From assembly GCA_050246635.1 (NCBI GenBank), contig JBFWVR010000002.1, positions 145,905 to 209,904 of the forward strand: a DNA stretch of 64,000 nt, in the 5' to 3' direction. Source of the DNA: Vicinamibacterales bacterium (GTDB lineage: Bacteria > Acidobacteriota > Vicinamibacteria > Vicinamibacterales > UBA2999). The position numbers were made by a program, and so were the translations under genes. The notes under the pieces were generated by a model. It had not been told where the DNA came from and did no database searches. It saw only the letters and a program-made list of their open reading frames with translations. Shown here piece by piece: positions 1 through 64,000 of this stretch (position 1 is its first letter; each line of letters begins with the position of its first letter).

Positions 1-487
1 GTCGGCGCAGGCGGCGATGAGCTACGTGCGCTCGCGCTCCGAGGTCTTCGGGATCCCGAAGGACTTCAACCGCAAGCTCGACGTGCACGTGCACATCCCC
101 GAGGGCGCGATCCCGAAGGACGGGCCGTCGGCCGGCATCACGCTGGCCACCGCGTTGATCTCGGCGCTGACCGGCGTGCCCGCGCGGCGCGACGTCGCGA
201 TGACCGGCGAGATCACGCTGCGCGGCAAGGTGCTGCCGATTGGCGGCGTCAAGGAGAAGGTGCTGGCCGCGCATCGCGCCGGCATCACGAACCTCATCCT
301 GCCGAAGGACAACGAGAAGGACCTCGCGGACATCCCGAAGGCCGTCCTCGATGCCCTGAACCTGTACATGGTCACGGGCATGGATGAAGTGCTGAAGACC
401 GCCCTCGAGCGTCCGCTGACGCCTCTGCCGGCCTCGGCAGACGCGCCCGTGGAGGTCGATGACGCCCCCGACGCGATCACGCACTGA
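1..487 (+). CDS. lon: Lon protease, C-terminal S16 peptidase domain (5' end outside window)
   Basis: Frame open to window edge. [27 protein letters not shown] and [30 protein letters not shown] match the Lon catalytic Ser and Lys regions. Confidence 0.9.
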
Positions 488-539
488 GCGTGGGGCCGGG
501 CCGGCGATGCCGCCGCCCGGGTCACGTCCGGGAGCCGGA

Positions 540-667
540 CCATCTGTGGCCGCGCCAACGAGTGCGCCCCGGCTGGCCGGATCGATAGCCGGGCCTCGCC
601 AGCCCTCTGTGCTATCCGTGCCATCTGTGGCCGCGCCAGCGTGCGCGCCCCGGGTGGCCCCGATCGA
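540..667. repeat. Two copies of a ~47-nt unit with 81-nt period
   Basis: 540-586 and 621-667 (CCATCTGTGGCCGCGCCA.CG.GTGCGC.CCCGG.TGGCC..GATCGA) align at roughly 85% by eye. Both start with the CATCTGTGG 9-mer also seen at 54337-54408. Copy 2 ends at the engB GTG. Confidence 0.8.
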
Positions 668-1339
668 GTGAAAGCATCTGCGGCCTTCGTCACGAGCGCG
701 GCCGACGCCGCCGGGTTGCCCCGCGAGGGCCTGCCCGAGCTGGCCATGGTCGGCCGCTCCAACGTCGGCAAGTCGAGCCTGATCAACGCGCTCGTCCGGC
801 AGAAGATCGCCCGGACCAGCGCGGAGCCCGGCAAGACGCGCCTCGTCAACTTCTTCCGTGTGACGGCCGGCGGCGGTCCGCCGTTCTTCCTGGTGGACCT
901 GCCGGGCTACGGCTACGCCCGCGGCGCGTCCGAGCAGGCGCGGCGGGGCCTGACGGGCGCGAAAGGACGGGCGGCGACGTCCCGGGCCTTCGAGGCGGCG
1001 ACGACCGCGTACTTCCGGGCGCGGACCGTGCCGGGCGCGGTGCCGGCGTCGGTGCTGCTGCTGGTGGACAGCCGGCACCCGGGACTGGAGGTCGATCGGG
1101 TGGCCTGGAGCTGGCTGGTCGACACGGGATTGGCGTGCCACGTGGTGGCGACGAAGGTGGACAAGCTGACGCGGGCCGAACGCCAGCGTCATCTCCGGGC
1201 CCTGGAAACGGCCCACGACGGCCCGGTCACGGCAGTGTCGGCCGCGACCGGGGAAGGATTGGATGAACTGTGGAGACTGATCGTCAGACTGCTCAGGCAG
1301 CCGCCGCCGGAAACGGCGCCGGCGCCACCGACCAGGTAA
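668..1339 (+). CDS. engB: Ribosome-biogenesis GTPase EngB/YsxC/YihA
   Basis: GTG at 668 gives [42 protein letters not shown], collinear with the YsxC N-terminus. G1 GRSNVGKS, G3 DLPGYG, G4 TKVDK. The ATG at 641 lies inside the upstream repeat. Confidence 0.85.
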
Positions 1340-2589
1340 CGCTCGACCTCACGACGCTCAAGGAGCTCGGGATCACGGCGCTCACGAAGATCGCCCGCGA
1401 CCTCGAGATCCCGGGCGCCACCGGGATGCGCAAGCAGGAGCTGATCTTCGAGATCCTGCGCGCGCACGCGGAGAAGGCCGGGCTCATCTTCTCGGAAGGC
1501 GTGCTCGAGGTGCTGCCCGACGGGTTCGGCTTCCTGCGGGCCCCCGACTACAACTACCTCGCCGGCCCCGACGACATCTACGTCTCGCCGTCCCAGATCC
1601 GCAAGTTCGACCTCCACACCGGCGACACCGTGTCGGGCCAGGTGCGGCCGCCCAAGGAAGGCGAGCGGTACTTCGCGCTGATCAAGGTGGAGGCGGTCAA
1701 CTTCGAGCCGCCGGCCCGCGGCAAGGAGCGGGTGTTCTTCGAGAACCTCACGCCGCTCTACCCGCAGGAGCGCGTGCGGCTCGAAGCCGACGCCGAGAAC
1801 CTGTCGACGCGCGTGCTCGACCTGATGACGCCGCTCGGCAAGGGCCAGCGTGGCCTGATCGTCGCGCCGCCGCGCACCGGCAAGACGATGCTGCTGCAGT
1901 CGATTGCCAACGCGATCACGACGAACCACCCGGAGGTGTACCTGATCGTGCTGCTCATCGACGAGCGGCCCGAGGAGGTCACCGACATGCAGCGGTCGGT
2001 GCAGGGCGAGGTGATCGCCTCGACGTTCGACGAGCCCGCGCAGCGTCACGTGCAGGTCGCCGAGATGGTGATCGAGAAGGCCAAGCGCCTCGTCGAGCAC
2101 AAGAAGGACGTCGTCATCCTGCTCGACTCGATCACGCGCCTGGCGCGCGCCTACAACACGATTGTGCCGGCGTCGGGTAAGGTGCTGTCGGGCGGCGTGG
2201 ACAGCAACGCGTTGCAGCGGCCGAAGCGGTTCTTCGGCGCCGCGCGCAACATCGAGCAGGGCGGATCGCTGACGATCGTCGCGACCGCGCTCATCGACAC
2301 CGGCTCGCGCATGGACGAGGTCATCTTCGAGGAATTCAAGGGCACCGGCAACATGGAGGTGCACCTGGACCGCAAGCTGGCCGACCGCCGCGTCTTCCCC
2401 GCCATCGACATCCAGAAGAGCGGCACCCGCAAGGAGGAGCTGCTGATCGCCAAGGAGGACCTGAACCGCGTCTACGTCCTCCGCCGCGTGCTCACGCCGC
2501 TCTCACCGGTCGAGGCGATGGAGCTCCTGCTGTCGAAGATGGGCAAGACGAAGTCGAACCAGGAATTCCTCGCCGCGATGCAGAAATAA
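1270..2589 (+). CDS. rho: Transcription termination factor Rho
   Basis: GTG start. Rho_N helix ([29 protein letters not shown]), cold-shock-like RNA-binding domain, Walker A PPRTGKT. Overlaps the engB 3' end by 70 nt, so the exact start is uncertain. Confidence 0.9.
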
Positions 2590-2590
2590 G

Positions 2591-2617
2591 GCGAAGGTTC
2601 GAAGGGCACGAAGGCGG
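2591..2617. repeat. 9-mer tandem repeat, GCACGAAGG family, ~3 units
   Basis: GCGAAGGTT CGAAGGGCA CGAAGGCGG starts 2 nt after the rho stop. It shares the 15-mer CGAAGGGCACGAAGG with 37346-37393. Confidence 0.7.
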
Positions 2618-2660
2618 CCGGCCGGCTCGCCCGAAATCCGTCAATCCCTCCAGAAAAGAA

Positions 2661-2685
2661 GTGGGCGGCCGATCAGGCCGCCCAC
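2661..2685. terminator. Bidirectional hairpin between convergent rho and DinB-like genes
   Basis: Perfect 10-bp stem GTGGGCGGCC / GGCCGCCCAC with 5-nt loop GATCA, flanked by AAAAGAA on the left and TCCTTCTTC on the right. Confidence 0.65.
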
Positions 2686-2698
2686 CGCTGTCCTTCTT

Positions 2699-2726
2699 CA
2701 ATCTTCAATCTACAATCTGAAATCTA
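2699..2726. repeat. 7-mer tandem repeat CAATCTN x4
   Basis: CAATCTT CAATCTA CAATCTG AAATCTA. Overlaps the stop codon of the 2724-3281 gene. Related words (CAATCTTCGATCTGAAATC) recur at 41696-41715. Confidence 0.7.
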
Positions 2727-3281
2727 CAGTCCCGGCCGCCTCATCTGCTGCATGCGCTCCGTGGAGGGCGGGACCAGGCCCTTCAGGCGCATGTAGACGA
2801 CGCCGGTGCCGTACATCTCGTTGTCGTGGGAGATGTTGTCCGAGAGGATCGAGCCGCGCGCCTGCTGGTTGCGGCCCATCGTCATCAGCTCCCCGGCGTT
2901 GGCGTCGGTGAGCATCTTGTAGGCCTCGTCACAGAACGCGAAATGATCGGCGAGGGCCTTCACGATCTCGGCCTTCGTCGTGAGCTCCTCGAGGTTCTTG
3001 CCCTGGTTCGGGTTCGGGATGCCGCGGGCGGCCGAGCAGCGGTTGTAGGCGCTGTTGGCGGCGTGCCCCATCAGCTGGCCGAACGCGCGCACCTCGGGGG
3101 TCGGCTTGAAGCCGTAGTGCTCCTCCGGCATCTTCTCGGCCATCTCGGTGAGGTTGCGCTTGATGCCCTCGTAGCTGCGCTGGAGGCCGGCGGCAAGGCC
3201 CACTGACTGGGGGGCCGGCTGGGCGGCCACCATCGCCCCGGCAAACGCCAGGGCGGCAGCGAACGTGATCGTACGTTTCAT
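2724..3281 (-). CDS. Secreted DinB-superfamily protein
   Basis: ATG at 3281 preceded by AGGAGCG. Signal peptide MKRTITFAAALAFAGAMVAAQ. The C-terminal ISHDNEMYGTGVVYMRLKGLVPP resembles the last DinB helix (HxxxHxGQ..YLR..G). Confidence 0.6.
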   Translation of the reverse strand: MKRTITFAAALAFAGAMVAAQPAPQSVGLAAGLQRSYEGIKRNLTEMAEKMPEEHYGFKPTPEVRAFGQLMGHAANSAYNRCSAARGIPNPNQGKNLEELTTKAEIVKALADHFAFCDEAYKMLTDANAGELMTMGRNQQARGSILSDNISHDNEMYGTGVVYMRLKGLVPPSTERMQQMRRPGL

Positions 3282-3432
3282 CGGGACGCTCCTTCGGGCT
3301 CCACACGGTTCAGGTGGAGACGTCGGAATATAGCACTGACAGGGGCCCCGGGGGGTCAAACGTGCGCCCCCGCCACGGGCGCCCGGCCCCGGGGCGGTCG
3401 TCGCGGCGTGCTATAACTGGACAGATCAGCCC

Positions 3433-4380
3433 ATGACGAAAACGCGACCGAACACGCGCCGCCCGGCCCGCCGGCCGGCCTCGCACGCCGTGCCCGTCGG
3501 CATCACGCAGATGGCCTGCGGCGAGGATCCGAAGCAGAACCTCACGCGCCAGCTCGCGCTCGCCGAACGCGCCATGAAGGACGGCGCCCGCATCGTCTGC
3601 ACGCAGGAGCTGTTCCGGTCGCAGTACTTCTGCCAGGCCGAGGACCACCGCTTCTTCGCGCTGGCCGAGACCATCCCGGGCCCCTCCACCGACGCCTTTG
3701 CGAAGCTGGCGAAGAAGCACGGCGCGGCCGTGATCGTCTCGCTGTTCGAGCGGCGCGCCGCCGGGCTGTACCACAACACGGCGGCGGTCATCGACGCGGA
3801 CGGCGCGCTGCTCGGGGTGTACCGGAAGATGCACATCCCGGACGACCCGCTCTACTACGAGAAGTTCTACTTCACGCCGGGCGACACGGGCTTCCGCGCG
3901 TGGAAGACGCGCCACGCCACCATCGGCGTGCTGGTCTGCTGGGACCAGTGGTTCCCGGAGGGCGCGCGTGCGACCGCGCTGCAGGGCGCCGACATCCTCT
4001 TCTACCCGACAGCCATCGGCTGGCACCCGTCCGAGAAGCGGGAGTTCGGCAAGGCGCAGCACGAGGCGTGGGAGACGATCCAGCGGAGCCACGCCATCGC
4101 CAACGGGTGCTGGGTCTGCGCGCCCAACCGCATCGGGCACGAGATCGTGCGTGGCGCCGACGGCACGCCCGTGGACAAGGACGGCATCCAGTTCTGGGGC
4201 CAGTCGTTCGTCACGGCCCCCGACGGCCAGGTCGTCGCCCGCGCCTCCGTCGACCAGGAGCAGGTGCTGCTCGTGGACTGCGACCTCGACAAGGTGGAAA
4301 CCAGCCGCACGCACTGGCCCTTCCTGCGTGATCGACGCGTCGACGCGTACGACGCGCTGGGAAAACGCTTTTCCGACTGA
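3433..4380 (+). CDS. aguB: N-carbamoylputrescine amidase (carbon-nitrogen hydrolase family)
   Basis: CTQELF, YRKMHIPDDPLYYEKFYFTPGD, GVLVCWDQWFPE (catalytic Cys) and FYPTAIGW are typical of the family. Adjacent to agmatine deiminase. Confidence 0.85.
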   Translation: MTKTRPNTRRPARRPASHAVPVGITQMACGEDPKQNLTRQLALAERAMKDGARIVCTQELFRSQYFCQAEDHRFFALAETIPGPSTDAFAKLAKKHGAAVIVSLFERRAAGLYHNTAAVIDADGALLGVYRKMHIPDDPLYYEKFYFTPGDTGFRAWKTRHATIGVLVCWDQWFPEGARATALQGADILFYPTAIGWHPSEKREFGKAQHEAWETIQRSHAIANGCWVCAPNRIGHEIVRGADGTPVDKDGIQFWGQSFVTAPDGQVVARASVDQEQVLLVDCDLDKVETSRTHWPFLRDRRVDAYDALGKRFSD

Positions 4381-4404
4381 CCCGTCGCGGAGTTCCCGCG
4401 ACGT

Positions 4405-4431
4405 GCACACACTGAGGACACTGAACACACC
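4405..4431. repeat. 9-mer repeat, short inverted arm (ACACTGAGG ACACTGAAC ACACC)
   Basis: Reverse complement of the CAGTGTYTT units at 4552-4630. Lies 24 nt after the aguB stop. Confidence 0.75.
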
Positions 4432-4551
4432 AAGCGAGGGCTTGGCCACGGGGGTTCGGGCGGGCACTGGCGCGCGACCTCGCGAGACATCACGAGGTGT
4501 TCGACACCCGGCCAGTCAATTCCCGGGCCACGCCGCCAGCAATTCACCCCC

Positions 4552-4630
4552 GTGTCTTCAGTGTCTTCAGTGTCTTCAGTGTCTTCAGTGTGCTCAGTGT
4601 CTTCAGTGTGCTCAGTGTGCTCAGTGTTCC
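4552..4630. repeat. 9-mer tandem repeat GTGTSTTCA, 8 full units plus a partial
   Basis: GTGTCTTCA x4, then GTGTGCTCA/GTGTCTTCA alternating. Ends 32 nt before the aguA ATG. Confidence 0.9.
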
Positions 4631-4662
4631 CGGAGAGCAGGCCCCTTCCCTGAGTCCCGACC

Positions 4663-5733
4663 ATGCCCAAACGCCCCCGCATCCTCAAAGGCACCCCGGC
4701 CTCCCACGGCTACACCTTCCCCGCCGAGTGGGAACGTCATGCCGGCACGTGGATCAGCTGGCCGCGGCCTGAAGGCATCTCCTTCCCGGACCGGTACCAC
4801 GAGTCGATCGAGGACGTCATCGGTGTGATCGACGCCATTTCGCGGTTCGAGCCGGTGCACCTCAACGTCCCGAACGCCAACTACGAGCGGATCGTCCGCG
4901 ACGTGCTCGACGTGCGTGGCGTGCCGCTTCGCCGCATCCGGTTCCATCACATCGCGACCAACGAGTGCTGGACGCGCGATCACGGCCCGGCGTTCGTCGT
5001 GCGCACCCGCCGGGGCCGCCGCGAGAAAGCCGTCGTCGACTGGGGGTACAACGCGTGGGGCGGCAAGTACCCCCCGTTCGATGCCGATGACGCGGTGCCG
5101 ACGCGCGTGGCCGGGGAGCGTGGCCTGCCGCTCTTCCTGCCGGGCATCGTGATGGAGGGCGGCGCCGTCGACATGAACGGCGCGGGCACCGTGCTGACGA
5201 CGAGCTCCTGCCTGCTCAACAAGAACCGCAACCCGCACCTGAAGAAGGCCGAGGTCGAGGAATACCTGCGCGCCTACTACGGCCAGCGCCACGTGGTGTG
5301 GCTGGGCGACGGCATCGCCGGCGACGACACCGATGGCCACGTCGACGACCTGGCCCGTTTCGTCAGCGAACGGGTGATCGTCACCGGCGTCGAGCCCGAC
5401 CCGCGGGACGCGAACTACGTCGTGCTGCGTGACAATCGCCGGCGGCTCGACCGCGTGCGCGACGCCGACGGGCGCCCCTTCGAGGTGGTCGAGCTCCCGA
5501 TGCCCCGCCCCGTCGTCCACAAGGGCGACCGGCTGCCGGCCACCTACGTGAACTTCCTGTTCGTCAATGGTGGCCTGCTCGTGCCGACGTTCGGCCAGGC
5601 CTCGCGGGACCGCAAGGCGCTCGCGATCCTCCAGCGCCTGCTGCCGGATCGTGAGGTCGTCGGGGTGCCGTGCCGCGCGCTCATCTGGGGGCTCGGCGCG
5701 ATTCACTGCCTGACGCAGCAGGAGCCGGCCTGA
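4663..5733 (+). CDS. aguA: Agmatine deiminase (PAD_porph family)
   Basis: GYTFPAEWERHAGTWISWP, CWTRDHGP and C-terminal GGAIHCLTQQEP (catalytic Cys). Confidence 0.9.
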   Translation: MPKRPRILKGTPASHGYTFPAEWERHAGTWISWPRPEGISFPDRYHESIEDVIGVIDAISRFEPVHLNVPNANYERIVRDVLDVRGVPLRRIRFHHIATNECWTRDHGPAFVVRTRRGRREKAVVDWGYNAWGGKYPPFDADDAVPTRVAGERGLPLFLPGIVMEGGAVDMNGAGTVLTTSSCLLNKNRNPHLKKAEVEEYLRAYYGQRHVVWLGDGIAGDDTDGHVDDLARFVSERVIVTGVEPDPRDANYVVLRDNRRRLDRVRDADGRPFEVVELPMPRPVVHKGDRLPATYVNFLFVNGGLLVPTFGQASRDRKALAILQRLLPDREVVGVPCRALIWGLGAIHCLTQQEPA

Positions 5734-6652
5734 TCACGCCGTCGGCCGCCTCCGGGCCGGCCGGTTCGGGATCGGCGCCCACCAGCCCGGCCAGCGCGAT
5801 GGCATCCGCCGGCGCGTGGGCGTCGATATCGTTGTCGAAGTAGACGTAGACGTCGCGGTGCGCCCGGCGTGGCGGCTTCAGGTCGGTGATCCGCCTGGCG
5901 TCGGCCGGCTCACGCCCTTCACGCCAGCGCCGGATCCGGTCCGCCCACCACGCGAGCGCATCACCGTCGTATTTGCTGGCGTAGGTCTGCTCGTGCCCAT
6001 GCAGCCGGATGTACACGAAGTCGGCGGTGACCTCTTCAACCGCGGGCCAGCCAGCCGCGTCGGAGGTGATGATCGCGACGCCGAACCGGCGCGCCAGGCG
6101 GACGAACGACTCGGTGAAGAAGCTCTCGTGACGCACCTCGATGGCGTGCCGGATGCGGGCGGCCGCCACGGGCGTGATTCGGCTCCGCCCCGTCAGCCGC
6201 TCATCGTGCCGGCGGGCCAGCGCCGACGCGGCGGCAGTGTCTTGTGGCAGCAGCTCGAAGAAGCGCTCCATGCGACCGGCGTCGTAGCGCGCGGACGCCG
6301 GGAGCTGCCAGAAGATGGGCCCGAGCTTGCGTCCCAGGAGCAGCACGCCCGACGCGAAGAAGTTTGCCAGCGGCGTCTCGATGTCGCGAAGCTTCTTGTC
6401 GTGCGTGATGAAGCGGCCCCCCTTCACCGCATACACGAAACGCGAGGGCGCCTCGTCGTGCCATGCGCGGTAGTGTTCGGGGCGCTTGAGGGAATAGAAC
6501 GTCCCGTTCAGCTCGATGGAGTTGAAGCGCCGCGCCGCATAGGCCAGCTGCCGCGTGCGGGGCAGGCCGTCCGGATAGAAGCGCCCGCGCCATTCGTCGT
6601 AGGTCCAGCCGGAGATCCCGATCCACGTGCGTGTGCGGCTGGAGGCGCTCAT
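5681..6652 (-). CDS. DUF72 (YecE-like) protein
   Basis: MSASSRTRTWIGISGWTYDEWRGRFYP...FNSIELNGTFYS...FVYAVKGGRFITH is the DUF72 signature. The ATG at 6652 overlaps the upstream stop (ATGA). The 3' end overlaps aguA by 53 nt in convergent orientation. Confidence 0.8.
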   Translation of the reverse strand: MSASSRTRTWIGISGWTYDEWRGRFYPDGLPRTRQLAYAARRFNSIELNGTFYSLKRPEHYRAWHDEAPSRFVYAVKGGRFITHDKKLRDIETPLANFFASGVLLLGRKLGPIFWQLPASARYDAGRMERFFELLPQDTAAASALARRHDERLTGRSRITPVAAARIRHAIEVRHESFFTESFVRLARRFGVAIITSDAAGWPAVEEVTADFVYIRLHGHEQTYASKYDGDALAWWADRIRRWREGREPADARRITDLKPPRRAHRDVYVYFDNDIDAHAPADAIALAGLVGADPEPAGPEAADGVIRPAPAASGSESRRAPR

Positions 6653-7569
6653 CGCTCGACGCTCTCCGCTCCGCGCCACCTCTCGGCCCGCCGCAGGGCC
6701 GCCGCCGCGGAGCGGGCGTGGCGGGCGATGTCGCCCCACGGATCATCACGGCCGGCCAGGCGACGCCGGATATTGCGCAGCGTGTACTTGCGCGGGCGCA
6801 GGCGCGCGGTGACCTCGTCCCACGCCAGCGGCGTCGCGATCGGCGCCTCAGGCAGCGCTCGCACCGAGTATGGCGCGACCGCGTGCTGCCCGTAGCCGTT
6901 ACGGAGATAGTCGACGAAGACGCGCGGTCCGCGCGTGTTCTTGCGCTGCTCCACCGTGAAGTGCGCGGGATCGTCCTCCGCGATGGCGTGGGCCAGCAGC
7001 GACGCCAGCGCGCGCACCGTGTCGGTGTCGGCCCGGCGGTCGAGGGGGGCGACGACGTGCAATCCCCGGGATCCGGTGGTCATCACGTACGGCCTGAGGC
7101 CCACGGCGGCCAGCCGCTCGCGTGCGGCCGCAGCCGCGGCGCGTACGGGGCCGAAGTCGTCCGTGGACGGGTCGAGGTCGAGGATGAGCCGGTCCGGGTG
7201 TCTCGGCTTGTCCGCCCGTCCCGGCCAGACATGGAGCTCGATCGCGCCCTGGTTTGCCAGGTACACGAGCGTCTCCGGCCGCGACACCACCACCTCACGC
7301 AGGTGACCACCAGCCTTCTCGACTTCGACGGTTTCGATCCAGCCGGGGAAATAGGGCGGCACGTCCTTCTGGTAGAAGTGGCGTCCCGTGATGCCATCGG
7401 GAAAGCGGCGCATGGCGACGATGCGACCCCGGACATGCGGCAACATGACGGGCGCGATCCGCTGGTAGTAGGCCACCAGATCGCCCTTCGTGAGCCCGGC
7501 ATCCGGGAAGAACACCTTGTCCGGGTTCGATACCTCGAACGACAAATCTGTGGCACGGGCTGCCCGCAT
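6649..7569 (-). CDS. Stand-alone LigD polymerase/primase domain (NHEJ polymerase)
   Basis: NPDKVFFPDAGLTKGDLVAYY, LVYLANQGAIELHVW, LILDLDP and TTGSRGLHVVAPL match LigD-Pol. ATG at 7569 is preceded by GGGGAAGGGGAGCG. No ligase or Ku gene adjacent. Confidence 0.85.
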   Translation of the reverse strand: MRAARATDLSFEVSNPDKVFFPDAGLTKGDLVAYYQRIAPVMLPHVRGRIVAMRRFPDGITGRHFYQKDVPPYFPGWIETVEVEKAGGHLREVVVSRPETLVYLANQGAIELHVWPGRADKPRHPDRLILDLDPSTDDFGPVRAAAAAARERLAAVGLRPYVMTTGSRGLHVVAPLDRRADTDTVRALASLLAHAIAEDDPAHFTVEQRKNTRGPRVFVDYLRNGYGQHAVAPYSVRALPEAPIATPLAWDEVTARLRPRKYTLRNIRRRLAGRDDPWGDIARHARSAAAALRRAERWRGAESVER

Positions 7570-7735
7570 CGCTCCCCTTCCCCTGTGGCTAGCTGGACGA
7601 CATTTCAATCCCCGTGCCGATCCGCGAGCCGCGGCGAAGCAGGGCAGCGAAGTGGGCCTACGGGGGCGGACGCGAGGGCCTGTCACGCCGTAGCCCACCA
7701 GCGCAAGGGCCGGCGAAGGCGGGTAAGATTCCCTT

Positions 7736-9205
7736 GTGTCCCGCTCACTGAGGATTGCGGCCGGACAGGCCCTGTCACGCGCCGCCGGCGCGCCGCTCGT
7801 CGCCGGCAACGCCGTCGAGCTGCTGCGGGACGCGGCCGAGAACTACCCCGCCTGGCTCGAGGCCATCCGCGGCGCGAAACGCTGGATTCACTTCGAGAGC
7901 TACATCATCCACGACGATGCGTCGGGCAGACGCTTTGCCGACGCGTTGATCGAGCGCGCCAGGGCCGGGGTGCAGGTCAGGGTGATGTACGACTGGCTGG
8001 GCGGCCTGGGCTCGGCCTGGCCGCGGTTCTGGCGGAGGCTGGCGGCCGGCGGGGTCAACGTACGGGTCTTCAACCCGCCCAGTCTTCGCTCGCCCCTCAG
8101 CTGGCTGTCCCGTGACCACCGCAAGATGCTCGCCGTGGATGGCGAGGTGGCCTTCGTCACGGGCCTGTGCGTCGGCGACTGCTGGGTCGGCAACCCCGAG
8201 CGCGGCATCGACCCCTGGCGCGACACGGGGGTGTCGCTGCGGGGGCCTGCGGTGGCGGATGTCGAGGCCGCCTTCGCGGAGATCTGGGGCCACGCGGGCC
8301 CACCATTGCCCCCGGAGGAGCTGGTCGATGGCGCCGCCATCCCCGCGGCCGGCGACATCGCCCTGCGCGTCATCGCCACCGAGCCCTCCACCGCCAGCGT
8401 GTTCCGCCTCGACCAGCTGATTGCGGCGGTCGCGCGCGAGCGCCTCTGGATCACCGACGCGTACTTCGTCGGCGTCTCCGCGTACGTCCAGGCGCTGATC
8501 GCGGCGGCGCGTGACGGCGTGGACGTCCGCCTGCTCGTCCCCGGCGGCAGCGACCTCGCGTTCGTCCAGCCGCTGAGCCGCGCCGGGTATCGCGCCCTCC
8601 TGGCGAACGGCATCCGCGTGTTCGAGTGGAACGGCCCGATGGTGCACGCCAAGACCGCAGTCGCCGATGGCCGGTGGGCGCGCGTGGGCTCGACCAACCT
8701 GAACGTCCAGAGCTGGCTCGGCAACTGGGAGCTCGACGTCGCAATCGAGGACGAGGGGTTCGCCCACCGCATGGAGGCGATGTACGAGCAGGACCTCGAG
8801 CACGCGACCGAGGTCATCCTCGAGGCGCGCCGCGTGCGACGGGTGGGGCCCGAGCCGCCGAAGCGGCGCCGCGGCAAACGGATCGGGCGCGGCAGCGGCA
8901 GTGCCAGCCGCGCGGCCGCCGGCGCCTTGCGGCTCGGCAACACCTTCGGCGCGGCGTTGACCTCCCGCCGCCAGCTCGGGGCGGCGGAGTCCTGGACGCT
9001 GCTCTACGGGGCGCTGCTCACGCTGGCGCTCGGCGGCATCGCCATCAAGTGGCCGAAGGGGCTGGCGTGGCCGATTGGCGTCCTGCTGCTCTGGATGGGG
9101 GGCACGTGGCTCTACGATGCCTGGCGCCTGTGGCGGGCCGGACGGCAGGCGGCCGCGTCGAAATCCCCCGACGACGGGGACCATCAAACCGTTGATTTGA
9201 AGTAA
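7736..9205 (+). CDS. Phospholipase D family protein, cardiolipin-synthase-like, C-terminal TM helices
   Basis: Two HKD motifs ([16 protein letters not shown] and [19 protein letters not shown]). C-terminal hydrophobic helices [18 protein letters not shown] and [18 protein letters not shown] start. Confidence 0.8.
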
Positions 9206-9242
9206 CTTACGGTCATGGCATGGGCCTTGGGCGGCCTCACCG

Positions 9243-9251
9243 TGGTATACT
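9243..9251 (+). promoter_or_regulatory. Candidate extended -10 promoter (TGGTATACT) for rpmE
   Basis: TG-n-TATACT lies 62 nt upstream of the rpmE start in otherwise GC-rich sequence. No convincing -35. Confidence 0.3.
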
Positions 9252-9312
9252 GACTGCTTGCCGTCCACGCCGGAAAGTGGCACTGACGCCCGGATCCGGC
9301 TTAGGAGTGAAC

Positions 9313-9591
9313 GTGAAGCCAGATATCCATCCCGAATACCAGCAGGTCACGGTCCACTGCGCCTGCGGCGCCAGCTGGACGACGGGGTCCACCCAGAAGG
9401 ACCTGCACCTCGAGATTTGCTCCGAGTGCCACCCGTTCTTCACGGGCCGGCAGAAGCTGATCGACACCGAGGGCCGCGTCGAGCGCTTCACCAAGAAGTA
9501 CGGCGCCCAGTCGGTCGAGAAGCGCAAGGAAACGGAGAAGGCCAACAAGGCCGCCAAGGCGAAGAAGGCCGGGAAGGCCACCGCCTCCTAA
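9313..9591 (+). CDS. rpmE: 50S ribosomal protein L31 (Zn-ribbon type) with Lys/Ala-rich tail
   Basis: GTG preceded by [26 protein letters not shown]...[29 protein letters not shown]. Tail [24 protein letters not shown]. Confidence 0.9.
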
Positions 9592-10991
9592 CCGCCGGCT
9601 TCGGCTGGCGTCTCGTCATCCTCGAGGGCGGCCATCAGGCCGCCCTTCGAGCGTACGGAGAGTTTCCGCTCGATCCGCTCCAGCCGGTAGGCCGCCGCCT
9701 CGCGTGCCGCACCCGCGGCGCCGTCCGCCAGGACGTCCAGCACCAGGCGCCGCGCCTCTTCCAGGTCCTTCGATCGGTGCTCGTGGTGAATCGCCAGGGC
9801 CTCGCGCGCCTCGCGCCGGAAGGCCGAGGGACACCCGGGCAGGCTCATGATCTCCTGCCACGCCTCGGTCGCGGCGGCCAGGCGTCCGGCGCGTCGTCGC
9901 ACCACAGCGAGCCGCCGGAGCGCGTCGCCGGCGGTCGTCGCGTGTCCGCGGCCGAGGTGACGCGCCAGGCGGGCCGCGTGCGCGAAGCAGGCCTCGGCAT
10001 CCTCGGACCGGCCCGCCCGCTCGTACAGCCGCCCGAGCCCCAGGCACTCCATCGGGTCGGGTCCGGCGGACGCGCCACGGCTCACCAGCCGGAGCGCGCG
10101 GGCCGTCAGCACCGCGAGTGACACGAGATCCAGCCGGTTGTGCTCGAGCACGGCCTCGAGCGGCCGTGCGTCGCCGTCCCGCACGAACTGGAAGTACCGC
10201 GACGGGATCTCGAAGCCGGGCACGTCACCGACTCGATGCACGCCTGCCAGGTACTTCTCCAGCACGGTCAGCTTGCAGCTCTCCTCGTCGGTGCGTGGCC
10301 CGCCGAACGGCCCGAGCACCGACGGACGCTGCCGCCACAGGCGTCGCGCCGCGTGCAGCATGTCGAGGTGCGGCCGATCGCCGAGCGTGAACGCCAGACG
10401 GTGGAACAGGTACCGCGTCTCGATCAGCGGCACGTCGAACGTGCGGCCGTTGAACGTGACGAGCGTGTTCCAGCAGCCGGACCACTCGCTCACCTCCGCC
10501 AGGAGGGCGCGCTCGTGCTCGAACCCGGGCAGCAGGAACTGGCGCACGTGGATGCCGTCGCCGTCGACAACGGCACACCCCACGAGGAACGCCTGCGTGC
10601 CGGCGCCACCCGCCAGCCCCGTCGTCTCGAGATCGAAGAAGCAGAAGGCTGGTGGACAGGCCGGGCCGAGGTCGGCCAGGCCGGCCGCGCCGGGCCACAC
10701 CCGCGCGAACACCCCGAGCGCGTCGAGCTCCTCCGAGAGCGCCTCGAGCGTGCGTGCGATCGGCTCCCGCCCGTGGTGCGTGTCGGCGGGATAGTCGCGG
10801 TCCACGACGATCACGGCGCCTTCGCGCCGCTCGTGCACGCGGCCACCGAGGCGCTCCGCCGCGCCGGCCAGCCGCTCCGCGGGCGGCGCCGCCGGCACGG
10901 CCGGGGGCGCGGCCGGCTCCCGCGCGTCGGGCGCGACGGCCGGCACCGCGCCGACCACCTGCCGCAGCCGATCGCTCAGGGACGACGCCAT
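9588..10991 (-). CDS. RNase H-fold (DnaQ-like) exonuclease with C-terminal TPR-like region, MrfB/YprB-like
   Basis: [16 protein letters not shown]...[18 protein letters not shown]...[12 protein letters not shown] are exonuclease motifs. The C-terminus is helical-repeat-like ([27 protein letters not shown]). Starts 5 nt after the helicase stop. Confidence 0.7.
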
Positions 10992-10996
10992 GGGCT

Positions 10997-13426
10997 TCAG
11001 AAGGGCACGTCGTCCGGCGGGACGCGCACGGGCAGCGGCTCGGAGCGGCGGCCCAGGTGGTCGAGGATGCCCAGGGCCACGGTCTTCGCGAGGGGCCCGG
11101 TCTGCCCCACCGGGCCCACGCAGGTCGGGCAGCCGTTCTCGCAGTCGCAGCCGAGGATCAGGGCGCGCGTGCGCTCGACGAGCTCCGCGTGCATGCCGAA
11201 GAGCGGCTCGCTGAAGCCGATGCCGCCGGGGTAGGCGTCGTAGATGAAGATGCGTGGCGTGTCCGCCCCGCCGTCCTCCTCCCCCGCGTTGATCGAGAGC
11301 CCCACGTCGTGCTGGTCGCACATCAGCAGGAGGGTCGCCACCTGCTTCATCGCGAACGCCAGGCCGAAGACACCGTCGCGGCGATCGTCGGCGGCGTACG
11401 GCAGCGCCTCCATCACCGCGCGCGGGATCTCGAGCCAGTAGGACGTCGTGTGCATCTGCTGCTCGGGCATGTCGAGGTCGCCCGAGCCGACGTTCTCGCT
11501 GGTGTAGAAGCGGATCTTCTTGAAGCCGACCACCCGCGAGACGACGTGCACCTCGCCGTGCAGGGCGATCGCCTCGGCGTCGGCGCCGAAGCGGTCGAGG
11601 ATGGTGACCTTGGTGTAGTCGATGGCGTCGGTGTAGTAGTCGCAGTCCACCGCCCGCACGTAGGCCTTGCGCCCCTCGAAGTCGAGCCGCTCGACCTGGA
11701 ACAGCCGGCCCTCGACGATGTAGATCGCCTTCGGGTGCAGGGTCGACGGCCCGCTGGTGAAGTCGGTCTCGCCGATCACCCGCGATCCGTCCGTGATGTC
11801 CACGACGACGAAGTTGTCCGACGAGATCGACCGCAGGCTCACCGCATCGGCCGGGTAGGACTCGTTCGTCCAGTGCCACTGCCCCGGCTCGTCGCCCTGC
11901 TCGTCCGGCCCGGGACCGGAGCGGTGCACGAGGCCCGCCTCCTCCAGGATCCCGAGCACTTCCTGCACGTCGACCCCGCCAAAGGTGTCGCGCGTGGTGA
12001 ACGGCAGCTCGAAGGCCGCGCACTTCACGTGGTCCACCAGGATGTGCAGGTTGTCGGGGTTGACGAGCGCGTGCTCGGGCGAGGCGTCGAAGAAGTAAGC
12101 CGGGTGCCGGACGACGAACTGGTCGACGGGCGCGCTGGAGGCGACCATCACCGCCGCCGAGCGGGCGGCGCGGCGGCCCGCGCGGCCGGCGCGCTGCCAG
12201 GTCGCGGCAATCGTGCCCGGATACCCCGCCATGACCGCCACGTCGAGCGCGCCGATGTCGATGCCGAGCTCGAGGGCGTTGGTCGAGACCACGCCCCGCA
12301 CGAGGCCCTCGCGCAGGCCCCGTTCGATCTCGCGCCGCCGCAGCGGCAGGTACCCGCCGCGGTAGCCGCGAATCAGCTCCGGCATGCCCGGCACGTCCTC
12401 GAAATCCTCCTTGAGGTACGTCGTCAGGATCTCCGTGGCGAGCCGGCTCTGCGCGAACACGATGAGCTGCAGCCCCTTGCGCAGGAACTCGCCGGCCACG
12501 CGCCGGGTCTCCGCGAGGTACGAGCGGCGGATGCCGAGCTCGCGGTTGACGACCGGCGGGTTCACGAAGACGAAGAACTTCTCGCCCCGCGGCGCGCCAC
12601 TCTTCTCGACGTGCACGAACGGCCGTTCCGCGAGGCGCTCGGCCAGCTCACCGGGATTGGCGATGGTCGCCGACGAGCAGATGAACTGCGGTGACGACCC
12701 GTAGTGCCGGCAGATGCGGTCGAGGCGGCGCAACACGTTGCACAGGTGGCTGCCGAACACGCCCCGGTAGGCATGCAGCTCGTCGATCACGACGTAGCGC
12801 AGGTTCTCGAACAGCTTCGCCCAGCGCGGGTGGTGCGGCAGGATGCCCGAGTGGAGCATGTCGGGGTTGCTCAGCACCACGTGCGCGCGCGTGCGGATCG
12901 CCCGCCGCGCGTCCTGCGGCGTGTCGCCGTCGTAGGTGTGGACCCCAATCTCGCCGCCGCCCAGCTCCCCGAGCACGCCGGCCAGCTCGTGCAGCTCCGC
13001 CATCTGGTCCTGCGCGAGCGCCTTGGTCGGGAACAGGTACAGCGCCCGCGTCTCGGGCGACTTGAGCACCTCGTCGAGGACCGGCAGGTTGTAGCAGAGC
13101 GTCTTGCCCGAGGCGGTCGGCGTGGTGACCACCACGTTCTGGCCGGCCGCCACCGCCGCGTAGGACTCGGCCTGGTGGCAGTAGAGCTGCGTCAGCCCAC
13201 GGCGCTCGAGCGCCCCACGCAGGCGGGGATCGAGGGCGTCCGGAAATGGCGCGAGCGACGCCTCCACCGGCGGCAGGCGGCGCACGGCCGTCACCACGCC
13301 GTCGGGCGTGTCGGGGCGGTCGAGCCAGGGGCCGGGGGCCAGGTGCTCGAGCGCGCCCTTGAGCGCGACTTCCTTCCGCTCGCGGGGGTGGAGGGCGGGC
13401 AGGTTGGACAGGGAATCAGCCGCCAT
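10997..13426 (-). CDS. DEAD/DEAH-box helicase with C-terminal DUF1998 zinc module, MrfA/YprA-like
   Basis: TPTASGKTLCY (Walker A), VIDELH, SSATIANP, QRAGRAGRR. C-terminal CDCENGCPTCVG. ATG at 13426 preceded by AGGA; the ORF track starts 2 codons earlier at a TTG. Confidence 0.85.
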   Translation of the reverse strand: MAADSLSNLPALHPRERKEVALKGALEHLAPGPWLDRPDTPDGVVTAVRRLPPVEASLAPFPDALDPRLRGALERRGLTQLYCHQAESYAAVAAGQNVVVTTPTASGKTLCYNLPVLDEVLKSPETRALYLFPTKALAQDQMAELHELAGVLGELGGGEIGVHTYDGDTPQDARRAIRTRAHVVLSNPDMLHSGILPHHPRWAKLFENLRYVVIDELHAYRGVFGSHLCNVLRRLDRICRHYGSSPQFICSSATIANPGELAERLAERPFVHVEKSGAPRGEKFFVFVNPPVVNRELGIRRSYLAETRRVAGEFLRKGLQLIVFAQSRLATEILTTYLKEDFEDVPGMPELIRGYRGGYLPLRRREIERGLREGLVRGVVSTNALELGIDIGALDVAVMAGYPGTIAATWQRAGRAGRRAARSAAVMVASSAPVDQFVVRHPAYFFDASPEHALVNPDNLHILVDHVKCAAFELPFTTRDTFGGVDVQEVLGILEEAGLVHRSGPGPDEQGDEPGQWHWTNESYPADAVSLRSISSDNFVVVDITDGSRVIGETDFTSGPSTLHPKAIYIVEGRLFQVERLDFEGRKAYVRAVDCDYYTDAIDYTKVTILDRFGADAEAIALHGEVHVVSRVVGFKKIRFYTSENVGSGDLDMPEQQMHTTSYWLEIPRAVMEALPYAADDRRDGVFGLAFAMKQVATLLLMCDQHDVGLSINAGEEDGGADTPRIFIYDAYPGGIGFSEPLFGMHAELVERTRALILGCDCENGCPTCVGPVGQTGPLAKTVALGILDHLGRRSEPLPVRVPPDDVPF

Positions 13427-13494
13427 GGGCAATCCTGTGCAATGCTACACGATCACCTGGCGAAAGGCGAAGGACGGCGAAACCAGAGCGGTCC

Positions 13495-15924
13495 TCAGGC
13501 GTCCGCCAGCGACAGCGCGTCGCGCACGGCGTCGAAGTCGTGGTCGCGCGCCACGCGCCAGCGCGTCATGCGGGGCTGCTCCGCCAGCGGCCGCTGGAGG
13601 TGCGTGCGCGCGTGCGCCGCGTCGCCACGCAACGCGAAGATGCTCGCGACGTAGTAGCGCGTCGCGCCGTCGTCCGCCCCGGCCGCGAGCCGCGCGTTGA
13701 AGGACGACAGGGCCCGCGCGAAGTGCTCGTCCGCCATCGCCCCGTCCCCCTTGGCGAGATAGGCGGCGCCCATCTTCGCGTTGAGCTCGATGAGCGTGCG
13801 CTCACGCAGCACGTGGTCGCTGGCCGACAGGAAGTCCATCTCGCGCCGGTATTCGGCGATGGCCTCGTCGTGCCATCCCCGCAGGTAGTGGACGTACCCG
13901 AGGCGGGAGTGCGCGCCGACGACGAGCACGCCCTGGGTACCCGACATCGCCTGTTCCTGGAGCACGATGGCCGCGCGCGCGGCGCGTTCGGCCTCGTCCA
14001 ACCGGCCGCTCATCGCGTCGAGGAAGGCCAGCTGCAGGTACGCGTAGCCCGACTCGGCGTTGAGGCGCACCGCCTGCTCGAGCTCGCGAATGGCCTCGTC
14101 GACGCGGCCCTCCGAGACCCAGTAGGCCCGTCCCAGCGTCTGGCGGGCCTGTGCGTTGCCGGGCTGCTCGGCGACCACGGCCTCGAGCAGCGCGATGGCC
14201 TCGGCGGTCGTCCCCTCGGCCAGCAGGCCCATGCCCAGCCGGATGCGCGCGTCCACCAGCGAGGGGTTCAGCGCCACGGCCCGTTTCAACAGCTCGATGG
14301 CCTTGCGGTTCAGGTCGGGCAGCGCCATGAACGTCGCCTTGAGCTGGTAGGCGGCGCCGAGACCCGCGATGGCGTCGGGGTAGTCGGGGGCCAGCGCGAT
14401 CGCGTGCTCGAAGAGCGCGATGGCCCGCTCGAACGACTCGCGCCCCGCCAGCCGCAGGTTCAGCATGCCGCGGGAGAAGGCCTCATAGGCCTCGAGCGAC
14501 GCCGGCTCGATCGAGACGGCGGCCGCCGCCTCGATGACACCGGAATCGATGCCCGGATCCAGCCCGCGCGCCACCTGCTGGACGAGCGCGTCCTGCAGGT
14601 CGAAGAGGGCCTCCACGGTGCCGTCGAGCTTCACGGTCGTGGCGAGGCTGCCCGTCTGCACCTCGATGACGTTCGCGGTGAAGCGTACGCGAGGGCCGAG
14701 GTGCTGGTAGCCCCCGGTGAGCACCCACCAGGCCCCGAGTCGGCGCCCGAGGTCGATGGCCTGGCGCTCGTCGAGCGCATGGCCGACGGACGAGAACGTG
14801 CGGAGCTGGTCGAAGATCTGCTCGCGTGGCATCACCGTGAGGCCCGCCACGTGCGAGAGGTCGGCGGTCAGCGACTCGGCCACGCCCTGGCCGATCCAGT
14901 CGTCCGCCGGGTCGCCCGTGATGTTGGCGAAGCTCAACACCGCCAGCGACCGTGGCCCGGACCGTGCCGGCGCGGGCGGCGGCGCCACGGGCAGGCCCGC
15001 GGCCGGGTCCGTGAAGTCGATCGGGCCGCGCCAGGTCATCGAGGCGCGTGACGAGCCGTCGCCGGTGAGGCGCCGGCGGGCATTCGCGAGGTCGACGTAG
15101 AGCTCGCGCGCGGACTGGTACCGGAACGCGGGGTTCTTCTCGAGCGACTTGCGCAGCGTCGCCTCCACGTCCGCCGGCACGGCGTAGTTGTAGCGGGCAA
15201 TCGCCTCCGGCTCGTGGTTCAGCACCCGATCGACGATCTCCGGCAGGGTCGTGCCGGGGAACGGCAGGCGCGCCGCGAGCATCTCGTAGAGCACGACCCC
15301 CAGCGCAAACAGGTCGACCCGGTGATCCACGGCGCTGCCCAGCAGCTGCTCGGGCGCCATGTAGTGCACGGTCCCGATCACCGATCCCGCCATCGTCGCG
15401 CTCCCGGCCATCGTGTGGAGGTGGTCGGCGCCGGCGGCGAACTTGGCGAGGCCGAAGTCGAGCACCTTCACGAGCTGCCGCGGCGTCAGCATGAGGTTGG
15501 CGCTCTTGATGTCCCGGTGGATGATGCCGTGGCCATGGGCCTCGTCCAGCGCGTCGGCCACCTGCATCGCGATGTCGAGGGCATCGCCGACCGCGAGCGG
15601 CCCGCGGGCGATGCGGGTCGAGAGGAGCTCGCCCTCGACGTACTCCATCGCAATGAACAGGGCGTCGTCCTGCTCGATGAGGTCGTAGGTGACCGCCACG
15701 TGCGGGGACCGCAGGACGGCCGCGGCGCGCGCCTCGCGCGCCAGCCGGGCCCGCGCCTCGGGGTCGCTGACCGCCGAGCCCGTCAGGAACTTGAGCGCGG
15801 TGCGCCGGCCAAGGCGCATGTCCTCGGCGAGGTACACCTCGCCCATGCCGCCATGGCCCAGCGGCTCGAGGATGCGGTACTGGAGGAGGGTCTGCCCGAC
15901 GAGACCCGCACGGTGGGGCACCAA
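13495..15924 (-). CDS. Ser/Thr protein kinase with C-terminal TPR repeats
   Basis: GHGGMGEVYLAED, HRDIKSANLML, DFGLAK, APE. The C-terminal half is TPR-like. Start is TTG 15924 or GTG 15921. Confidence 0.9.
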   Translation of the reverse strand: MVPHRAGLVGQTLLQYRILEPLGHGGMGEVYLAEDMRLGRRTALKFLTGSAVSDPEARARLAREARAAAVLRSPHVAVTYDLIEQDDALFIAMEYVEGELLSTRIARGPLAVGDALDIAMQVADALDEAHGHGIIHRDIKSANLMLTPRQLVKVLDFGLAKFAAGADHLHTMAGSATMAGSVIGTVHYMAPEQLLGSAVDHRVDLFALGVVLYEMLAARLPFPGTTLPEIVDRVLNHEPEAIARYNYAVPADVEATLRKSLEKNPAFRYQSARELYVDLANARRRLTGDGSSRASMTWRGPIDFTDPAAGLPVAPPPAPARSGPRSLAVLSFANITGDPADDWIGQGVAESLTADLSHVAGLTVMPREQIFDQLRTFSSVGHALDERQAIDLGRRLGAWWVLTGGYQHLGPRVRFTANVIEVQTGSLATTVKLDGTVEALFDLQDALVQQVARGLDPGIDSGVIEAAAAVSIEPASLEAYEAFSRGMLNLRLAGRESFERAIALFEHAIALAPDYPDAIAGLGAAYQLKATFMALPDLNRKAIELLKRAVALNPSLVDARIRLGMGLLAEGTTAEAIALLEAVVAEQPGNAQARQTLGRAYWVSEGRVDEAIRELEQAVRLNAESGYAYLQLAFLDAMSGRLDEAERAARAAIVLQEQAMSGTQGVLVVGAHSRLGYVHYLRGWHDEAIAEYRREMDFLSASDHVLRERTLIELNAKMGAAYLAKGDGAMADEHFARALSSFNARLAAGADDGATRYYVASIFALRGDAAHARTHLQRPLAEQPRMTRWRVARDHDFDAVRDALSLADA

Positions 15925-15927
15925 TCA

Positions 15928-15935
15928 ATTATATT
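15928..15935. promoter_or_regulatory. Back-to-back -10 hexamers in a 19-nt divergent gap (TATAAT on the minus strand, TATATT on the plus strand)
   Basis: AATTATATTT is the only AT-rich patch between start codons 15924/15921 (-) and 15944 (+). The hexamers end 6 nt before the GTG and 8 nt before the ATG, which implies leaderless or near-leaderless mRNAs. Confidence 0.4.
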
Positions 15936-15943
15936 TCCGGGAC

Positions 15944-17260
15944 ATGACCACCCTCGCGCGCCGTCTCGGCCTGTGGAGCTCGGTCGGCATCGTCATCGGC
16001 ATCACCATCGGCGGCGGCATCTTCCGCACCCCCGCGGTCATCGCCTCCCGCGTCCCGGAGCCCACGGCCATGCTGGCCGTCTGGGTGATCGGCGGCCTCA
16101 TCGTGCTCTGCGGCGCGCTTGCCTTCGCGGAGCTGTCGGCCGCGCTGCCCGAGACCGGCGGGCTGTACGTCTACCTGCGGGAGGGCTGGGGGCGCCCCTT
16201 CGCGTTCCTGTTCGGGTGGGCCCAGCTCGTCCTGATCCGCGCGGCCGCGCTCGCGGGGATTGCGACGGTCTTCGGCGAGTACGCGATGCGGTCGTTCGGG
16301 ATCGATCCGTCAATCCAGCCAGGCCTGTCGAACGGGCTTGCCGCGGGTGCGATCCTCTTCGCGACAGCCGCCAACGTGCGTGGGGTGCAGGTGGGTGCGC
16401 TGTTCACCGGGCTGTCGACGGTCACGAAGTTCGGCGCCCTGGCCGTGATGGTGGCCGCCGCGCTGCTGCTCGGCGCCGGGCACGGCGCCTCGTGGACGCA
16501 CTTCGGCGCCACGGGCGCCGGCGTCGAGCCCGGGCTCTTCGGCCTGGCGCTCGTGTCGGTGATGTGGGCCTACGACGGCTTCGCCGACCTGTCGTTTGCC
16601 AGCGGTGAGGTCACCAACCCCCAGCGGACCCTGCCGCGGGCCATCCTGCTCGGCACGATTGCCATCATCACGATCTACCTGCTCTCGAACCTGGCCTATC
16701 TCTACGTCAGCCCGATCGCGGCGATGCAGACGTCGAACCAGGTGGCGGCGGACACCCTGGGCGCGATCTTCGGCGGTGTCGGTGTCGCGACGATTGCCGT
16801 GGTGGTGATGATCTCGACGTTCGGCTCGCTGATGGGGTCGATGCTGACGTCGCCGCGGATCTTCTTCGCGATGGCCGACGACCGCATGCTGTTCGCGCCC
16901 ATCGCCCGCGTGCACGGGCGCTGGGGCACGCCGTGGGTGGCGATCGTGCTGACGGGGCTGCTGGGCACGGCGATGGTGCTGACGCAGTCGTTCGAGGAGC
17001 TGACCGACACGTTCGTCCTGGCGATGTGGCCGTTCTATGCGCTGAGTGTCGCGGCCCTGTACCGCCTGCGCGTGACCCGCCCCGACCTGCCACGCCCCTA
17101 CAAGGTGATCGGCTACCCCTTCGTCCCCGCGATCTTCATCCTCGCGGCCTGCGGCCTGCTCGGCAACGCCCTCATCACCGACCCCTGGCGCACCTCCGGC
17201 GTCTTCGCCGTCGTGCTGCTCGGACTCCCGGTCTATTGGTGGTTCTATTCACGGGAATAA
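15944..17260 (+). CDS. APC-family amino acid/polyamine permease
   Basis: MTTLARRLGLWSSVGIVIGITIGGGIFRTP followed by about 12 predicted TM helices. Typical APC N-terminal motif. Confidence 0.85.
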   Translation: MTTLARRLGLWSSVGIVIGITIGGGIFRTPAVIASRVPEPTAMLAVWVIGGLIVLCGALAFAELSAALPETGGLYVYLREGWGRPFAFLFGWAQLVLIRAAALAGIATVFGEYAMRSFGIDPSIQPGLSNGLAAGAILFATAANVRGVQVGALFTGLSTVTKFGALAVMVAAALLLGAGHGASWTHFGATGAGVEPGLFGLALVSVMWAYDGFADLSFASGEVTNPQRTLPRAILLGTIAIITIYLLSNLAYLYVSPIAAMQTSNQVAADTLGAIFGGVGVATIAVVVMISTFGSLMGSMLTSPRIFFAMADDRMLFAPIARVHGRWGTPWVAIVLTGLLGTAMVLTQSFEELTDTFVLAMWPFYALSVAALYRLRVTRPDLPRPYKVIGYPFVPAIFILAACGLLGNALITDPWRTSGVFAVVLLGLPVYWWFYSRE

Positions 17261-17261
17261 A

Positions 17262-17337
17262 GAATCGAGAATTGCGAATCAAGAAAGGAAGGTTCGCGAA
17301 TTAAGAATTCCCGAATTCCTTTCTGTATTCTCGATTC
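17262..17337. terminator. Long AT-rich imperfect hairpin between convergent genes
   Basis: GAATCGAGAAT (17262-17272) pairs with ATTCTCGATTC (17327-17337). AGAAAGGAA (17282-17290) pairs with TTCCTTTCT (17316-17324). Confidence 0.6.
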
Positions 17338-17357
17338 GTGATTCTCTATTCGTCCCG

Positions 17358-18131
17358 TTAGAACCCGCGCGTTTGCCCCCCATCGACGACCACCGTGGTC
17401 GCGGCAATCCAGCTGGCGCGCGGTGAGGCGAGGAAGGCGACGACGTCGCCGACTTCCTCCGGCTTGCCGAAGCGGCCGAAGGGCAGCTCGCGGCGGACGA
17501 AGTCCGCGATGCCCTCGGGGTCGGCCTGCTGCCGCTGGTGCCAGGATCCGCCCTCGAACAGGATCGACCCGGGCGCGATGCCAACGACACGGATGTTGTC
17601 GGGCGCGAGCTGGTGGCCCAGCGACTTGGTGAGGCTGATCTCGGCCGCCTTCACGGCGTTGTAGGTCATGCGGCCGCCGGCCTCCCGGCCGAAGATCGAC
17701 GACACGATCACGATCACGCCGCCGCCGCGGCTCCGCATGTACGGCACCGCCAGCCGCGAGGCGCGGATCGTCGGGTACAGGGTCTGGTCGAAGGCCTGCT
17801 GCCACTCGGCGTCGGTCGTCTGCTCGAGCGCCCCGCCCTTGCCGAGGCCGACGTTGTTGACCAGCACGTCAAGGCCGCCGAACCGCGCGACCGCGCCCTC
17901 GACCAGCGCGCGCACCCCGGCCTCGGTCGAGACGTCCGCGACGACCGGATGCACCTCTGCGCCGCCCGCGGCGGCGGCAAGCTCGTTCGCGGCCGCCTGC
18001 AGCCGTGCCTCGCCACGCGCGCACACCACGACGTGGCACCCCTCGGCCACGAGCGCCCGCGCGGTCGCGAACCCAAGCCCACGGCTCGCGCCGGTCACGA
18101 TCGCCACCTTGCCAGTCAGTTCGAGATTCAT
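17358..18131 (-). CDS. Short-chain dehydrogenase/reductase (SDR)
   Basis: MNLELTGKVAIVTGASRGLGFA (TGxxxGxG), NNVG and the YxxxK region (YNAVKAA). Confidence 0.85.
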   Translation of the reverse strand: MNLELTGKVAIVTGASRGLGFATARALVAEGCHVVVCARGEARLQAAANELAAAAGGAEVHPVVADVSTEAGVRALVEGAVARFGGLDVLVNNVGLGKGGALEQTTDAEWQQAFDQTLYPTIRASRLAVPYMRSRGGGVIVIVSSIFGREAGGRMTYNAVKAAEISLTKSLGHQLAPDNIRVVGIAPGSILFEGGSWHQRQQADPEGIADFVRRELPFGRFGKPEEVGDVVAFLASPRASWIAATTVVVDGGQTRGF

Positions 18132-18242
18132 GTGAGTCGTCCGATCACGCGAGGAAAAGAACACGGAACACAACGGGGGATCCGGGGGACACGGCAGACC
18201 CGGAGCGTCGGGGAGATTGGCGGGGCCGAGCCGCCCGCTCAC

Positions 18243-18326
18243 CAGATCAACAGGTCGATCAGCAGATAGTTCCCAGATCGCCCGATTCCAAGATCAGATC
18301 ACGAGATCACCAGATCACGAGATCAC
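18243..18326. repeat. GATC-rich low-complexity tract ending in 8-mer repeat SAGATCAC x4
   Basis: CAGATCAC GAGATCAC CAGATCAC GAGATCAC at 18295-18326. Eight GATC sites within 18245-18324. Ends 6 nt from the DUF547 stop. Confidence 0.8.
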
Positions 18327-18332
18327 CAAGTC

Positions 18333-19160
18333 TCAACGCCCCGTGAGGTCGTTGAGACGCCAGTCGAACTCGTGGAACGTCATGCGGAAGTCGTTCTTCT
18401 GGAGGAACTCGGCCTCGGTGTTCACGAGGTGCGGTTCGATGATGGCGATCACCGCGCGCTCGAGGGGGCTTCGGCCGGCGAATCGGGCCGGCGCCTCCCC
18501 GGCCAGGGCCTGGCTGAACGCGTCGGCGCGCCACGAGAAGATCGGGCAGACGCTCAGTTGGTCGTCCGCCTCGTCCACATAGACGAGCTCGCGGCGCGTG
18601 ACGGTCTCGGCCGCAACACCGGCCAGCTGATCCTCCAGCCGCGCCGCCGTGTAGGCCTCGCTCCGGAGCCGGCCACCGCCGAGAGCCCCACGGCCCAGCC
18701 CGAGGAACACGCGCGGATCGCCGAAGGCCGCGAGCGGGCCGGTCTCGATCTGGTCCAGCGTGAGCGGGCCTGCCGCGGTGCGGAAGGTGCGTGTCTCGAA
18801 GGCGCCGGGAATCTGGCGGATGCTGTTGGGCGGGTAGGCCGGGGACCGGCCACGGATCGGGTAGTGGTCGATCACCGTGCGCAGGACGAACGCGTCGTAG
18901 GCGTTCATCCAGTACGCCATCTGCCGCTCCCGCGACCACCCGTCGAGCGTGGCCTTCGAGACGGCGCCGAGCGCGGCCACATAGCGGTCGAGCGCGCCGC
19001 GCTGCTGCCGTAATGCGTGGTAGTACACCAGCCCGTCGCGCACGTTGACGTCCAGGATCTGGTCGAAGGGCCTGTGCAGCGGGTCGACCCCCGGCGCCTC
19101 CGGCTGGCGGGCCAGCGGCGCGGCGGCGACGAGCAGCGCCATCAGGAAGGCGAGTCGCAT
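18333..19160 (-). CDS. Secreted DUF547 protein
   Basis: Signal peptide MRLAFLMALLVAAAPLA. ERQMAYWMNAYDAFVLRTVIDHYP and LTLDQIE resemble DUF547. Confidence 0.7.
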   Translation of the reverse strand: MRLAFLMALLVAAAPLARQPEAPGVDPLHRPFDQILDVNVRDGLVYYHALRQQRGALDRYVAALGAVSKATLDGWSRERQMAYWMNAYDAFVLRTVIDHYPIRGRSPAYPPNSIRQIPGAFETRTFRTAAGPLTLDQIETGPLAAFGDPRVFLGLGRGALGGGRLRSEAYTAARLEDQLAGVAAETVTRRELVYVDEADDQLSVCPIFSWRADAFSQALAGEAPARFAGRSPLERAVIAIIEPHLVNTEAEFLQKNDFRMTFHEFDWRLNDLTGR

Positions 19161-19167
19161 CCCGCCA

Positions 19168-19983
19168 CTATAAACGAGAGAGAAAGGCCGAGAGCCGCTC
19201 GCCGAACGCCTGCGGCTGCTCGAGGCTCGACAGGTGCCCCGCCGCCGGGATGACCGCCAGCTCGGCCCCGGGCGCCTGCGCCGCCATCGCCTCGGCATCG
19301 GATACCGGCGTGAGGGTGTCCTCGGCCCCGACCACGATCAGCAGGGGCACCGCCAGGGTGCCGAGCTCGCGAGACGAGTCCGGGCGGTCCATCATGCGCC
19401 GGATGGCCCCACGCACCGCCTCGGGCGACTGCTGGATGATGATGCGCCGCACGGTGGGCTCGAGGGCCCCGGCCTCGCGGGTGGTCGCGCCGAGGAGCTT
19501 CGGCATCATGTCGCGGCCGACGGCGCCAACGCCTTCACGGTCCACCTGCGCCAGCATCGACCGCCGGTTCGCCCGGCCTTCGGGCGAATCGGCCGTCGCA
19601 CGCGTGTCCACGAGGACCACCCCACGGACGAGCTCGGGCGCGCGCCGCAGCACCGCGAAGGTGACATACCCGCCCATCGAGACCCCGCCGACCACGGCCC
19701 CCGGGACGCCGAGCTCCGTGAGCAACGTGACCACGTCACGCGCGTAGTCGTCGATCTCGGCGCCACGATCGGTCTCCTCGATATCCGAGGAACCGCCGAA
19801 CCCGGCGAGATCGGGCGCGAGCACCCGCCAACCGGCGGGCGGCTGCTTGAGCTGGGGCTCGAACATCGCCGCCGAGAGCGGAAAGGCGTGCAGCAGCACG
19901 AGCACCGGCAGGGACGCCTCCGCCGGCGCGGTGTCGAGATACGCAATCGTCCGATCGCCGGTGTGGAGATATTGGCGGTGCAC
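19168..19983 (-). CDS. Alpha/beta hydrolase
   Basis: VLVLLHAFPLSAAMF, nucleophile elbow GVSMGG, C-terminal AGHLSSLEQP. GTG at 19983 chosen as the first start downstream of the 13-mer array; the start is uncertain. Confidence 0.75.
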   Translation of the reverse strand: MHRQYLHTGDRTIAYLDTAPAEASLPVLVLLHAFPLSAAMFEPQLKQPPAGWRVLAPDLAGFGGSSDIEETDRGAEIDDYARDVVTLLTELGVPGAVVGGVSMGGYVTFAVLRRAPELVRGVVLVDTRATADSPEGRANRRSMLAQVDREGVGAVGRDMMPKLLGATTREAGALEPTVRRIIIQQSPEAVRGAIRRMMDRPDSSRELGTLAVPLLIVVGAEDTLTPVSDAEAMAAQAPGAELAVIPAAGHLSSLEQPQAFGERLSAFLSRL

Positions 19984-20005
19984 GGTCTGATTGTATACGC
20001 CGGAG

Positions 20006-20239
20006 GTGCTGCACGAGGGTGCGGCACGCAGGTGCGGCACGGGGGTGCGGCACGGAGGTGCGGCACGGGGGTGCGGCACGAAGGTGCGGCACGGAGGTGC
20101 GGCACGAGGGTGCGGCGCGGGGGTGCGGCACGGGGGTGCGGCACGGAGGTGCGGCACGGAGGTGCGGCACGAGGGTGCGGCGCGGGGGTGCGGCACGCAG
20201 GTGCGGCACGGGGGTGCGGCACGGCGGTGCGGGACGTGT
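20006..20239. repeat. 13-mer tandem repeat GTGCGGCAC-GRRG, 18 units
   Basis: Strict 13-nt register from 20006. The variable 4-nt purine tail is GAGG/GCAG/GGGG/GGAG/GAAG. Fills the gap between the ADOP stop (20239) and the hydrolase start. Confidence 0.95.
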
Positions 20240-22662
20240 CAGTCTGCGCGCAGTGCCACTGCGGGGTCGACGCGCATCGCGCGGCGGGCGGGGACGAGGC
20301 AGGCGATGGCTCCCGCGGCCACGAGGAGCAGCGCCACCACCACATAGGGCATCGGGTCGGCCGCGCTCACGCCGAAGAGCAGGCCCGAGAGCAGGCGTCC
20401 CGTCGCCGCGGCGAGGGCCAGCCCCACGAGAATGCCGACGCCCACCTGCAGCATGCCCTGCCCCACGACCATCCCGAGCACCTGTGCCGGGCTGGCGCCG
20501 ATGGCCATGCGCACGCCGATCTCCTGCGTTCGCTGGCTCACCGCGTGGCTCAGCACACCGAACACCCCGATGGCCGCGAGCAGCAGGCCGGACGAGGCGA
20601 GCCCCGACAGCAGCCAGGCCAGCGACCGCGGCGTCGCCATGCTCTCGTCCACGACACTGGCCATGCTCCGTGTGTCGAAGAACGGCAGCGCCGGATCCAG
20701 CCGCCGAATCGTGCCCCCCAGCGCGCCAAGCGCCGCTTCCGGGGCTTCTTCCGCCCGCGCCACCAGGGCAATCTCCCGGAAGGCCGGCACCTGCCGGAGG
20801 CTGACGAAGAAGGTCGGCGTGGGCTCGACGTCGAGTCCCGAGTGCCGGTCGTCGCCCACGACCCCGACCACCTCGAAGACGCCGCTGGCGTTGCCGATAC
20901 GCACGGGCCGTCCCAGCGGATCCTCGTCGCCGAAGATCATCGTGGCCAGCCGGCGGTTGACGACCAGCACGCGCGGCGAGCCGGCCACGTCGCGGGCCTC
21001 GATGCCGCGGCCCGCCAGGACAGGCATGCCCAGCGCGTCGAAGTAGCCCTCCGTGATCCACGCGACGTTGCTGTGCGGCCGCGCCTCGGCGTCTGGCGCG
21101 GGCCGGTCGTCGCGCCAGAACTCAGTGCCCTGCCGGTTGTCGGCCAGCGGGATCGCCTCGCTGGCGCCGACGGCCGACAGGCCCGGCAACCGGCGCGCGT
21201 CGGTGAGCAACCGCTCGAGGAACTGGGTGCGCGCCGCGCCATCGACATAACGCGCGGCCGGAAGGTTCACGCGCCCGGTGACGACATGGTCCGGCTGGAA
21301 ACCCGGATCCACCCCACGCAGCGCGCGGAAGCTCTCGACGAGCAGGCCGGCCGTCACCAGCAGGCCCATCGCCAGCGCCACCTGCCCGACCACCAGCCCC
21401 TGCTGCAGGCGCAGGCCACCGCTGCCCGGGGCCGCGCCGCGCTCGTTGAGCCAGTCGCGGAGGCCGGCGCGCACCACGCGAAGCGCTGGCGCGAGTCCGG
21501 CCAGAATGGCGGCGGCCATCGACACGACGACGGCAAATGCCAGGGCCCGCGGATCGAGGGCCACCTCGCGCAGGCCCGGCACCGTCGCGGGCCCGAACCG
21601 GGCGATGATCCGGACGAGCGCAGCGGCAAGGAGCACGCCCGCCGCGCCTCCGGTGATCGCCAGGGCCAGCGACTCGACGATGACCTGGCGGGCCAGGCGT
21701 GCACGGCTCGCGCCGAGTGCCGTCCGCACCGCGAACTCCCGGCGCCGCCCGACACCGCGCGCGAGGAGCAGGTTGGCCACATTTGCCGACGCCAGCAGCA
21801 ACATGAAGCCAACGGCCAGCGACAGCAGCAGCATCGAACGACGGCTCGCCGCCGTCACCTCCTCGGTGAGGGGGTGGACCACGGCCCGCCAGTCCCGGTA
21901 ATCCGGGTGCTCCTGTTCGATCTGGGCCTGGATGGCATCCACCTCCCGCGCGGCGGCCTCCACTGTCACGCCGGGCCGCAGGCGGCCGACGACGCCGAGG
22001 TAATGGGCCCCTCGTTGCCCTGCTTCGAGATCGGTGCCGTGCGGAATCCAGAGTTCGGCGCGTTCGGCGGGCGGCGGGCCGTTGAGCGTGATCGGCGGCG
22101 GGCACTCGAACCCGGGCGGCATCACGCCGACGATGGTCGTGGGCCGGCCGTCGATGGCCACGGTGGTGCCGAGCACGGCGGGGTCGGCGGCGAAGCGCCG
22201 GCGCCACAAGCCATCGCTGAGCAGCGCGACGGCCGGCGCGTTGGCGCGATCCTCCTCGGGCCGGAAGAGCCGGCCCAGGCGCGGCTGGACGCCCAGCGCC
22301 TCCAGCAGCCCCGCGGTCACCCAGGCGCCAGGCACCTGCTCGGGATCGGTCCCCCCGACCGTGAGGCTCCGTCGGGAGAAGCCGCCGAGCGCCTCGAACG
22401 ACCGGGCCCGTGCCCGCCACTCCGCGAGGTTCGGCGGCGAGGCATACATGATCGGCAGCGGGATGTTCGGCGAGGTCTCCCAGACGGCCACGAGCCGGTC
22501 GGGCTCCGGGACCCGCAGCGGCCTCAGCAGCGCACGATCCACGACCGCGAAGATGGCCGTGTTGGCGCCAATCCCCAGCGCAAGCGTCACGACCGCGACG
22601 ACGGCAAAAGCGGGCCGGCGGATGAGCAGGCGGAGGCCGTGGCGAAGGTCCTGCAGCAGCAT
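20239..22662 (-). CDS. ADOP-family ABC-type permease (duplicated MacB/FtsX-like)
   Basis: [42 protein letters not shown]. Two MacB_PCD + FtsX halves. No ATPase gene nearby. Confidence 0.85.
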
Positions 22663-22709
22663 GGGGACAGTCTCCTCCTCCGGTTGGACGAGATCGAGCC
22701 CCGGGACGC

Positions 22710-25379
22710 TTACAGCTGATCCGTACGAAGTGTCGTCGCGGGATCGATGCGGGCGGCCCGCCGGGCGGGGAGCCAGCTGGCGCCGAGCGCCACGAGCGTG
22801 AGCCCGCCCGTGACCGCAGCGTAGGTCACCAGGTCGGTGTGCTCCACGCCGTACAGCAGGCTCGACAGCAGTCGCGTCGCGAAGACCGCCGCCAGCGCCC
22901 CGAGCGCCACCCCCGCCACTGCCAGGCGGCCCGCCTGCCCCACGATCATCGCGACCACGTCGCCGCGCCGCGCGCCGAGGGCGATGCGGATGCCGATCTC
23001 CCGCGTGCGCGCCGCGACGGCGTGCGCGAGCACCCCGTAGAGGCCGATGGCCGCGAGGAGCACCGCCGTGCCGGCGAAGACCGCGAGGACCAACATCAAC
23101 AGGCGCGGTTGCGCCGTGGCGCCGCTGGCCACCTGCGCCAGCGACCGGACCTCGAAGAGCGGCAGGTCGGGGTCGAGCGACGCCAGGATCTCGCGCGCCG
23201 GCGGAATCACGGCGGACGGTTCACCCGCCGTCCGGATGGCCATGGTCAGCCCGTCCATCGGGTACTGCGCGTGCGCGAGATAGACCGTCGGCTCCGGTTC
23301 GCTCGCGGGCCCGTCGTCCAGCACGTCGTTCACGACACCCACGACCTGCCCGCCGACCCGGTCGCCGCCGAGGCCGAGTCGCGTGCCCAGTCGCAGCTCG
23401 TGTCCCAGCGGCACGTCACCGGGCCACAGCAGCCGCGCCGCCGCCTCGCTGACCACCATCACCTGCGAGGTGTTCAGCCGGTCGGCATCGGTAAAGCCGC
23501 GCCCCCGGAGCAGCCGCATCCCGACGGCCTCGAAGTACCCCGGGGTGACCACGCGGAGTTGCACGCTCAGGCGGTCCTGCTCCTCGTCCGGGAGGCGCTG
23601 GCCGTCGACGATGGACGTCGAGAAGTAATAGCTGTAGCTCGTCAGCGGCAGGCCGATCGTGCCACCGACGGCCTCCACGCCGGGACGCTGGCGCAGGCGC
23701 GTCAGCAGCGATTCCACGAACGCGGCACGCTGGCGCGGCTCGGGGTAGCGGGAGTCGGGCAGCGAGAACGTGAACGTCTGCACACCGCGCGGGTCGACCC
23801 CGGTGTCGACCGCGGCGAGGCGGGCGAACGACCGCGCCAGCAGCCCCGCGCCGACGAGCAGGACGACCGCCAACGCGGTTTCCAGCACGATGAGCCCGCC
23901 GCGCGCCCGCTGCCGGCCGCGGTTGCCCGTCGCCCCGCCGCCCTCCTCGCGCAGGCGGCTGACCACGTCGCCGACACGCGATGCCTGCCAGGCGGGCACC
24001 GCGCCGAACAGCACCGCCACGGCCAGCGACAGCAGGGCGGTGAACAGCAGGACCGTTCCGTCGACATGGGCCTGGTCGAGCAGCGGCACACCGAGGTTGG
24101 CGTCGGCGTTCGCGCGGGCGATGAGGGCCGTTCCCCAGACGGCCAGCAACAGGCCCGCGGTTCCGCCGGCCGCGGCGAGCACCGCGCTCTCGACCAGCAG
24201 GCTCCGCAACAGGCGTGGGCGGTCGGCGCCGACGGCCGCGCGAATCGCCAGCTCACGGCTCCGGCCGACGGCGCGTGTCAGCACCAGGCCAGCGACGTTC
24301 ACGCACACGATCAGCAGCACGAACCCGACCGCCCCGACGAGCACCAGCATGGCGGGACGCACGCGCCCCACGAGGGCGTCGCGCAGGCCGTGCACCGACA
24401 CGGTCTGGTCGCGGTCCTGGCTCGGGTACGCCACGGCGAGTCGCGATGCGATGCCGCGCAGGTCCGCGCGCGCGGCAGCAGGCGTCTGCCCCGCATCGAC
24501 ACGACCCACGACGCTCAGGTAATGTGCGCCGCGCTGTGTCGCCAGGTCGTCCGCGTCGAAACGCAAGGGCAACCAGACCTCCGCCTCGAGCGGATAGCCG
24601 AACCCGTCGGGCATCACGCCGACGACTTCGCGGCTGATGCCGTCCAGCAGGATCCGCCGGCCCACCACGTCCTCACGTCCGCCGAACCGGCGTTGCCACA
24701 AGCCGTGCGACAGCACGGCAATCGCCCCCCCGCCGACCGCATCGTCGTCCGGCCCGATCGTGCGCCCGAGCGCACTCCGCACGCCCATCGTCGGGAAGAA
24801 GCCGCCGGTCACGTACGCCGCGGGAATCTGGGTGGGCTCCCCGTCTCCCGTGAGAGGCACAGAGGTGCTGTAGTAGGCGCCGAGCTCGGCGAGCGTGCGG
24901 TTCTCGGCCCGGTAGTCGGTGAAGTCGGGCGGTGACAGCGTCCCACCGACGCGATCGGGGTTGCTGGTCGGCGTGGTGTAGACGCGAACCAGGCGGTCCG
25001 GCTCGGGGTACGGGAGCGGACGCGCCAGCACCGTGTATGCGGCGCTGAAGATGGCCGCGTTCGCCCCGATGCCGAGGGCCAGCGTGAGGATCGTGACGAG
25101 GGCGAAGCCCGGGCGGCGAGCCAGGGCGCGGACGGCGTGACGTAGATCCTGCACCAGCATCTCGAGCCTCCAGTGGTCCCACCTGAGCCAGAGCGCGTGG
25201 GCGATGCTGCCGACGCTCCTCGCCAGGAGTCGCAGCTCTGCCCGGACGTCAGCCGCGTGGCGACTCGCACTCGCCAGCTCCGCGCGCCATTCGCGCCGCC
25301 AGTCGGCGCGGCAGGCCTCGGGCACGATTGCACTCGCGCCACGCACGATGGCGGCCGCGATTCGGGAGATCGTGGTCAT
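22710..25379 (-). CDS. ADOP-family permease with ~70-aa N-terminal extension
   Basis: [38 protein letters not shown] follows the extension ([14 protein letters not shown]). Its ATG overlaps the upstream stop (ATGA). Confidence 0.85.
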
Positions 25380-28030
25380 TCGGCCCGCAGCGTCACGGCA
25401 GGATCGGTCCCGACCGCCCGGCGAAGCGGAACCACCGCCGCGAGGCCGGCGGCCACCAGCAGGACGGCCACCGCGGCCGAGAGCGCCGCCGGATCCGTGG
25501 GCGCCACCTCGAACCAGAGCCCCCGCGCGAGGTCGAGCAACGCCACGGCGGCACCGAGCCCAATGAGCAACCCGGTCAGCACCAGCCGCACCGCCTCGAA
25601 CCCGATGAGCCGGCCGACGTCGCGACGGGTCGCGCCGAGGGCCATGCGGATCCCCATCTCACGCGTGCGCCGGGCCACGCCCATCGAGATCACCCCGAAC
25701 AGGCCGATGCCGGCCAGCGCCAGCGCCGTGACCGCGAAACCGGCGATCAGCGCGGACGAGAAGCGGCGTGGCGCCACCGTCCCGGCCACGACCGCTTCGA
25801 GCGGCGCGAGGTCGTACGCCGGCACCAGCGGATCGATGTCCGCGAGGGCGTCGCGTACGGCGCCGGTGAGGGCCGTCGGATCCACGCCGGCGGCGCGCAC
25901 GACGACCGTCATCCGGCCCGCGGGCGATTGCCGGTGCGAGTCGTAGGCCTCCGGTTGCACCGGAGCATCGAGGCCGTCCTGCTTCTCGTTGCCGACCACA
26001 CCGACGATGGTGAGCCAGTGCTGGTCGGCCGCGCCCGGCCGATCGTAGGCAATGCGTTGCCCGACCGGGTCTTCGCCCGCGAAGTACCGATCGACGAGCG
26101 CCTGGTTGACGATGCAGACGGGCGGCGACGTCGCCGTGTCCTGTGGCCCGAAGGGCCGGCCGGCGACGAGGGGCACGCCGATCGCCTCGAAGTAGCCGTC
26201 GGTGACGTCCTTGTGCCGGAGCTCGCGCCCCCAGACCCCGGGCTGGCGCTCGATCGCGAGATCGCCGGTCCACTGGTAGCCCTCGAGTGCCATGCGCGTG
26301 GAGGCGCCGGCCACCGCGACGCCTGGAATCGCCGCAAGGCGCGCTTCGAGCGCGTCGAAGTACCGCGACCGCACGCGGTCGTCTCCGTAGCGCTCGCCCG
26401 CGAGCGTAACGTGGAACGTGAGGGCACCGGACGGCTCGAAGCCGGGATCGACCGCCAGCAGGCGGTCGAGGCTGCGCAGCGTGAGCGCCGCCGCCGCGAG
26501 CAGGACGACCGCGACGGCGACTTCGCCGATCACGAGCAGCCGCCGCGCCTGCCAGGCGCCCGCCGACGTGCTGCGCGTCCCGGCATGCAGGGCATCGGCC
26601 GTGGTGTCTCGCGCGCTGCGGAGCGCGGGCAGGAGACCGGCCAGCACCGTCGTCGCGGCGGCGAGCGCGGCGACGAAGGCCGTCGCGCGCCAGTCGACGC
26701 CGACCTCCGAAAGGCGCGGGAGCGCGGGCGGCGCCGCGAGCACGAGCACCCGCACGAGTCCGACGGCCAGGGCGAGCCCCGCGGCCGACCCGAGGACCGA
26801 CAGGAGCAGGCTCTCGGCCAGGAGCTGCCGCAGCAGGCGGGCCCGGCTCGCGCCGAGTGCCATGCGCACCGCCATCTCGCGCCCCCGCTCGAGCCCGCGA
26901 GCCAGCAGGAGCCCGGCGACGTTCGCGCACACGACCAGGAGCACCAGGCCGAGCGCCGAGGCAAAGGCCAGCAGCACCGGACGCACCGGCCCGACGAACC
27001 AGCTCTTCAGCGGCCCGACGCCGACACCCATGTGCGTGTTGGTGTCGGGATAGGCCTGCTCGAGCTCGCGCGCGATTACGTCCATCTCGGCCTGCGCCGC
27101 CGTCACGGTCACGCCAGGCGCCAGGCGCGCGATCGCCCGCACGTAGTGAGCCAGCCGGCGGCTCCAGTCCTGCGGACCGAAACCGAGTGGCATCCACAGG
27201 TCGATGGCGGCGTTGTCGAAGACGAACGCCGCAGGCATCACACCGATCACCTCGACGGGCGTGCCGTTCAACTCCACGCGCCGGCCGACGATGTCCGCCG
27301 CCCCACCGAATCGCTGCTGCCACAGCCGGTGGCTCAGCACCACCGCCCGGCGCTCGCCGGGCTGGTCGTCGTCCGGACGGAACGTCCGCCCGAGCTGCGG
27401 CGCGGCGCCAAGCAGGTCGAAGAACCCGGCCGAGACACGGCTCGCGCGCAGGACCTCCGCCGTCGAGCCGTCGCCGAGCGTGACGAGGCTCGAGCCCGCG
27501 CCGCGTCCCTGCTCGCCGACGTAGACGGCCCATCCGTCGAACGAGCGGGCCTGCGCCTGCCAGTCCTTGAGGTTCGCGGGCGCGATGGTGGCCTCCGTCC
27601 AGCCCAGATCGGGGTTCGTCTCCCAGAGCTGCACGAGCCGATCGGGCTGGGCATACGGGAGCGGCCTCAGCAGCACCGCGTCCACGACCGTGAAGATGGC
27701 CGCGTTGGCGCCGATGCCGATGGCCAGTGTCAGCGCCGTCACCACGGTGAACGTCGGGCGGTGCGCGAGCGTGCGCCACGCGTGCCGGATGTCCTGCCAC
27801 AACATGCCGTGCCTCCAGGGCTCGCACCGGAGCCAGATCGCGTGGATGAGCGCACCGGCAAGGCGCCGGCCGAGTATCGCGTCGCGACCGTGCGTGGCGG
27901 CACGCCATGCCGCCTCGGCGCGCCACTCGCGCAGCCAGTCGGCGCGCCACGCGCCAGGGACGAGCCGTGCCACCGCACGCAGGTACCGATCGAGCGACAC
28001 CGGCACGCGGGCGGGGTCGGTCGTGGTCAT
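25376..28030 (-). CDS. ADOP-family permease with N-terminal extension
   Basis: ATG at 28030 overlaps the padR stop (ATGA). WRADWLREWRAEAA extension, then [38 protein letters not shown]. Confidence 0.85.
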   Translation of the reverse strand: MTTTDPARVPVSLDRYLRAVARLVPGAWRADWLREWRAEAAWRAATHGRDAILGRRLAGALIHAIWLRCEPWRHGMLWQDIRHAWRTLAHRPTFTVVTALTLAIGIGANAAIFTVVDAVLLRPLPYAQPDRLVQLWETNPDLGWTEATIAPANLKDWQAQARSFDGWAVYVGEQGRGAGSSLVTLGDGSTAEVLRASRVSAGFFDLLGAAPQLGRTFRPDDDQPGERRAVVLSHRLWQQRFGGAADIVGRRVELNGTPVEVIGVMPAAFVFDNAAIDLWMPLGFGPQDWSRRLAHYVRAIARLAPGVTVTAAQAEMDVIARELEQAYPDTNTHMGVGVGPLKSWFVGPVRPVLLAFASALGLVLLVVCANVAGLLLARGLERGREMAVRMALGASRARLLRQLLAESLLLSVLGSAAGLALAVGLVRVLVLAAPPALPRLSEVGVDWRATAFVAALAAATTVLAGLLPALRSARDTTADALHAGTRSTSAGAWQARRLLVIGEVAVAVVLLAAAALTLRSLDRLLAVDPGFEPSGALTFHVTLAGERYGDDRVRSRYFDALEARLAAIPGVAVAGASTRMALEGYQWTGDLAIERQPGVWGRELRHKDVTDGYFEAIGVPLVAGRPFGPQDTATSPPVCIVNQALVDRYFAGEDPVGQRIAYDRPGAADQHWLTIVGVVGNEKQDGLDAPVQPEAYDSHRQSPAGRMTVVVRAAGVDPTALTGAVRDALADIDPLVPAYDLAPLEAVVAGTVAPRRFSSALIAGFAVTALALAGIGLFGVISMGVARRTREMGIRMALGATRRDVGRLIGFEAVRLVLTGLLIGLGAAVALLDLARGLWFEVAPTDPAALSAAVAVLLVAAGLAAVVPLRRAVGTDPAVTLRAE

Positions 28031-28329
28031 GCCTGCGACCGCGCCGGCCGCGCCGGCAGCAGTGAGCGGTAGTGCGCCGCCGCTTCGTCGAGCGCCCGCA
28101 CCCCAGGCGAGGTGAGGCGGTAGTACCGCCTCGCGGGCCGGCCCTCGGCGTGCGCTGCTTCCTCGTCTTCCCACGCCGAGCGGAGATAGCCGTCGCGTTC
28201 GAGGCGGCTCAGGGCCGGATACACGGTGCCGCTGGGCAGCCCCGTGTGGTCGATGATGTCGAACCCGTACTCGACGCCGTCCCGGATGGCCTGGAGCACG
28301 GCAACAGCGGTGATGGAGAGGCGGCGCAC
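28027..28329 (-). CDS. PadR-family transcriptional regulator (acidobacterial type)
   Basis: AVLQAIRDGVEYGFDIIDHTGLPSGTVYPALSRLERDGYL is a winged-helix PadR signature. First gene of the padR-ADOPx3 string. GTG start. Confidence 0.85.
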   Translation of the reverse strand: MRRLSITAVAVLQAIRDGVEYGFDIIDHTGLPSGTVYPALSRLERDGYLRSAWEDEEAAHAEGRPARRYYRLTSPGVRALDEAAAHYRSLLPARPARSQA

Positions 28330-28331
28330 GG

Positions 28332-28352
28332 CATAGTAGTAATGCTACATAG
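28332..28352. promoter_or_regulatory. AT-rich island upstream of padR with GTAG-N5-CTAC dyad (candidate operator/promoter)
   Basis: CATAGTAGTAATGCTACATAG starts 3 nt upstream of the padR GTG. Contains an imperfect dyad at 28336-28348 and a CATAG direct repeat. Confidence 0.25.
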
Positions 28353-28412
28353 GGTCGCCGTCAAGACGCGTCGGGTGCGGTAGAGGATTACGGTGTGACG
28401 AATTCGGGGAGA

Positions 28413-28441
28413 GCAGAAAAGGGGTCAGACCCCTTTTCTGC
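28413..28441 (-). terminator. Hairpin terminator downstream of the RraA-like gene
   Basis: Perfect 12-bp stem GCAGAAAAGGGG / CCCCTTTTCTGC with loop TCAGA. The GGGG/CCCC core is followed by a U-rich run on either strand. Confidence 0.65.
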
Positions 28442-28609
28442 CGCACCCTCGTGCCGCACCCTCGTGTGGCACCTCCGTGCGGCACCTCCGTGCAGCACCT
28501 CCGTGCAGCACCTCCGTGCGCACCACCGTGTGGCACCCCCGTGCAGCACCTCCGTGCCGCACCCTCGTGTGGCACCACCGTGTGGCACCTCCGCGCGGCA
28601 CCTCCGTGC
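28438..28609. repeat. 13-mer tandem repeat GTGYRGCAC-CTCC, 13 units (one of 12 nt)
   Basis: Same family as 20006-20239 but in reverse-complement orientation, with a pyrimidine tail on the plus strand. Abuts the RraA-like stop codon at 28609. Confidence 0.95.
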
Positions 28610-29322
28610 TACGTCTCTATCGCCCCGCGCCGCGCGCGGATGTGATCACGGAACGTGAGATCGGGACTGGCCTTGCGCGCGGCCAGGTAGCCCTCGACGT
28701 CGAACTGCTGCCACAACCGCTCCCCGGCCGCCAGCCTGGCCGCCTGCCCCGCCTCCCGCTCCGCCAGCTGCCGCGCCATGTCCACGACCCGCACCACCTC
28801 CTTCGACTCCACCACCATCGCGCCATCGTCATCCAGGAAGATGACGTCGTCGCGCGTCACGGTGGTGTGGCTGCCGATGGAGGCGGCCTGGAGCGCGTGT
28901 GGGGATCGCTGGCGCAACTCCACGGGGCCGACCGGGCACGTGCCGAGTGACCACACCGGGATGCCGATCCGGCGGATGGCGGGCCCGTCACGGTGCGCGC
29001 CCCAGACCACGATGCCGGCCATGCCGGCCGCCAGCGCCTCGGCGGCAATCATGTCGCCGATACATCCTTCGTCCAGCCGGCCGACGTTCTCGATGACGAG
29101 CACGTCGCCGGGCGCCGCGTCGTGGATGGCCTCGAGGAACACGTCGACGCTCCCGGCATGTTTCGCCGGGCGCGCGGGACCGGCGACACGCTGCCCCTCC
29201 GCGATCGGACGGAGCCCCGACCCGGCCGTCCGCGGTGGCAGGCCGAGCGCCACGCAGGCGTCCGCGATGAAGGGGGTGGCCCAGTCGAAGCCGGCGAGCA
29301 GGTCGGACACGGAAGCGGTCAT
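28609..29322 (-). CDS. RraA-family protein (RraA/aldolase-like fold) with C-terminal extension
   Basis: GDVLVIENVGRLDEGCIGDMIAAEALAAGMAGIVVWGAHRD and IPVWSLGTCPVGP resemble the RraA/DlpA family. Confidence 0.7.
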   Translation of the reverse strand: MTASVSDLLAGFDWATPFIADACVALGLPPRTAGSGLRPIAEGQRVAGPARPAKHAGSVDVFLEAIHDAAPGDVLVIENVGRLDEGCIGDMIAAEALAAGMAGIVVWGAHRDGPAIRRIGIPVWSLGTCPVGPVELRQRSPHALQAASIGSHTTVTRDDVIFLDDDGAMVVESKEVVRVVDMARQLAEREAGQAARLAAGERLWQQFDVEGYLAARKASPDLTFRDHIRARRGAIET

Positions 29323-29365
29323 GGCCGCAGTATAGTCCGCGCCGCCGGCAGGCGCGCGGCCCGCA

Positions 29366-30109
29366 TCAGCGCGCGAGCAAGGCGTCGAGCACCTGGCGGC
29401 GCCGCCGGCTCAGGGAGATCTCCTGGCCCGTCGTCAGCCGGATGACGTAGTCACCATGCCCCGCCGGCGCCAGCTCCGCGATACGCGTGACGTTGACGAT
29501 GGCCGAGCGGTGGACACGGGCGAACCGGACGGGATCGAGCACGTCCTCCAGCGCGTCCATCGAGGAGCGCAGGAGATCCGATCGACCGCCGGCGTGCAGC
29601 CGGCAATAGACGCCCTCCGCCTCCACCCAGTCGAGCTCGGCCACGCGCACGACACGCATGCGCCCCACTTCACGAATCACCAGCCGCTCGGCATACCGTG
29701 CGGCCGGCGACACGCCGTCGGTGAGCGGCGCCATGCCCCCGGCGGCTCGCGCCGCCAGCCGCTCGCGCAGGCGCACGATGGCCCTGGCAAACCGCGCATC
29801 GTCGAACGGCTTCAGCAGGTAGTCGACGGCGGGCGCGTCGAACGCGCGGACCGCATGCTCGTCGTAGGCCGTGACGAACACCACGAGCGGTGGCGGGTCG
29901 CCCCCGAGGCGTTCGACGACCTCGAAGCCGTCGAGTCGCGGCATCCGGATGTCCAGGAAGACGACGTCGGGCGACAGCCGGGCCGCCAGTTGGATCGCCT
30001 CACGGCCCGTCCGGCACTCGCCGGCGACGGTTGCGCCTGGCACCCCCTGCAGGAGGAGGCGCAGGTTCTCGCGCGCGAGCGGTTCGTCGTCCACAATCAG
30101 GACGCGCAC
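29366..30109 (-). CDS. LytTR-family response regulator
   Basis: REC domain (MRVLIVDDEPLARE...VVFLDIRMPRLDG) plus a LytTR DNA-binding domain (FARVHRSAIVNVTRI). Confidence 0.9.
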   Translation of the reverse strand: MRVLIVDDEPLARENLRLLLQGVPGATVAGECRTGREAIQLAARLSPDVVFLDIRMPRLDGFEVVERLGGDPPPLVVFVTAYDEHAVRAFDAPAVDYLLKPFDDARFARAIVRLRERLAARAAGGMAPLTDGVSPAARYAERLVIREVGRMRVVRVAELDWVEAEGVYCRLHAGGRSDLLRSSMDALEDVLDPVRFARVHRSAIVNVTRIAELAPAGHGDYVIRLTTGQEISLSRRRRQVLDALLAR

Positions 30110-31272
30110 GCGACGTCTCCGGTCGTGGTCGGCTCCGTCACCGGTTCCGCGGGCAGCACGAAGCGTGTCTCCACGCCGTCCCGCGTCGCCTGCACGGTCA
30201 GGCCGTGCCGGGCCGGATAGCGGCGGCGGAGACGCTCGATCGTGAGGGCCAGGCCCTCACCCGCGTCGTGCTCGAGCGCCCAGCCCTCCGGCAGCGTCGC
30301 GCCGCGGGTGGTGATGACGATGCAGAGGCGCCCGCCGATCACTCGGGCCTCGAGGCGCACGTGCCCGCTGGCTCCGCGCTCGACGCCGTGCACGATCGCG
30401 TTCTCGACCACGGGCTGCAGCAGCAGGCAGGGCACGCCCAGCCCGGATGCCTCGTCCGTGACGTCGACGTCCCAGGTGAGCACGTCCCCGAACCGGATGC
30501 GCTGAATCTCCAGGTACCGGCCCGCCAGCGCGACCTCCTCGGAGAGGGGAATCAGGTCACGTTGCTGGCCGTCGATGGCGGCGCGCAGGAGATCCCCCAG
30601 GCCCGCGATCATCGAGACCGCGCCGGCGCTGTCGCCCTTGCGCGCCAGCACGCTGACCGCGTTGAGGGCGTTGAAGAGGAAGTGCGGCTGGAGGCGCGCG
30701 CGAAGCACGTGCAGCTCGCTCCGGGCCAGCTCGCCGGTCAGGGCCGCGCGTTCGAGCTCCAGCGCCTGGGCCCGGGCCGCCGACTCGACCGCCTCGCCAC
30801 GATAGCGGAGCAGCGATCCCAGGCCGGCAATGGCGACGTAGAGGAAGAGGTCGACGGAGAATCCCGTCACGGTCGGCAGCAGGGCGCCCGTGGCCATCGC
30901 GCCGATGCGCCCGGTGATCGCCGCGCCGAGCACTGCCGACGTCGCTGTCGACGCGAACACCCAGAGCATCCCGATGGCGAGGTGGCCCGCGATCCGGAGT
31001 GCCAGCGCCGCACCGCGGCCGCCGAGCGGCCATGCGTAGCTGATCGCGACCAGCAGTGGCGCGGCCAGGGCCCACACGGTCCACCCGGGCACCGTCGCGA
31101 GAAGGACGGTGGTCCATGAGGCCGCCAGGCCCTGGCGGACGAGGTTGTCCTGCAGCGCCTTGGCGAAGATCGCCGCAACCACCGCCGTCGCGCCAAGGCT
31201 GACCGCCCAGGCCCGCCAGGTCAGGGCCAGGCGGGTCGGCGGCTCGGGGGGCGTCTGCATGCGGCTCAGCAT
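30097..31272 (-). CDS. LytS/YehU-type sensor histidine kinase
   Basis: N-terminal TM helices, His_kinase motif LQPHFLFNALNAV, HATPase N-box VENAIVHG. Alternative starts at 31293 (GTG) and 31260. Overlaps the regulator gene by 13 nt. Confidence 0.8.
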   Translation of the reverse strand: MLSRMQTPPEPPTRLALTWRAWAVSLGATAVVAAIFAKALQDNLVRQGLAASWTTVLLATVPGWTVWALAAPLLVAISYAWPLGGRGAALALRIAGHLAIGMLWVFASTATSAVLGAAITGRIGAMATGALLPTVTGFSVDLFLYVAIAGLGSLLRYRGEAVESAARAQALELERAALTGELARSELHVLRARLQPHFLFNALNAVSVLARKGDSAGAVSMIAGLGDLLRAAIDGQQRDLIPLSEEVALAGRYLEIQRIRFGDVLTWDVDVTDEASGLGVPCLLLQPVVENAIVHGVERGASGHVRLEARVIGGRLCIVITTRGATLPEGWALEHDAGEGLALTIERLRRRYPARHGLTVQATRDGVETRFVLPAEPVTEPTTTGDVACAS

Positions 31273-31489
31273 ACTGCGGGACCGGCCGTTCACTACCGCG
31301 GTGCTTCCACCTCCCTGCGCAGGCGCAGTGCGTGGCGTCCCCGCATGCGAAGGACGGCGATCGTGGCGCCGAGACGTGTGACACGTGGCGCCGCCCGTGT
31401 TGCGAAAGGGACGCGGTGGCCGGCGGGCCCGTCATTCGTCCCTCGGGCCTTGTTCCCGGCCACGGCGGGGACTAGGCTGGTCCCGCCAC

Positions 31490-34066
31490 ATGCGCCGGCT
31501 GAGGGTTCCCATGCGCAGCTCCCGCTTCGTCTCCCTGGCGGCCGCGCTCCTGGCAGCCGTCGTCGCCCTGTTGCCCGTGCGCCACGAATCGCCACGGCTC
31601 AATCTCCACGAGCCGGACGGCTTGGGCGCGGATGCCGCCGGCTTCGATGAGCCTCGCGCCGCTGCGGCATACGAGCAGGCCCGGCGCCGGCCGGCGGATC
31701 CATCGCTGGACACGCGACGGCTCTACCGGGACGCGAACGCCCGCGCCGCCCGCCTCCGCGTGTATGCCTCGCGAGCCGCCCGCGTGCTGCCCGCCGGCAC
31801 ACCGGCGCCGCGCATCTGGCTGGACGGCAGCGGCCACGCCCGCGCCACGGCCACCCGGCCGGGCACGGACACCCTGGATGCCTGGGAGCCGCTGGGACCG
31901 GGGAACATCGGCGGCCGTACGCGCGCGCTCCTCTTCCATCCGCACCGGCACGACACCGTCTACGCCGCCGGCGTATCCGGTGGCGTCTGGCGAACCGACG
32001 ATGCGGGCGCCTCGTGGCGACCGATCGGCGACGGGCTGTCGAACATCGCCGTCAACGCGCTGGTCATCGATCCCCGCGCACCGGACACGTTGCTGGCCGG
32101 GACGGGCGAGGGCTTCCTGCGCGAGGAAGTCCGGGGGACCGGGCTGCCGCTGAGGGGTGGTGGCATCTTCGTCACGCGCGATGCCGGCGAGACGTGGACG
32201 GCGCTCGAGGCGACGCTGACGCCCGACTTCTACTGGGTCAACGATCTCGTGCTGGGTGCGCGCGACAGCCGGCACGTCTTCGCAGCCACCCGCTCCGGGG
32301 TGTGGCGGTCCCTCGACGGCGGCACGACCTGGTCCTCGCTGCTCTCGACCGACGTCCGGGGCGGATGCCTCGACCTGGCCATCCGTCCCGATCGCGACGG
32401 CGACGAGCTCTTCGCCTCGTGCGGCTCCTGGGAACAGGCGACGGTCTACCGCTTCGCGGCCGCGGCGACGTCAGGGGAAGCGCAGGCGGTCCTGCGGGAA
32501 CCCGGCATGGGCCGCACCTCGCTGGCCATCGCGCCGTCGGCGCCCGACGTCATCTATGCCCTCGCCGCCAGCAACACCGCGGGCCCCACGGGCACGCGCG
32601 AGCAGGCCCTCCAGGCGGTGTATCGCTCCGACCGTGGGGGCGTGCCGGGGTCCTGGGAACCACGCGTCACCGGCGCGGACCGCGACCCGCTGCCGACGCT
32701 GCTGCTCACAAACCCGATCTCCGCGACCCTGCGGGAGTGCTCGGGCGACCCACGCACTGGCAACAGCATCACCAACATGGGTTGGTACACCAACGTCATC
32801 GCGGTCGATCCCGCCGATCCCGACCGCGTCTGGGCCGCGGGCGTCGACTGGTTCCGGTCGGACGATGGGGGCCGGACGTGGGGCCTGGCGTCGTTCTGGT
32901 GGGATGCGGAGGCGGCAAGCTTCGCGCACGCCGACCAGCATGCCATCGCCTTCCATCCAAGCTACGACGGGGAGGCCAACCAGATCGTGATCGTCGGCGG
33001 GGATGGCGGGCCCTACCGGACGGACACGGCGCGGGCGCGCGTCGCAACGGGCAGCCGCGCCACGTGCGACCCGGCCGCGTCCGCGGTGCGCTGGCAACCG
33101 CTGAGCCACGGCTACGGGGTCACGCAGTTCTATCACGGCCTGCCCTTTCCGGACGGCGAGCGGTACCTCGCCGGCGCGCAGGACAACGGGTCGATCTTCG
33201 GCAGCGACCTCCGCGGGGCGGACGACTGGGTCACCGTGCTTGGCGGCGACGGCGGTTACGTCGCCGTCGATCCCACCGAGCCGAACACCTTCTACGCCGA
33301 GTCGCAGTGGGCCAACATCCGCCGGACGCGCGACGGCGGGTTCAACTGGACGGACGCGACGGCCGGGCTCGATCGCCCGACGGGCGACGCGCTCGGCCCC
33401 GACGCCAACTACCTCTTCGTCACCCCGCTCGTGATGGATCCCTCACGGGCGACGCGCCTGTGGACCGGTGGGGACTTCCTCTATCGCACCGACACGAGCG
33501 CCACACGGTGGTCGAAGGCCAGCACCAGGCTGCCGGAGGCGGGCCGCGCCAGCGCGCTTGCCGTGTCGCCGCACGACTCCAACCGGGTGGCCGCCGGCAC
33601 CGACCAGGGCGACGTGCTGATCACGGACGCCGGCGGCACCGCCACGGCGTCCACCGAGTGGATCGCGACCCGGGCGCGCGACGGCTGGGTCACGTCCGTG
33701 ACCTGGGCGCCGGACGCCCCCGACACGCTCTACGCGACCTACGGAAACTTCGGGGGCCGCCACGTGTACGTGAGCCACGACCGCGGCGCCACGTGGGCCC
33801 CGCTCGACGGCGATGGCGAGCAGGCCCTGCCCGACATCCCGGTCCACAGCCTCGTCGTCGATCCCGACGACCCGGCCCGCATCTACCTGGGCACGGACCT
33901 CGGCGTCTTCGTCAGCACCACTGGTGGAGGCACCTGGATGACCGAGGCCACTGGCTTCGGGCCCGCCGTCACGGAATGGCTCGCACTGATCCGTGACACC
34001 TCGGGAAGGAAACGCCTCTTCGCCTTCACCCACGGCCGCGGGGCCTGGCGCGTGACGTTGCGGTAG
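31490..34066 (+). CDS. Secreted BNR/Asp-box repeat beta-propeller protein (sialidase/Ycf48-like fold)
   Basis: Signal/anchor SSRFVSLAAALLAAVVALLP. Seven Asp-boxes: TDDAGASW, TRDAGETW, SLDGGTTW, SDDGGRTW, TRDGGFNW, SHDRGATW, STTGGGTW. Confidence 0.75.
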   Translation: MRRLRVPMRSSRFVSLAAALLAAVVALLPVRHESPRLNLHEPDGLGADAAGFDEPRAAAAYEQARRRPADPSLDTRRLYRDANARAARLRVYASRAARVLPAGTPAPRIWLDGSGHARATATRPGTDTLDAWEPLGPGNIGGRTRALLFHPHRHDTVYAAGVSGGVWRTDDAGASWRPIGDGLSNIAVNALVIDPRAPDTLLAGTGEGFLREEVRGTGLPLRGGGIFVTRDAGETWTALEATLTPDFYWVNDLVLGARDSRHVFAATRSGVWRSLDGGTTWSSLLSTDVRGGCLDLAIRPDRDGDELFASCGSWEQATVYRFAAAATSGEAQAVLREPGMGRTSLAIAPSAPDVIYALAASNTAGPTGTREQALQAVYRSDRGGVPGSWEPRVTGADRDPLPTLLLTNPISATLRECSGDPRTGNSITNMGWYTNVIAVDPADPDRVWAAGVDWFRSDDGGRTWGLASFWWDAEAASFAHADQHAIAFHPSYDGEANQIVIVGGDGGPYRTDTARARVATGSRATCDPAASAVRWQPLSHGYGVTQFYHGLPFPDGERYLAGAQDNGSIFGSDLRGADDWVTVLGGDGGYVAVDPTEPNTFYAESQWANIRRTRDGGFNWTDATAGLDRPTGDALGPDANYLFVTPLVMDPSRATRLWTGGDFLYRTDTSATRWSKASTRLPEAGRASALAVSPHDSNRVAAGTDQGDVLITDAGGTATASTEWIATRARDGWVTSVTWAPDAPDTLYATYGNFGGRHVYVSHDRGATWAPLDGDGEQALPDIPVHSLVVDPDDPARIYLGTDLGVFVSTTGGGTWMTEATGFGPAVTEWLALIRDTSGRKRLFAFTHGRGAWRVTLR

Positions 34067-34116
34067 CACCGGCAACGATACGCCCGGACACCGGCAGACA
34101 ACGGTCCCTTCGGGGG

Positions 34117-34133
34117 GCACGGAGGCACGGAGA
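34117..34133. repeat. 8-mer repeat GCACGGAG x2 with degenerate continuation to about 34170
   Basis: GGCACGGAGGCACGGAG, then AAGGCAGG GAGATACG GAACACGG. Same unit as 41583-41614. Confidence 0.55.
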
Positions 34134-34200
34134 AGGCAGGGAGATACGGAACACGGCAAGCAGGCAGGAGAGCACGCACGCCCGTCCACCCGTGCGTGAC

Positions 34201-36042
34201 TCAGGCGATCGACTCGCGGATCGTCTCGAGCACCACCTCGCCGAGGTCCTCGGCCTTCTTCGCCCCGACGCCGTAGACGTGCTGCAGTGCCTCCATCGTC
34301 GTCGGGCGCAGGCGCGCGAGCTCGCGGAGCGTGGTGTCGTGGAAGATGACGTAGGGCGGCACATGGCGCGCCCGGGCCACCTCGAGGCGCATGGCCCGCA
34401 GGGCTTCGAACAGGTCGCGGTCCACGCCTTCCCACGATTCGGCCTCCACACGCGAGCGGCGCGGGAGCCGGCCCTTCTCGGGTTTCTTCTGTCGCGCGAG
34501 TGAGAGGTCCGGGGCGGCGCCCGCGTCCTTCAGCACGGCCACCCCCTCGGGCGTGAGCTGGAGCACCGGGTAGTTGTCGTCGGTCTGCTGCAGGAGCCCG
34601 TGGGCCAGCAGCTGATCGATGTAGCCACGCACCTCGTCCACTGAGGCCTCGCGCAGCAGGCCGAAGACGGTCAGGTCCTGGTGTCCCCGCGACGTCACCT
34701 GTTCGTTCACCGATCCGCGCAGCACGTTGGTCACGTGCGCCGCGCCGAACCGCTGGCCCACCCGGGCCACCGATGAGAGGATCTTCCGCGCGAGCGTGAC
34801 GGGTTCGGCCACCGCCTCGAGCTCGCCCATGCAGTAGTCGCAGGCGCCGCAGTCGTCCTTCTCGAAACGTTCGCCGAAATACCCGACCAGCCGCTTGTGC
34901 CGGCACCCGACGCTGGCGGCATACCGCTCCATGTCGCGGAGCAGCGTGCGGCGCGCGTCTGACAGCTCGCCGTTCTTCTCGAGCATCGCGCGCCACTTCA
35001 GGAAGTCGGCCGCCGAGTAGATGAGCACGCACTCCGCCTCGAGCCCGTCGCGGCCCGCACGGCCAGACTCCTGCTGGTAGTGCTCCAGCGACTGCGGCGC
35101 GCCGGCATGCACGACGAACCGCACGTCCGAGCGGTCGATGCCCATGCCGAACGCGACCGTCGCGACCACGACATCCACGTCCTCGTTGAGGAAGGCGTCC
35201 TGGTTGCGGTGCCGCTCCTCGTCCGAGAGCCCGGCATGGTACGGCCGCGCCCGCCAGCCCTCCCCCTGCAGCCACTCGGCCAGCGTGTCGACCTCGCGGC
35301 GTGACGGGCAGTAGATGATCCCGGACTCACCGCGATGGCGGCTCATGATGTCCAGCAGCTGCCGCTTGAGCGTCGCGCGCGCGAGCACGCGGTAGACCAG
35401 GTTCGGGCGATCGAACGACCCGACCAGCGAGATCGGCTCACGCAGTCCCAGCTGCTCGACGATGTCGAGGCGCACGCGTGAGGTGGCGGTCGCCGTGTAG
35501 GCGTGCAGGCTGAGGTTCGGGAAGCGTTCGCGCAGCCGGGCCAGCTGGCGGTACTCCGGGCGGAAGTCGTGCCCCCACTGGCTGATGCAGTGCGCCTCGT
35601 CCACGGCGACGAAGCTGAGCGGGCGGGTGCCGACGAGCCCGAGGAACCCGTCGCTCCCCTCACCGACCAGCCGCTCCGGGGCCACGTAGAGCAGCCGGTA
35701 GCGTCCTTCCCGCACGCCACGGGCGACGGCGGCGCGCTCGTCCGACGGCATCGCGCTGTTGTAGCAGGCCGCGGCCACGCCGTTGCCGACGAGCGTGTCG
35801 ACCTGGTCCTTCATCAGCGAGATCAGCGGCGACACGACAATCGCGAGGCCGTCGCGGACGAGCGCGGGCGCCTGGAAGCAGAGGGACTTGCCACCGCCCG
35901 TGGGCAGCACGAGCAGCGAGTCCCGGCCTTCGAGCACGGCGTCCATGGCCTCGCGCTGGAGGGGGCGGAAGCTCGTGTAGCCCCAGTACTGCTCGAGGAC
36001 CGCGGCGAGGGAATCGGAATGCGGGGACGTCGTCGGAATCAC
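34201..36042 (-). CDS. recQ: ATP-dependent DNA helicase RecQ
   Basis: FRPLQREAM, LPTGGGKSLCFQ, DEAHCISQWGHDFRPEY, Zn motif CGACDYC, C-terminal HRDC. GTG at 36042 overlaps the MFS stop (GTGA). Confidence 0.9.
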   Translation of the reverse strand: MIPTTSPHSDSLAAVLEQYWGYTSFRPLQREAMDAVLEGRDSLLVLPTGGGKSLCFQAPALVRDGLAIVVSPLISLMKDQVDTLVGNGVAAACYNSAMPSDERAAVARGVREGRYRLLYVAPERLVGEGSDGFLGLVGTRPLSFVAVDEAHCISQWGHDFRPEYRQLARLRERFPNLSLHAYTATATSRVRLDIVEQLGLREPISLVGSFDRPNLVYRVLARATLKRQLLDIMSRHRGESGIIYCPSRREVDTLAEWLQGEGWRARPYHAGLSDEERHRNQDAFLNEDVDVVVATVAFGMGIDRSDVRFVVHAGAPQSLEHYQQESGRAGRDGLEAECVLIYSAADFLKWRAMLEKNGELSDARRTLLRDMERYAASVGCRHKRLVGYFGERFEKDDCGACDYCMGELEAVAEPVTLARKILSSVARVGQRFGAAHVTNVLRGSVNEQVTSRGHQDLTVFGLLREASVDEVRGYIDQLLAHGLLQQTDDNYPVLQLTPEGVAVLKDAGAAPDLSLARQKKPEKGRLPRRSRVEAESWEGVDRDLFEALRAMRLEVARARHVPPYVIFHDTTLRELARLRPTTMEALQHVYGVGAKKAEDLGEVVLETIRESIA

Positions 36043-37322
36043 GTGTCGGACTGGCCTTCCACCGGCTGCGGCGCCGGCATCGTCAGGATACCGCGCTCGA
36101 TGTAGATTGGGCGCACGATCGCGCGCAGTTCGGGCAGCGCCCGGAAGAACCACAGGCCGGCCAGGGCGCAGCAGATGCCGCCGCCCACGATGGTCGGTGC
36201 CGTGCCGATGCGGTCCGCGACCACCCCGGCCAGCAGGCTTCCGATGGGCGCCATGCCGAGGAACGCCGTCGCGTAGAACGCCATGACGCGGCCCCGGAGC
36301 TCCTCGGGCACGAGCGTCTGCACCACCGTATTGGTCGCGGCCAGCGCGATCATGAAGCCGGCGCCAATCGCCGGCAGGAGCGCGAGCGAGAGCATCAGGT
36401 CACGTGACAGGCCGAAGGCCGCGAGCGCGCTGCCGAAGACCAGCGTCCCGATGGCCATGTGGCGGCCCAGGCCCACCACCGTCGTGCGCGACGCCAGGTA
36501 CAACGCCCCACCCACCGCTCCCGCCCCGGACGCCGCCATCAGGAGGCCGAGGGTGTTGGCCGTGCCGCCGAGCACTTCCTTCGCCACGGCCGGCATCAGC
36601 ACGACGTAGGGCATCCCGAAGACGCTGGTGATCGCCACGAGCGTGAGCGCGGCCCGCACGGGCAGGAATCCGGAGATGTACTGGAAGCCGGCCCGGAAGG
36701 CCTCGCGGAGCGGCACCACCTCCTCGGGCGGGTTGACCTTCGGGACGCGCATCGCCAGCAGCGACGCGATGACCGCCGCGTAGGACACCGCGTCGACGAA
36801 GAAGCACCAGCCCTCGCCCACCGCCGCGATGATCGCCCCGCCGATCGCCGGGCCCACGATGCGGCTGCCGTTGACCATCGTGGAGTTCAGCGCGATTGCG
36901 TTGGAGAGGTCCGCGCGGTCTTCCACCATCTGGACGACGAAGGCCTGCCGGGCCGGCGTGTCGAAGGAGTTGATGACACCCTGGAGGAGCTGCAGGAGGA
37001 TGACGTGCGTGACCGTGATGACGCCGGACAGCGTCAGCACGGCCAGCGCGGCCGACTGGCCGACGGAGAGCACCTGCGTCCAGATCAGCACCTGGTGGCG
37101 GTCGCGCCGGTCGATGAGCACACCGGCGAGGGGCGACAGGACGAGCATGGGGATCTGGCCGGCGAACCCGACCACGCCGAGGAGGAGCTCGGAGCCCGTC
37201 AGGCGGTACACGAGCCAGCCGGTCGCGACGCGGGTGATCCACGTCCCGACCAGCGACACACTCTGCCCGGCAACGAAGAGCCGGAAGTTGCGATGGCGGA
37301 GGGAGCGCAGGAGCGACTGCAC
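36039..37322 (-). CDS. MFS transporter (EntS/MFS_3-like)
   Basis: LRHRNFRLFVAGQSVSLVGTWITRVATGWLVY, 12 predicted TM helices. GTG start. Confidence 0.85.
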   Translation of the reverse strand: MQSLLRSLRHRNFRLFVAGQSVSLVGTWITRVATGWLVYRLTGSELLLGVVGFAGQIPMLVLSPLAGVLIDRRDRHQVLIWTQVLSVGQSAALAVLTLSGVITVTHVILLQLLQGVINSFDTPARQAFVVQMVEDRADLSNAIALNSTMVNGSRIVGPAIGGAIIAAVGEGWCFFVDAVSYAAVIASLLAMRVPKVNPPEEVVPLREAFRAGFQYISGFLPVRAALTLVAITSVFGMPYVVLMPAVAKEVLGGTANTLGLLMAASGAGAVGGALYLASRTTVVGLGRHMAIGTLVFGSALAAFGLSRDLMLSLALLPAIGAGFMIALAATNTVVQTLVPEELRGRVMAFYATAFLGMAPIGSLLAGVVADRIGTAPTIVGGGICCALAGLWFFRALPELRAIVRPIYIERGILTMPAPQPVEGQSDT

Positions 37323-37345
37323 AGCCTGATCGTACCCTGATCGAG

Positions 37346-37393
37346 ACGAAGGTCACGAAGGGTACGAAGGGCGCGAAGGGCACGAAGGGCGCG
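37346..37393. repeat. 9-mer tandem repeat ACGAAGGGN x5 (left arm of inverted pair)
   Basis: ACGAAGGTC ACGAAGGGT ACGAAGGGC GCGAAGGGC ACGAAGGGC. 37346-37388 is identical to 46759-46801. Preceded by CTGATCGA (37337-37344). Confidence 0.95.
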
Positions 37394-37414
37394 CCTCCCA
37401 TCGTGGCAGGGGGG

Positions 37415-38242
37415 TCACTGCAACGTGTCGAACCGTCGCTTCAGGCGAGACCGTTCGTGCTCCGCCGCCTCCACATCCTGTCTCGTGCGACTGATCCGGC
37501 TCGACAGGTCGCGCACCTCGGCTGCGGCTTCGTCCAGCGCGGCCTGGCGGCGGTCGCGTTCACGTTCGGCGCGCCCCAGCGCTTTGGTCAGGCTCTCGAG
37601 AGCCTTCTCGACCTCGCGGCTCCTCGCGACGGCCGCGTCGAGCTCCGCCTGGGCCGTTGCGACCGCGCGGGCCTTCTCCTTTGCCGCGGCGGCGTCCGTG
37701 GCCGCGCCCTTCTGCAACCGCAGGGCCGGCGGGGCCTTGCTCGCCCGCGGCGCCGCCTTCGGGGCGCGCGCGATGATGCCGGCGTAGGCCTCGAAGCCCG
37801 TCGCCGGCGTGAGCGGTTTCGCGAGCCGCCCGAACGGCTCCGCCGTCGGCAACGCGCGCAGGGTATCGGTCACCGCGGCCAGGACGGCGGGCGACGCCGT
37901 CTCGCCACTCTCGGCCAGCGCGGCCTTCGCCGCGTCGTTGGCTCGCGCCAGCGCCTCCCCGTGCGCGGTCTCGGCGCCGCGCAGGTCCGCGTCTTCCCCG
38001 CTGACGAGCCGCCGGTGCGCCACTCGCAGCGCCTCGGACGCCTTCACGAGCCGATCGAACACGACGCGGTCGCGCCAATACACCTGGTTCACCGCCCACG
38101 CCGCGAGCTGCGGCTTCACGAGCTTCCTGATCGCGGCGCCCTCCGCGCCGCCGGCCCGCTTCGCCAGCGCATTCCGCGCCTCCGTGAAGCCTTCCGGCGG
38201 CCCCTGATAAAGCGCATCGATCTCATCGTCGAACGAGGACAT
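37415..38242 (-). CDS. Hypothetical Ala/Arg/Glu-rich protein with C-terminal coiled coil
   Basis: 275-aa ORF MSSFDDEIDALYQGPPEGFTEARNALAKR...KPQLAAWAVNQVYW. The C-terminal 90 aa are heptad-like (AQAELDAAVARSREVEKALESLTKAL...). I recognise no family. Confidence 0.6.
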   Translation of the reverse strand: MSSFDDEIDALYQGPPEGFTEARNALAKRAGGAEGAAIRKLVKPQLAAWAVNQVYWRDRVVFDRLVKASEALRVAHRRLVSGEDADLRGAETAHGEALARANDAAKAALAESGETASPAVLAAVTDTLRALPTAEPFGRLAKPLTPATGFEAYAGIIARAPKAAPRASKAPPALRLQKGAATDAAAAKEKARAVATAQAELDAAVARSREVEKALESLTKALGRAERERDRRQAALDEAAAEVRDLSSRISRTRQDVEAAEHERSRLKRRFDTLQ

Positions 38243-38311
38243 GTCTGGAGGATACCCCGCCGGTTCCCGTACAAGACGACGGGCCGGAGGATTGCCCCCC
38301 GGCCCGCTGTC

Positions 38312-38356
38312 GTGCTTCGTGCCCTTCGAGTCCTTCGGACCCTTCGTGTCCTTCGA
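38312..38356. repeat. 9-mer tandem repeat NCCCTTCGN x5 (right arm, inverted)
   Basis: GTGCTTCGT GCCCTTCGA GTCCTTCGG ACCCTTCGT GTCCTTCGA then TCAG. 38339-38358 is identical to 46914-46933. Abuts and includes the nrdJ stop. Confidence 0.95.
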
Positions 38357-41221
<2,865 letters not shown>

Positions 41222-41405
41222 TGGACCTCCGTCGAATGGCGACACCTCTCCCCTCTGGGGTGTTCGCCCTAGCTATGCGTGACTCTTAGGCTTGGTGCGC
41301 GCGGGAGAAGTCGTCTGACACACGCTCGTCCGGCCTCGTTCCGCTCGGGCTGGCCACAGATTGCTGGGAGAAATCCGCGTCCAGTCGCATTCGCGCGCGA
41401 CGCCC

Positions 41406-41434
41406 AATATGCGCCTGTGAAAATCCGTTGTCAA
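41406..41434 (-). promoter_or_regulatory. Candidate sigma70 promoter of nrdJ (TTGACA-17 nt-CATATT)
   Basis: On the minus strand, TTGACA is at 41434-41429 and CATATT at 41411-41406 with a 17-nt spacer. This would give a ~180-nt leader. Confidence 0.4.
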
Positions 41435-41442
41435 GCTGTGAA

Positions 41443-41458
41443 CCACAAGATGTTGCGT
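41443..41458 (-). promoter_or_regulatory. Candidate NrdR box 1
   Basis: The minus strand reads ACGCAACATCTTGTGG, matching 12/16 of the NrdR consensus acaCwAtATaTwGtgt. Confidence 0.5.
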
Positions 41459-41474
41459 TTTTCTTTTAGGTCAG

Positions 41475-41490
41475 ACGCAAGATGCTGCGA
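41475..41490 (-). promoter_or_regulatory. Candidate NrdR box 2
   Basis: ACGCAAGATGCTGCGA matches 10/16 of the consensus. Centre-to-centre distance to box 1 is 32 bp, the spacing typical of tandem NrdR boxes. Confidence 0.45.
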
Positions 41491-41582
41491 AGTTCCACAG
41501 TTTTCGGATGTTTCGATATATTTTCGCTTAACGGATGGGTTTCTGCAACGTAAACCGGCGCCTGACCACGATCGCAATGCCT

Positions 41583-41614
41583 ACACGGAGACACGGAGGC
41601 ACGGAGACACGGAG
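41583..41614. repeat. 8-mer tandem repeat RCACGGAG x4 (left arm)
   Basis: ACACGGAG ACACGGAG GCACGGAG ACACGGAG. Confidence 0.9.
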
Positions 41615-41740
41615 CCTATCGGCTCCGATTTCAGATGTCAGATTGAAGACTGGAAGACTGACGATGATCGCGGATTCGCCCTGGCCTATAAGCTGCCAAT
41701 CTTCGATCTGAAATCCGCCTTCTGAGACCGGAGCCGCAGG

Positions 41741-41790
41741 CTCCGTGCCTCCGTGTCTCCGTGCCTCCGTGTCTCCGTGCCTCCGTGTCC
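41741..41790. repeat. 8-mer tandem repeat CTCCGTGY x6 (right arm, inverted)
   Basis: CTCCGTGC/CTCCGTGT alternate six times. Reverse complement of 41583-41614, with a 126-nt spacer. Lies 31 nt downstream of the lipoprotein gene stop. Confidence 0.9.
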
Positions 41791-41821
41791 GCATTTCTGC
41801 GACGTCGGAGGCTTGGGCCGC

Positions 41822-42373
41822 TTACCGGACCAGCACCGCCGCCATCGTCACCGCCTTGTCCGCCAGCTTCCCGGCGAAGACGAGGTTGCCCTCCTTGAGG
41901 GCGGCTTCGGCCTGCTGGACGAAGCGGCGGGCCGTGTCGTACTGCGTCCGGCGGTCGGCGTCCAGGCCGGCGTAGTTCACGCGGCCGAGGTCCCGGTCCG
42001 CCCGGGCGACGAGCGCGCGGATGGAGGCCGCCGTCTGCGCCTCGGTGCCAGGCGCCGGGGTGAGGGTGAGGCTCGGGGTCGTCGCCGGCCGCGGAGGCGT
42101 CGGCGTCGAGGAGGCCGGCGCCGGCTCGGTGCGTGCCGGGGGCGCCTCCCGCCGGGGCTGCCCCGCCGGCTGCGGCGTCACGGGCGTCGCCGCCTCCGCC
42201 GGGCTGGCCATGGGCTCGGCGGGCGCCGGCTGGTCGTAGTCGGCGACGACCCGCGGCGGCGGCGGTGGCGGGCTCAGTTCCGGCATCGCCACCTCGGTCC
42301 GTGCCTGCGTCGTCGCGCACCCGGCCCCCAGGGCGGCGCCGCCGATCATCGCCACGAACAGGAGGGCCTTCAT
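41822..42373 (-). CDS. Hypothetical lipoprotein with Pro-rich linker
   Basis: Lipobox MKALLFVAMIGGAALGAGC. Pro/Ala-rich middle. Helical C-terminus (QYDTARRFVQQAEAALKEGNLVFAGKLADKA). Starts 9 nt after the kinase stop. Confidence 0.65.
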   Translation of the reverse strand: MKALLFVAMIGGAALGAGCATTQARTEVAMPELSPPPPPPRVVADYDQPAPAEPMASPAEAATPVTPQPAGQPRREAPPARTEPAPASSTPTPPRPATTPSLTLTPAPGTEAQTAASIRALVARADRDLGRVNYAGLDADRRTQYDTARRFVQQAEAALKEGNLVFAGKLADKAVTMAAVLVR

Positions 42374-42382
42374 CCTTCGATC

Positions 42383-43897
42383 CTACCGCGCGATCGGCAG
42401 CTTCAGCACGAAGCTCGTCCCCGCGCCCGGCGTCGACTCGACGTCGATGTCGCCATTGTGGAGCTGGACGGCCCGGAACACCAGCGACAGGCCGATGCCG
42501 GTGCCCCGCTCGCGCGTCGTGAAGTAGAGGTCGAAGATCCGCGCCAGGTTCTCGGGCTGGATGCCGATGCCGGTGTCCTCGACCCGGATCTCGAGGCGCC
42601 CGTCCCGTTCCGGGCCCGCCACCAGCCGCAGCCGCCCGCCATTCGGCATCGCCTGGACGGCGTTCTGCGCCACGTTGTAAAGCGCCTGCCGCAGCATCGT
42701 CCGGTCGGCCTCGATGGCGGGCGCGGTGTCGGCGCCGGCGACCTCGACGCTGACGCCGGCCGCCCCGGCCTCGGCCTGCACCGAGCGGGCGACCTCCTCT
42801 ATCAGCGCGCCGGCCGGGACGGTCGAAATCGTCAGCTCCTCCGGCCGCACGAACTTCAGGAAGCCCTGGACGACGTCGTCCAGGCGGCGAATCTCGCGCG
42901 CGATGGTCTCGGCGTGGGTGCTGGCGCCCGCGGCATCGGCGACCGACAGCTTCTGCTTGAGCAGCTCGAGGTGGATCGTCATCGCGTTCAGGGGGTTCTT
43001 CACCTCGTGCGCGACACCCGCCGTGAGACGTCCCACCGCGACGACGCGGCGGGAGAGCTCGGCGAGCTGGGCCCGCTTGACGCCCTCAGGGGCCGCGGCC
43101 TTGAGTTGCGCGGTGACGCGATCGAAGACGTCGCCGATGTCGCGGAACTCCTCGTCACGCAGGTCGAGCGTCGCGCCGAGATCACCGCGGCCCAGGCGGG
43201 TGAGGCCGCTGCGGATCACGTGGATGGGCCGCAGCACGACGTGCGACAGGAGCAGCGCCACCAGCACCGACACGCCGAAGGCGACGGCCGCCGCCAGGAG
43301 CGCGGGCCCCAGCGCGTCGTCCAGCTCGGTGCGGATCAGGAGCGTCGACACGCCGATGCGAATCTCGCCGAACGGCTCGCCGCCCAGTTCCATCTGCTGG
43401 CGCCACTCGAAGGTGCGCGCCTCCTCGTAGATCGACAGGAGCTTGGCGAGGCCGCCGCGGTCCAGCAGCGCCGCGAAGTCGCCGGCGGGCGGCAGCCGCA
43501 CGCCCACCTGCATCGGGTCGCCGTGCGCGACCACCGTGCCCGCCGGATCGACGATGGCGGCGTAGGCCACGCTCTCGCCGAGCGTGGCCGCGCGCAGCGT
43601 CGAACGCAGGCTCGGGTCGCGGCGGAGCGCCTCGTAGGCCTCGCCCCGCGTCGCGGCCCCGGCCGCCTGCAGGGCCTGGCCCGCCTGGTCGAACACGAGC
43701 GCCGAGAGCAGCTCCGCTCGCGCCCGGCTCTCCTCGAGCAGCACCCCCGCGAGCCGGACGACGTGCAGCGCGCTCAGGGCCACGACGACCACCGCGACGA
43801 AGGCGGTGACGCCGAGGACCTGCTTCTGCTTGATCGAGAGTTGGAGCGGCACGTCGGCTCGTCGCCCTGTCCCCGGGCCACAGGCCCGGCGGATCAC
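42383..43897 (-). CDS. Sensor histidine kinase (TM-HAMP-HisKA-HATPase)
   Basis: H-box GVAHEVKNPLNAM, N-box LYNVAQNAVQAM, G-boxes DTGIGI and GTGIGLS. GTG start, uncertain. Confidence 0.85.
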   Translation of the reverse strand: MIRRACGPGTGRRADVPLQLSIKQKQVLGVTAFVAVVVVALSALHVVRLAGVLLEESRARAELLSALVFDQAGQALQAAGAATRGEAYEALRRDPSLRSTLRAATLGESVAYAAIVDPAGTVVAHGDPMQVGVRLPPAGDFAALLDRGGLAKLLSIYEEARTFEWRQQMELGGEPFGEIRIGVSTLLIRTELDDALGPALLAAAVAFGVSVLVALLLSHVVLRPIHVIRSGLTRLGRGDLGATLDLRDEEFRDIGDVFDRVTAQLKAAAPEGVKRAQLAELSRRVVAVGRLTAGVAHEVKNPLNAMTIHLELLKQKLSVADAAGASTHAETIAREIRRLDDVVQGFLKFVRPEELTISTVPAGALIEEVARSVQAEAGAAGVSVEVAGADTAPAIEADRTMLRQALYNVAQNAVQAMPNGGRLRLVAGPERDGRLEIRVEDTGIGIQPENLARIFDLYFTTRERGTGIGLSLVFRAVQLHNGDIDVESTPGAGTSFVLKLPIAR

Positions 43898-43951
43898 GAG
43901 TCCCGCGGGGGGCGGGACGGTCCATGCGGCCGTGCGCCGGGGCCCGGCGCG

Positions 43952-45328
43952 TCAGCTGCCCTGCTTCATCCGGTTCAGCTTGTTGTGCAGCGTCTTCAGG
44001 CTGATGCCGAGCAGCTCCGCCGCGCGGGTCTTGTTGCCGCCGACCTGCTCGAGCGTCGCGACGATCAGCCGCTGCTCGACCTCGCCCACCGTCATGCCCG
44101 CGACGACGTTGAGGCCGGGGGCCGACTCGGAGGGCTTCGTCACGGGCCCGAGGCGCGGCAGGTGCCGGGCCTCGATCAGGTCGCCGCGCGACAGGATCGT
44201 GGCGCGCTCGATTACGTTGCGCAGCTCACGCACGTTGCCCGGCCAGTCGTACCGCTGGAGCTCGCCGAGCGCCTCGGGGGTGAGCGCCTTCACCGACTTG
44301 CGGTCGCGCTCGTTGAACTGCTCGATGAACGCCTGGATGAGCAGCTGCAGGTCCTCCATGCGATCGCGCAGCGGCGGCAGCGCGATGGTGAACACGTTGA
44401 GGCGGTAGTACAGGTCCTCGCGCAGCTTGCCCTGCCGGATGGCGTCGGCCGGATCGATGTTCGTCGCGGCCAGCACGCGGACGTCCACCTCCTGCTCGGC
44501 GCGGCCACCCAGCCGGCGGAACCGCCGCTCCTGGAGCACCCGCAGCAGCTTGACCTGCGTGGCGGGCGTCATCTCGCCGATCTCGTCCAGGAAGAGCGTG
44601 CCGCCGTCGGCGAGCTCGAAGCAGCCGGCCCGGCGGTCCATTGCGCCGGTGAACGCGCCCTTCTCGTGGCCGAAGATCTCGCTCTCGAGCAGCGTCTCGG
44701 GGATCGCGGCGCAGTTGATCGCGACGAACGGGGCCTCGGCGCGCGGGCTGAGCTGGTGGATCGTCTGCGCCACGAGCTCCTTGCCGGTGCCCGACTCGCC
44801 GATGACCAGCACCGAGGCGGTCGTCGGCGCCGCCTGCTCGATGACCTGGTAGATCTTCCGCATCTTCGGGCTGTTGCCGATGATGCGGCCGAAGCTGCCC
44901 TTCTCGCGGAGCTGCCGGCGCAGCACGAGGTTCTCGCGGCGCTGGTGGTTCAGCTCGGCGATGCGCTCGAGCAGCCGGCGCAGCTTCTGTGGATCGACGG
45001 GCTTGGTCAGGTAGTCCTCGGCGCCATCCTTCAGCGCCTCGACCGCGGTCTCCACCGTGCCCTGGGCCGTCAAGAGGATCACCTTGACGTGGTCGTCGTC
45101 GGCGAGCGAGCGGCACAGGTCCAGGCCGCTCATCTTCGGCATCACCAGGTCGGTGACGACGATGGCGGGGCGGAACGAGGTGACGAGCGCCAGGCCCGCC
45201 TCGCCGTCAGCCGCCGACTCGGTCACGAACCCCCAGGTTCGCACCAGCTCGGTGAGCCCGACGCGCGTCGACTCATCGTCTTCGACGATGAGCACGCGCT
45301 CGGAGGCGGGTGGTGCCGTCTCAGCCAC
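43952..45328 (-). CDS. Sigma54-dependent response regulator (NtrC family)
   Basis: REC ([19 protein letters not shown]), AAA+ ([14 protein letters not shown] loop in [10 protein letters not shown]), C-terminal Fis-type HTH ([19 protein letters not shown]). GTG at 45328 is uncertain. Confidence 0.85.
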
Positions 45329-45352
45329 GGTTCGAGTGTACCATTTGCGTGC

Positions 45353-46099
45353 ATGTTTCCGGATCCCGCGGACGTCCCCGCGCCGCCGGCCGTGCCTGCG
45401 TCGCGCCGCGACGCGCGGCTGCGCGCGTTGTTCGAGGTGGTGTTGTGTTCCTCGTACCCGACGCAGCTTGCCATCGCCGGCCTGCTGCGCCTCGCCGGCC
45501 TGGCGCCCACGGGCCCGGACGGGCAGCTCTCGGGCACGTTCGTCTTCACCCTCTCGCTGCTCGACGCCGTCGTCCTGTTGTCGCTGATCGTGTTCTTCCT
45601 GCGGCGCGGCGGCGAGTCCCCAGCCCGGCTGTTCCTCGGCGCGCGGTCGAGCCTGCGTGAGGCGGCGCTGGGCCTCGCGCTGCTGCCCGCCGTCTTCATG
45701 GCCGTCGTCACGGTGCTGCTGCTCGTGCAGGCGCTGGCACCCGGGCTGCGCAACGTGCCGGTGAACCCGCTGGGGGCGCTGGCGGACACGCCGTGGGGAC
45801 TGGCCGGGTTCGTGGTGGTCGTGCTCGTGGCCGGCGGCCTGCGCGAGGAGCTGCAGCGCGCCTTCCTGCTCCACCGTTTCGAGCGGCACCTGGGTGGCGC
45901 CGCGGTGGGCGTGGTGGTCACGAGCCTCGCGTTCGGGCTCGGCCACACGGTGCAGGGCTGGGACGCCGCCATTGCCACCGGCGTGCTCGGCTTCGCCTGG
46001 GCGCTCCTGTTCCTCTGGCGCCGTTCGGTCGTCGCCGGCGTCGTCAGCCACGCGCTGTTCAACTGCGCGGAGCTGCTGCGCGCGGCGTTGCTGCCGTAG
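45353..46099 (+). CDS. CPBP-family intramembrane metalloprotease
   Basis: This is the C-terminal part of a 1448-aa shadow ORF. ATG at 45353. Motifs GGLREELQRAF, FGLGH, SHALFN. Divergent from the sigma54 regulator with a 24-nt gap. Confidence 0.75.
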   Translation: MFPDPADVPAPPAVPASRRDARLRALFEVVLCSSYPTQLAIAGLLRLAGLAPTGPDGQLSGTFVFTLSLLDAVVLLSLIVFFLRRGGESPARLFLGARSSLREAALGLALLPAVFMAVVTVLLLVQALAPGLRNVPVNPLGALADTPWGLAGFVVVVLVAGGLREELQRAFLLHRFERHLGGAAVGVVVTSLAFGLGHTVQGWDAAIATGVLGFAWALLFLWRRSVVAGVVSHALFNCAELLRAALLP

Positions 46100-46160
46100 G
46101 AATGCGATTGCGCCGTGTATTCCGTCTGTTCCGTGGATCCCGGGGTGCGCTTGATTCGCC

Positions 46161-46808
46161 CTACCCCTGCCGGAACAGTTCCACCACGTCGGTCCGCCTG
46201 CGCAAGTCGGAGATCCAGTCGGTGATGAGCTCGCTGCGGCGCGCGGCGCCGAGCCGTTCGCGGATGAGCCCCGTGGCCTCCTCGAAGGGAAGGCCGCCGC
46301 GTTCGAACTCCTCGCGGTGCGCATTGAAGTAGGCGGCGATCTCCTGGTCGGTGGGGATGCCGGCGACGGCGAAGCGCTGGTCGAGGTACGCCTGGATGCG
46401 CAGGTCGTCACGCACCCACGCGCGCAGGCGCTCGGCCGTGAACCCGCCCTCGGCGAGCGCACGCGCGAAGGCCTCGTCCGAGTCGAAGCGCTGGCGTGCG
46501 ACGGCCAGGCGGGCCTCCACCGCCGCGGGCGCCGGCTCTGGCGGTGCGTAGCGCTGGACCTCCCGGAGCACGAGCTGCCGATCGACCAGCCGTGCCGCCG
46601 CGGCCGCGATCGGATCCTCCGCCCCCGTGCCATCGACCAGCCCCAGCGCGAGGGCGGTGCGGGCATCACTGAGCGTGATCACCTGCCCCCCGACGATGGC
46701 GAGCGTGCGTTCGATCAGTTCCTGGTGCGCGTGACTGACGGTGGGCGCGAGAAGGAGTACGAAGGTCACGAAGGGTACGAAGGGCGCGAAGGGCACGAAG
46801 GACGTCAT
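46161..46808 (-). CDS. SurA N-terminal-domain-like periplasmic chaperone (no PPIase domain)
   Basis: MTSFVPFAPFVPFVTFVLLLAPTVSHA signal, then AIVGGQVITLSD...EIAAYFNAHREEF, helical and SurA_N-like. An alternative start at 46940 (TGATG with the bamA stop) would add a GTK-repeat N-terminus. Confidence 0.55.
   Translation of the reverse strand: MTSFVPFAPFVPFVTFVLLLAPTVSHAHQELIERTLAIVGGQVITLSDARTALALGLVDGTGAEDPIAAAAARLVDRQLVLREVQRYAPPEPAPAAVEARLAVARQRFDSDEAFARALAEGGFTAERLRAWVRDDLRIQAYLDQRFAVAGIPTDQEIAAYFNAHREEFERGGLPFEEATGLIRERLGAARRSELITDWISDLRRRTDVVELFRQG
46750..46803. repeat. 9-mer tandem repeat ACGAAGGGN (left arm), overlaps the signal-peptide codons of the surA-like gene
   Basis: GAGAAGGAGT ACGAAGGTC ACGAAGGGT ACGAAGGGC GCGAAGGGC ACGAAGGAC. 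The unit order is identical to 37346-37388. Confidence 0.95.
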
Positions 46809-46865
46809 GCGCCCCGTCACCACAGGATGCCAGGCGCGCGCCCTCTCGTCCGCCGGCGCGCCGCC

Positions 46866-46931
46866 CACCTTCGTGCCGCCCTTCGTGCCCTTCGTGCCCT
46901 TCGTGTCCTTCGTACCCTTCGTGTCCTTCGA
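46866..46931. repeat. 9-mer tandem repeat NCCCTTCGT x7 (right arm, inverted)
   Basis: ..ACCTTCGT GCCGCCCTTCGT GCCCTTCGT GCCCTTCGT GTCCTTCGT ACCCTTCGT GTCCTTCGA. 62-nt spacer to the left arm. Lies 8 nt from the bamA stop. Confidence 0.95.
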
Positions 46932-46939
46932 TCCAGTCA

Positions 46940-49888
46940 TCAGAATGCCTGCCCCAGCGAGATGTGCAGCACCGATCCCCGCTCCCGGTCGCCGTTCGAG
47001 AGCATGCGGGGGTCGAGGTTGAAGCCGAGGTCGATCCGGAGCGGGCCGATCGGGGAGCGATACCGCACGCCGAAGCCGGCCGCGGTACGCAGCTCCCCGA
47101 GGCGGATGTCGCCGGCCCGCGCGAAGACGTTGCCGGCATCGAGGAACCCGACGAGGCCGAGGCCCTTCCAGTAGGGCGCACGCAGCTCGAGGTTCAGCAC
47201 GACGAGCCCGTTGCCACCGGCCGGGAATCCCTGCCGGTTCAGCGTCTCGTCGGTGCCAAGCCGGTCGAGCACGAAGCCTCGCACCGTGGTGTCGCCGCCG
47301 GCGAAGAACCGCTCGCTCGCCGGCAGGTCCTCGACCACCTCCACCTGCGGCTGGCCGTCCGGGCCCGGCACGGCAACCCCGTCCTCGTCGAGGATGGTGA
47401 CCTCACGGGGGAATCCCTTGGCCAGCCCCACCCGGGCGCTCGCCGCCAGGACGAAGCGGCTGCCGCCGGGCAGGCGGCGGTACGTCGAGGCCTGCATGTA
47501 CGACTTCACGAAGCCGACCTCGGAGCCCAGCCACCGCGGGCCCGTGGTCACGTCGAAGCCCAGGACCGCGCCGCGTTCGGGATCCAGCACGTCGTTCCTG
47601 GAGTCGCGCAGCACCGATCCGGTCACCGTCGAGAGCCGGACCTGCGGGAAGAGCCGGTCGACCAGCACCCGCTCCTCGGGGGCAATCTTCTCGTCGAAGA
47701 GCCGTGTGCGCTCCACCGAGTAGCGGGCAATCGCGGTGAGGCCGTTGTCGAAGCGCCGGCTGTACTCCCCCCGCAGGCCCCGGCGGCGGAAGTTGAAGCT
47801 GGTCCGGATCGCCTGCTCGACGAAGGCCGTGACCTGCGCGTCGCCCGTGGTGCCGAACGCGCGCGGCTCGCGGTACGTGCCGATCACGCGGTACTCGTTG
47901 AACCCGTAGCCGCCGGTGTCGGTCGTGTCCGGCTCGTCGACGCCGGGATCACGCGGGCGGAGGCTGATGCGGGTGAAGAGGTTGATCGCGCGGTTCTTGC
48001 CCCAGAGGTTGCGACGGCCGATCTCGAAGAAGACCCGCGGCGCGATCTCGAAGCGCTCGCTCGCCTGGTCGGTGTCCTGGTCGGGGCGATAGCGCCGGCC
48101 CGCCTCGACGCCGCCGCCGTACGAAATCGTCGTCGCGGGCGCCTCCTCGACCGTGATCACCACGTCGCGGTTCGTGCTCGCGCCGTGCGGCAGCTCGGCG
48201 AGCCGGACGCGGCGGAAGAGGCCCAGCGCGCTCAGCCGCCGCTGGCTCTCGGCGAGCGCGTCCTCGCCCAGCGGCTCGCCGGGACGCAGCGTGACCTCAC
48301 GACGGATGAGGTCCGCGCTCGTCCGATCGTTGCCGGTGACGAGGATGTGGTCGACGAGGGTCTGCGGGCCCTCCTGCACCGTCCAGTGCACGTCGACGGC
48401 GCCCTCGCCGGCCGGCTCCACCGCGGCGCTCACCGACACCTGCTGGAAGCCGTCGTTCCGGTAGTACTGGCGAATCGCCTGTTCGTCGGCATTGACCAGG
48501 GGCCGGTAGAACGGGCGCCCGGCCGTCAGGTCGAGCAGGGCCCGCACGTCCGCGTCACGTGCCGGCGACACCCCTTCCACGGTCATGGCGCGCACGGTGG
48601 TCGGCTGGCCTTCCTCGATCGCCAGGGTGATCGCCACCGGCCGGTATGTGTTCCCGGCACCGCCCGCCTCCGGCAGCACGGCAATCCGGGGCTGCACGCT
48701 GGCGGCGGTGAACCCGCGCACGCGGTAGAGTTCGGTGATGGCGGACGCGACCGCCGACACCCGCGCGTCGACGAACGGCTCGCCCGCCTCCAGCCGGAGC
48801 AGGCCCCGGATGTCCTCCATGCCGAGCTGCGACTGGCCCTCGACCTCGACACGCTCCACGCGGTGCAACGGGCCGCGGGTGACGGTGAACGTGAGCACCA
48901 GCTCGCCGCGTTGCTCCTCGCGGGTGTACGGCGCCGAGGCATCCCGATAGCCCTCCTGCCGGAGCGCCCGCTCGATGTTGCGGCTCGCGTCCTCGAGCAG
49001 GTCCTGGTCGACCGACCGCTCGGCACGGATCGGCACCAGCGTCTCGAGCCGGCCCGCGGGCAGGGGATCGCCCGTGATCACGACCTCGACGTGCGGCCCC
49101 GCGTCCACGGCGACGTCGAGGCGCGCGGACACCCCATCGAAGGTCACGGTCGGCTCGACCGACGCCTCGTAATACCCAGCCTGCCGCAGCGCGTCCTCGA
49201 ACGCCGCGACCCGCTCGTCCACGACGGCCCGATCGTAGGCGTCACCGGCGGCCAGGCCCAGGCGGGCCTGAGGCACGCCGGCCGGCACCGTGCCCTCGAT
49301 GTTCACGGCCGACAGGCGCGTGCGGGGACCCGCCGTGATGTCGAGCACGAGGTGCGCGTCCTCGGGCGAGCCGCCGGGCACCACGCGTGGGACGATCGTC
49401 GCCCCGCGATAGCCGCGTTCGGCATAGAACGTGCTCAACGTGCCGACGATGGCGGGCACCCGTGCCGAGGACGGCGTCGCGCCGTAGAGGTCGTCGATCT
49501 CGCGACGAATCCGTCCCGCGCCCACCGCCGGCTGCCCCGTGATCTCGACGTCCACCAGCCGGCGCACCGGCGTCAGCGCCCAGCGCAGCGCCACGGCGTC
49601 GGCCGTCCCGGCGTCGCTCGCGAAGATGCGCACGTCCTCGAACCGCCCCAGGCCGACGAGGTGATCGATGGACTCCCGCACGCGCTGCATCGACAGGGGG
49701 TCGCCGACCCGCGTCTCGATCAGCTCGCGGACCGACGGGTCGTCGACCACCGCGCCATCGATCTCGATGCGGACCGTGGCGATCGGCCGTCCGACGTAGT
49801 CGAGCACGTCGGCGGAGGCCGGCGCCGCGGCGAGGCAGGCACACACCAGCAGGACCGGCAGCACGGCACGGCGCATCGCGGCGGACAT
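46940..49888 (-). CDS. bamA: Outer membrane protein assembly factor BamA (Omp85 family)
   Basis: Signal peptide MRRAVLPVLLVCACLAAAPASA, multiple POTRA-like repeats, C-terminal beta-barrel ending HISLGQAF. The ATG overlaps the tamB stop by 1 nt. Confidence 0.85.
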   Translation of the reverse strand: MSAAMRRAVLPVLLVCACLAAAPASADVLDYVGRPIATVRIEIDGAVVDDPSVRELIETRVGDPLSMQRVRESIDHLVGLGRFEDVRIFASDAGTADAVALRWALTPVRRLVDVEITGQPAVGAGRIRREIDDLYGATPSSARVPAIVGTLSTFYAERGYRGATIVPRVVPGGSPEDAHLVLDITAGPRTRLSAVNIEGTVPAGVPQARLGLAAGDAYDRAVVDERVAAFEDALRQAGYYEASVEPTVTFDGVSARLDVAVDAGPHVEVVITGDPLPAGRLETLVPIRAERSVDQDLLEDASRNIERALRQEGYRDASAPYTREEQRGELVLTFTVTRGPLHRVERVEVEGQSQLGMEDIRGLLRLEAGEPFVDARVSAVASAITELYRVRGFTAASVQPRIAVLPEAGGAGNTYRPVAITLAIEEGQPTTVRAMTVEGVSPARDADVRALLDLTAGRPFYRPLVNADEQAIRQYYRNDGFQQVSVSAAVEPAGEGAVDVHWTVQEGPQTLVDHILVTGNDRTSADLIRREVTLRPGEPLGEDALAESQRRLSALGLFRRVRLAELPHGASTNRDVVITVEEAPATTISYGGGVEAGRRYRPDQDTDQASERFEIAPRVFFEIGRRNLWGKNRAINLFTRISLRPRDPGVDEPDTTDTGGYGFNEYRVIGTYREPRAFGTTGDAQVTAFVEQAIRTSFNFRRRGLRGEYSRRFDNGLTAIARYSVERTRLFDEKIAPEERVLVDRLFPQVRLSTVTGSVLRDSRNDVLDPERGAVLGFDVTTGPRWLGSEVGFVKSYMQASTYRRLPGGSRFVLAASARVGLAKGFPREVTILDEDGVAVPGPDGQPQVEVVEDLPASERFFAGGDTTVRGFVLDRLGTDETLNRQGFPAGGNGLVVLNLELRAPYWKGLGLVGFLDAGNVFARAGDIRLGELRTAAGFGVRYRSPIGPLRIDLGFNLDPRMLSNGDRERGSVLHISLGQAF

Positions 49889-52800
49889 CAGAAGGTGATC
49901 CTCTTGCGGACCTCGAGCGCGTAGGTGCGGTCCTCGTTCTGCGAGAGCACCCAGGCGAGGCTGTCGCTCTGGTCGAACTCCAGCAGGATGATCTCGTCGC
50001 GGATGGAGGACGAGAGGCTGCGGGCGTAGGTCAGGTAGATGCGATCCGAGATCCGCTTGCCGATCGTGACGCGGGCCGCCGGGTTCACGTTGAGCTGCGA
50101 CGACTGCTGGTACGGATCGACGAGCAGCGGCGTGATCTGGAACGTGTCCACGCCAAAGGTCTCCTCGACCACCTTGCCCACCTCGTTCGACAGCGCCCCG
50201 GTGAGGGCGCGCGTGGCGCGGGCCTGCAGCAGGTCCTGCTCACGCTGGTTCGGCGTGCGCAGCGAGGCCAGCTCCGCGTCGCCGCTCGGCGCCGTGTCGC
50301 TGAAGAGCAGCGTGAGGATGTCGACCGGCGCCAGCGGGGGGTCGGAGGTGAACTCCGGCTGGAGCCGCTCGGTCGTGCCCGCCATGCGCAGCGTCACCCG
50401 GTAGGTCTGGCCGGGCACCCGCACGCGCGTCTCGGCCTCGACGTCGAAGAAGGGCTGGATGCGGTTCGGGTTCGTGAAGTCGAGGCTGCCGCGCAGCACC
50501 ACGTACCGGCGCCCCTCGAACTCCACGTCCCCGCGGACGATGTCGGCGCGCCCGAAGAGCAGCGGGCGATCGAACGTGCCGCGCAGGTTCAGGTCCGCCG
50601 AGGCCACGATGTGCGCCTGGTCGTTGTCGATGCGCAGGCTGGACGGGGCCAGGATGCGGACGTCGTACCGCACCGGCAGCGTCGGCGCCGCCGCGACCGC
50701 GCCTTCCGGCACCGGCACACCCGTCTCCTCCGCCGAGATCCCCAGCAGGCTGCTCGTCGCGCCGGCCGTGCCCGACCAGGTGGCCGTCTGCACCGTCACC
50801 GTGCCGGTCAGCACCGGGCTCTCGGCCGGGCCCTGCAGCGCCAGGTCGGCGTCGACGACCGACCGCATGCCCTCCGGGAAACGCAGCCGCATGTCCTCGG
50901 CGTCCACCGTGACGTCGAACTCGCCGAGCTGGTAGCCACTGATCCCCACCCGCCCGCCGAACCGCACGTCGCCCCCGCCGAGCCGGCCCGTGAGGCCGTC
51001 CAGCCGCAGGCCGGCGGCGTTGAACGTGACAATGCCGTTGAGGTTCTCGAGCGCGTGCGGGAACGAGAAGTGGCGCAGCCGCCCGTCCGACACGAGCGCG
51101 TTGCCCGAGACGACCGGGCGATCGATTGGTCCCTCGATCGCGGCCGACACCTCCGCCCGACCCGAGCTGCGCACGTCGGGCAGGAAACCCTGGAGCACCG
51201 CGAGGTTGGCCGCGCCGCCCGCGCGAAGCGACATGACCGTGTCGGGCAGGTTCACCGAGCCGGTCAGGTCGAGCTCGGTGTCCTCGCCGACGAGCCGCAG
51301 CGCCGCCACGCGCAGCACCTGCCGGTCCACCGCGAGCCGGATCGGCCCGGCGTTGCGCAGCCGGTAGTCGTAGAACTGCAGGTCGACCTGCTCCACCGTC
51401 GTGTCGACACGGAGCGCGTCGGGATTGTAGAGCTCACCCACCACGCGGATCGTGCCGGACGCGACGGCCGTCGTGAACGGCGACAGCTCGGGGTCGAACG
51501 CGCGCACGTACGGGTCGAGCGACGTGTCGGTCACGCGGAACGACATCTCCGCGTCGCCTTCGTCCGTCATCGCCATGCGCCCCGTGCCCGACACCGTCAG
51601 CCGCGGTGACGCGGCCTCGACCTCGAAGTTCAGCAGCGCGTCGCGCACCGTCATGCGGCCCGTCACCTGGCCGATGCCCTCGGATCCGAAGAACAGGTCC
51701 CGCACGCTGATCTTCACGTCATAGCGGGGATCGTCGAAGGTGCCGCTGCCGGCGGCCGTGAAGTCGACCAGGCCGTTGAGCCGCGGGTAGCCCTCGAAGG
51801 CCGTGAGCTCGAGCGTCTCCACCGCGAGGCCACGGCCGTCGGCGTTGAACGAGTAGGTGCCGTTCCAGCCGACGAAGGCCGCGCCGGTGACCGTGCCCCC
51901 GCCCTTCTCCACCTCCATGCCGTCGAGCCGCACGCCGTTGCCCTCGAACCGCAGCGCCGCCGACGCCGTGGCGAACGGCTCGCCGTACGCGACGCCCCGA
52001 TCGATCGTGAGGCGTCCGTAGCCCAGCGGCTGCGTGTAGGCGCCGTAGAGATGGAAGTCACCCGATACCTCGCCGCTGACCGGGTAGTCCTCGAGATCGA
52101 ACGCGTCGAGGAAGTCCTGCACGGGGCGGCCTTCGACGCGGACCCGCGCGTCGATCTCCTCGCCCCCGTCGCTGCGCGGGAAACCCAGCGAGAACTGCCC
52201 GTCCACGCGGATTTCCGATCGCCCGTCGCGGATCACCGTGTTGCTGACGCTCGCATAGGCGTTGTCGATGACGACGTCGCCCGACACGCCGCCCCAGGTG
52301 ACGCCCCACGCGCGCATCGCCTGGGCCTCCATGCGGCCCTCGATACGCGGGCGGCGGAACGCCCCGAGCATCACGCCATCGAAGACCCCGACGCCGTCCA
52401 CCGGGATGGCCCTGGTGTCGGCGCCGAAGGCGGTCATCAGCCCCGCCAGCAGCCGGTCGCTCGCCTGCCAGTTGGTGCTCGTCACGTGGAACGGCAGGCG
52501 CGAGTCCTCGCCCCAGTCGGTCTGGCCCTCGAACGTGATGAACGTGTCGGGCGTCTGCACCACGCTCGGCCCGATGGCAATGCCGTCCTCGTCGAACGTG
52601 TAGGCCATGCCGCCGCCGATCGGCACGGGCCGCCGCGGGGTGTGGTTGCTGAAGGGGCCGTAGATGTCGGACCGTGCCCGCGCCACGTCGGCCGCGCCGG
52701 CGGCAAGCTGCCGTCCCGCGAGTCGCGCCCCGGCAGGTGCCGACACCGCAATCCGGCCGCCGCCCGATCGCTGGTCCCAGTGGCCAAGGGGCCACTCCAG

Positions 52801-53961
52801 CAGGTTGTCGCCCGAGGCCAGCCCCGCGAGCCGGATGCCACGCACCTCCAGCACGTTCGTGAGGCGCGTGAGATCCACGTCCGCGTAGTCCACCTGCAGG
52901 TGCGACACGGCCGGCTGGTCCGGATCGCCGATGGGCGCCATGCGGTAGCTGAACGCCGTGCGCCCGCCATAGAAGCCGGACTCGGCGTGCGTCACCTCGA
53001 AGCGCTCCGGCAGCCACACGAGCGAGCCACGCAGGTCGGGGAACCGGAACTCGTTGAGCCCCGCCTCCGCGCTCGTGAAGTCGCCGGTGAGCTCCCGCCC
53101 CCCCTTGAAGAGGTGGAAGACGCCGGTGAACTCGCCCGTGCCCGCGAGCGAGAACGTCTCGTTCGCCCAGAACAGCTCCCGCATGCGCGGGAAGTCGATC
53201 TCGGAGTGGTGAATCCGGTAGGTCTGCTCCGGCCAGTGCGCGAGGTCGACCGTGCCCGTGAGATCGGTCGTCGCGCCGTCGGTCTCGAGCGCGATCTTCT
53301 CGAGCACCACCTGTCCGCCGTCGATGCGGAAGGTGGTCTGCATGTTGGCCCACATCGGGACGAAGTCCTGGATGTGGATCGTGCCACCCGAGAAGGACGC
53401 GGTGCCGCGATACCCGCCGAGTTTGCCGACCGTCACGTCGAGATTCGGCGCCGTGACGCCCCACGGCGCGCCGTGGTCCTCGAAGACGAACTCGCCGCGA
53501 TACGCGTGCACGTACTGGAGCGTCGTGACCACCACCGGCGGGCCCTTGCGTGGCTCGCGTGGCGGGCCGTTCACGCGCGGCCAGGTGTGGCGGCCGCCCT
53601 CGAAGGTCTCGACGACCATCGTCCAGTCGGTCATCTCGATGCTGTCGAGCAGGATCTCGCGGTGGAAGAGGGCGCCCCAGGTCAGGGACACCTCGATGTG
53701 GCCCGCGGTGAGCCAGGGCCGCGCGTCGGGCGTGAGGCCCTCGACGACGAGGTCCTCCACGACGAAGCGGCCGGACGCGAGGTGGATGCCCAGCCGGCCG
53801 ATGTGCATCGGCCGGTCGAGCCAGTTGGATCCGGCGCGCTCGGCGCGCGCCCTGAGCGACGGGCCCAGGTCGACCGTGATCGTCGTCACGAGGGCGACGG
53901 CAATCACGACCGCCACCACAATGACAATCGCGCGGACGTGGCGGTAGGCCGCGCGCAGCAC
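49888..53961 (-). CDS. tamB: Translocation and assembly module protein TamB (AsmA-like, DUF490)
   Basis: 1357 aa. N-terminal anchor AIVIVVAVVIAVALVTTI, long beta-rich body, DUF490-like C-terminus (RVTIGKRISDRIYLTYARSL...ALEVRKRITF). GTG start 4 nt after the BCCP stop. Confidence 0.8.
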   Translation of the reverse strand: MLRAAYRHVRAIVIVVAVVIAVALVTTITVDLGPSLRARAERAGSNWLDRPMHIGRLGIHLASGRFVVEDLVVEGLTPDARPWLTAGHIEVSLTWGALFHREILLDSIEMTDWTMVVETFEGGRHTWPRVNGPPREPRKGPPVVVTTLQYVHAYRGEFVFEDHGAPWGVTAPNLDVTVGKLGGYRGTASFSGGTIHIQDFVPMWANMQTTFRIDGGQVVLEKIALETDGATTDLTGTVDLAHWPEQTYRIHHSEIDFPRMRELFWANETFSLAGTGEFTGVFHLFKGGRELTGDFTSAEAGLNEFRFPDLRGSLVWLPERFEVTHAESGFYGGRTAFSYRMAPIGDPDQPAVSHLQVDYADVDLTRLTNVLEVRGIRLAGLASGDNLLEWPLGHWDQRSGGGRIAVSAPAGARLAGRQLAAGAADVARARSDIYGPFSNHTPRRPVPIGGGMAYTFDEDGIAIGPSVVQTPDTFITFEGQTDWGEDSRLPFHVTSTNWQASDRLLAGLMTAFGADTRAIPVDGVGVFDGVMLGAFRRPRIEGRMEAQAMRAWGVTWGGVSGDVVIDNAYASVSNTVIRDGRSEIRVDGQFSLGFPRSDGGEEIDARVRVEGRPVQDFLDAFDLEDYPVSGEVSGDFHLYGAYTQPLGYGRLTIDRGVAYGEPFATASAALRFEGNGVRLDGMEVEKGGGTVTGAAFVGWNGTYSFNADGRGLAVETLELTAFEGYPRLNGLVDFTAAGSGTFDDPRYDVKISVRDLFFGSEGIGQVTGRMTVRDALLNFEVEAASPRLTVSGTGRMAMTDEGDAEMSFRVTDTSLDPYVRAFDPELSPFTTAVASGTIRVVGELYNPDALRVDTTVEQVDLQFYDYRLRNAGPIRLAVDRQVLRVAALRLVGEDTELDLTGSVNLPDTVMSLRAGGAANLAVLQGFLPDVRSSGRAEVSAAIEGPIDRPVVSGNALVSDGRLRHFSFPHALENLNGIVTFNAAGLRLDGLTGRLGGGDVRFGGRVGISGYQLGEFDVTVDAEDMRLRFPEGMRSVVDADLALQGPAESPVLTGTVTVQTATWSGTAGATSSLLGISAEETGVPVPEGAVAAAPTLPVRYDVRILAPSSLRIDNDQAHIVASADLNLRGTFDRPLLFGRADIVRGDVEFEGRRYVVLRGSLDFTNPNRIQPFFDVEAETRVRVPGQTYRVTLRMAGTTERLQPEFTSDPPLAPVDILTLLFSDTAPSGDAELASLRTPNQREQDLLQARATRALTGALSNEVGKVVEETFGVDTFQITPLLVDPYQQSSQLNVNPAARVTIGKRISDRIYLTYARSLSSSIRDEIILLEFDQSDSLAWVLSQNEDRTYALEVRKRITF

Positions 53962-53965
53962 GAGC

Positions 53966-54556
53966 CTACTCCACGACCACCAGGACCGTACCTGCCTCGA
54001 CCGACTGCCCCTCGGTCGCGTGGACCTCGCGCACCCGGCCCTCTCGCACGGCCTTCAGCTCGTTTTCCATCTTCATGGCTTCGACGACGACGAGGCCCTG
54101 TTTGGCCTTCACCTCGTCGCCCGCCGCCACGAGCACCCGCACCACCTTGCCGGGCATCGGCGCCGTCACGCGCTGCGGCCCGCTCCCCGCCGCGCCGCCC
54201 GCGTCCCGGCCACGCCGGCCCAGCCCGGCCGTCCGCACCGAGAGCGGCACGGTGACCCCGTTCACGTGGACGTCGAACCGGCCCGGCTCACGCTGCGGCA
54301 CGAGCGAGGCCTCGACCCGCCGCGTCGGCACGATCTCATCTGTGCCATCTGTCCCATCTGTGGCCCCAGTGGCATCTGTGCCATCTGTGCCATCTGTGGC
54401 CCCTGTGGCCCCGAGCAGCAGCGACCAGTCGGCGCCGCCGAGCGCCCGTGCGTCCACGACATGCCGCGCGCCGTCCACCACGACGACGAAGCGGTCGCCC
54501 TCACGCGTCACCACGACGGTGCGTGTCTTCTCCCCGGCGTCGATCTGCACCTGCAT
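53966..54556 (-). CDS. Biotin carboxyl carrier (biotinyl/lipoyl domain) protein
   Basis: C-terminal [14 protein letters not shown]...[16 protein letters not shown] (biotinyl-Lys motif). Atypical N-terminal domain. An internal (TDG/ATG) tract is encoded by the 9-mer array. Confidence 0.8.
54337..54408. repeat. 9-mer tandem repeat CATCTGTGS x8, inside coding sequence
   Basis: CATCTGTGC CATCTGTCC CATCTGTGG CCCCAGTGG CATCTGTGC CATCTGTGC CATCTGTGG CCCCTGTGG. On the minus strand it is in frame as [25 protein letters not shown]. Confidence 0.9.
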
Positions 54557-56070
54557 CAGCGGAGTCCCTCGGCGCGGGCCGCGGCCCTCCAGCGGCTGGG
54601 TGGCGGCGCGGTGGCGGCGGGCGCCGCCTGCCGGGTGAAGCAGTGGATGGCGGCGGCGATGACCGCGGCCTGCTCGTCGGCGGGGCCGACGGGCCGCAGG
54701 GGCTCGCCGTTGCGGCCGCCGAGCTTGCGGTCGATGAAGGTCGTGTCGAACCGGGCGGCCAGGAAGTCCTCGTCACCGAGCACCCACTGGAAGAACGGGA
54801 TCGTGGTGCGGATGCCGTGGACCTCGTACTCGGCCAGCGCCCGGCGCATGCGCGCCAGCGCGTGTGGCCGGTCCTCGCCCCAGGTGATGAGCTTCGAGAT
54901 CATCGGGTCGTAGAAGATCGGCACTTCCCCGCCGGCGTAGGCCGCGCTGTCGTCTCGCACGCCCGGCCCCTGCGGCACCCGCAGCCCCTGGATGCGCCCG
55001 GGGGACGGCAGGAAGTTGTTGTCGGGATCCTCCGCGTACACGCGGCACTCGATGGCGTGGCCGTTCGGCACCAGCAAGGCGGCGGGGTCGAGATCGAGCG
55101 GCTCGCCGCGCGCGATGCGGATCTGCCACTGCACCAGGTCCACGCCGCTCACCATCTCGGTGATGGGGTGCTCGACCTGGAGCCGCGTGTTCATCTCGAG
55201 GAAGTAGAAGCTGCCGTCCTCGTCCAGCAGGAACTCGATGGTCCCCGCGTTCGTGTACCCGACGGTCTTCGCCACGGCCGCGGCGGCCGACGTCATGGCC
55301 TGCCGGATCTCGGGAGTGACGGCCAGTGAAGGGCTCTCCTCGATGACCTTCTGGTGCCGCCGCTGGATCGAGCACTCACGCTCCACGAACGGCAGCACGG
55401 TGCCGTGGTGATCGCCGAGCAGCTGCACCTCGATGTGACGCGGCTTCAGGATCCGCCGCTCGAGGTAGACCGCCGAGTCGCCAAAGGCGGAGCCCGCCTC
55501 GGACCGCGCGGCACGCAGCGAGCCCGGCAGCTCGTCGGGCGCGCTCACCATGCGCATGCCCTTGCCACCACCGCCCGCGACCGCCTTGAGCATCAGCGGA
55601 TAGCCGATGCTCTCGGCAATCTTCAGGACCTCGGCTTCGGGGACGTCGTCGCCGAGCGGCTCCTCGGTGCCCGGCACGACCGGCACGCCTGCCTTGATGG
55701 CGGCCTGGCGCGCGGCGGTCTTGCTGCCCATGAGGGTGATCGCCTCGGGCGAGGGACCGATGAAGGTGAGGCCCGCGTCGCGGCAGGCGGCGGCGAAGTC
55801 CTCGTTCTCGGCGAGGAACCCGTAGCCCGGGTGCACGGCGTCGGCGCCGCTCTTCTTCGCGACGTCGAGGATCTTGTCGATCCGGAGGTAACTTTCGCGC
55901 GGCGCGCTGGGGCCGACGGGCCAGGCCTCGTCCGCCAGCCGGACGTGGAGGGCGGCGCGGTCGCATTCGGAGTAGACGGCGACGGTCGCGATGCCCATGT
56001 CGCGGCAGGCCCGGATCACCCGTACGGCAATCTCGCCGCGGTTCGCGATGAGAATCTTCGTTATCGGCAC
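54556..56070 (-). CDS. accC: Acetyl/acyl-CoA carboxylase, biotin carboxylase subunit
   Basis: [30 protein letters not shown]-grasp [22 protein letters not shown]. The stop overlaps the BCCP ATG by 1 nt. Confidence 0.92.
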
Positions 56071-56162
56071 GATATCTTTAGGATTCTAGCACTTACGGGA
56101 GGGGGGCGAACGGGAGGGGGCGGGGCCGCCGGGCAGCGGCCCCCTGGGTGGCGGGCCGCCGG

Positions 56163-57518
56163 CTAGTGCTTGTACCGGGCGTCCATGAACTGGTAGTAGA
56201 TGAACCCGTAGCGGTTGAACCAGTCGGGGTTGTCGAAATACTCCGCCTCGCACGCCGCGACGTCGTCCAGCGCCCGCCGGAGCGAGCCCATCATGTCCTG
56301 CCGCTTGCTCTCGTAGGTGCGCTCGAAGCCCGCCAGTTGCTGGACGATCCCCCCGCGCTGCGACTGCCAGGCCAGGCCGCTCACGCCGTGGATGCCCGAG
56401 ACGTTGTCGCCGAACGCCAGCGCGGCCGTGGTGTAGCGGCGCGTGCTCTCGCCAATCGCGCGCAGCCGCTCGAGGAGCAGCATCATGCCCTGCAGCTTTC
56501 CCTGCGCCTGCTGGTAACACGCGGCGCAGCCCGCCGCGTTGTCGGTCATGGCGCAGCCGACGGGCAGGTCGGGCATGCCGTCGGGATTGAGGTCCGGCGT
56601 GTAGCCCGCGTCCTCGTTCGAGAACGCGTCGGAGGCCTCCCAGAACTCGCGCGCCGCCCGCCCGAGCCCCGCCGCGGTGTTGATGGCCTCGAATGGACGC
56701 GAGGCGTTCTCGTACCGGCTGAACTCGTCGTCGAACCGATCGAGGCTGCGATTCCAGGGGCTGTTGGGATTGTGGATCTGGTTCCACGTGCGCTCGACGG
56801 CCGTGCGGGGCGGCAACGCGCCGCGCGGCAGGCTCGACGGCGGAGGGATGGGCGCCGGCGGCCCGCCGCCGAGCACCGTCGTCCCGCCGCCCTGCGCCGC
56901 GACCGCGCCGCCTGAACAGACGACCGCGAGCAGGATCGCCGCCGCGGCCGCGGGTCCGCTCCGCCGCCGCAGGACGAAGAGGGCGGCGACGGCCAGCAGC
57001 AGCACGGCGCCGGCGCCGAGTACCCACGTCATCCATCCCCCGGAGGCCGGAGCCTGCGTCTCGAGGATCGGCGCCATCTCCGGCGTCACGTCGTCGCCGA
57101 CCCAGGCGGCGAGCAACACGTGGACGGGCTCGTCGCCCTCGGGCTGGAGCGTGATGCGGATGTCACCCTGCGTGTGCAGCGCGAACGCGGTCGCCCCGTC
57201 GCTGGTGGTCTGCTCGCGGATGGTCTCGTCCCACCGGTCGCGCCCGAGCACGACCTTCACGCGGTCGTCCTCTCGCGCCGTCGCGACCGCAAGCGCCACC
57301 GGCTGGAGGATGTTGATCTCGGGCAGCAGGAACCGCATGCCGACGCGATCGACCATCGCCTCGGCGAAGACGACCTTGCCGTTGTGCACGGCCGGATCTG
57401 CCTTCGGCGCCAACCCGAAGGCGGGGACGTCCTGGGCGTACGCGGCGGTGGCCGTCAGGACGGCACAGACGACCAACGAGCACACACGCGCGAGACGCGC
57501 GAAAGGGACACGGGGCAT
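56163..57518 (-). CDS. Hypothetical membrane protein (signal peptide, two central TM helices, Cys-containing C-terminal domain)
   Basis: ATG at 57518. MPRVPFARLARVCSLVVCAVLTATAAYA. TM helices WMTWVLGAGAVLLLAVAALFVL and AAAAILLAVVCSGGAVAA. C-terminal domain with CAMTDNAAGCAAC. I recognise no family. Confidence 0.55.
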   Translation of the reverse strand: MPRVPFARLARVCSLVVCAVLTATAAYAQDVPAFGLAPKADPAVHNGKVVFAEAMVDRVGMRFLLPEINILQPVALAVATAREDDRVKVVLGRDRWDETIREQTTSDGATAFALHTQGDIRITLQPEGDEPVHVLLAAWVGDDVTPEMAPILETQAPASGGWMTWVLGAGAVLLLAVAALFVLRRRSGPAAAAAILLAVVCSGGAVAAQGGGTTVLGGGPPAPIPPPSSLPRGALPPRTAVERTWNQIHNPNSPWNRSLDRFDDEFSRYENASRPFEAINTAAGLGRAAREFWEASDAFSNEDAGYTPDLNPDGMPDLPVGCAMTDNAAGCAACYQQAQGKLQGMMLLLERLRAIGESTRRYTTAALAFGDNVSGIHGVSGLAWQSQRGGIVQQLAGFERTYESKRQDMMGSLRRALDDVAACEAEYFDNPDWFNRYGFIYYQFMDARYKH

Positions 57519-57630
57519 CGGCTTTGCCTTTCGGCGGGGGGAGCCGCTGCGGGGGATGAGCGACCTTATTGTGTGGGGAGGGAGGTTGTCAACAGAGGGA
57601 GCGGTAGCTCGCCAGCAACCGCGGCCACAC

Positions 57631-57666
57631 ACACCGAAGACACTGAACACACCGAACACACTGAAA
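57631..57666. repeat. 9-mer repeat, short inverted arm (ACACCGAAG ACACTGAAC ACACCGAAC ACACTGAAA)
   Basis: Four units, reverse complement of the 57796-57925 units. Same family as 4405-4431. Confidence 0.85.
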
Positions 57667-57795
57667 AGGCCAGGCCAGGGAAGCCACCGGTACGGGACGA
57701 ACGCAACCGCGCCTGTCCACTCCGGGCACGTCCGGGACCCCCGAGACCGCTTTCCCGAGGCCCGCCTTGCCGTCGTTCCCACCCCTGCGACCTTG

Positions 57796-57925
57796 ATGTC
57801 CTCAGTGTCCTCAGTGTCCTCAGTGTATTCAGTGTGTTCAGTGTATTCAGTGTATTCAGTGTGTTCAGTGTGTTCAGTGTGTTCAGTGTATTCAGTGTGT
57901 TCAGTGTGTTCAGTGTGTTCAGTGG
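57796..57925. repeat. 9-mer tandem repeat GTGTNYTCA x14
   Basis: ATGTCCTCA, GTGTCCTCA x2, then GTGTATTCA/GTGTGTTCA units in strict 9-nt register. Ends 44 nt from the DUF1028 stop. Confidence 0.95.
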
Positions 57926-57969
57926 TTGCGATACGGTCGACGTGGAACCGCCTCTCGACGCCCCGGACG

Positions 57970-58854
57970 CTACTGCTGCGGCTTGTAGAGCGTCGGCCCC
58001 GGCCGCTCCGTCCGCGGCGATCCCGACCGCACCCAGGCGTCGTACCGCATGCGCAGCGTCTTGACGGGATTGGCGCTCTCTCCCGGCTTGGTGTTCTCGT
58101 CGGTGACGCTGATGTAGGCGTAGTAGTCGCCGTCGTTGTGGGTCACGCCCGGCTTGTCGCCCTTGTCGGCAATCGTGATGTAGGCGACGTGCGCGGTCTT
58201 GTCGTCGCAGGGCACGAAGTCGAGCGGGTTGTTGCCGCAGTTGCAGCGGTGGTCGCCGCCGTTGGCATCGGCCGCCTCCATCGCCGCCATCACGCGGTCG
58301 GCCATGGTGCCGCTGGCGCGGGTGAAGGCCAGCGCGGCCTTGTGCACGACCTGGTCACCGAGCAGCGTGTTGCCCTGCACCTGGTAATAGATGTCGCCGA
58401 CCTGGCCGCCGAAGTAGAGCGACGAGACCGAGTTGCCACTGCCGTTGAAGCCCGCGCGGTTGTTGCGTGAGGTGATCGTCTCGCCTCGCGGAATCGACAC
58501 GATGCCGAACTGGCGCCGCTCGACGTTGGGATCCTTCTTCAGCATCTCGATGATGTCGGCCGGCGGCGTGCCCTTCTGGATCTCGTTGTAGACGAGCATC
58601 TGGTTCTGGCGGGTGTTGTCGACGCCGGCCTGGCAGGCCGCGACGCCGACGCCCGGCACGATCACCGCCTGGACGTCCATCAGGTCACGCGCGGCGTTCG
58701 GCTGGCGCGACGGGAACCCCGCCTGCCGCACGCAGGTGGCCGATGCGATGATCACCTGCCCGGTGCGGGCGTTGACGGCGATCACCGACCAGGTCGCGTA
58801 CGCCGCGGAGTGGGCCGCGAGCACGAAGGTCAGGGCGAGCACGATCCTCTTCAT
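57970..58854 (-). CDS. Secreted DUF1028 (Ntn-hydrolase-fold) protein
   Basis: Signal MKRIVLALTFVLAAHSAAYA is followed directly by TWSVIAV, which would expose an N-terminal Thr as in DUF1028/Ntn hydrolases. Confidence 0.65.
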   Translation of the reverse strand: MKRIVLALTFVLAAHSAAYATWSVIAVNARTGQVIIASATCVRQAGFPSRQPNAARDLMDVQAVIVPGVGVAACQAGVDNTRQNQMLVYNEIQKGTPPADIIEMLKKDPNVERRQFGIVSIPRGETITSRNNRAGFNGSGNSVSSLYFGGQVGDIYYQVQGNTLLGDQVVHKAALAFTRASGTMADRVMAAMEAADANGGDHRCNCGNNPLDFVPCDDKTAHVAYITIADKGDKPGVTHNDGDYYAYISVTDENTKPGESANPVKTLRMRYDAWVRSGSPRTERPGPTLYKPQQ

Positions 58855-58892
58855 CCAGTCCTCCTCAGGGAGCCGCCCGACACACGGGGCGA

Positions 58893-60506
58893 TCAGGGCA
58901 AGGTGAGCGTCGGCGTGAACTGCGGGGCGATGCGGGCCTGCGTCTTCTGCTCGAGCGCGTACCCCCAGGCGAGCAGGTCGGCTTCGCTCCAGGGACGGCC
59001 CATGAACACGAGCCCGAGTGGCAGGCCGTGGGTGTCGCCCACCGGCACCGTCAGGCTCGGCGTGCCGGCCACCGCGGCCATCCCGTAGCCCGAGCCCACG
59101 AAGTGGTCACCGAGGACGAGATCCGTGGGCCACGCCGGCGACATGCTTGGCGCGATGAGCGCGTCGAACTTCCCGCGGTCCAGCGCGGCGATCAGGCCGT
59201 CCGCGCCGGCGAGCCGCCGCGCCTCCCGGCGCGAGCGCTGGTACAGCTCGTCGGTCAGCGGTCCCTTCGCCTCGGCCTGCTCGAACAGCTCCTGGCCGAA
59301 GAACGGCATCGCGTCCGCGGCGTGCGCCTGGTTCCAGGCAATCAGGTCCGCGAGCGTGCCGGGCGTGGCGCCGGCCGACGCGAGGTACCTGTTCAGCCCG
59401 TCCTTGAACTCGTACAGCAGGACCTCGTTCTCGGCCTGGCCCCACGCGTTGTAGCTCTCGATTGTCACGTCCTCGATCTCGGCGCCGGCCTCACGCATGG
59501 CAGCCACCGCGGATTCGAAGGCCGCGTCGACCTCGGGCTGGTACCCCATCGCCTGGCGGACGACGCCGAACCGGCGCCCCTTGAGCGCGCCGGCATCGAG
59601 GGCGGCCGTGTAGTCGGCCGCGACGTGCCCCTCGGCGGAAGGCCCTGCGGGATCAGCGGCATCCACACCCGACAGCCCGTTCAGCAGCAACGCGACATCG
59701 GTCACGGTGCGGCCCATCGGACCCGCGGTGTCCTGCGAGATCGAGATCGGGATCACGCCGCTGCGGCTCACGAGGCCGATGGTCGGCTTGAGCCCGACGA
59801 GGCCGTTGACAGACGAGGGGCAGATGATGCTGCCGTCGGTCTCGGTGCCGACGCCGATGGCGGCGAGGCTGGCCGCGATCGCGGACCCCGTGCCGGCGCT
59901 CGATCCACAGGGATTGCGATCCAGCACGTACGGGTTCTTCGTCTGGCCGCCGCGCGAGCTCCACCCGGAGGTCGAACGGGTCGAGCGGAAGTTGGCCCAC
60001 TCGCTCAGGTTCGCCTTGCCCAGGATGACGGCGCCCGCCTCGCGCAACCGCGCCGCGAGGAAGGCATCCGCCGCCGGGCGGTTGTCGGCCAGCGCGAGCG
60101 ACCCTCCCGAGTTCACCATGCCCGCGACGTCGATGTTGTCCTTCAGCAGCACCGGCAGGCCGTGCAGCGGCCCACGCACGCGGCCGGCCGCGCGTTCCGC
60201 ATCCAGTGCCCGCGCCTCGTCCAGCGCGTCGGGGTTCGTCTCGATCACCGCATTCAGCGTCGGCCCCGCATCGTCCACGGCCGCGATGCGATCGAGGTAC
60301 GCCTGGGTGAGCGCCTCGGACGTCAGCGTGCCGGCGTCCATCCGGGCACGCGCATCGGAGGCACTCAGCTCGACGACGTCCACGGCCGGCGCCTGCGCGG
60401 GCGCGGCGGCGGTGTCGGCGGCCGGGGGCTGCGAGCAGCCGGTGATGAGCAGGACGGTGACGAAGACGGGGGCGAACAGATCGGGGCGGCGGGACCGGTT
60501 GGACAC
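58893..60506 (-). CDS. Amidase-signature family amidase, lipoprotein
   Basis: Lipobox VLLITGC. AS signature GGSSAGTGSAIAASL and GTETDGSIICPS. Confidence 0.88.
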   Translation of the reverse strand: MSNRSRRPDLFAPVFVTVLLITGCSQPPAADTAAAPAQAPAVDVVELSASDARARMDAGTLTSEALTQAYLDRIAAVDDAGPTLNAVIETNPDALDEARALDAERAAGRVRGPLHGLPVLLKDNIDVAGMVNSGGSLALADNRPAADAFLAARLREAGAVILGKANLSEWANFRSTRSTSGWSSRGGQTKNPYVLDRNPCGSSAGTGSAIAASLAAIGVGTETDGSIICPSSVNGLVGLKPTIGLVSRSGVIPISISQDTAGPMGRTVTDVALLLNGLSGVDAADPAGPSAEGHVAADYTAALDAGALKGRRFGVVRQAMGYQPEVDAAFESAVAAMREAGAEIEDVTIESYNAWGQAENEVLLYEFKDGLNRYLASAGATPGTLADLIAWNQAHAADAMPFFGQELFEQAEAKGPLTDELYQRSRREARRLAGADGLIAALDRGKFDALIAPSMSPAWPTDLVLGDHFVGSGYGMAAVAGTPSLTVPVGDTHGLPLGLVFMGRPWSEADLLAWGYALEQKTQARIAPQFTPTLTLP

Positions 60507-60641
60507 GCGCTGATTATGTGGCTGGCGACGCGCATGTCAAGCAGGCGTGCGGGACCGGGACGCGGCTCTGCGCAAGGCGGCGACAGAGGGACGAGGGGAA
60601 CCGGCGCGCGGCTCCCGCCGCACGCCGGCCTCGGCAGGCGG

Positions 60642-61496
60642 TCAGGACGACAGCTTCACGTTGAGCCGCTCCGTGCGGCTCTCCGCGAGATCCACGTCGG
60701 TGCGGAAGGGCTGCATGCCCGCCCTGGTGACCTCGATGTGGTGGCGGCCGGCGGGAAGATGGACAACGAGTTCCGCCTGCGGCGCCGGCCACGCCTCGCC
60801 ATCGATCACGACGGAGGCATCGGCGGGCTGCACGTGGATCACGAGCACGCCGTACGGCGAGGCGGGCTGATCCACGCCCGACGGCAACGGCTCGAGCCAT
60901 TCCTCCGGCAACGGAGCCGGCTCCGGCATCGGCTCCTGCGGGGCGCCAGGGGGCAGCCGCCGCAGGTCGTACTTGATGTCGAAGGTGTCGCCACGCGTGA
61001 CGTACACCTTCCGGTGATAGGTCTCGTATCCCTCCAGGCGGATCTCGACGTCGTGCGGACCCGCCGGCACGTACAGGCGCTGGAACACGCCGTCGAAGTC
61101 GTCCACGAGCCCCGCATAGTAGCCGTTGAGGTAGACCTCGGCCTGTTCCGGCTTCACCTGGATCCGCAACGCGCCATCACTGAACCGCGGCGGCACGGCA
61201 AACGGTCCTGGATAGGGATAGAAGGGTCCGTAGTACGGCCCGTAGTAGAACCCGAAGTACGGGTGGTAGTAGAAGCTCAGGCGGGCGTCGACGGGAGGGA
61301 AGAAATAACGTCGCGGCACCGCCAGGTACCGCGGAGGCACCTCGTGACGGGCTGGAGGCCGCCGCGCCTCGGCGGTGGGCCGCCGTTGGTCGCCGGCAGG
61401 CGGACGGCGTTGCTGGCCATCCGCGGAGGGAACGAGGGGACCCGCCCACAGGGTCGCCGCGGCGACGAGCACCACGGCGAGAGTCTTGCGCAACAT
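60642..61496 (-). CDS. Secreted PEGA-domain protein with Tyr/Phe/Pro/Gly-rich segment
   Basis: Signal MLRKTLAVVLVAAATLWA. RYFFPPVDARLSFYYHPYFGFYYGPYYGPFYPYPGPF. Two PEGA-like domains (AEVYLNGYYAG...VPAGPHDVEI and ASVVIDGEAW...LPAGRHHIEV). Confidence 0.7.
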   Translation of the reverse strand: MLRKTLAVVLVAAATLWAGPLVPSADGQQRRPPAGDQRRPTAEARRPPARHEVPPRYLAVPRRYFFPPVDARLSFYYHPYFGFYYGPYYGPFYPYPGPFAVPPRFSDGALRIQVKPEQAEVYLNGYYAGLVDDFDGVFQRLYVPAGPHDVEIRLEGYETYHRKVYVTRGDTFDIKYDLRRLPPGAPQEPMPEPAPLPEEWLEPLPSGVDQPASPYGVLVIHVQPADASVVIDGEAWPAPQAELVVHLPAGRHHIEVTRAGMQPFRTDVDLAESRTERLNVKLSS

Positions 61497-61666
61497 GACG
61501 CACCCCGCTCGGGACACTGGCACCACTGGAGGAACAGCAAGTCCCATACCTCGTCGACCGGCCGCGACTGGCCGTCTTCCGGCGTGACGCCTGCCCGCGC
61601 CGAGGGACACGCGGCACCTGCCGGGGACACGGCGGCAGCCGCGCAGTCGTGCGATAGTTACGGGCG

Positions 61667-62407
61667 ATGTCGCTGCTTGCCTGGCTGCTTGCCACCGCCA
61701 TGGGCCTCTCGCTCGGCCTGCTGGGCGGCGGCGGCTCGATCCTGACGGTCCCGATCTTCACCTACGTCCTGGGCTACCCGCCGAAGCAGGCGATTGCGAT
61801 GAGCCTGCCGGTGGTGGGCCTGGCGGCGCTCGCGGGCGCGGTGCTGGGGTGGCGGCGGGGCACGTTGCCCCTCGGCCCGGCACTCACGGTGGGTGTCGCG
61901 ACGATGGCGGGGGCGTTTGCCGGGGCGCGTGCGGCGGCGTGGCTGGACGGCCGGACGCAGCTCGTGCTGCTGGGGATTGCAATGCTGTCGGCGGCCGGCG
62001 CGATGTGGCGGCGGGCCAGTCGCACCGAGTCGCTGCAGGAGGGCACGCAGCCGCACGCGTTGCTGATGGCGGCCGTGGGACTCGGTGTGGGGCTGCTCAC
62101 CGGCCTGGTCGGCATCGGCGGCGGCTTCATGATCGTGCCCGCGCTCGTGATTGCCGGCGGGCTGCCCATGCGGCAGGCCACGAGCGCGTCGCTGCTCATC
62201 ATCGCGCTCGGCGCCGCGTCCGGCCTGGCCGGGTACCTCGGGCAGGTCGAGATCCTCTGGAGCGTCGTCTTCTCGTTCGCGGCGGTGGCCGCGGTTGGCG
62301 TGCTTGCTGGCGGCGTGCTCGGCGGCCGCGTGTCTCCCCGCCGCCTGCAGCAGGGCTTTGCCGTCTTCCTGCTCGTGCTGGCCGCCTACATCCTCTGGCG
62401 CGGCTGA
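61667..62407 (+). CDS. TauE/SafE (DUF81) family anion exporter
   Basis: LGLLGGGGSILTVPIFTYVLGY and a second-half repeat GLVGIGGGFMIVPALV. Confidence 0.85.
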   Translation: MSLLAWLLATAMGLSLGLLGGGGSILTVPIFTYVLGYPPKQAIAMSLPVVGLAALAGAVLGWRRGTLPLGPALTVGVATMAGAFAGARAAAWLDGRTQLVLLGIAMLSAAGAMWRRASRTESLQEGTQPHALLMAAVGLGVGLLTGLVGIGGGFMIVPALVIAGGLPMRQATSASLLIIALGAASGLAGYLGQVEILWSVVFSFAAVAAVGVLAGGVLGGRVSPRRLQQGFAVFLLVLAAYILWRG

Positions 62408-62624
62408 CCGGCCCTCGACTCCGCTTGCCAGCACTGGTGTTCCACTGGCAGTGCCCAGGTATGAAGGTGGCCGGCGTTCTCGCGGATATCGAGTCCGGCC
62501 TGCGCCTCGTCCTCGGCTTGTAGTCTCTTCACGCGGGCTGACCGGCAGCGTTTGAGGCAGGAGCGAGGCCGTCAGGCGCGATACATCGTCGGCCGAGTGC
62601 CGGCCCCCACTGGCGACATGCGTT

Positions 62625-63491
62625 CTAGGCCACCACTGCGACGAAGGCGCCCCGTCGCCGGGCCGCGCGCAGCAGCAGCGCAAGAGCGAGCGTGGCAGTG
62701 ACAATCACCAGCCAGGAGCTCTCGGGACCGAACATCCCGCCGGTGAGCCAGTCGGGCCCGGCAAAGCGGCTTTCGAGTGGTGCCACCGTGCGCCAGTCCT
62801 CGATGCCGGAGAGCGGCACGCCGGCAAGCAGGATGGTGAAGTTCCAGGCGGCGTGATTGGCGGCCGCCACCCACAGGTTGCGCGTCAGGACGAACACCCC
62901 GGCCCAGAGCAGGCCCAACACGGTCACCGAGACCAGCATCGTCACCACATCGCGGATCCCGCCGCGTTCGACGTTTTCCAGATGCTGCAAGGCGAACGTG
63001 ACCGCCTGGACGACCAACGCCACCTTCGTTCCCCAGGCGCCTTCCAGGAGCCGGAACAACAGGCAGCGGTAAATAAGTTCTTCGAGGATCGCGGCGATGG
63101 CGATGACGACGGCCACGCCAAGCAGCGCCGGCGAGGCGCCGCGGAACAGCACCACTTCGTAGACGCCGAGCGCGAAGAGCACGGCCATCGGCAGCGCCAC
63201 GAGCGCTGCGCCGCCCGCGCCGCCAAGCATCAGGGGAACCGGACGCAGGTGCAGTTCGGTCGCCTTGCGCCGTTCATGCCAGTGCACGAACGCCCAGTAG
63301 CCGGCGACTGCCGTCAGGAGGATGCCCACGCGCCTGACGGCGCTGAGCGGTGCGGGCCCGGGATGGAACGCCGCTTCGATTAGCGGCAGCAGTCCCTGTC
63401 GAAAGATCAGGATCGATCCGAGAATCGCCACCCCACCCAGGAGGAGTGAGACGAGCAGGCGGCCGACAACGCGCATCTGACGTTGCGCCAT
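62625..63491 (-). CDS. CPBP-family intramembrane metalloprotease
   Basis: ILEELIYRCLLF, TFALQHL, NHAAWNF. Alternative start at 63545. Confidence 0.75.
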   Translation of the reverse strand: MAQRQMRVVGRLLVSLLLGGVAILGSILIFRQGLLPLIEAAFHPGPAPLSAVRRVGILLTAVAGYWAFVHWHERRKATELHLRPVPLMLGGAGGAALVALPMAVLFALGVYEVVLFRGASPALLGVAVVIAIAAILEELIYRCLLFRLLEGAWGTKVALVVQAVTFALQHLENVERGGIRDVVTMLVSVTVLGLLWAGVFVLTRNLWVAAANHAAWNFTILLAGVPLSGIEDWRTVAPLESRFAGPDWLTGGMFGPESSWLVIVTATLALALLLRAARRRGAFVAVVA

Positions 63492-63731
63492 GGTGCTGGT
63501 TGCGGGCGAATCGGTTCGGTTCAACTCAGTGGGCCCTGGCTCCACACGCGGACCATGATTCGTTATGCGAGCCGCACCGCCTCGCGCCCATCCGCGAGAG
63601 AGTCGCCTTCCTGGCCGGGCCTGGTTCGGCGAAGCCCAGACGTAAGCCGTTCAGCGCTTTCGACCACGCCTCCTCGGGCCCATGCGAGAGACACCGCAGC
63701 ACGTCCCACCTGAGTGCTCATCGCCTGCGGT

Positions 63732-64000
63732 CTATCGATTCTCTCGGGAGGTCTGGTGCTTGAGCTCCTGGGCGAGGCCGATGAGAATCCCTTCGGGACC
63801 GCGGATGTAGCAGAGCCGGTAGACATCCTGGTAGTCGACGACTTCGTCGACCACCGTCGCACCGAGCTTGCTGAGCCGCGCGATGGTGTCGTTGACGTCG
63901 TCCACGGTGAACATGACACGCAGGTATCCCAATGCGTTCACGGGGGCTGCGCGGTGATCGGAGGCAATGGCAGGAGCGTCGAAGCGCGAGAGCTCGAGGC
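63732..64000 (-). CDS. VOC (glyoxalase/bleomycin-resistance fold) protein, 5' end outside window
   Basis: The frame stays open to the window edge (..LELSRFDAPAIASDHRAAPVNALGYLRVMFTVDDVNDTIARL...LCYIRGPEGILIGLAQEL), which is a typical VOC beta-alpha-beta pattern. Confidence 0.6.
   Translation of the reverse strand, partial: LELSRFDAPAIASDHRAAPVNALGYLRVMFTVDDVNDTIARLSKLGATVVDEVVDYQDVYRLCYIRGPEGILIGLAQELKHQTSRENR

Follow-up and report, generated by a model that had tools for sequence, protein, structure and literature searches.

Two arrays of a 13-nt tandem repeat lie in opposite orientation on either side of an operon for a PadR regulator and three ADOP permeases, in a 64-kb stretch of DNA from a Vicinamibacterales bacterium of soil (the window). 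Are these arrays the ends of a mobile cassette, signals at the boundaries of a transcription unit, the two arms of an RNA stem, or minisatellites that came to lie there by chance or as a by-product of mutation? The two arrays are:

20001-20238, minus strand: array 1, about 18 copies of a 13-mer, C-rich sense form GTGCCGCAC-CYYC
28438-28609, minus strand: array 2, about 13 copies of a 13-mer from the family of array 1, G-rich sense form GGAG-GTGCNNCAC

Read directly on the plus strand, the units of array 1 are GTGCGGCAC-GRRG and those of array 2 are GTGYNGCAC-CYYC, the reverse complement of the array 1 form. TRF reported a 13-nt period for both, with 18.2 copies and 86% matches at 20001-20236 (score 339) and 13.2 copies and 83% matches at 28439-28609. 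An inverted-repeat search found arms with lengths up to 91 nt and a complementarity of 79-89%, separated by about 8.2-8.4 kb. A pattern of two 13-mer units (up to 2 mismatches) matched 44 times in the window, only in arrays 1 and 2; shuffled sequences are expected to give 0.04 matches. Each unit is a 4+4 half-palindrome, GTGC-N-GCAC, with a 1-nt centre, and structure forms only between units. The sense RNA of array 1 contains 56% C and 24% G over 238 nt (C/G 2.33), and that of array 2 contains 47% G and 27% C. No G-quadruplex (four runs of at least three G, loops up to 12 nt) was found on either strand, and no Rfam family matched at the gathering threshold in the whole window. A coding repeat was rejected because the period of 13 is not a multiple of 3, and an ORF through array 1 (19168-20196, PRAAPPCRT-type peptide) is an artefact; the true start of the hydrolase gene is at 19983. 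The 13-nt units are contiguous and have no spacers, unlike the CRISPR layout, in which 23-50-nt repeats alternate with unique spacers of about their own length. As for a phage origin, a three-unit 13-mer pattern was absent from viral contigs.

Every gene at the locus is on the minus strand. The operon and its neighbours are:

28609-29322, minus strand: RraA-like gene, conserved upstream neighbour
28027-28329, minus strand: padR transcriptional regulator (Pfam PF03551)
25376-28030, minus strand: ADOP-1 permease (MacB_PCD + FtsX), no clear orthologue in the relatives L097, L098, L105 and L107
22710-25379, minus strand: ADOP-2 permease (MacB_PCD + FtsX), orthologue in all operon-bearing relatives examined (50-61% identity)
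20239-22662, minus strand: ADOP-3 permease (MacB_PCD + FtsX), orthologues in L097 and L107
19168-19983, minus strand: alpha/beta hydrolase, conserved downstream neighbour, part of a hydrolase-DUF547-SDR block

The block between the arrays encodes PadR and the three permeases and nothing else, and it is the only padR-ADOP cluster in the window. The ADOP-3 stop codon (tca) is at 20239-20241; array 1 begins 2-3 nt past it and its far end is 5 nt short of the TACAAT box of the hydrolase gene. The stop codon of the RraA-like gene (cta, 28609-28611) is in contact with the start of array 2. The original prediction of two opposite arrays of about 18 and 13 units, abutting these two stop codons and forming long inverted repeats around padR and three ADOP genes, was confirmed by TRF, direct reading, the inverted-repeat search and Pfam.

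Three candidate signals lie at the array edges or close by:

28413-28441, minus strand: hairpin GCAGAAAAGGGGU-loop-ACCCCUUUUCUGC (A4G4...C4U4), perfect 13-bp stem, 3-nt loop
28330-28364, minus strand: putative padR promoter/operator, TTGACG (-35) followed by CTATGTAGCATTACTAC, found by reading
19990-19995, minus strand: TACAAT box (-10-like), 6 nt 5' of the hydrolase GTG start at 19983

The right arm of the hairpin overlaps the first unit of array 2 at its inner end. A perfect hairpin fused to array 2 had been predicted, and it is there, but with a stem of 13 bp rather than 12 bp. It looks like a bidirectional intrinsic terminator. With its 6-bp GGGGUC core as the stem, the tail is UUUUCUGC, and a consensus terminator scan made no call. 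A purine-rich array after RNR is also followed by a conserved hairpin, analogous to the one after array 2. The padR promoter motif, read as TTGACN...ATGTAGCAATACTAC, is kept in relatives, and a TAnnAT box occurs at the position equivalent to the TACAAT box in L096, L098, L097, L016, L017, L103 and L105. A strict sigma-70 scan made no call at the padR promoter, and consensus promoter and terminator scans made none at either array junction. The window encodes Rho (1270-2589), and the sense RNA of array 1 has the C-rich, G-poor tract of at least ~80 nt by which rut sites are recognised. Its predicted fold has -109.7 kcal/mol (z = -5.9) with a diffuse ensemble (centroid -45), and this partial structure is predicted to make it less than ideal as a Rho entry site.

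As judged by comparison with related loci, arrays 1 and 2 belong to a clade-wide, fast-evolving class of intergenic minisatellites. The window contains at least 15 arrays, and about 222 arrays with 7-16-nt units, nearly all of them intergenic, were found in 690 kb of related loci. The literature that we searched gives no account of such arrays in Vicinamibacteria or Acidobacteria. At the orthologous DUF547-SDR junction, the units are unrelated in the window, L016, L028, L031 and L097. At the hydrolase-side junction, the window has 18 copies of the C-form 13-mer whereas L096 has 3.5 G-form and 2 C-form copies; L098-100 have 2.5-3.5 copies of a 13-nt C-rich array, and L016 has 9.6 copies of CTGCCTAC where L103 and L105 have AGATCACC-type arrays. 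Since the units differ between orthologous intergenic regions, the arrays originate and are replaced at the site itself. Positions 37346 and 46759 share an identical 41-mer, and L101, the closest relative, lacks this pair; as identical arms in neighbouring intergenic regions show, arrays are copied locally. Arrays are also tolerated in-frame, as GTD repeats in a BCCP linker and FVP repeats in a signal peptide. Short-read assemblies of Vicinamibacterales break at the arrays, and MAGs are therefore fragmented at gene boundaries.

Many of the arrays form inverted pairs. Close pairs occur in the window at 4407/4552, 41583/41741, 46759/46878 and 57629/57802, and close pairs fold as single long hairpins (z = -8.6). 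Inverted arrays of one family also surround single genes, at 37346/38315 in the window, around an SDR gene in L016, and in L103. Those in the window are 9-mer arms (37346-37390 and 38315-38356) around a gene of 275 aa at 37415-38242, for which the same layout as that of the 13-mer arrays had been proposed. The arms exist, but insertion of the gene between them was rejected because it is a resident, syntenic gene. The purine-rich arm comes first in 29 of 32 raw rows of inverted pairs (p = 2.6e-6), or about 24:3 among unique pairs. This handedness is intrinsic to the pair because an inverted pair reads alike on both strands, and its description as "purine arm first relative to transcription" was dropped. 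Among single arrays in co-directional intergenic regions, G-rich and C-rich ones are about equally frequent (~50/50), and the array that adjoins a TACAAT box in L004 has the G-form instead of the C-form; a per-gene rule of G-form after stops and C-form before starts thus fails.

A matched bracket is found at the two junctions of the padR-ADOP operon in a second lineage. L105 and L103 have a different 8-mer there in a like arrangement, with a G-rich form after RraA and its C-rich complement after the last ADOP gene. A single 8-mer family occupies five consecutive junctions in L105, with the G-form after RraA, padR and ADOP and the C-form after the last ADOP, and in L103 the mirrored arms are 96% complementary over 25 nt. 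Because this independent lineage repeats the G-form/C-form layout with an unrelated 8-mer, the bracketing of the operon by arrays is probably not due to chance; since the 8-mer family is common to L103 and L105, the number of independent matched brackets is only two. The composition of the sense strand at each junction is kept across unrelated unit families, G-rich after RraA (4-5 lineages) and C-rich before the hydrolase gene (5-6). Two other operon-bearing relatives have one arm only, an RraA-side 8-mer arm in L097, as in L103 and L105, and a hydrolase-side arm in L098, and L107 has the operon and no arm; therefore, a matched bracket is not required. The 13-mer family is not specific to ADOP genes either. 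In the acidobacterial MAG SJ750 it lies beside selA, thioredoxin-like, TPR, AI-2E and lipoprotein genes, with 3-4 arrays per 8 kb and neighbouring arrays in direct, G>C and C>G order. According to the original prediction, the bracketing would be a coincidence if other ADOP clusters lacked such arrays and 13-mer arrays occurred at many unrelated sites in random relative orientation. Much of this condition is seen in SJ750 and in the ADOP clusters with one arm or none (L097, L098, L107, L031), which counts against ADOP specificity.

Our best explanation as a whole, with a probability of roughly 0.55, is that arrays 1 and 2 are a matched inverted minisatellite pair marking the boundaries of a resident operon, not a transposon. 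Throughout Vicinamibacterales, this class of minisatellites would occupy the dispensable DNA that separates a stop codon from the terminator or promoter after it. Arrays might grow by slippage, and arms might be seeded or homogenised among nearby intergenic regions via gene conversion or template switching. What persists would be the orientation of a bidirectional terminator, whose 5' arm is rich in purines and whose 3' arm is rich in pyrimidines. G-rich array 2 would then be the 3'UTR of the RraA-like mRNA, ahead of the terminator-like hairpin and the padR promoter, and array 1, which is C-rich, G-poor, 13-nt-periodic and ends at the hydrolase -10 box, could load Rho and halt read-through. 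Together they would punctuate the operon boundaries. Punctuation of transcription units is a likely role for the arrays as far as sequence and position can indicate, and the earlier idea that they delimit a transcriptional unit is supported by their position, with array 2 between the RraA stop and the hairpin and padR promoter, and array 1 between the permease stop and the hydrolase -10 box.

The same arrays had also been proposed to delimit a recombinational unit, as the terminal inverted repeats of a mobile cassette or foldback-type transposon that moved padR and the three ADOP genes in, or that mediates duplication of ADOP clusters. This is almost certainly not the case. The long inverted arms around the block are what such an element would have, L017-19 and L106 have no such block between RraA and hydrolase, and the junction is prone to rearrangement: synteny breaks there in L101, and the C-form array of L105 has an insertion of three genes. 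However, the order RraA-padR-ADOP(1-3)-hydrolase is conserved synteny in relatives. The operon is at this junction in the window and six relatives (L096, L097, L098/99, L105, L107), and L103 retains a 71-codon ADOP remnant of an imprecise deletion. Insertion of the operon into the spacer of an older close pair, suggested by L017-19, where RraA abuts the hydrolase gene, was rejected because the operon is found in closer relatives and as the remnant in L103. By this synteny, the padR-ADOP operon is ancestral and vertically inherited. Apart from the terminal inverted repeats, the features of MITEs, foldback elements and cassettes were not found: on their outer sides the arrays are bounded by the RraA stop codon and the hydrolase -10 box, with no target-site duplication; relatives showed no non-homologous or clean empty sites; the block has no transposase, integrase or recombination site of such an enzyme; and a Pfam scan found no transposase or integrase domain, including Y1_Tnp, among the 41 ORFs of the window. 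The single arms of L097 and L098 also speak against a cassette. The three ADOPs are 39-40% identical to one another and have separate orthologues in relatives; by this comparison they are old paralogues, contrary to the repeat-mediated duplication that had been envisaged. On the evidence of the related loci, then, the arrays are not ends of a mobile cassette or transposon and did not generate the ADOP paralogues. An inversion switch was also rejected, for neither the operon nor the hydrolase gene is inverted in any relative; an apparent minus-strand hydrolase in L107 is a mis-called ORF. It is quite unlikely that chance alone placed the two arrays, as unconnected members of an abundant 13-mer family, in opposite orientation around the operon. 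SJ750, with the family at many unrelated intergenic regions and in all relative orientations, fits this explanation, as does array 2 being more heterogeneous in its core variants than array 1 and sharing no variant order with it. Against chance, the window has only two 13-mer arrays among ~45 intergenic regions, the rough chance of their flanking one operon in this orientation is 1-2%, same-family arrays cluster locally, and L105 and L103 have the like arrangement at the same junctions, with mirrored arms in L103.

A neutral by-product is possible, though we find it doubtful. The arrays would be functionless products of slippage and expansion in the unconstrained DNA between stop and promoter, RecA-type gene conversion would make neighbours alike, and handedness would come from the mode of copying, for example fold-back of a G-rich nascent strand. 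The rapid turnover of units at orthologous sites, the relatives with one arm or none and the in-frame arrays in the BCCP linker and signal peptide are all consistent with this, and the arrays abut stop codons and promoter boxes as though bounded only by selection on their neighbours. The arms of L101 that correspond to the pair around 37415-38242 are only core-complementary, as neutrality would allow. It accounts poorly for the strand composition kept at each junction across unrelated unit families, for the strong handedness (24:3) and for the terminator-like hairpin that is found repeatedly 3' of purine-rich arrays. A long-range RNA stem is very unlikely. In this case, the G-form and C-form would pair over ~140 bp on a read-through transcript or in trans, looping out the operon as a site for RNase III processing or insulation, comparable to the long stems that flank 16S and 23S rRNA. 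Cofolding of the two arrays gave a gain of -143.5 kcal/mol with 144 intermolecular pairs, compared with -10.9 for a direct-orientation control, and the long hairpins of close pairs and the inverted same-family arrays around single genes point the same way. However, a single transcript over both arms is doubtful because array 2 is separated from the operon by the terminator-like hairpin and the padR promoter, complementarity is not kept in L101 at the orthologous 37.3/38.3-kb pair, and some relatives lack one arm.

Boundary punctuation by a resident pair of arrays, the reading that we prefer, might be one case of a wider system, which we consider speculative and rather unlikely. Vicinamibacterales would generally punctuate transcription units by fast-evolving, handed, inverted minisatellite arms, acting as bidirectional terminators or insulators independent of a U-tract, with C-rich arms as Rho entry sites or with the arms as long-range RNA stems. 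The arms would co-evolve across operons, the unit being replaced and G-rich/C-rich complementarity re-established, independently with the 13-mer in the window and the 8-mer in L105/L103, and the arrays would also feed new peptide segments (signal peptide, linker). Vicinamibacterales are abundant in soil and have almost no genetics. If the arrays are functional, they would show how a very G+C-rich lineage poor in U-tracts terminates and insulates its transcripts, with boundary elements that are free in sequence and constrained in strand composition and pairing. If they are neutral, they point to an unusual mutational regime of minisatellite expansion and inverted copying with fixed handedness, whose cause in replication or repair would be worth tracing. 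The descriptive rule alone would aid the annotation of operons and terminators in Vicinamibacterales, and arrays are a source of coding novelty, as in the signal peptide rebuilt from FVP repeats and the GTD repeats in the BCCP linker.

Several known systems resemble these arrays in part. The short tandemly repeated repetitive (STRR) sequences of cyanobacteria, reportedly described by Mazel et al. in 1990 and in later work, are short-unit tandem arrays; a genome carries several families of them at many intergenic sites, in many cases directly 3' of genes. The Vicinamibacterales arrays are likewise short-unit, multi-family and intergenic, often just downstream of genes. STRR units are heptamers of heterocystous cyanobacteria, whereas the units here are 7-16 nt (13 at this locus) and belong to Acidobacteriota (Vicinamibacterales). 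STRR sequences are not known to form inverted pairs of fixed handedness with the purine-rich arm first, or matched arms on the two sides of an operon. In eukaryotes, the long terminal inverted repeats of Foldback transposons consist of short tandem repeats and can enclose genes. The arrays here are also long inverted repeats of short tandem units around genes, but neither a transposase nor a target duplication accompanies them, and the genes between them are resident and syntenic. Bidirectional intrinsic terminators are also known, and hairpin terminators poor in U-tracts have been proposed for high-G+C bacteria. As in bidirectional terminators, the 5' arm of the inverted pairs is rich in purines and the 3' arm in pyrimidines whichever strand is read, and the pairs lie between genes; the A4G4/C4T4 hairpin of this locus has this form. 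The inverted pairs and bidirectional terminators are thus alike in layout. The pairs differ in that their stems consist of tandem units, with up to ~60-120 nt per arm, mostly without a U-tract, and arrays 1 and 2 cannot act as one local hairpin because their arms are 8.2 kb apart.

REP/BIME elements of proteobacteria are 20-40-bp palindromes with a GTAG or CGTC tag that are mobilised by RAYT, and roles in termination, stabilisation of mRNA 3' ends and supercoiling have been proposed for them (PMC3733652). Both they and the arrays are extragenic, follow stop codons, alternate in orientation and may form RNA or DNA hairpins. In contrast, the arrays here are contiguous 13-mers that cannot form a hairpin alone, and hairpins result from pairing of whole arrays. 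Neither tag is present in the 13-mer consensus GTGCGGCACGRRG, and no Y1_Tnp domain of a RAYT (Y1) transposase was found among the 41 ORFs of the 64-kb window. Pervasive tandem repeats have also been described in Borg elements (bioRxiv 10.1101/2022.05.18.492195), and intergenic 6-11-bp repeats in Methanococcus and Natrialba (PMC4060949). Like the arrays, these repeats evolve fast, originate independently at each locus and are strand-biased in composition, and they are intergenic as well as in-frame within genes where the unit is a multiple of 3, giving low-complexity peptides. They occur in archaea or on extrachromosomal elements, are A-rich and nearly perfect, and each is confined to one locus, whereas the arrays described here lie on a bacterial chromosome, are G+C-rich with 83-93% matches, belong to families common to several loci and form inverted pairs.

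The two 13-mer arrays bracket the padR–ADOP operon in opposite orientation and both touch a stop codon, as the original prediction had it. By TRF, array 1 has a 13-nt period over 20001-20236 (18.2 copies, 86% matches) and array 2 over 28439-28609 (13.2 copies, 83% matches). Direct reading gave the unit GTGCGGCAC-GRRG at array 1 and its reverse complement at array 2, and the arrays are 79-89% complementary in arms of up to 91 nt, separated by ~8.2-8.4 kb. A two-unit 13-mer pattern allowing up to 2 mismatches had 44 matches, all at these two arrays, against 0.04 expected. Read on the sense strand, G predominates in array 2 (G-rich form, G 47%) and C in array 1 (C-rich form; C 56%, G 24%). The genes of the locus, from GC3-based calls and Pfam, all lie on the minus strand and are arranged as follows:

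28609-29322, minus strand, RraA-like gene, first in gene order and followed by array 2
28413-28441, minus strand, hairpin between array 2 and padR
28027-28329, minus strand, padR, followed by three MacB_PCD+FtsX (ADOP-type) permease genes and then array 1
19168-19983, minus strand, alpha/beta hydrolase gene, last in order, after array 1

The perfect hairpin predicted at the end of array 2 is present, with a stem (A4G4...C4U4) of 13 bp rather than 12 bp. Past it lies the padR promoter/operator (TTGACG...CTATGTAGCATTACTAC), which is kept in relatives. The motif at 28330-28364, TTGACN-N~15-ATGTAGCAWTACTAC with a GTAG-N5-CTAC palindrome inside, is common to the related loci L097, L098, L105, and L107, and is likely to be a PadR autoregulatory site. 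At the other junction, a TACAAT box lies 5 nt beyond the end of array 1, with the GTG start codon of the hydrolase 6 nt downstream of the box, and seven relatives have a TAnnAT box at the equivalent position. Since stop codons, hairpin, and promoter boxes adjoin them, the two arrays fill exactly the DNA from a stop codon to the next terminator or promoter. Strict consensus promoter and terminator scans called none of these junction sites.

The order RraA-padR-ADOP(1-3)-hydrolase was found in L097, L098/99, L105, and L107, and in L096, whose hydrolase is 78% identical, an ADOP C-terminus adjoins the hydrolase. The hydrolase-DUF547-SDR order is kept in ~70 metagenome loci, while RraA directly adjoins the hydrolase in L017-19 and L106. 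In L103, a 71-codon ORF (15660-15875) between RraA and the hydrolase is an ADOP/FtsX permease C-terminal remnant, ending in PTRRLLHLSPVAALRGE and a stop codon. This remnant shows imprecise deletion of an ancestral padR-ADOP operon, and by the same comparison the operon in the window is ancestral; the 13-mer arrays sit at its boundaries. The L103 remnant is still between mirrored 8-mer arms, and L101 has a synteny break directly after RraA. Pfam scanning of 41 window ORFs turned up no transposase. The three ADOPs of the window are 39-40% identical to each other, and relatives carry distinct orthologues of ADOP-2 and of ADOP-3. Conserved synteny, the L103 remnant, the divergent ADOPs, and the lack of a transposase in these ORFs therefore led us to reject both a mobile or recombinational cassette, the operon being a syntenic resident, and the repeat-mediated duplication of ADOPs that had been proposed. 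What stands of the arrays as delimiters is that they mark transcription-unit boundaries.

Arrays at the two operon junctions in the window and in related loci (G-form and C-form, G-rich and C-rich orientation of the unit on the sense strand)
Window: RraA side, 13-mer G-form x13; hydrolase side, 13-mer C-form x18
L096: hydrolase side, ~3.5 G-form and 2 C-form 13-mers, with the same terminal CGTATACAAT as the window
L098-100: RraA side, none; hydrolase side, 13-nt C-rich array x2.5-3.5, adjoining the ADOP stop
L097: RraA side, 8-mer G-form; hydrolase side, none
L103: RraA side, 8-mer G-form; hydrolase side, AGATCACC/ACATCACC-type C-form
L105: RraA side, 8-mer G-form; hydrolase side, AGATCACC/ACATCACC-type C-form
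L016: hydrolase side, CTGCCTAC x9.6
L107: RraA side, none

Since L096 and L098-100 carry short 13-nt arrays on the hydrolase side, array 1 has short in-place orthologues; the RraA-side 13-mer arm was seen in the window genome only, among the lineages compared. In L105, a single 8-mer family occupies five consecutive junctions, in G-form after RraA, padR, and ADOP-1 and in C-form after the last ADOP, and a C-form remnant just before the hydrolase is separated from the main array by three inserted genes. These minus-strand genes (16900-20023) encode a 438-aa protein, a methyltransferase, and a glycosyltransferase of family 2; it is the remnant that adjoins the hydrolase promoter, and the position of the genes between it and the main array suggests insertion into the array itself. 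The L103 arms form a mirrored inverted repeat: complementarity between the outer segments is 96% over 25 nt, and the two inner segments also pair together. Thus, the same matched bracket is found at the same junctions in two lineages with unrelated units, 13-mers in the window and 8-mers in L105/L103. Strand composition is kept across unit families, G-rich after RraA and C-rich before the hydrolase. The recurrence and the conserved composition argue against pure coincidence, on a small number of independent cases (n=2), and the pairing of array 1 with array 2 is probably not due to chance. Judging from relatives that carry one arm or none, the bracket is dispensable. Short-read contigs of the clade often end inside or at arrays (L001, which ends 118 nt after the RraA stop codon, L016, which starts within an 8-mer array, L096, and many short contigs), and thus the arrays break metagenome assemblies at gene boundaries.

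Such arrays are not peculiar to the padR-ADOP operon, as the class is widespread in the window and in relatives. The window has at least 15 short-period arrays, among them:

4407/4552 (4407-4430/4552-4627), close inverted pair, intergenic
41583/41741 (41583-41614/41741-41789), close inverted pair, intergenic
57629/57802 (57629-57665/57802-57924), close inverted pair, intergenic
46759/46878, close inverted pair, BamA to SurA-like gene region
37346-37390 and 38315-38356, gene-enclosing pair with 9-mer arms
18296-18326 and 34116-34144, further intergenic short-period arrays

The spacers of the pairs at 4407, 41583, and 57629 are 120-140 nt, and the pair at 46.8 kb is predicted to fold into a single long hairpin (-125.5 kcal/mol, z = -8.6). 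The arrays originate and turn over where they stand and are copied to nearby intergenic regions; a 41-mer is identical between the downstream arm of the 37346/38315 pair, the one at 37346, and the arm at 46759 (46759-46799), 9.4 kb away. The 9-mer arms around 37415-38242, which the original prediction gave as the same layout, are present, but the gene that they enclose is a syntenic resident (order RNR-gene-MFS). It encodes a 275-aa helical hypothetical protein with homologues in Vicinamibacterales only, many of which lie on contigs of 1-1.9 kb, as though assembly had broken off at the repeats on either side. In the genome collection scanned, which did not include the source genome, the 13-mer family occurs at five loci in the Acidobacteria MAG SJ750 and one in a Vicinamibacterales MAG, and is absent from viral contigs. 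The SJ750 arrays adjoin selA, thioredoxin-like, TPR, AI-2E, and lipoprotein genes, and consecutive arrays there follow one another in direct, G>C, and C>G order. Because they are beside unrelated genes and in all orders, the suggested tie to ADOP clusters largely falls away.

Some arrays extend into coding sequence. The pair of inverted ACGAAGGGC 9-mers at the BamA/SurA-like junction (46745-46945, minus strand) overlaps it: the inner arm encodes the hydrophobic signal-peptide core of the SurA-like protein, MTSFVPFAPFVPFVTFVLLLAPTVSHA, while the outer arm, should translation begin at the ATGA-overlap start at 46940, would encode a (TKG)n N-terminal extension. In L101, the closest relative, the SurA-like signal peptide is ordinary, there is no such pair, and the BamA-SurA intergenic region is 34 nt long, and thus the segment in the window is, by this comparison, a recent array-derived replacement. 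In the biotin carboxyl carrier protein gene (53966-54556), a 9-mer array (CATCTGTGC x7-8) is in-frame in the linker at 54337-54409 and encodes a 26-residue segment upstream of the biotinyl/lipoyl domain. Its unit family, as GCACAGATG, is also in the BamA-SurA intergenic region of L101.

Array pairs have a fixed handedness. In a census of 222 arrays over 690 kb, with partners sought within 400 nt, the partner was inverted 45 times and direct 19 times. The purine-rich arm came first in 29/32 raw rows (p = 2.6e-6; ~24:3 without duplicate rows) and the G-rich arm in 28/34. The latter rule is broken mainly by the ACACTGA family, which is present at two loci separated by 53 kb, yet the purine-rich arm of this family is still first. 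Since an inverted pair reads identically on both strands, this handedness is a property of the pair itself rather than a polarity with respect to genes. It is shared by the 13-mer bracket and by bidirectional intrinsic terminators, including the hairpin of this locus.

Arrays might grow by slippage, and gene conversion or template switching may seed or homogenise arms between neighbouring regions. Close pairs may work as terminator-like hairpins poor in U-tracts. At the operon, the G-rich array 2 would be an RraA 3'UTR preceding the terminator-like hairpin; the layout after RNR is parallel, a purine-rich array and then a conserved hairpin. The AT-richer leader upstream of the class II ribonucleotide reductase gene (41380-41560) carries a pair of boxes similar to each other, CACAAGATGTTGCG and ACGCAAGATGCTGCG, ~30 nt apart, which we take to resemble NrdR boxes, and no Rfam match, so no cobalamin riboswitch was detected in it. 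The C-rich, 13-nt-periodic array 1 may be a Rho entry site before the hydrolase promoter; Rho is encoded in the window at 1270-2589 (Rho_N, Rho_RNA_bind, and ATPase domains). The RNAs of the two arrays could also pair with each other, with a predicted gain of -143.5 kcal/mol over 144 pairs compared with -10.9 for a direct-orientation control, but a stem in cis is doubtful as a terminator-like hairpin and a promoter intervene. A purely neutral origin of the arrays is a serious rival to any of these roles.

Cyanobacterial STRR arrays are among the nearest known kinds of repeats, but the unit here is not a heptamer. We found no description of such arrays in Vicinamibacteria or Acidobacteria in the literature searched. 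Also near are REP/BIME elements (PMC3733652), the pervasive tandem repeats of Borgs (bioRxiv 10.1101/2022.05.18.492195), and the intergenic repeats of Methanococcus and Natrialba (PMC4060949), and the arrays fit none of the four families. Unlike in REP/BIME, the unit is not a self-folding palindrome and has neither REP tags nor a RAYT (none seen in the window ORFs scanned), and unlike the Borg and Methanococcus/Natrialba repeats, the arrays are neither A-rich nor locus-unique. The main interest lies in the class itself, intergenic minisatellites that are handed, paired, and fast-evolving and that occur across the clade; this locus is a striking example of it.

Follow-up and report, generated by a model that had tools for sequence, protein, structure and literature searches.

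Facing 9-nt repeat arrays between bamA and a SurA-like chaperone gene: probably one local copy of a Vicinamibacterales-wide type of repeat hairpin

In the Vicinamibacterales DNA analysed here, a stretch of 64 kb (the window), the junction between a bamA-like gene and a SurA-like chaperone gene is occupied by two facing tandem arrays of a 9-nt unit. These arrays are genuine and lie well past chance. On the best reading, the hairpin that they can form is one local copy of a repeat-hairpin type scattered through this lineage of soil bacteria and not a purpose-built switch: convergent simple-sequence-repeat arrays of a type found throughout the Vicinamibacterales have probably grown at, or been copied into, the junction, where they are tolerated.

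Architecture of the junction

The bamA-like gene (46940..49888, minus strand, as are all features of the junction), identified in the ORF list and by Pfam, encodes 982 aa with six POTRA stretches (3.3e-56) and Omp85 (3.5e-37). It is preceded by a TamB-like gene (49888..53961), an order common to relatives, and it ends in a TGA at 46942-46940, which overlaps a candidate coupled ATG at 46940-46938 to give the sequence TGATG (46938..46942). The following gene (46161..46940) appears from its homologues and from weak family matches to encode a SurA-N-like periplasmic chaperone. Its 1360 homologues are all of Vicinamibacterales/Acidobacteriota type; weak matches to PF13624 (SurA_N_3) occur in 18 of 36 orthologues, the best of them at 4e-6, the top PDB match is PrsA (E=0.015), and the window protein by itself has no significant Pfam match. 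The ORF measures 259 aa from ATG 46940 (reading MTGSKDTKGTKDTKGTKGTKGGTKVGG...) and 215 aa from an internal ATG at 46808-46806 (reading MTSFVPFAPFVPFVTFVLLLAPTVSHAHQ...), both in one frame that is stop-free throughout, and the mature part of the protein begins near 46727. Neither a promoter-like nor a terminator-like site was found at the junction, and the hairpin region matches no Rfam family.

The purine-rich 5′ arm (46866..46931), seen in the sequence and by repeat finders, consists of about seven units of ACGAAGGGN and starts at 46931, 8 nt past the bamA stop. Its units run TCGAAGGAC, ACGAAGGGT, ACGAAGGAC, three copies of ACGAAGGGC and GGC plus ACGAAGGTG, that is, six regular units and one shifted by 3 nt. 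After a loop of about 64 nt (46802..46865), which folds into small stems of its own and holds the in-frame candidate starts GTG 46823, GTG 46820 and ATG 46808, the last of them 4 nt ahead of the next arm, comes the pyrimidine-rich 3′ arm (46757..46801), detected in the same two ways. It has five units of CCTTCGYNN, in the order CCTTCGTGC, CCTTCGCGC, CCTTCGTAC, CCTTCGTGA, CCTTCGTAC, complementary to the 5′ units. TRF reports period 9 with 5.9 copies at 46878-46930 and 4.8 copies at 46759-46801, and an inverted-repeat search finds 49-nt arms that are 86% complementary, or 42-nt arms at 93%. RNA folding of 46945-46740 yields a minimum free energy of -125.5 kcal/mol (z = -8.37); 200 dinucleotide shuffles averaged -85.8 +/- 4.7, and none reached native stability. 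A two-unit pattern has 18 matches in the window where 0.13 are expected. The first-pass annotation had described the array 8 nt after the bamA stop, its five complementary units, the placing of ATG 46808 and both translations just as the sequence has them, and the stable minus-strand hairpin that it proposed is borne out by the fold. Its remark that changes in copy number never break the frame is also correct, since the 9-nt unit is stop-free in all three frames on both strands.

Reading frame and signal peptide

In frame with the chaperone gene, the 5′ arm is translated as SKDTKGTKDTKGTKGTKGGTKV. This frame, ACG-AAG-GGC (T-K-G), has a GC3 of 100% and is the one in which such an array is read inside genuine proteins elsewhere; both arms, indeed, sit in frames used where these arrays clearly code. 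In-frame GC3 is 0.91 in the loop and 0.89 in 5′ arm and loop together, beside 0.90 in the mature part. The translation of the 3′ arm, FVPFAPFVPFVTFV, forms the h-region of a predicted signal peptide, and the translated stretch at 46728..46756 (LLLAPTVSHA) supplies the rest of the h-region and the c-region. The signal-peptidase site is predicted to follow Ala71, between 46728 and 46727; small residues occupy positions -3 and -1 (S-H-A), and orthologues have their ASA/AQ sites at the matching position, immediately ahead of ELIERT. Directly after the 3′ arm comes the conserved mature N-terminus, (Q/G)ELIERTLAIVGGQVITLSD. No usable in-frame start was found in the stretch from the 3′ arm to the mature part (starts were listed down to 46769 and the rest was read from the sequence), and the next start past 46757 lies within the mature sequence. 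Where does translation begin? The evidence that it does so at the coupled ATG 46940 is suggestive only, because in a genome of 71% GC chance alone would leave 44 extra codons open in about 45% of cases and put them in frame in 1 of 3.

Comparison with relatives bears on this point. Of 54 related junctions, 38 carry TGATG or TAATG, each with its ATG in frame with the conserved motif of the mature protein; the distance from stop to ELIERT has a median of 77 nt in relatives and is 218 nt in the window. Judged from these junctions, the coupled ATG at 46940, which had been offered as one start option, is the ancestral start position, and at the ancestral junction a short, ordinary signal peptide came after TGATG. 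As TGATG has been kept and the frame is open through arm, loop and arm, the element appears to lie inside the ancestral stretch coding for the signal peptide. Most relatives have no hairpin at this junction, the closest one compared (84% protein identity) included.

In at least three separate groups of orthologues, and also in unrelated secreted proteins, the h-region is encoded by a CCTTCGT-type array, and the resulting FVS/FVP/FAS-periodic signal peptides occupy at least three separate positions in a neighbour-joining tree. Two orthologues (L059, L060) have the coupled ATG and (CCTTCGTNN)x4 as h-region with no 5′ arm, and a further one (L042) also has a CCTTCGT-type array there. The earlier suggestion of exaptation, with the repeat taken over as a signal peptide, finds support in these recurrent h-regions and in the mature N-terminus that follows the 3′ arm. 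One relative from a different clade (L003) carries the full array pair at the same junction. Its 5′ arm is in a poor frame (EGH) with no upstream start, so that the start must be in the loop, and hence a loop start can work. The loops of the window and L003 show no conserved similarity.

Repeat hairpins elsewhere in the lineage

The window contains at least six inverted array pairs in a repeat search (4407/4552, 20001/28439, 37346/38315, 41583/41741, 46759/46878 and 57629/57802), with units of 8, 9 and 13 nt, and one of the others folds at z = -10.3. In 0.95 Mb from relatives within the Vicinamibacterales there are about 27 further pairs, whose units measure 7-13 nt and whose loops span 2-300 nt. 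In the window and across the order, this architecture stands at many functionally unrelated gene junctions and even within coding regions. At one unrelated gene (L076), an ATGA overlap is followed by a purine arm read as TRRTRRIRRTRRVRR and a pyrimidine arm read as FVAFVIFASFVSFVAC, with a lipobox; a second (L092) likewise has the whole hairpin in frame. Array copy number differs about twofold between two loci that are 99% identical nearby (L039, L043), which points to fast slippage.

The polarity of the arms is strict. In about 21 of 26 pairs the purine-rich arm precedes the pyrimidine-rich one, and for the unit family of the hairpin at the bamA junction the count in metagenomes is 20 purine-first against 1. 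A purely neutral model fails to account for this.

Alternative explanations

Fixed polarity is what would be expected of terminal inverted repeats, and an unlikely alternative is that a non-autonomous mobile element (foldback, MITE or REPIN type), with tandem 9-mers as its ends, inserted at the junction. In its favour, a second pair 9 kb from the hairpin arms is like them unit variant by unit variant, a match that also counts for the main reading. The array D2 (38315..38356, minus strand), recognised by sequence match to the 5′ arm (40 of 43 nt identical to 46931-46889), starts at the stop codon of a class II ribonucleotide reductase (RNR) gene. Its partner D1 (37346..37390, minus strand), recognised likewise by match to the 3′ arm (43 of 45 nt, unit-variant order included), adjoins the upstream side of an MFS transporter gene. 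In addition, the CGAAGG family is dispersed over many metagenome contigs, its paired copies there share the end motif TT(N)ACCAC...GTGGT(N)AA, and some pairs are nested within the loops of others; in other Acidobacteria, RAYT-like ‘TIRYT’ transposases are flanked by long terminal inverted repeats (PMC3733652). However, the D pair encloses as its ‘interior’ a resident gene, coding for a 275-aa coiled-coil protein and conserved in the relative L005, in which the RNR stop is followed by an orthologous (CACGAAGCG)x3 array and an array of a different family lies on the other side. Interiors within the family are unrelated, all loop comparisons falling within the shuffle range, and no target-site duplication is visible at the hairpin or the D pair. 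Moreover, 77 of 97 arrays of the CGAAGG family are solo, arrays of different families often adjoin each other, the copy numbers of arms are very unequal, and no transposase occurs among the proteins scanned, which cover part of the window.

The first-pass annotation proposed that the hairpin gates translation or stability of the chaperone message relative to bamA. A dedicated regulatory RNA of this kind, its stem selected to set the BamA:chaperone ratio by blocking the loop starts, by offering RNase III a site for processing or decay, or through attenuation of read-through, seems quite improbable. The stem is very stable, and in the predicted fold ATG 46808 is exposed while positions +4..+15 after it are paired (unpaired probability 0.08). 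Modulation of translational coupling by RNA structure is a known effect (reviewed in PMC12548453). L003 has the same pair at the same junction despite its different clade, and hairpins at some other operon junctions persist across species, the two arms co-varying so that they stay complementary while the unit sequence drifts; this could reflect selection on the stem instead of neutral homogenisation. Against this stand the direct TGATG overlap without a hairpin in most relatives, the recurrence of the architecture at so many unrelated sites, the difference between the window and L003 loops, and the absence of a terminator-like tail. Sense and antisense RNA folds, at 8 versus 6, lack the consistent asymmetry expected from RNA-level selection. 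The annotation thus stands as to hairpin potential, arms within an open frame and exaptation, but not as to a gating device.

A G-quadruplex in the 5′ arm, modulating transcription or translation as proposed for the Xanthomonas/Nostoc GGGNATC repeats, is very improbable. The arm does have GGG every 9 nt, with three consecutive GGG separated by 6-nt loops, and its sense-strand place just past a stop fits the rule for those repeats (PMC4692102). The fourth G-tract, however, is 12 nt off, pairing with the 3′ arm gives a competing duplex of far greater stability, and G3 tracts are missing from most other unit families built in this way (among them ACACACTGA, ACACGGAG, AAGTTAC and GAACGAA). Chance similarity or an assembly artefact was rejected as next to impossible in view of the fold z, the pattern excess and the recurrence of the architecture in many independent assemblies, long contigs included.

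Comparison with known repeat systems

Several known systems share single features with these arrays. Cyanobacterial STRRs are intergenic heptamer repeats. The TAACTGA heptamers of Beggiatoaceae are likewise intergenic, with 169 direct sets and one indirect in the Beggiatoa genome (MacGregor, 2015, PMC4679880). Both resemble the present arrays in having short, lineage-typical units near start codons and occasionally inside ORFs, but they are almost always direct, with one dominant unit sequence and no stem. In Neisseria opa genes, pyrimidine-rich CTCTT repeats in the leader coding region are translated as part of the hydrophobic leader and change in copy number by slipped-strand mispairing; as the unit is 5 nt, the frame shifts and the gene is switched on or off (phase variation). 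The pyrimidine-rich repeat within a signal-peptide coding region is common to both cases, whereas the 9-nt unit alters peptide length only, and the opa repeats are not known to have a complementary partner array or to form a hairpin. Mycobacterial MIRUs are tandem repeats of 46-101 bp, direct only, in intercistronic regions of operons; the unit length leaves the frame intact, and the small ORFs that they carry overlap the flanking stop and start, so that translational coupling is kept. Frame preservation with coupling retained is the likeness here, but MIRUs (mentioned in PMC12548453 and PMC3184786) are not known to have an inverted partner, a hairpin or a signal-peptide role.

REP, BIME and REPIN sequences are abundant extragenic palindromes, often just past genes and in operons, and REP doublets (REPINs) form hairpins mobilised by RAYT transposases (PMC3733652). 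They share with the present pairs inverted doublets, long hairpins, conserved arms, variable spacers and transcription within mRNAs. Their arms, however, are not tandem arrays: each is one imperfect palindrome of 20-40 nt that bears a GTAG or CGTC tag, and REPs are not normally translated; neither such a tag nor a RAYT gene was seen here.

Closest to the present pairs among known systems are the convergent GGGAATC heptamer pairs of Xanthomonas (Rehm et al., 2015, PMC4692102). In Xanthomonas (GGGAATC) and Nostoc (GGGGA(C/T)T), tandem arrays are spread genome-wide, mainly between co-oriented ORFs, and 70-75 convergent pairs per genome, one array per strand, can form stem-loops. The G-rich strand lies less than 50 bp after a stop (sense) or antisense before a start, the same polarity as in the Vicinamibacterales hairpin; copy number varies, the single or paired state is kept between species, and the repeats are unlinked to IS elements (PMC4692102). 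The present arrays differ in phylum, unit sequence and length, in that many families of 7-13 nt coexist per genome, and in that G-quadruplex potential is no common denominator.

A possible course of events and its meaning

We suggest that such arrays would arise and change by replication slippage together with copying from arm to arm or from locus to locus, and that a 9-nt unit would let an insertion persist. The purine arm would be read as a harmless Lys/Thr/Gly-rich, net cationic n-region and its complement as a hydrophobic h-region, so that the whole hairpin, kept in frame, would still resemble a signal peptide. Translation most likely still begins at the coupled ATG 46940, where ribosomes ending bamA may re-initiate, opening the ~45-bp stem en route. 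In untranslated mRNA, the stem would bury the first codons past the internal starts and may be a good RNase III substrate, and coupling of chaperone synthesis to bamA translation would follow as a by-product. Gating as such a side-effect is physically plausible in this model; selection of the hairpin as a regulator is not favoured. What sets these arrays apart from the Xanthomonas case, for which nothing of the sort is reported (PMC4692102), is that 9-nt arrays are in frame inside genes and that one arm would serve as the core of a signal peptide.

Repeat Hairpin at the bamA/Chaperone Junction

On the minus strand, a bamA-like ORF (49888..46940; six POTRA domains and an Omp85 domain in Pfam) ends with a TGA codon at 46942-46940, and 8 nt past this stop begins an array of ACGAAGGGN units (46931-46866), six of them regular and a seventh shifted by a GGC insertion. 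With ACGAAGGGC as its unit, the array has three G3 tracts with 6-nt loops and a fourth tract 12 nt off. After a spacer of about 64 nt come five complementary CCTTCGYNN units (46801-46757). TRF gives both arrays a period of 9 (5.9 and 4.8 copies); the arms measure 42-49 nt and are 86-93% complementary, and the 9-nt unit is free of stop codons in all frames. The RNA from 46945 to 46740 folds at -125.5 kcal/mol, as against -85.8 ± 4.7 kcal/mol for dinucleotide shuffles (z = -8.4), with none of 200 shuffles as stable, and the two-unit pattern, with up to three mismatches, occurs 18 times in the window where 0.13 occurrences are expected. The finding is real: the repeat search, the fold and the pattern count bear out the first-pass annotation, which had described this potential hairpin from the sequence alone, in its coordinates and in the stable minus-strand structure expected around 46740-46945, and its translations of both arms match the computed ones exactly.

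In the whole window, Rfam 15 gives no match at the gathering score and ARAGORN finds no tRNA or tmRNA. The stem is followed by ACUCCUUCUCGCGCCC and lacks a U tract, so that it does not qualify as an intrinsic terminator. A scan of 46400-47300 for sigma-70 promoter patterns and U-tract terminator patterns found no site, and thus lends no support to separate transcripts for bamA and the chaperone gene.

Gene Context and Ancestral Junction

In the host, a member of the Vicinamibacterales (Acidobacteriota) with 71% GC, the gene order is TamB-like, BamA-like, chaperone gene, Rce1-like (opposite strand), NtrC-like, histidine kinase and class II ribonucleotide reductase, and this order is identical in the Vicinamibacterales MAG carrying the best homologue of the chaperone (84% identical). 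No closer homologue was found in the searched collections, and consequently no empty site was recovered at the junction. The chaperone has 1360 homologues, essentially all of the Vicinamibacterales group. It may tentatively be called a small SurA-N-like chaperone without a PPIase domain, from matches to PF13624 in 18 of 36 orthologues (best 4e-6) and from PrsA as its best relative of solved structure (E = 0.015).

When the bamA/chaperone junction was compared in 54 species, the bamA stop was found to overlap the next start as TGATG or TAATG in 38, and in all 38 of these the coupled ATG shares its frame with the conserved mature N-terminus, (Q/G)ELIERTLAIVGGQVITLSD. From the stop to this motif, the median distance in relatives is 77 nt, as against 218 nt in the window. 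Since the window retains TGATG (46942-46938) and the frame from the ATG at 46940 is open across the 5′ arm, spacer and 3′ arm, the repeat pair lies inside a former short signal-peptide coding stretch rather than in an intergenic spacer. In four contigs of relatives (L021, L027, L030 and L034), the first 8-10 mature codons of the chaperone gene are tandemly duplicated about 60-110 nt before ELIERT, a motif at the conserved mature N-terminus (e.g., GGCGATCTGATCGCCACAAGA twice), which is another sign of a slippage hot spot at the start of this gene.

The 3′ Arm as a Probable Signal Peptide

The 3′ arm is very probably read as protein. Reading of the sequence, with the in-frame starts tabulated down to 46769, places the nearest in-frame start codon 3′ of the arm end (46757) already within the mature sequence. 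Any signal peptide must therefore have FVPFAPFVPFVTFVLLLAP as its h-region, there being no usable in-frame start between the arm and the mature part. In the N-terminal peptide, ...VVTGR-MTS-FVPFAPFVPFVTFVLLLAP-TVSHA|HQ, the arm product stands at the signal-peptide position of the orthologues, immediately before the conserved mature N-terminus, and TVSHA|HQ occupies the place of their ASA|Q or AAQ|G. By inspection, the product has the Sec-type features of a positively charged n-region, a hydrophobic h-region of 10-20 residues and small -3/-1 residues; the n-region is Lys-rich if translation starts from 46940.

Periodic h-regions of the FVS/FAS/FVT type, in varying states of decay, are found in a clade of eight orthologous proteins (P0067, P0052, P0020, P0066, P0032, P0053, P0041 and P0042) and, separately from this clade, in P0004. 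In the DNA-level check, which covered these proteins except P0066 and one P0004 contig, the encoding DNA is a CCTTCGT-type array, as in the 3′ arm of the window. Among the contigs of relatives, L059 and L060 carry such an array directly behind the coupled ATG without a complementary partner, L042 carries it behind an unrelated (TGGTGATC)x8 array, and L003/L004 have at this junction a full inverted pair of that unit family, whose 114-nt spacer bears no relation to the one in the window. Sisters of the window protein are non-periodic and contain single proto-units, such as PFV (CCC-TTC-GTG) in P0006 and IFVIFV in P0001. Array-encoded h-regions in several orthologue groups thus indicate that repeat-derived signal peptides are recurrent at the chaperone gene, in support of the earlier suggestion that the repeat was exapted as a signal peptide. 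In the majority of orthologues, the signal peptide is of an ordinary, non-periodic kind.

Start Codon and Expression

The in-frame candidate starts are ATG 46940, GTG 46868, GTG 46823, GTG 46820 and ATG 46808, all of which give an identical h-region and cleavage site. ATG 46808 is unpaired in the folded ensemble with a probability of 0.91, and the next 12 nt with a probability of 0.08; mostly paired in this way, they should hinder free 30S binding. Four arguments, each modest, favour initiation at the ancestral coupled ATG 46940. TGATG has been retained, and its ATG is in frame, as it is in all 38 coupled relatives. GC3 in frame is 0.89 for the 5′ arm and spacer, as against 0.90 for the mature part. 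The frames of the arms (T-K-G/D in the 5′ arm and F-V-x in the 3′ arm) are those of unambiguously coding arrays elsewhere, in linkers of lipoyl and membrane-fusion proteins and in other signal peptides. Finally, the contig L076 has an ATGA overlap followed by a purine-rich arm read as TRRTRRIRRTRRVRR, a short loop and a pyrimidine-rich arm read as FVAFVIFASFVSFVAC, in an unrelated sulfatase-like lipoprotein gene. The 5′ arm is plausibly read as protein as well; an open, in-frame extension of 44 codons has a chance probability of about 0.15. In L003, the 5′ arm is in a poor frame without an upstream start, so that a start in the loop can also work.

The L076 hairpin lies on the reverse strand (about 3380-3500 of the reversed contig), where the stop of a TPR-protein gene overlaps the ATG. 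This CGAAGG-family hairpin is in frame as MTRRTRRIRRTRRVRRGAIGFVAFVIFASFVSFVAC, the purine arm forming the n-region and the pyrimidine arm the h-region and lipobox, and the sulfatase-like mature sequence SIDTLRADHLPAYGY follows.

By established knowledge, the helicase activity of ribosomes that re-initiate at 46940 would melt the stem, and an untranslated 45-bp duplex would be a substrate of RNase III, whose cuts in the 3′ arm would separate the start from the rest of the gene. By either route, chaperone synthesis would stay dependent on bamA translation, as a side-effect rather than a demonstrated function. Models of translational coupling have been described (PMC12548453).

Sister Arrays in the Window

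Several sister arrays were located in the window by TRF. Pairs at gene junctions include one with unit ACACACTGA between the CN-hydrolase and agmatine deiminase genes (4407-4430/4552-4627), an 8-mer pair, ACACGGAG/CTCCGTGY, between a 187-aa ORF and the ribonucleotide reductase gene (41583-41614/41741-41787), and one with unit ACACACCGA in 4 and 13.7 copies (57629-57665/57802-57924). For 41583-41787 as a whole, the predicted fold has -133.6 kcal/mol (z = -10.3). The two arms are 126 nt apart, and the spacer between them, of lower GC content, is palindromic in its own right and contains a (GAAGACTG)x2 mini-array. Two further pairs bracket genes. The D pair, of the same unit family as the pair at the bamA/chaperone junction (F pair), lies at 37346-37390/38315-38356 around a 275-aa gene (37415-38242, minus strand) for a coiled-coil protein, which has only weak ATG16/CENP-F-type Pfam matches and is conserved at that place in L005, the closest relative. 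A 13-mer pair, CGGGGGTGCGGCA x18 and its complement x13 (20001-20236/28439-28609), brackets three MacB/FtsX permease genes; the inverted arrays are 8.2 kb apart, the permeases are tandem paralogues of about 990 aa each, and one array adjoins a terminator-like hairpin, AAAAGGGGTC...GACCCCTTTT.

A lone 9-mer array, CACAGATGG on the coding strand (54337-54409), is in frame within an ORF (53966-54556, minus strand) whose start overlaps the upstream stop as TGATG, and encodes 25 linker residues of a biotinyl-carrier-type protein (Biotin_lipoyl, 9e-21); the corresponding position of L005 (2341-2427) also carries an array, lengthened there by a second unit family. Between convergent genes at 2590-2730, a purine array, GCGAAGGTT CGAAGGGCA CGAAGGCGG, directly follows the stop, and is followed by a terminator-like hairpin, GTGGGCGGCC-GATCA-GGCCGCCCAC, and a CTTCAAT-type pyrimidine array, so that each of the convergent genes has a purine-rich array on its sense strand past its stop.

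Repeat Pairs in Relatives and Metagenomes

In 0.95 Mb of DNA from relatives, about 27 more inverted pairs were located, their units measuring 7-13 nt and their spacers 2-300 nt. Most of them occupy gene junctions whose counterparts in other species are short or overlapping. At the NtrC-like/kinase junction, about half of the species are tightly coupled and the others have arrays. Hairpins of 7-mers occur there in L039 (12783-12906), L043 (12786-12909), L040 (12959-13087), L044 (12759-12826), L050 (12764-12853), L026 (12836-12900), L020 (12848-12987) and L059 (4250-4440), the kinase starts behind them having no obvious Shine-Dalgarno sequence; the junction is short or overlapping in other species, the window included. 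The units of these hairpins are species-specific but related: AAGTTAC, AAGTTCA, CAGTTGC, AAGTGAG, GGAGTCC and AGTTAAA. At orthologous sites the unit thus differs between species, as the first five of these illustrate, and the arms stay complementary. Copy number changes fast: L039 and L043, 99.0% identical in the adjacent gene, are about two-fold apart in the outer arm. Both contigs carry nested pairs (15060-15300 and 15075-15250, respectively) with (CCACGGT)n outside and (CAGTTGC)n in the loop, and L046 has another (19916-20365), with GAACGAA/CGTTCTT outside and an inner TGTTCTGC array. The largest pair seen stands upstream of a 510-aa gene in L005 (241-415/503-642) and consists of (AGGGTGCCA)x21, an 87-nt spacer and the complementary array x15.7; its predicted fold is about -340 kcal/mol on either strand, and no counterpart is seen at the corresponding position of the window.

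The pairs have a polarity: whichever strand is read, each of the six window pairs opens with its purine-rich array, as do about 21 of the 26 pairs of relatives. Among 97 CGAAGG-family arrays in environmental contigs, a complementary cluster within 350 nt lies downstream of 20 and upstream of only one; the underlying pattern scan is low in specificity, also picking up coding TKG, HEG and TKA repeats in unrelated taxa with a GC content of 0.21-0.74, and only this polarity statistic and a few clear examples were used from it. The 9-nt unit of the F pair also occurs in genuine coding regions of diverse environmental bacteria (L092 199-241, L111 12642-12719, L093 7270-7311, L138 12171-12230 and L120 10003-10053), where one strand encodes (FVA)n in a signal peptide, MKKQTRSSRRLRRTRKLSVLVTFVAFVAFVAFVAFVYVVSAQ, and the other (TKD/TKG)n in flexible linkers, which follow a lipoyl domain in one setting and, in a membrane-fusion protein, the membrane anchor.

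The F pair represents, at one locus, a class of repeat hairpins found across the lineage. New here are the diversity of unit families in one genome, the position of a whole hairpin in frame within a signal peptide and the recurrence at one gene across the order; attention is due above all to the strict polarity, which is unexplained, and to the fact that only arms are copied.

Comparison with Known Repeats

The nearest described system is that of Xanthomonas, whose genomes each carry 70-75 convergent pairs of GGGAATC heptamer arrays between co-oriented ORFs, with the G-rich strand directly after the stop on the sense strand; their copy number is variable, and their paired or single state is conserved between species (PMC4692102). 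The F pair is likewise a short-unit tandem array (period 9), convergent, with the purine/G-rich strand running to the centre on both strands, and it likewise lies between co-oriented ORFs, 8 nt past the bamA stop and so within the 50 bp used for Xanthomonas. While it agrees with the Xanthomonas pairs in every one of these architectural features, it differs in having neither the GGGNATC consensus nor four close G3 tracts, and most of its sister families have no G3 at all. It is the same kind of element as the Xanthomonas pairs in a different sequence family. A G-quadruplex fails as a general explanation, since most unit families lack G tracts.

In the opa genes of Neisseria, CTCTT pyrimidine repeats are reportedly translated within the leader peptide. 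The F pair resembles them in its translated pyrimidine repeat and differs in its 9-nt unit, without the frame switching that defines opa. REP/REPIN elements, MIRUs and the heptamer repeats of cyanobacteria and Beggiatoa have only single features in common with it. No paper combining Vicinamibacter with tandem repeats was found in the literature, and a wider search for Acidobacteria gave only a REP paper.

Mobile Element or Regulator

In both arms, the F pair agrees with the D pair, located 9 kb from it, down to the individual unit variants (43/45 and 40/43 nt), which indicates that something copies arms between loci. Could the pair then descend from a foldback/MITE or REPIN-like element? It has terminal inverted repeats (its 42-49-nt arms, 86-93% complementary), nested pairs occur, and paired copies in metagenomes share the end motif TT(N)ACCAC...GTGGT(N)AA; because of this motif and the nesting, such an origin is kept as a live rival, unlikely as we consider it. 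The flanks of the F and D pairs (...TGATGACTGG/element/ACTCCTTCTC... and ...GTGCCTGA/element/CTCGATCAGG..., respectively) show no target-site duplication and share no direct repeat beyond a trivial 3 nt. Loops within a family resemble each other no more than shuffles do (A vs H, F vs L003, F vs D interior, F vs E and A vs E, where A, E and H are further pairs), most arrays of the family are solo, and different families often abut. No transposase domain was found in the 16 window proteins scanned. The REP tag GTAG/CGTC is not consistent at the ends of the F, D, A, E and H pairs, and the arms are tandem arrays rather than imperfect palindromes of 20-40 nt. The contigs with the shared end motif (L066, L078, L095, L104, L110, L113, L115, L130, L137, L155 and L168) come from unrelated samples and have unrelated spacers of 19-260 nt, with TT(N)ACCAC immediately left and GTGGT(N)AA immediately right of their arrays; in the window, the CGAAGG-family copies have GATC at their ends. 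A transposon reading of the D pair, with the 275-aa gene as cargo, can be dismissed: the gene is resident at that place in L005, flanked there by one orthologous array and, on its other side, by another array family, and its Pfam matches are weak coiled-coil ones only.

The evidence leans against the hairpin being a selected regulator of chaperone expression. It is missing from the junction in the closest relative and most others, its architecture is generic and its loop is not conserved; in co-oriented gene contexts, fold energies have no consistent bias, being better for the sense strand in eight pairs and for the antisense strand in six, and the 46400-47300 scan showed no promoter-like or terminator-like motif between the genes. 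The gate on the chaperone relative to bamA proposed in the first-pass annotation is disfavoured by this generic architecture and by its absence from most relatives. Persistent, co-varying hairpins at other junctions could mean, on the other side, that stems are favoured, possibly by keeping stop and start close or by hiding a C-rich segment from Rho.

Implications

As a member of the lineage-wide class, the repeat pair may bear on a broader proposition that we regard as quite improbable, namely that purine-first, pyrimidine-second repeat hairpins are a self-propagating class of genome elements of Acidobacteriota with a real polarity mechanism and a role in supplying export signals. If this were true, the polarity might come from co-transcriptional protection from Rho, the C-rich arm that emerges second never being exposed as a single strand, or alternatively from head-to-head addition of repeats at broken DNA ends. 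An in-frame hairpin would be a ready-made signal peptide, the purine arm supplying a cationic n-region and its complement a hydrophobic h-region, and such hairpins would repeatedly furnish the material from which export signals are born and remodelled, the chaperone locus and L076 being two independent examples.

At this locus, a simple-sequence repeat makes up the annotated N-terminus of a periplasmic chaperone linked to BamA, and the start of the gene is not callable from the sequence alone; automatic annotation in such lineages will often misplace starts or invent repeat-rich N-termini. A 45-bp stem in a translated region right after a stop/start overlap is a test case for models in which coupling works by unfolding or re-initiation. 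The Vicinamibacterales, a large and poorly studied soil lineage, have many hairpin-forming pairs at operon junctions that are otherwise translationally coupled, and these obey a strict polarity like that in Xanthomonas, which suggests a shared rule that is still unexplained. Both halves of a signal peptide can be encoded by a 9-nt repeat and its complement, a simple route to lengthen, shorten or create export signals.
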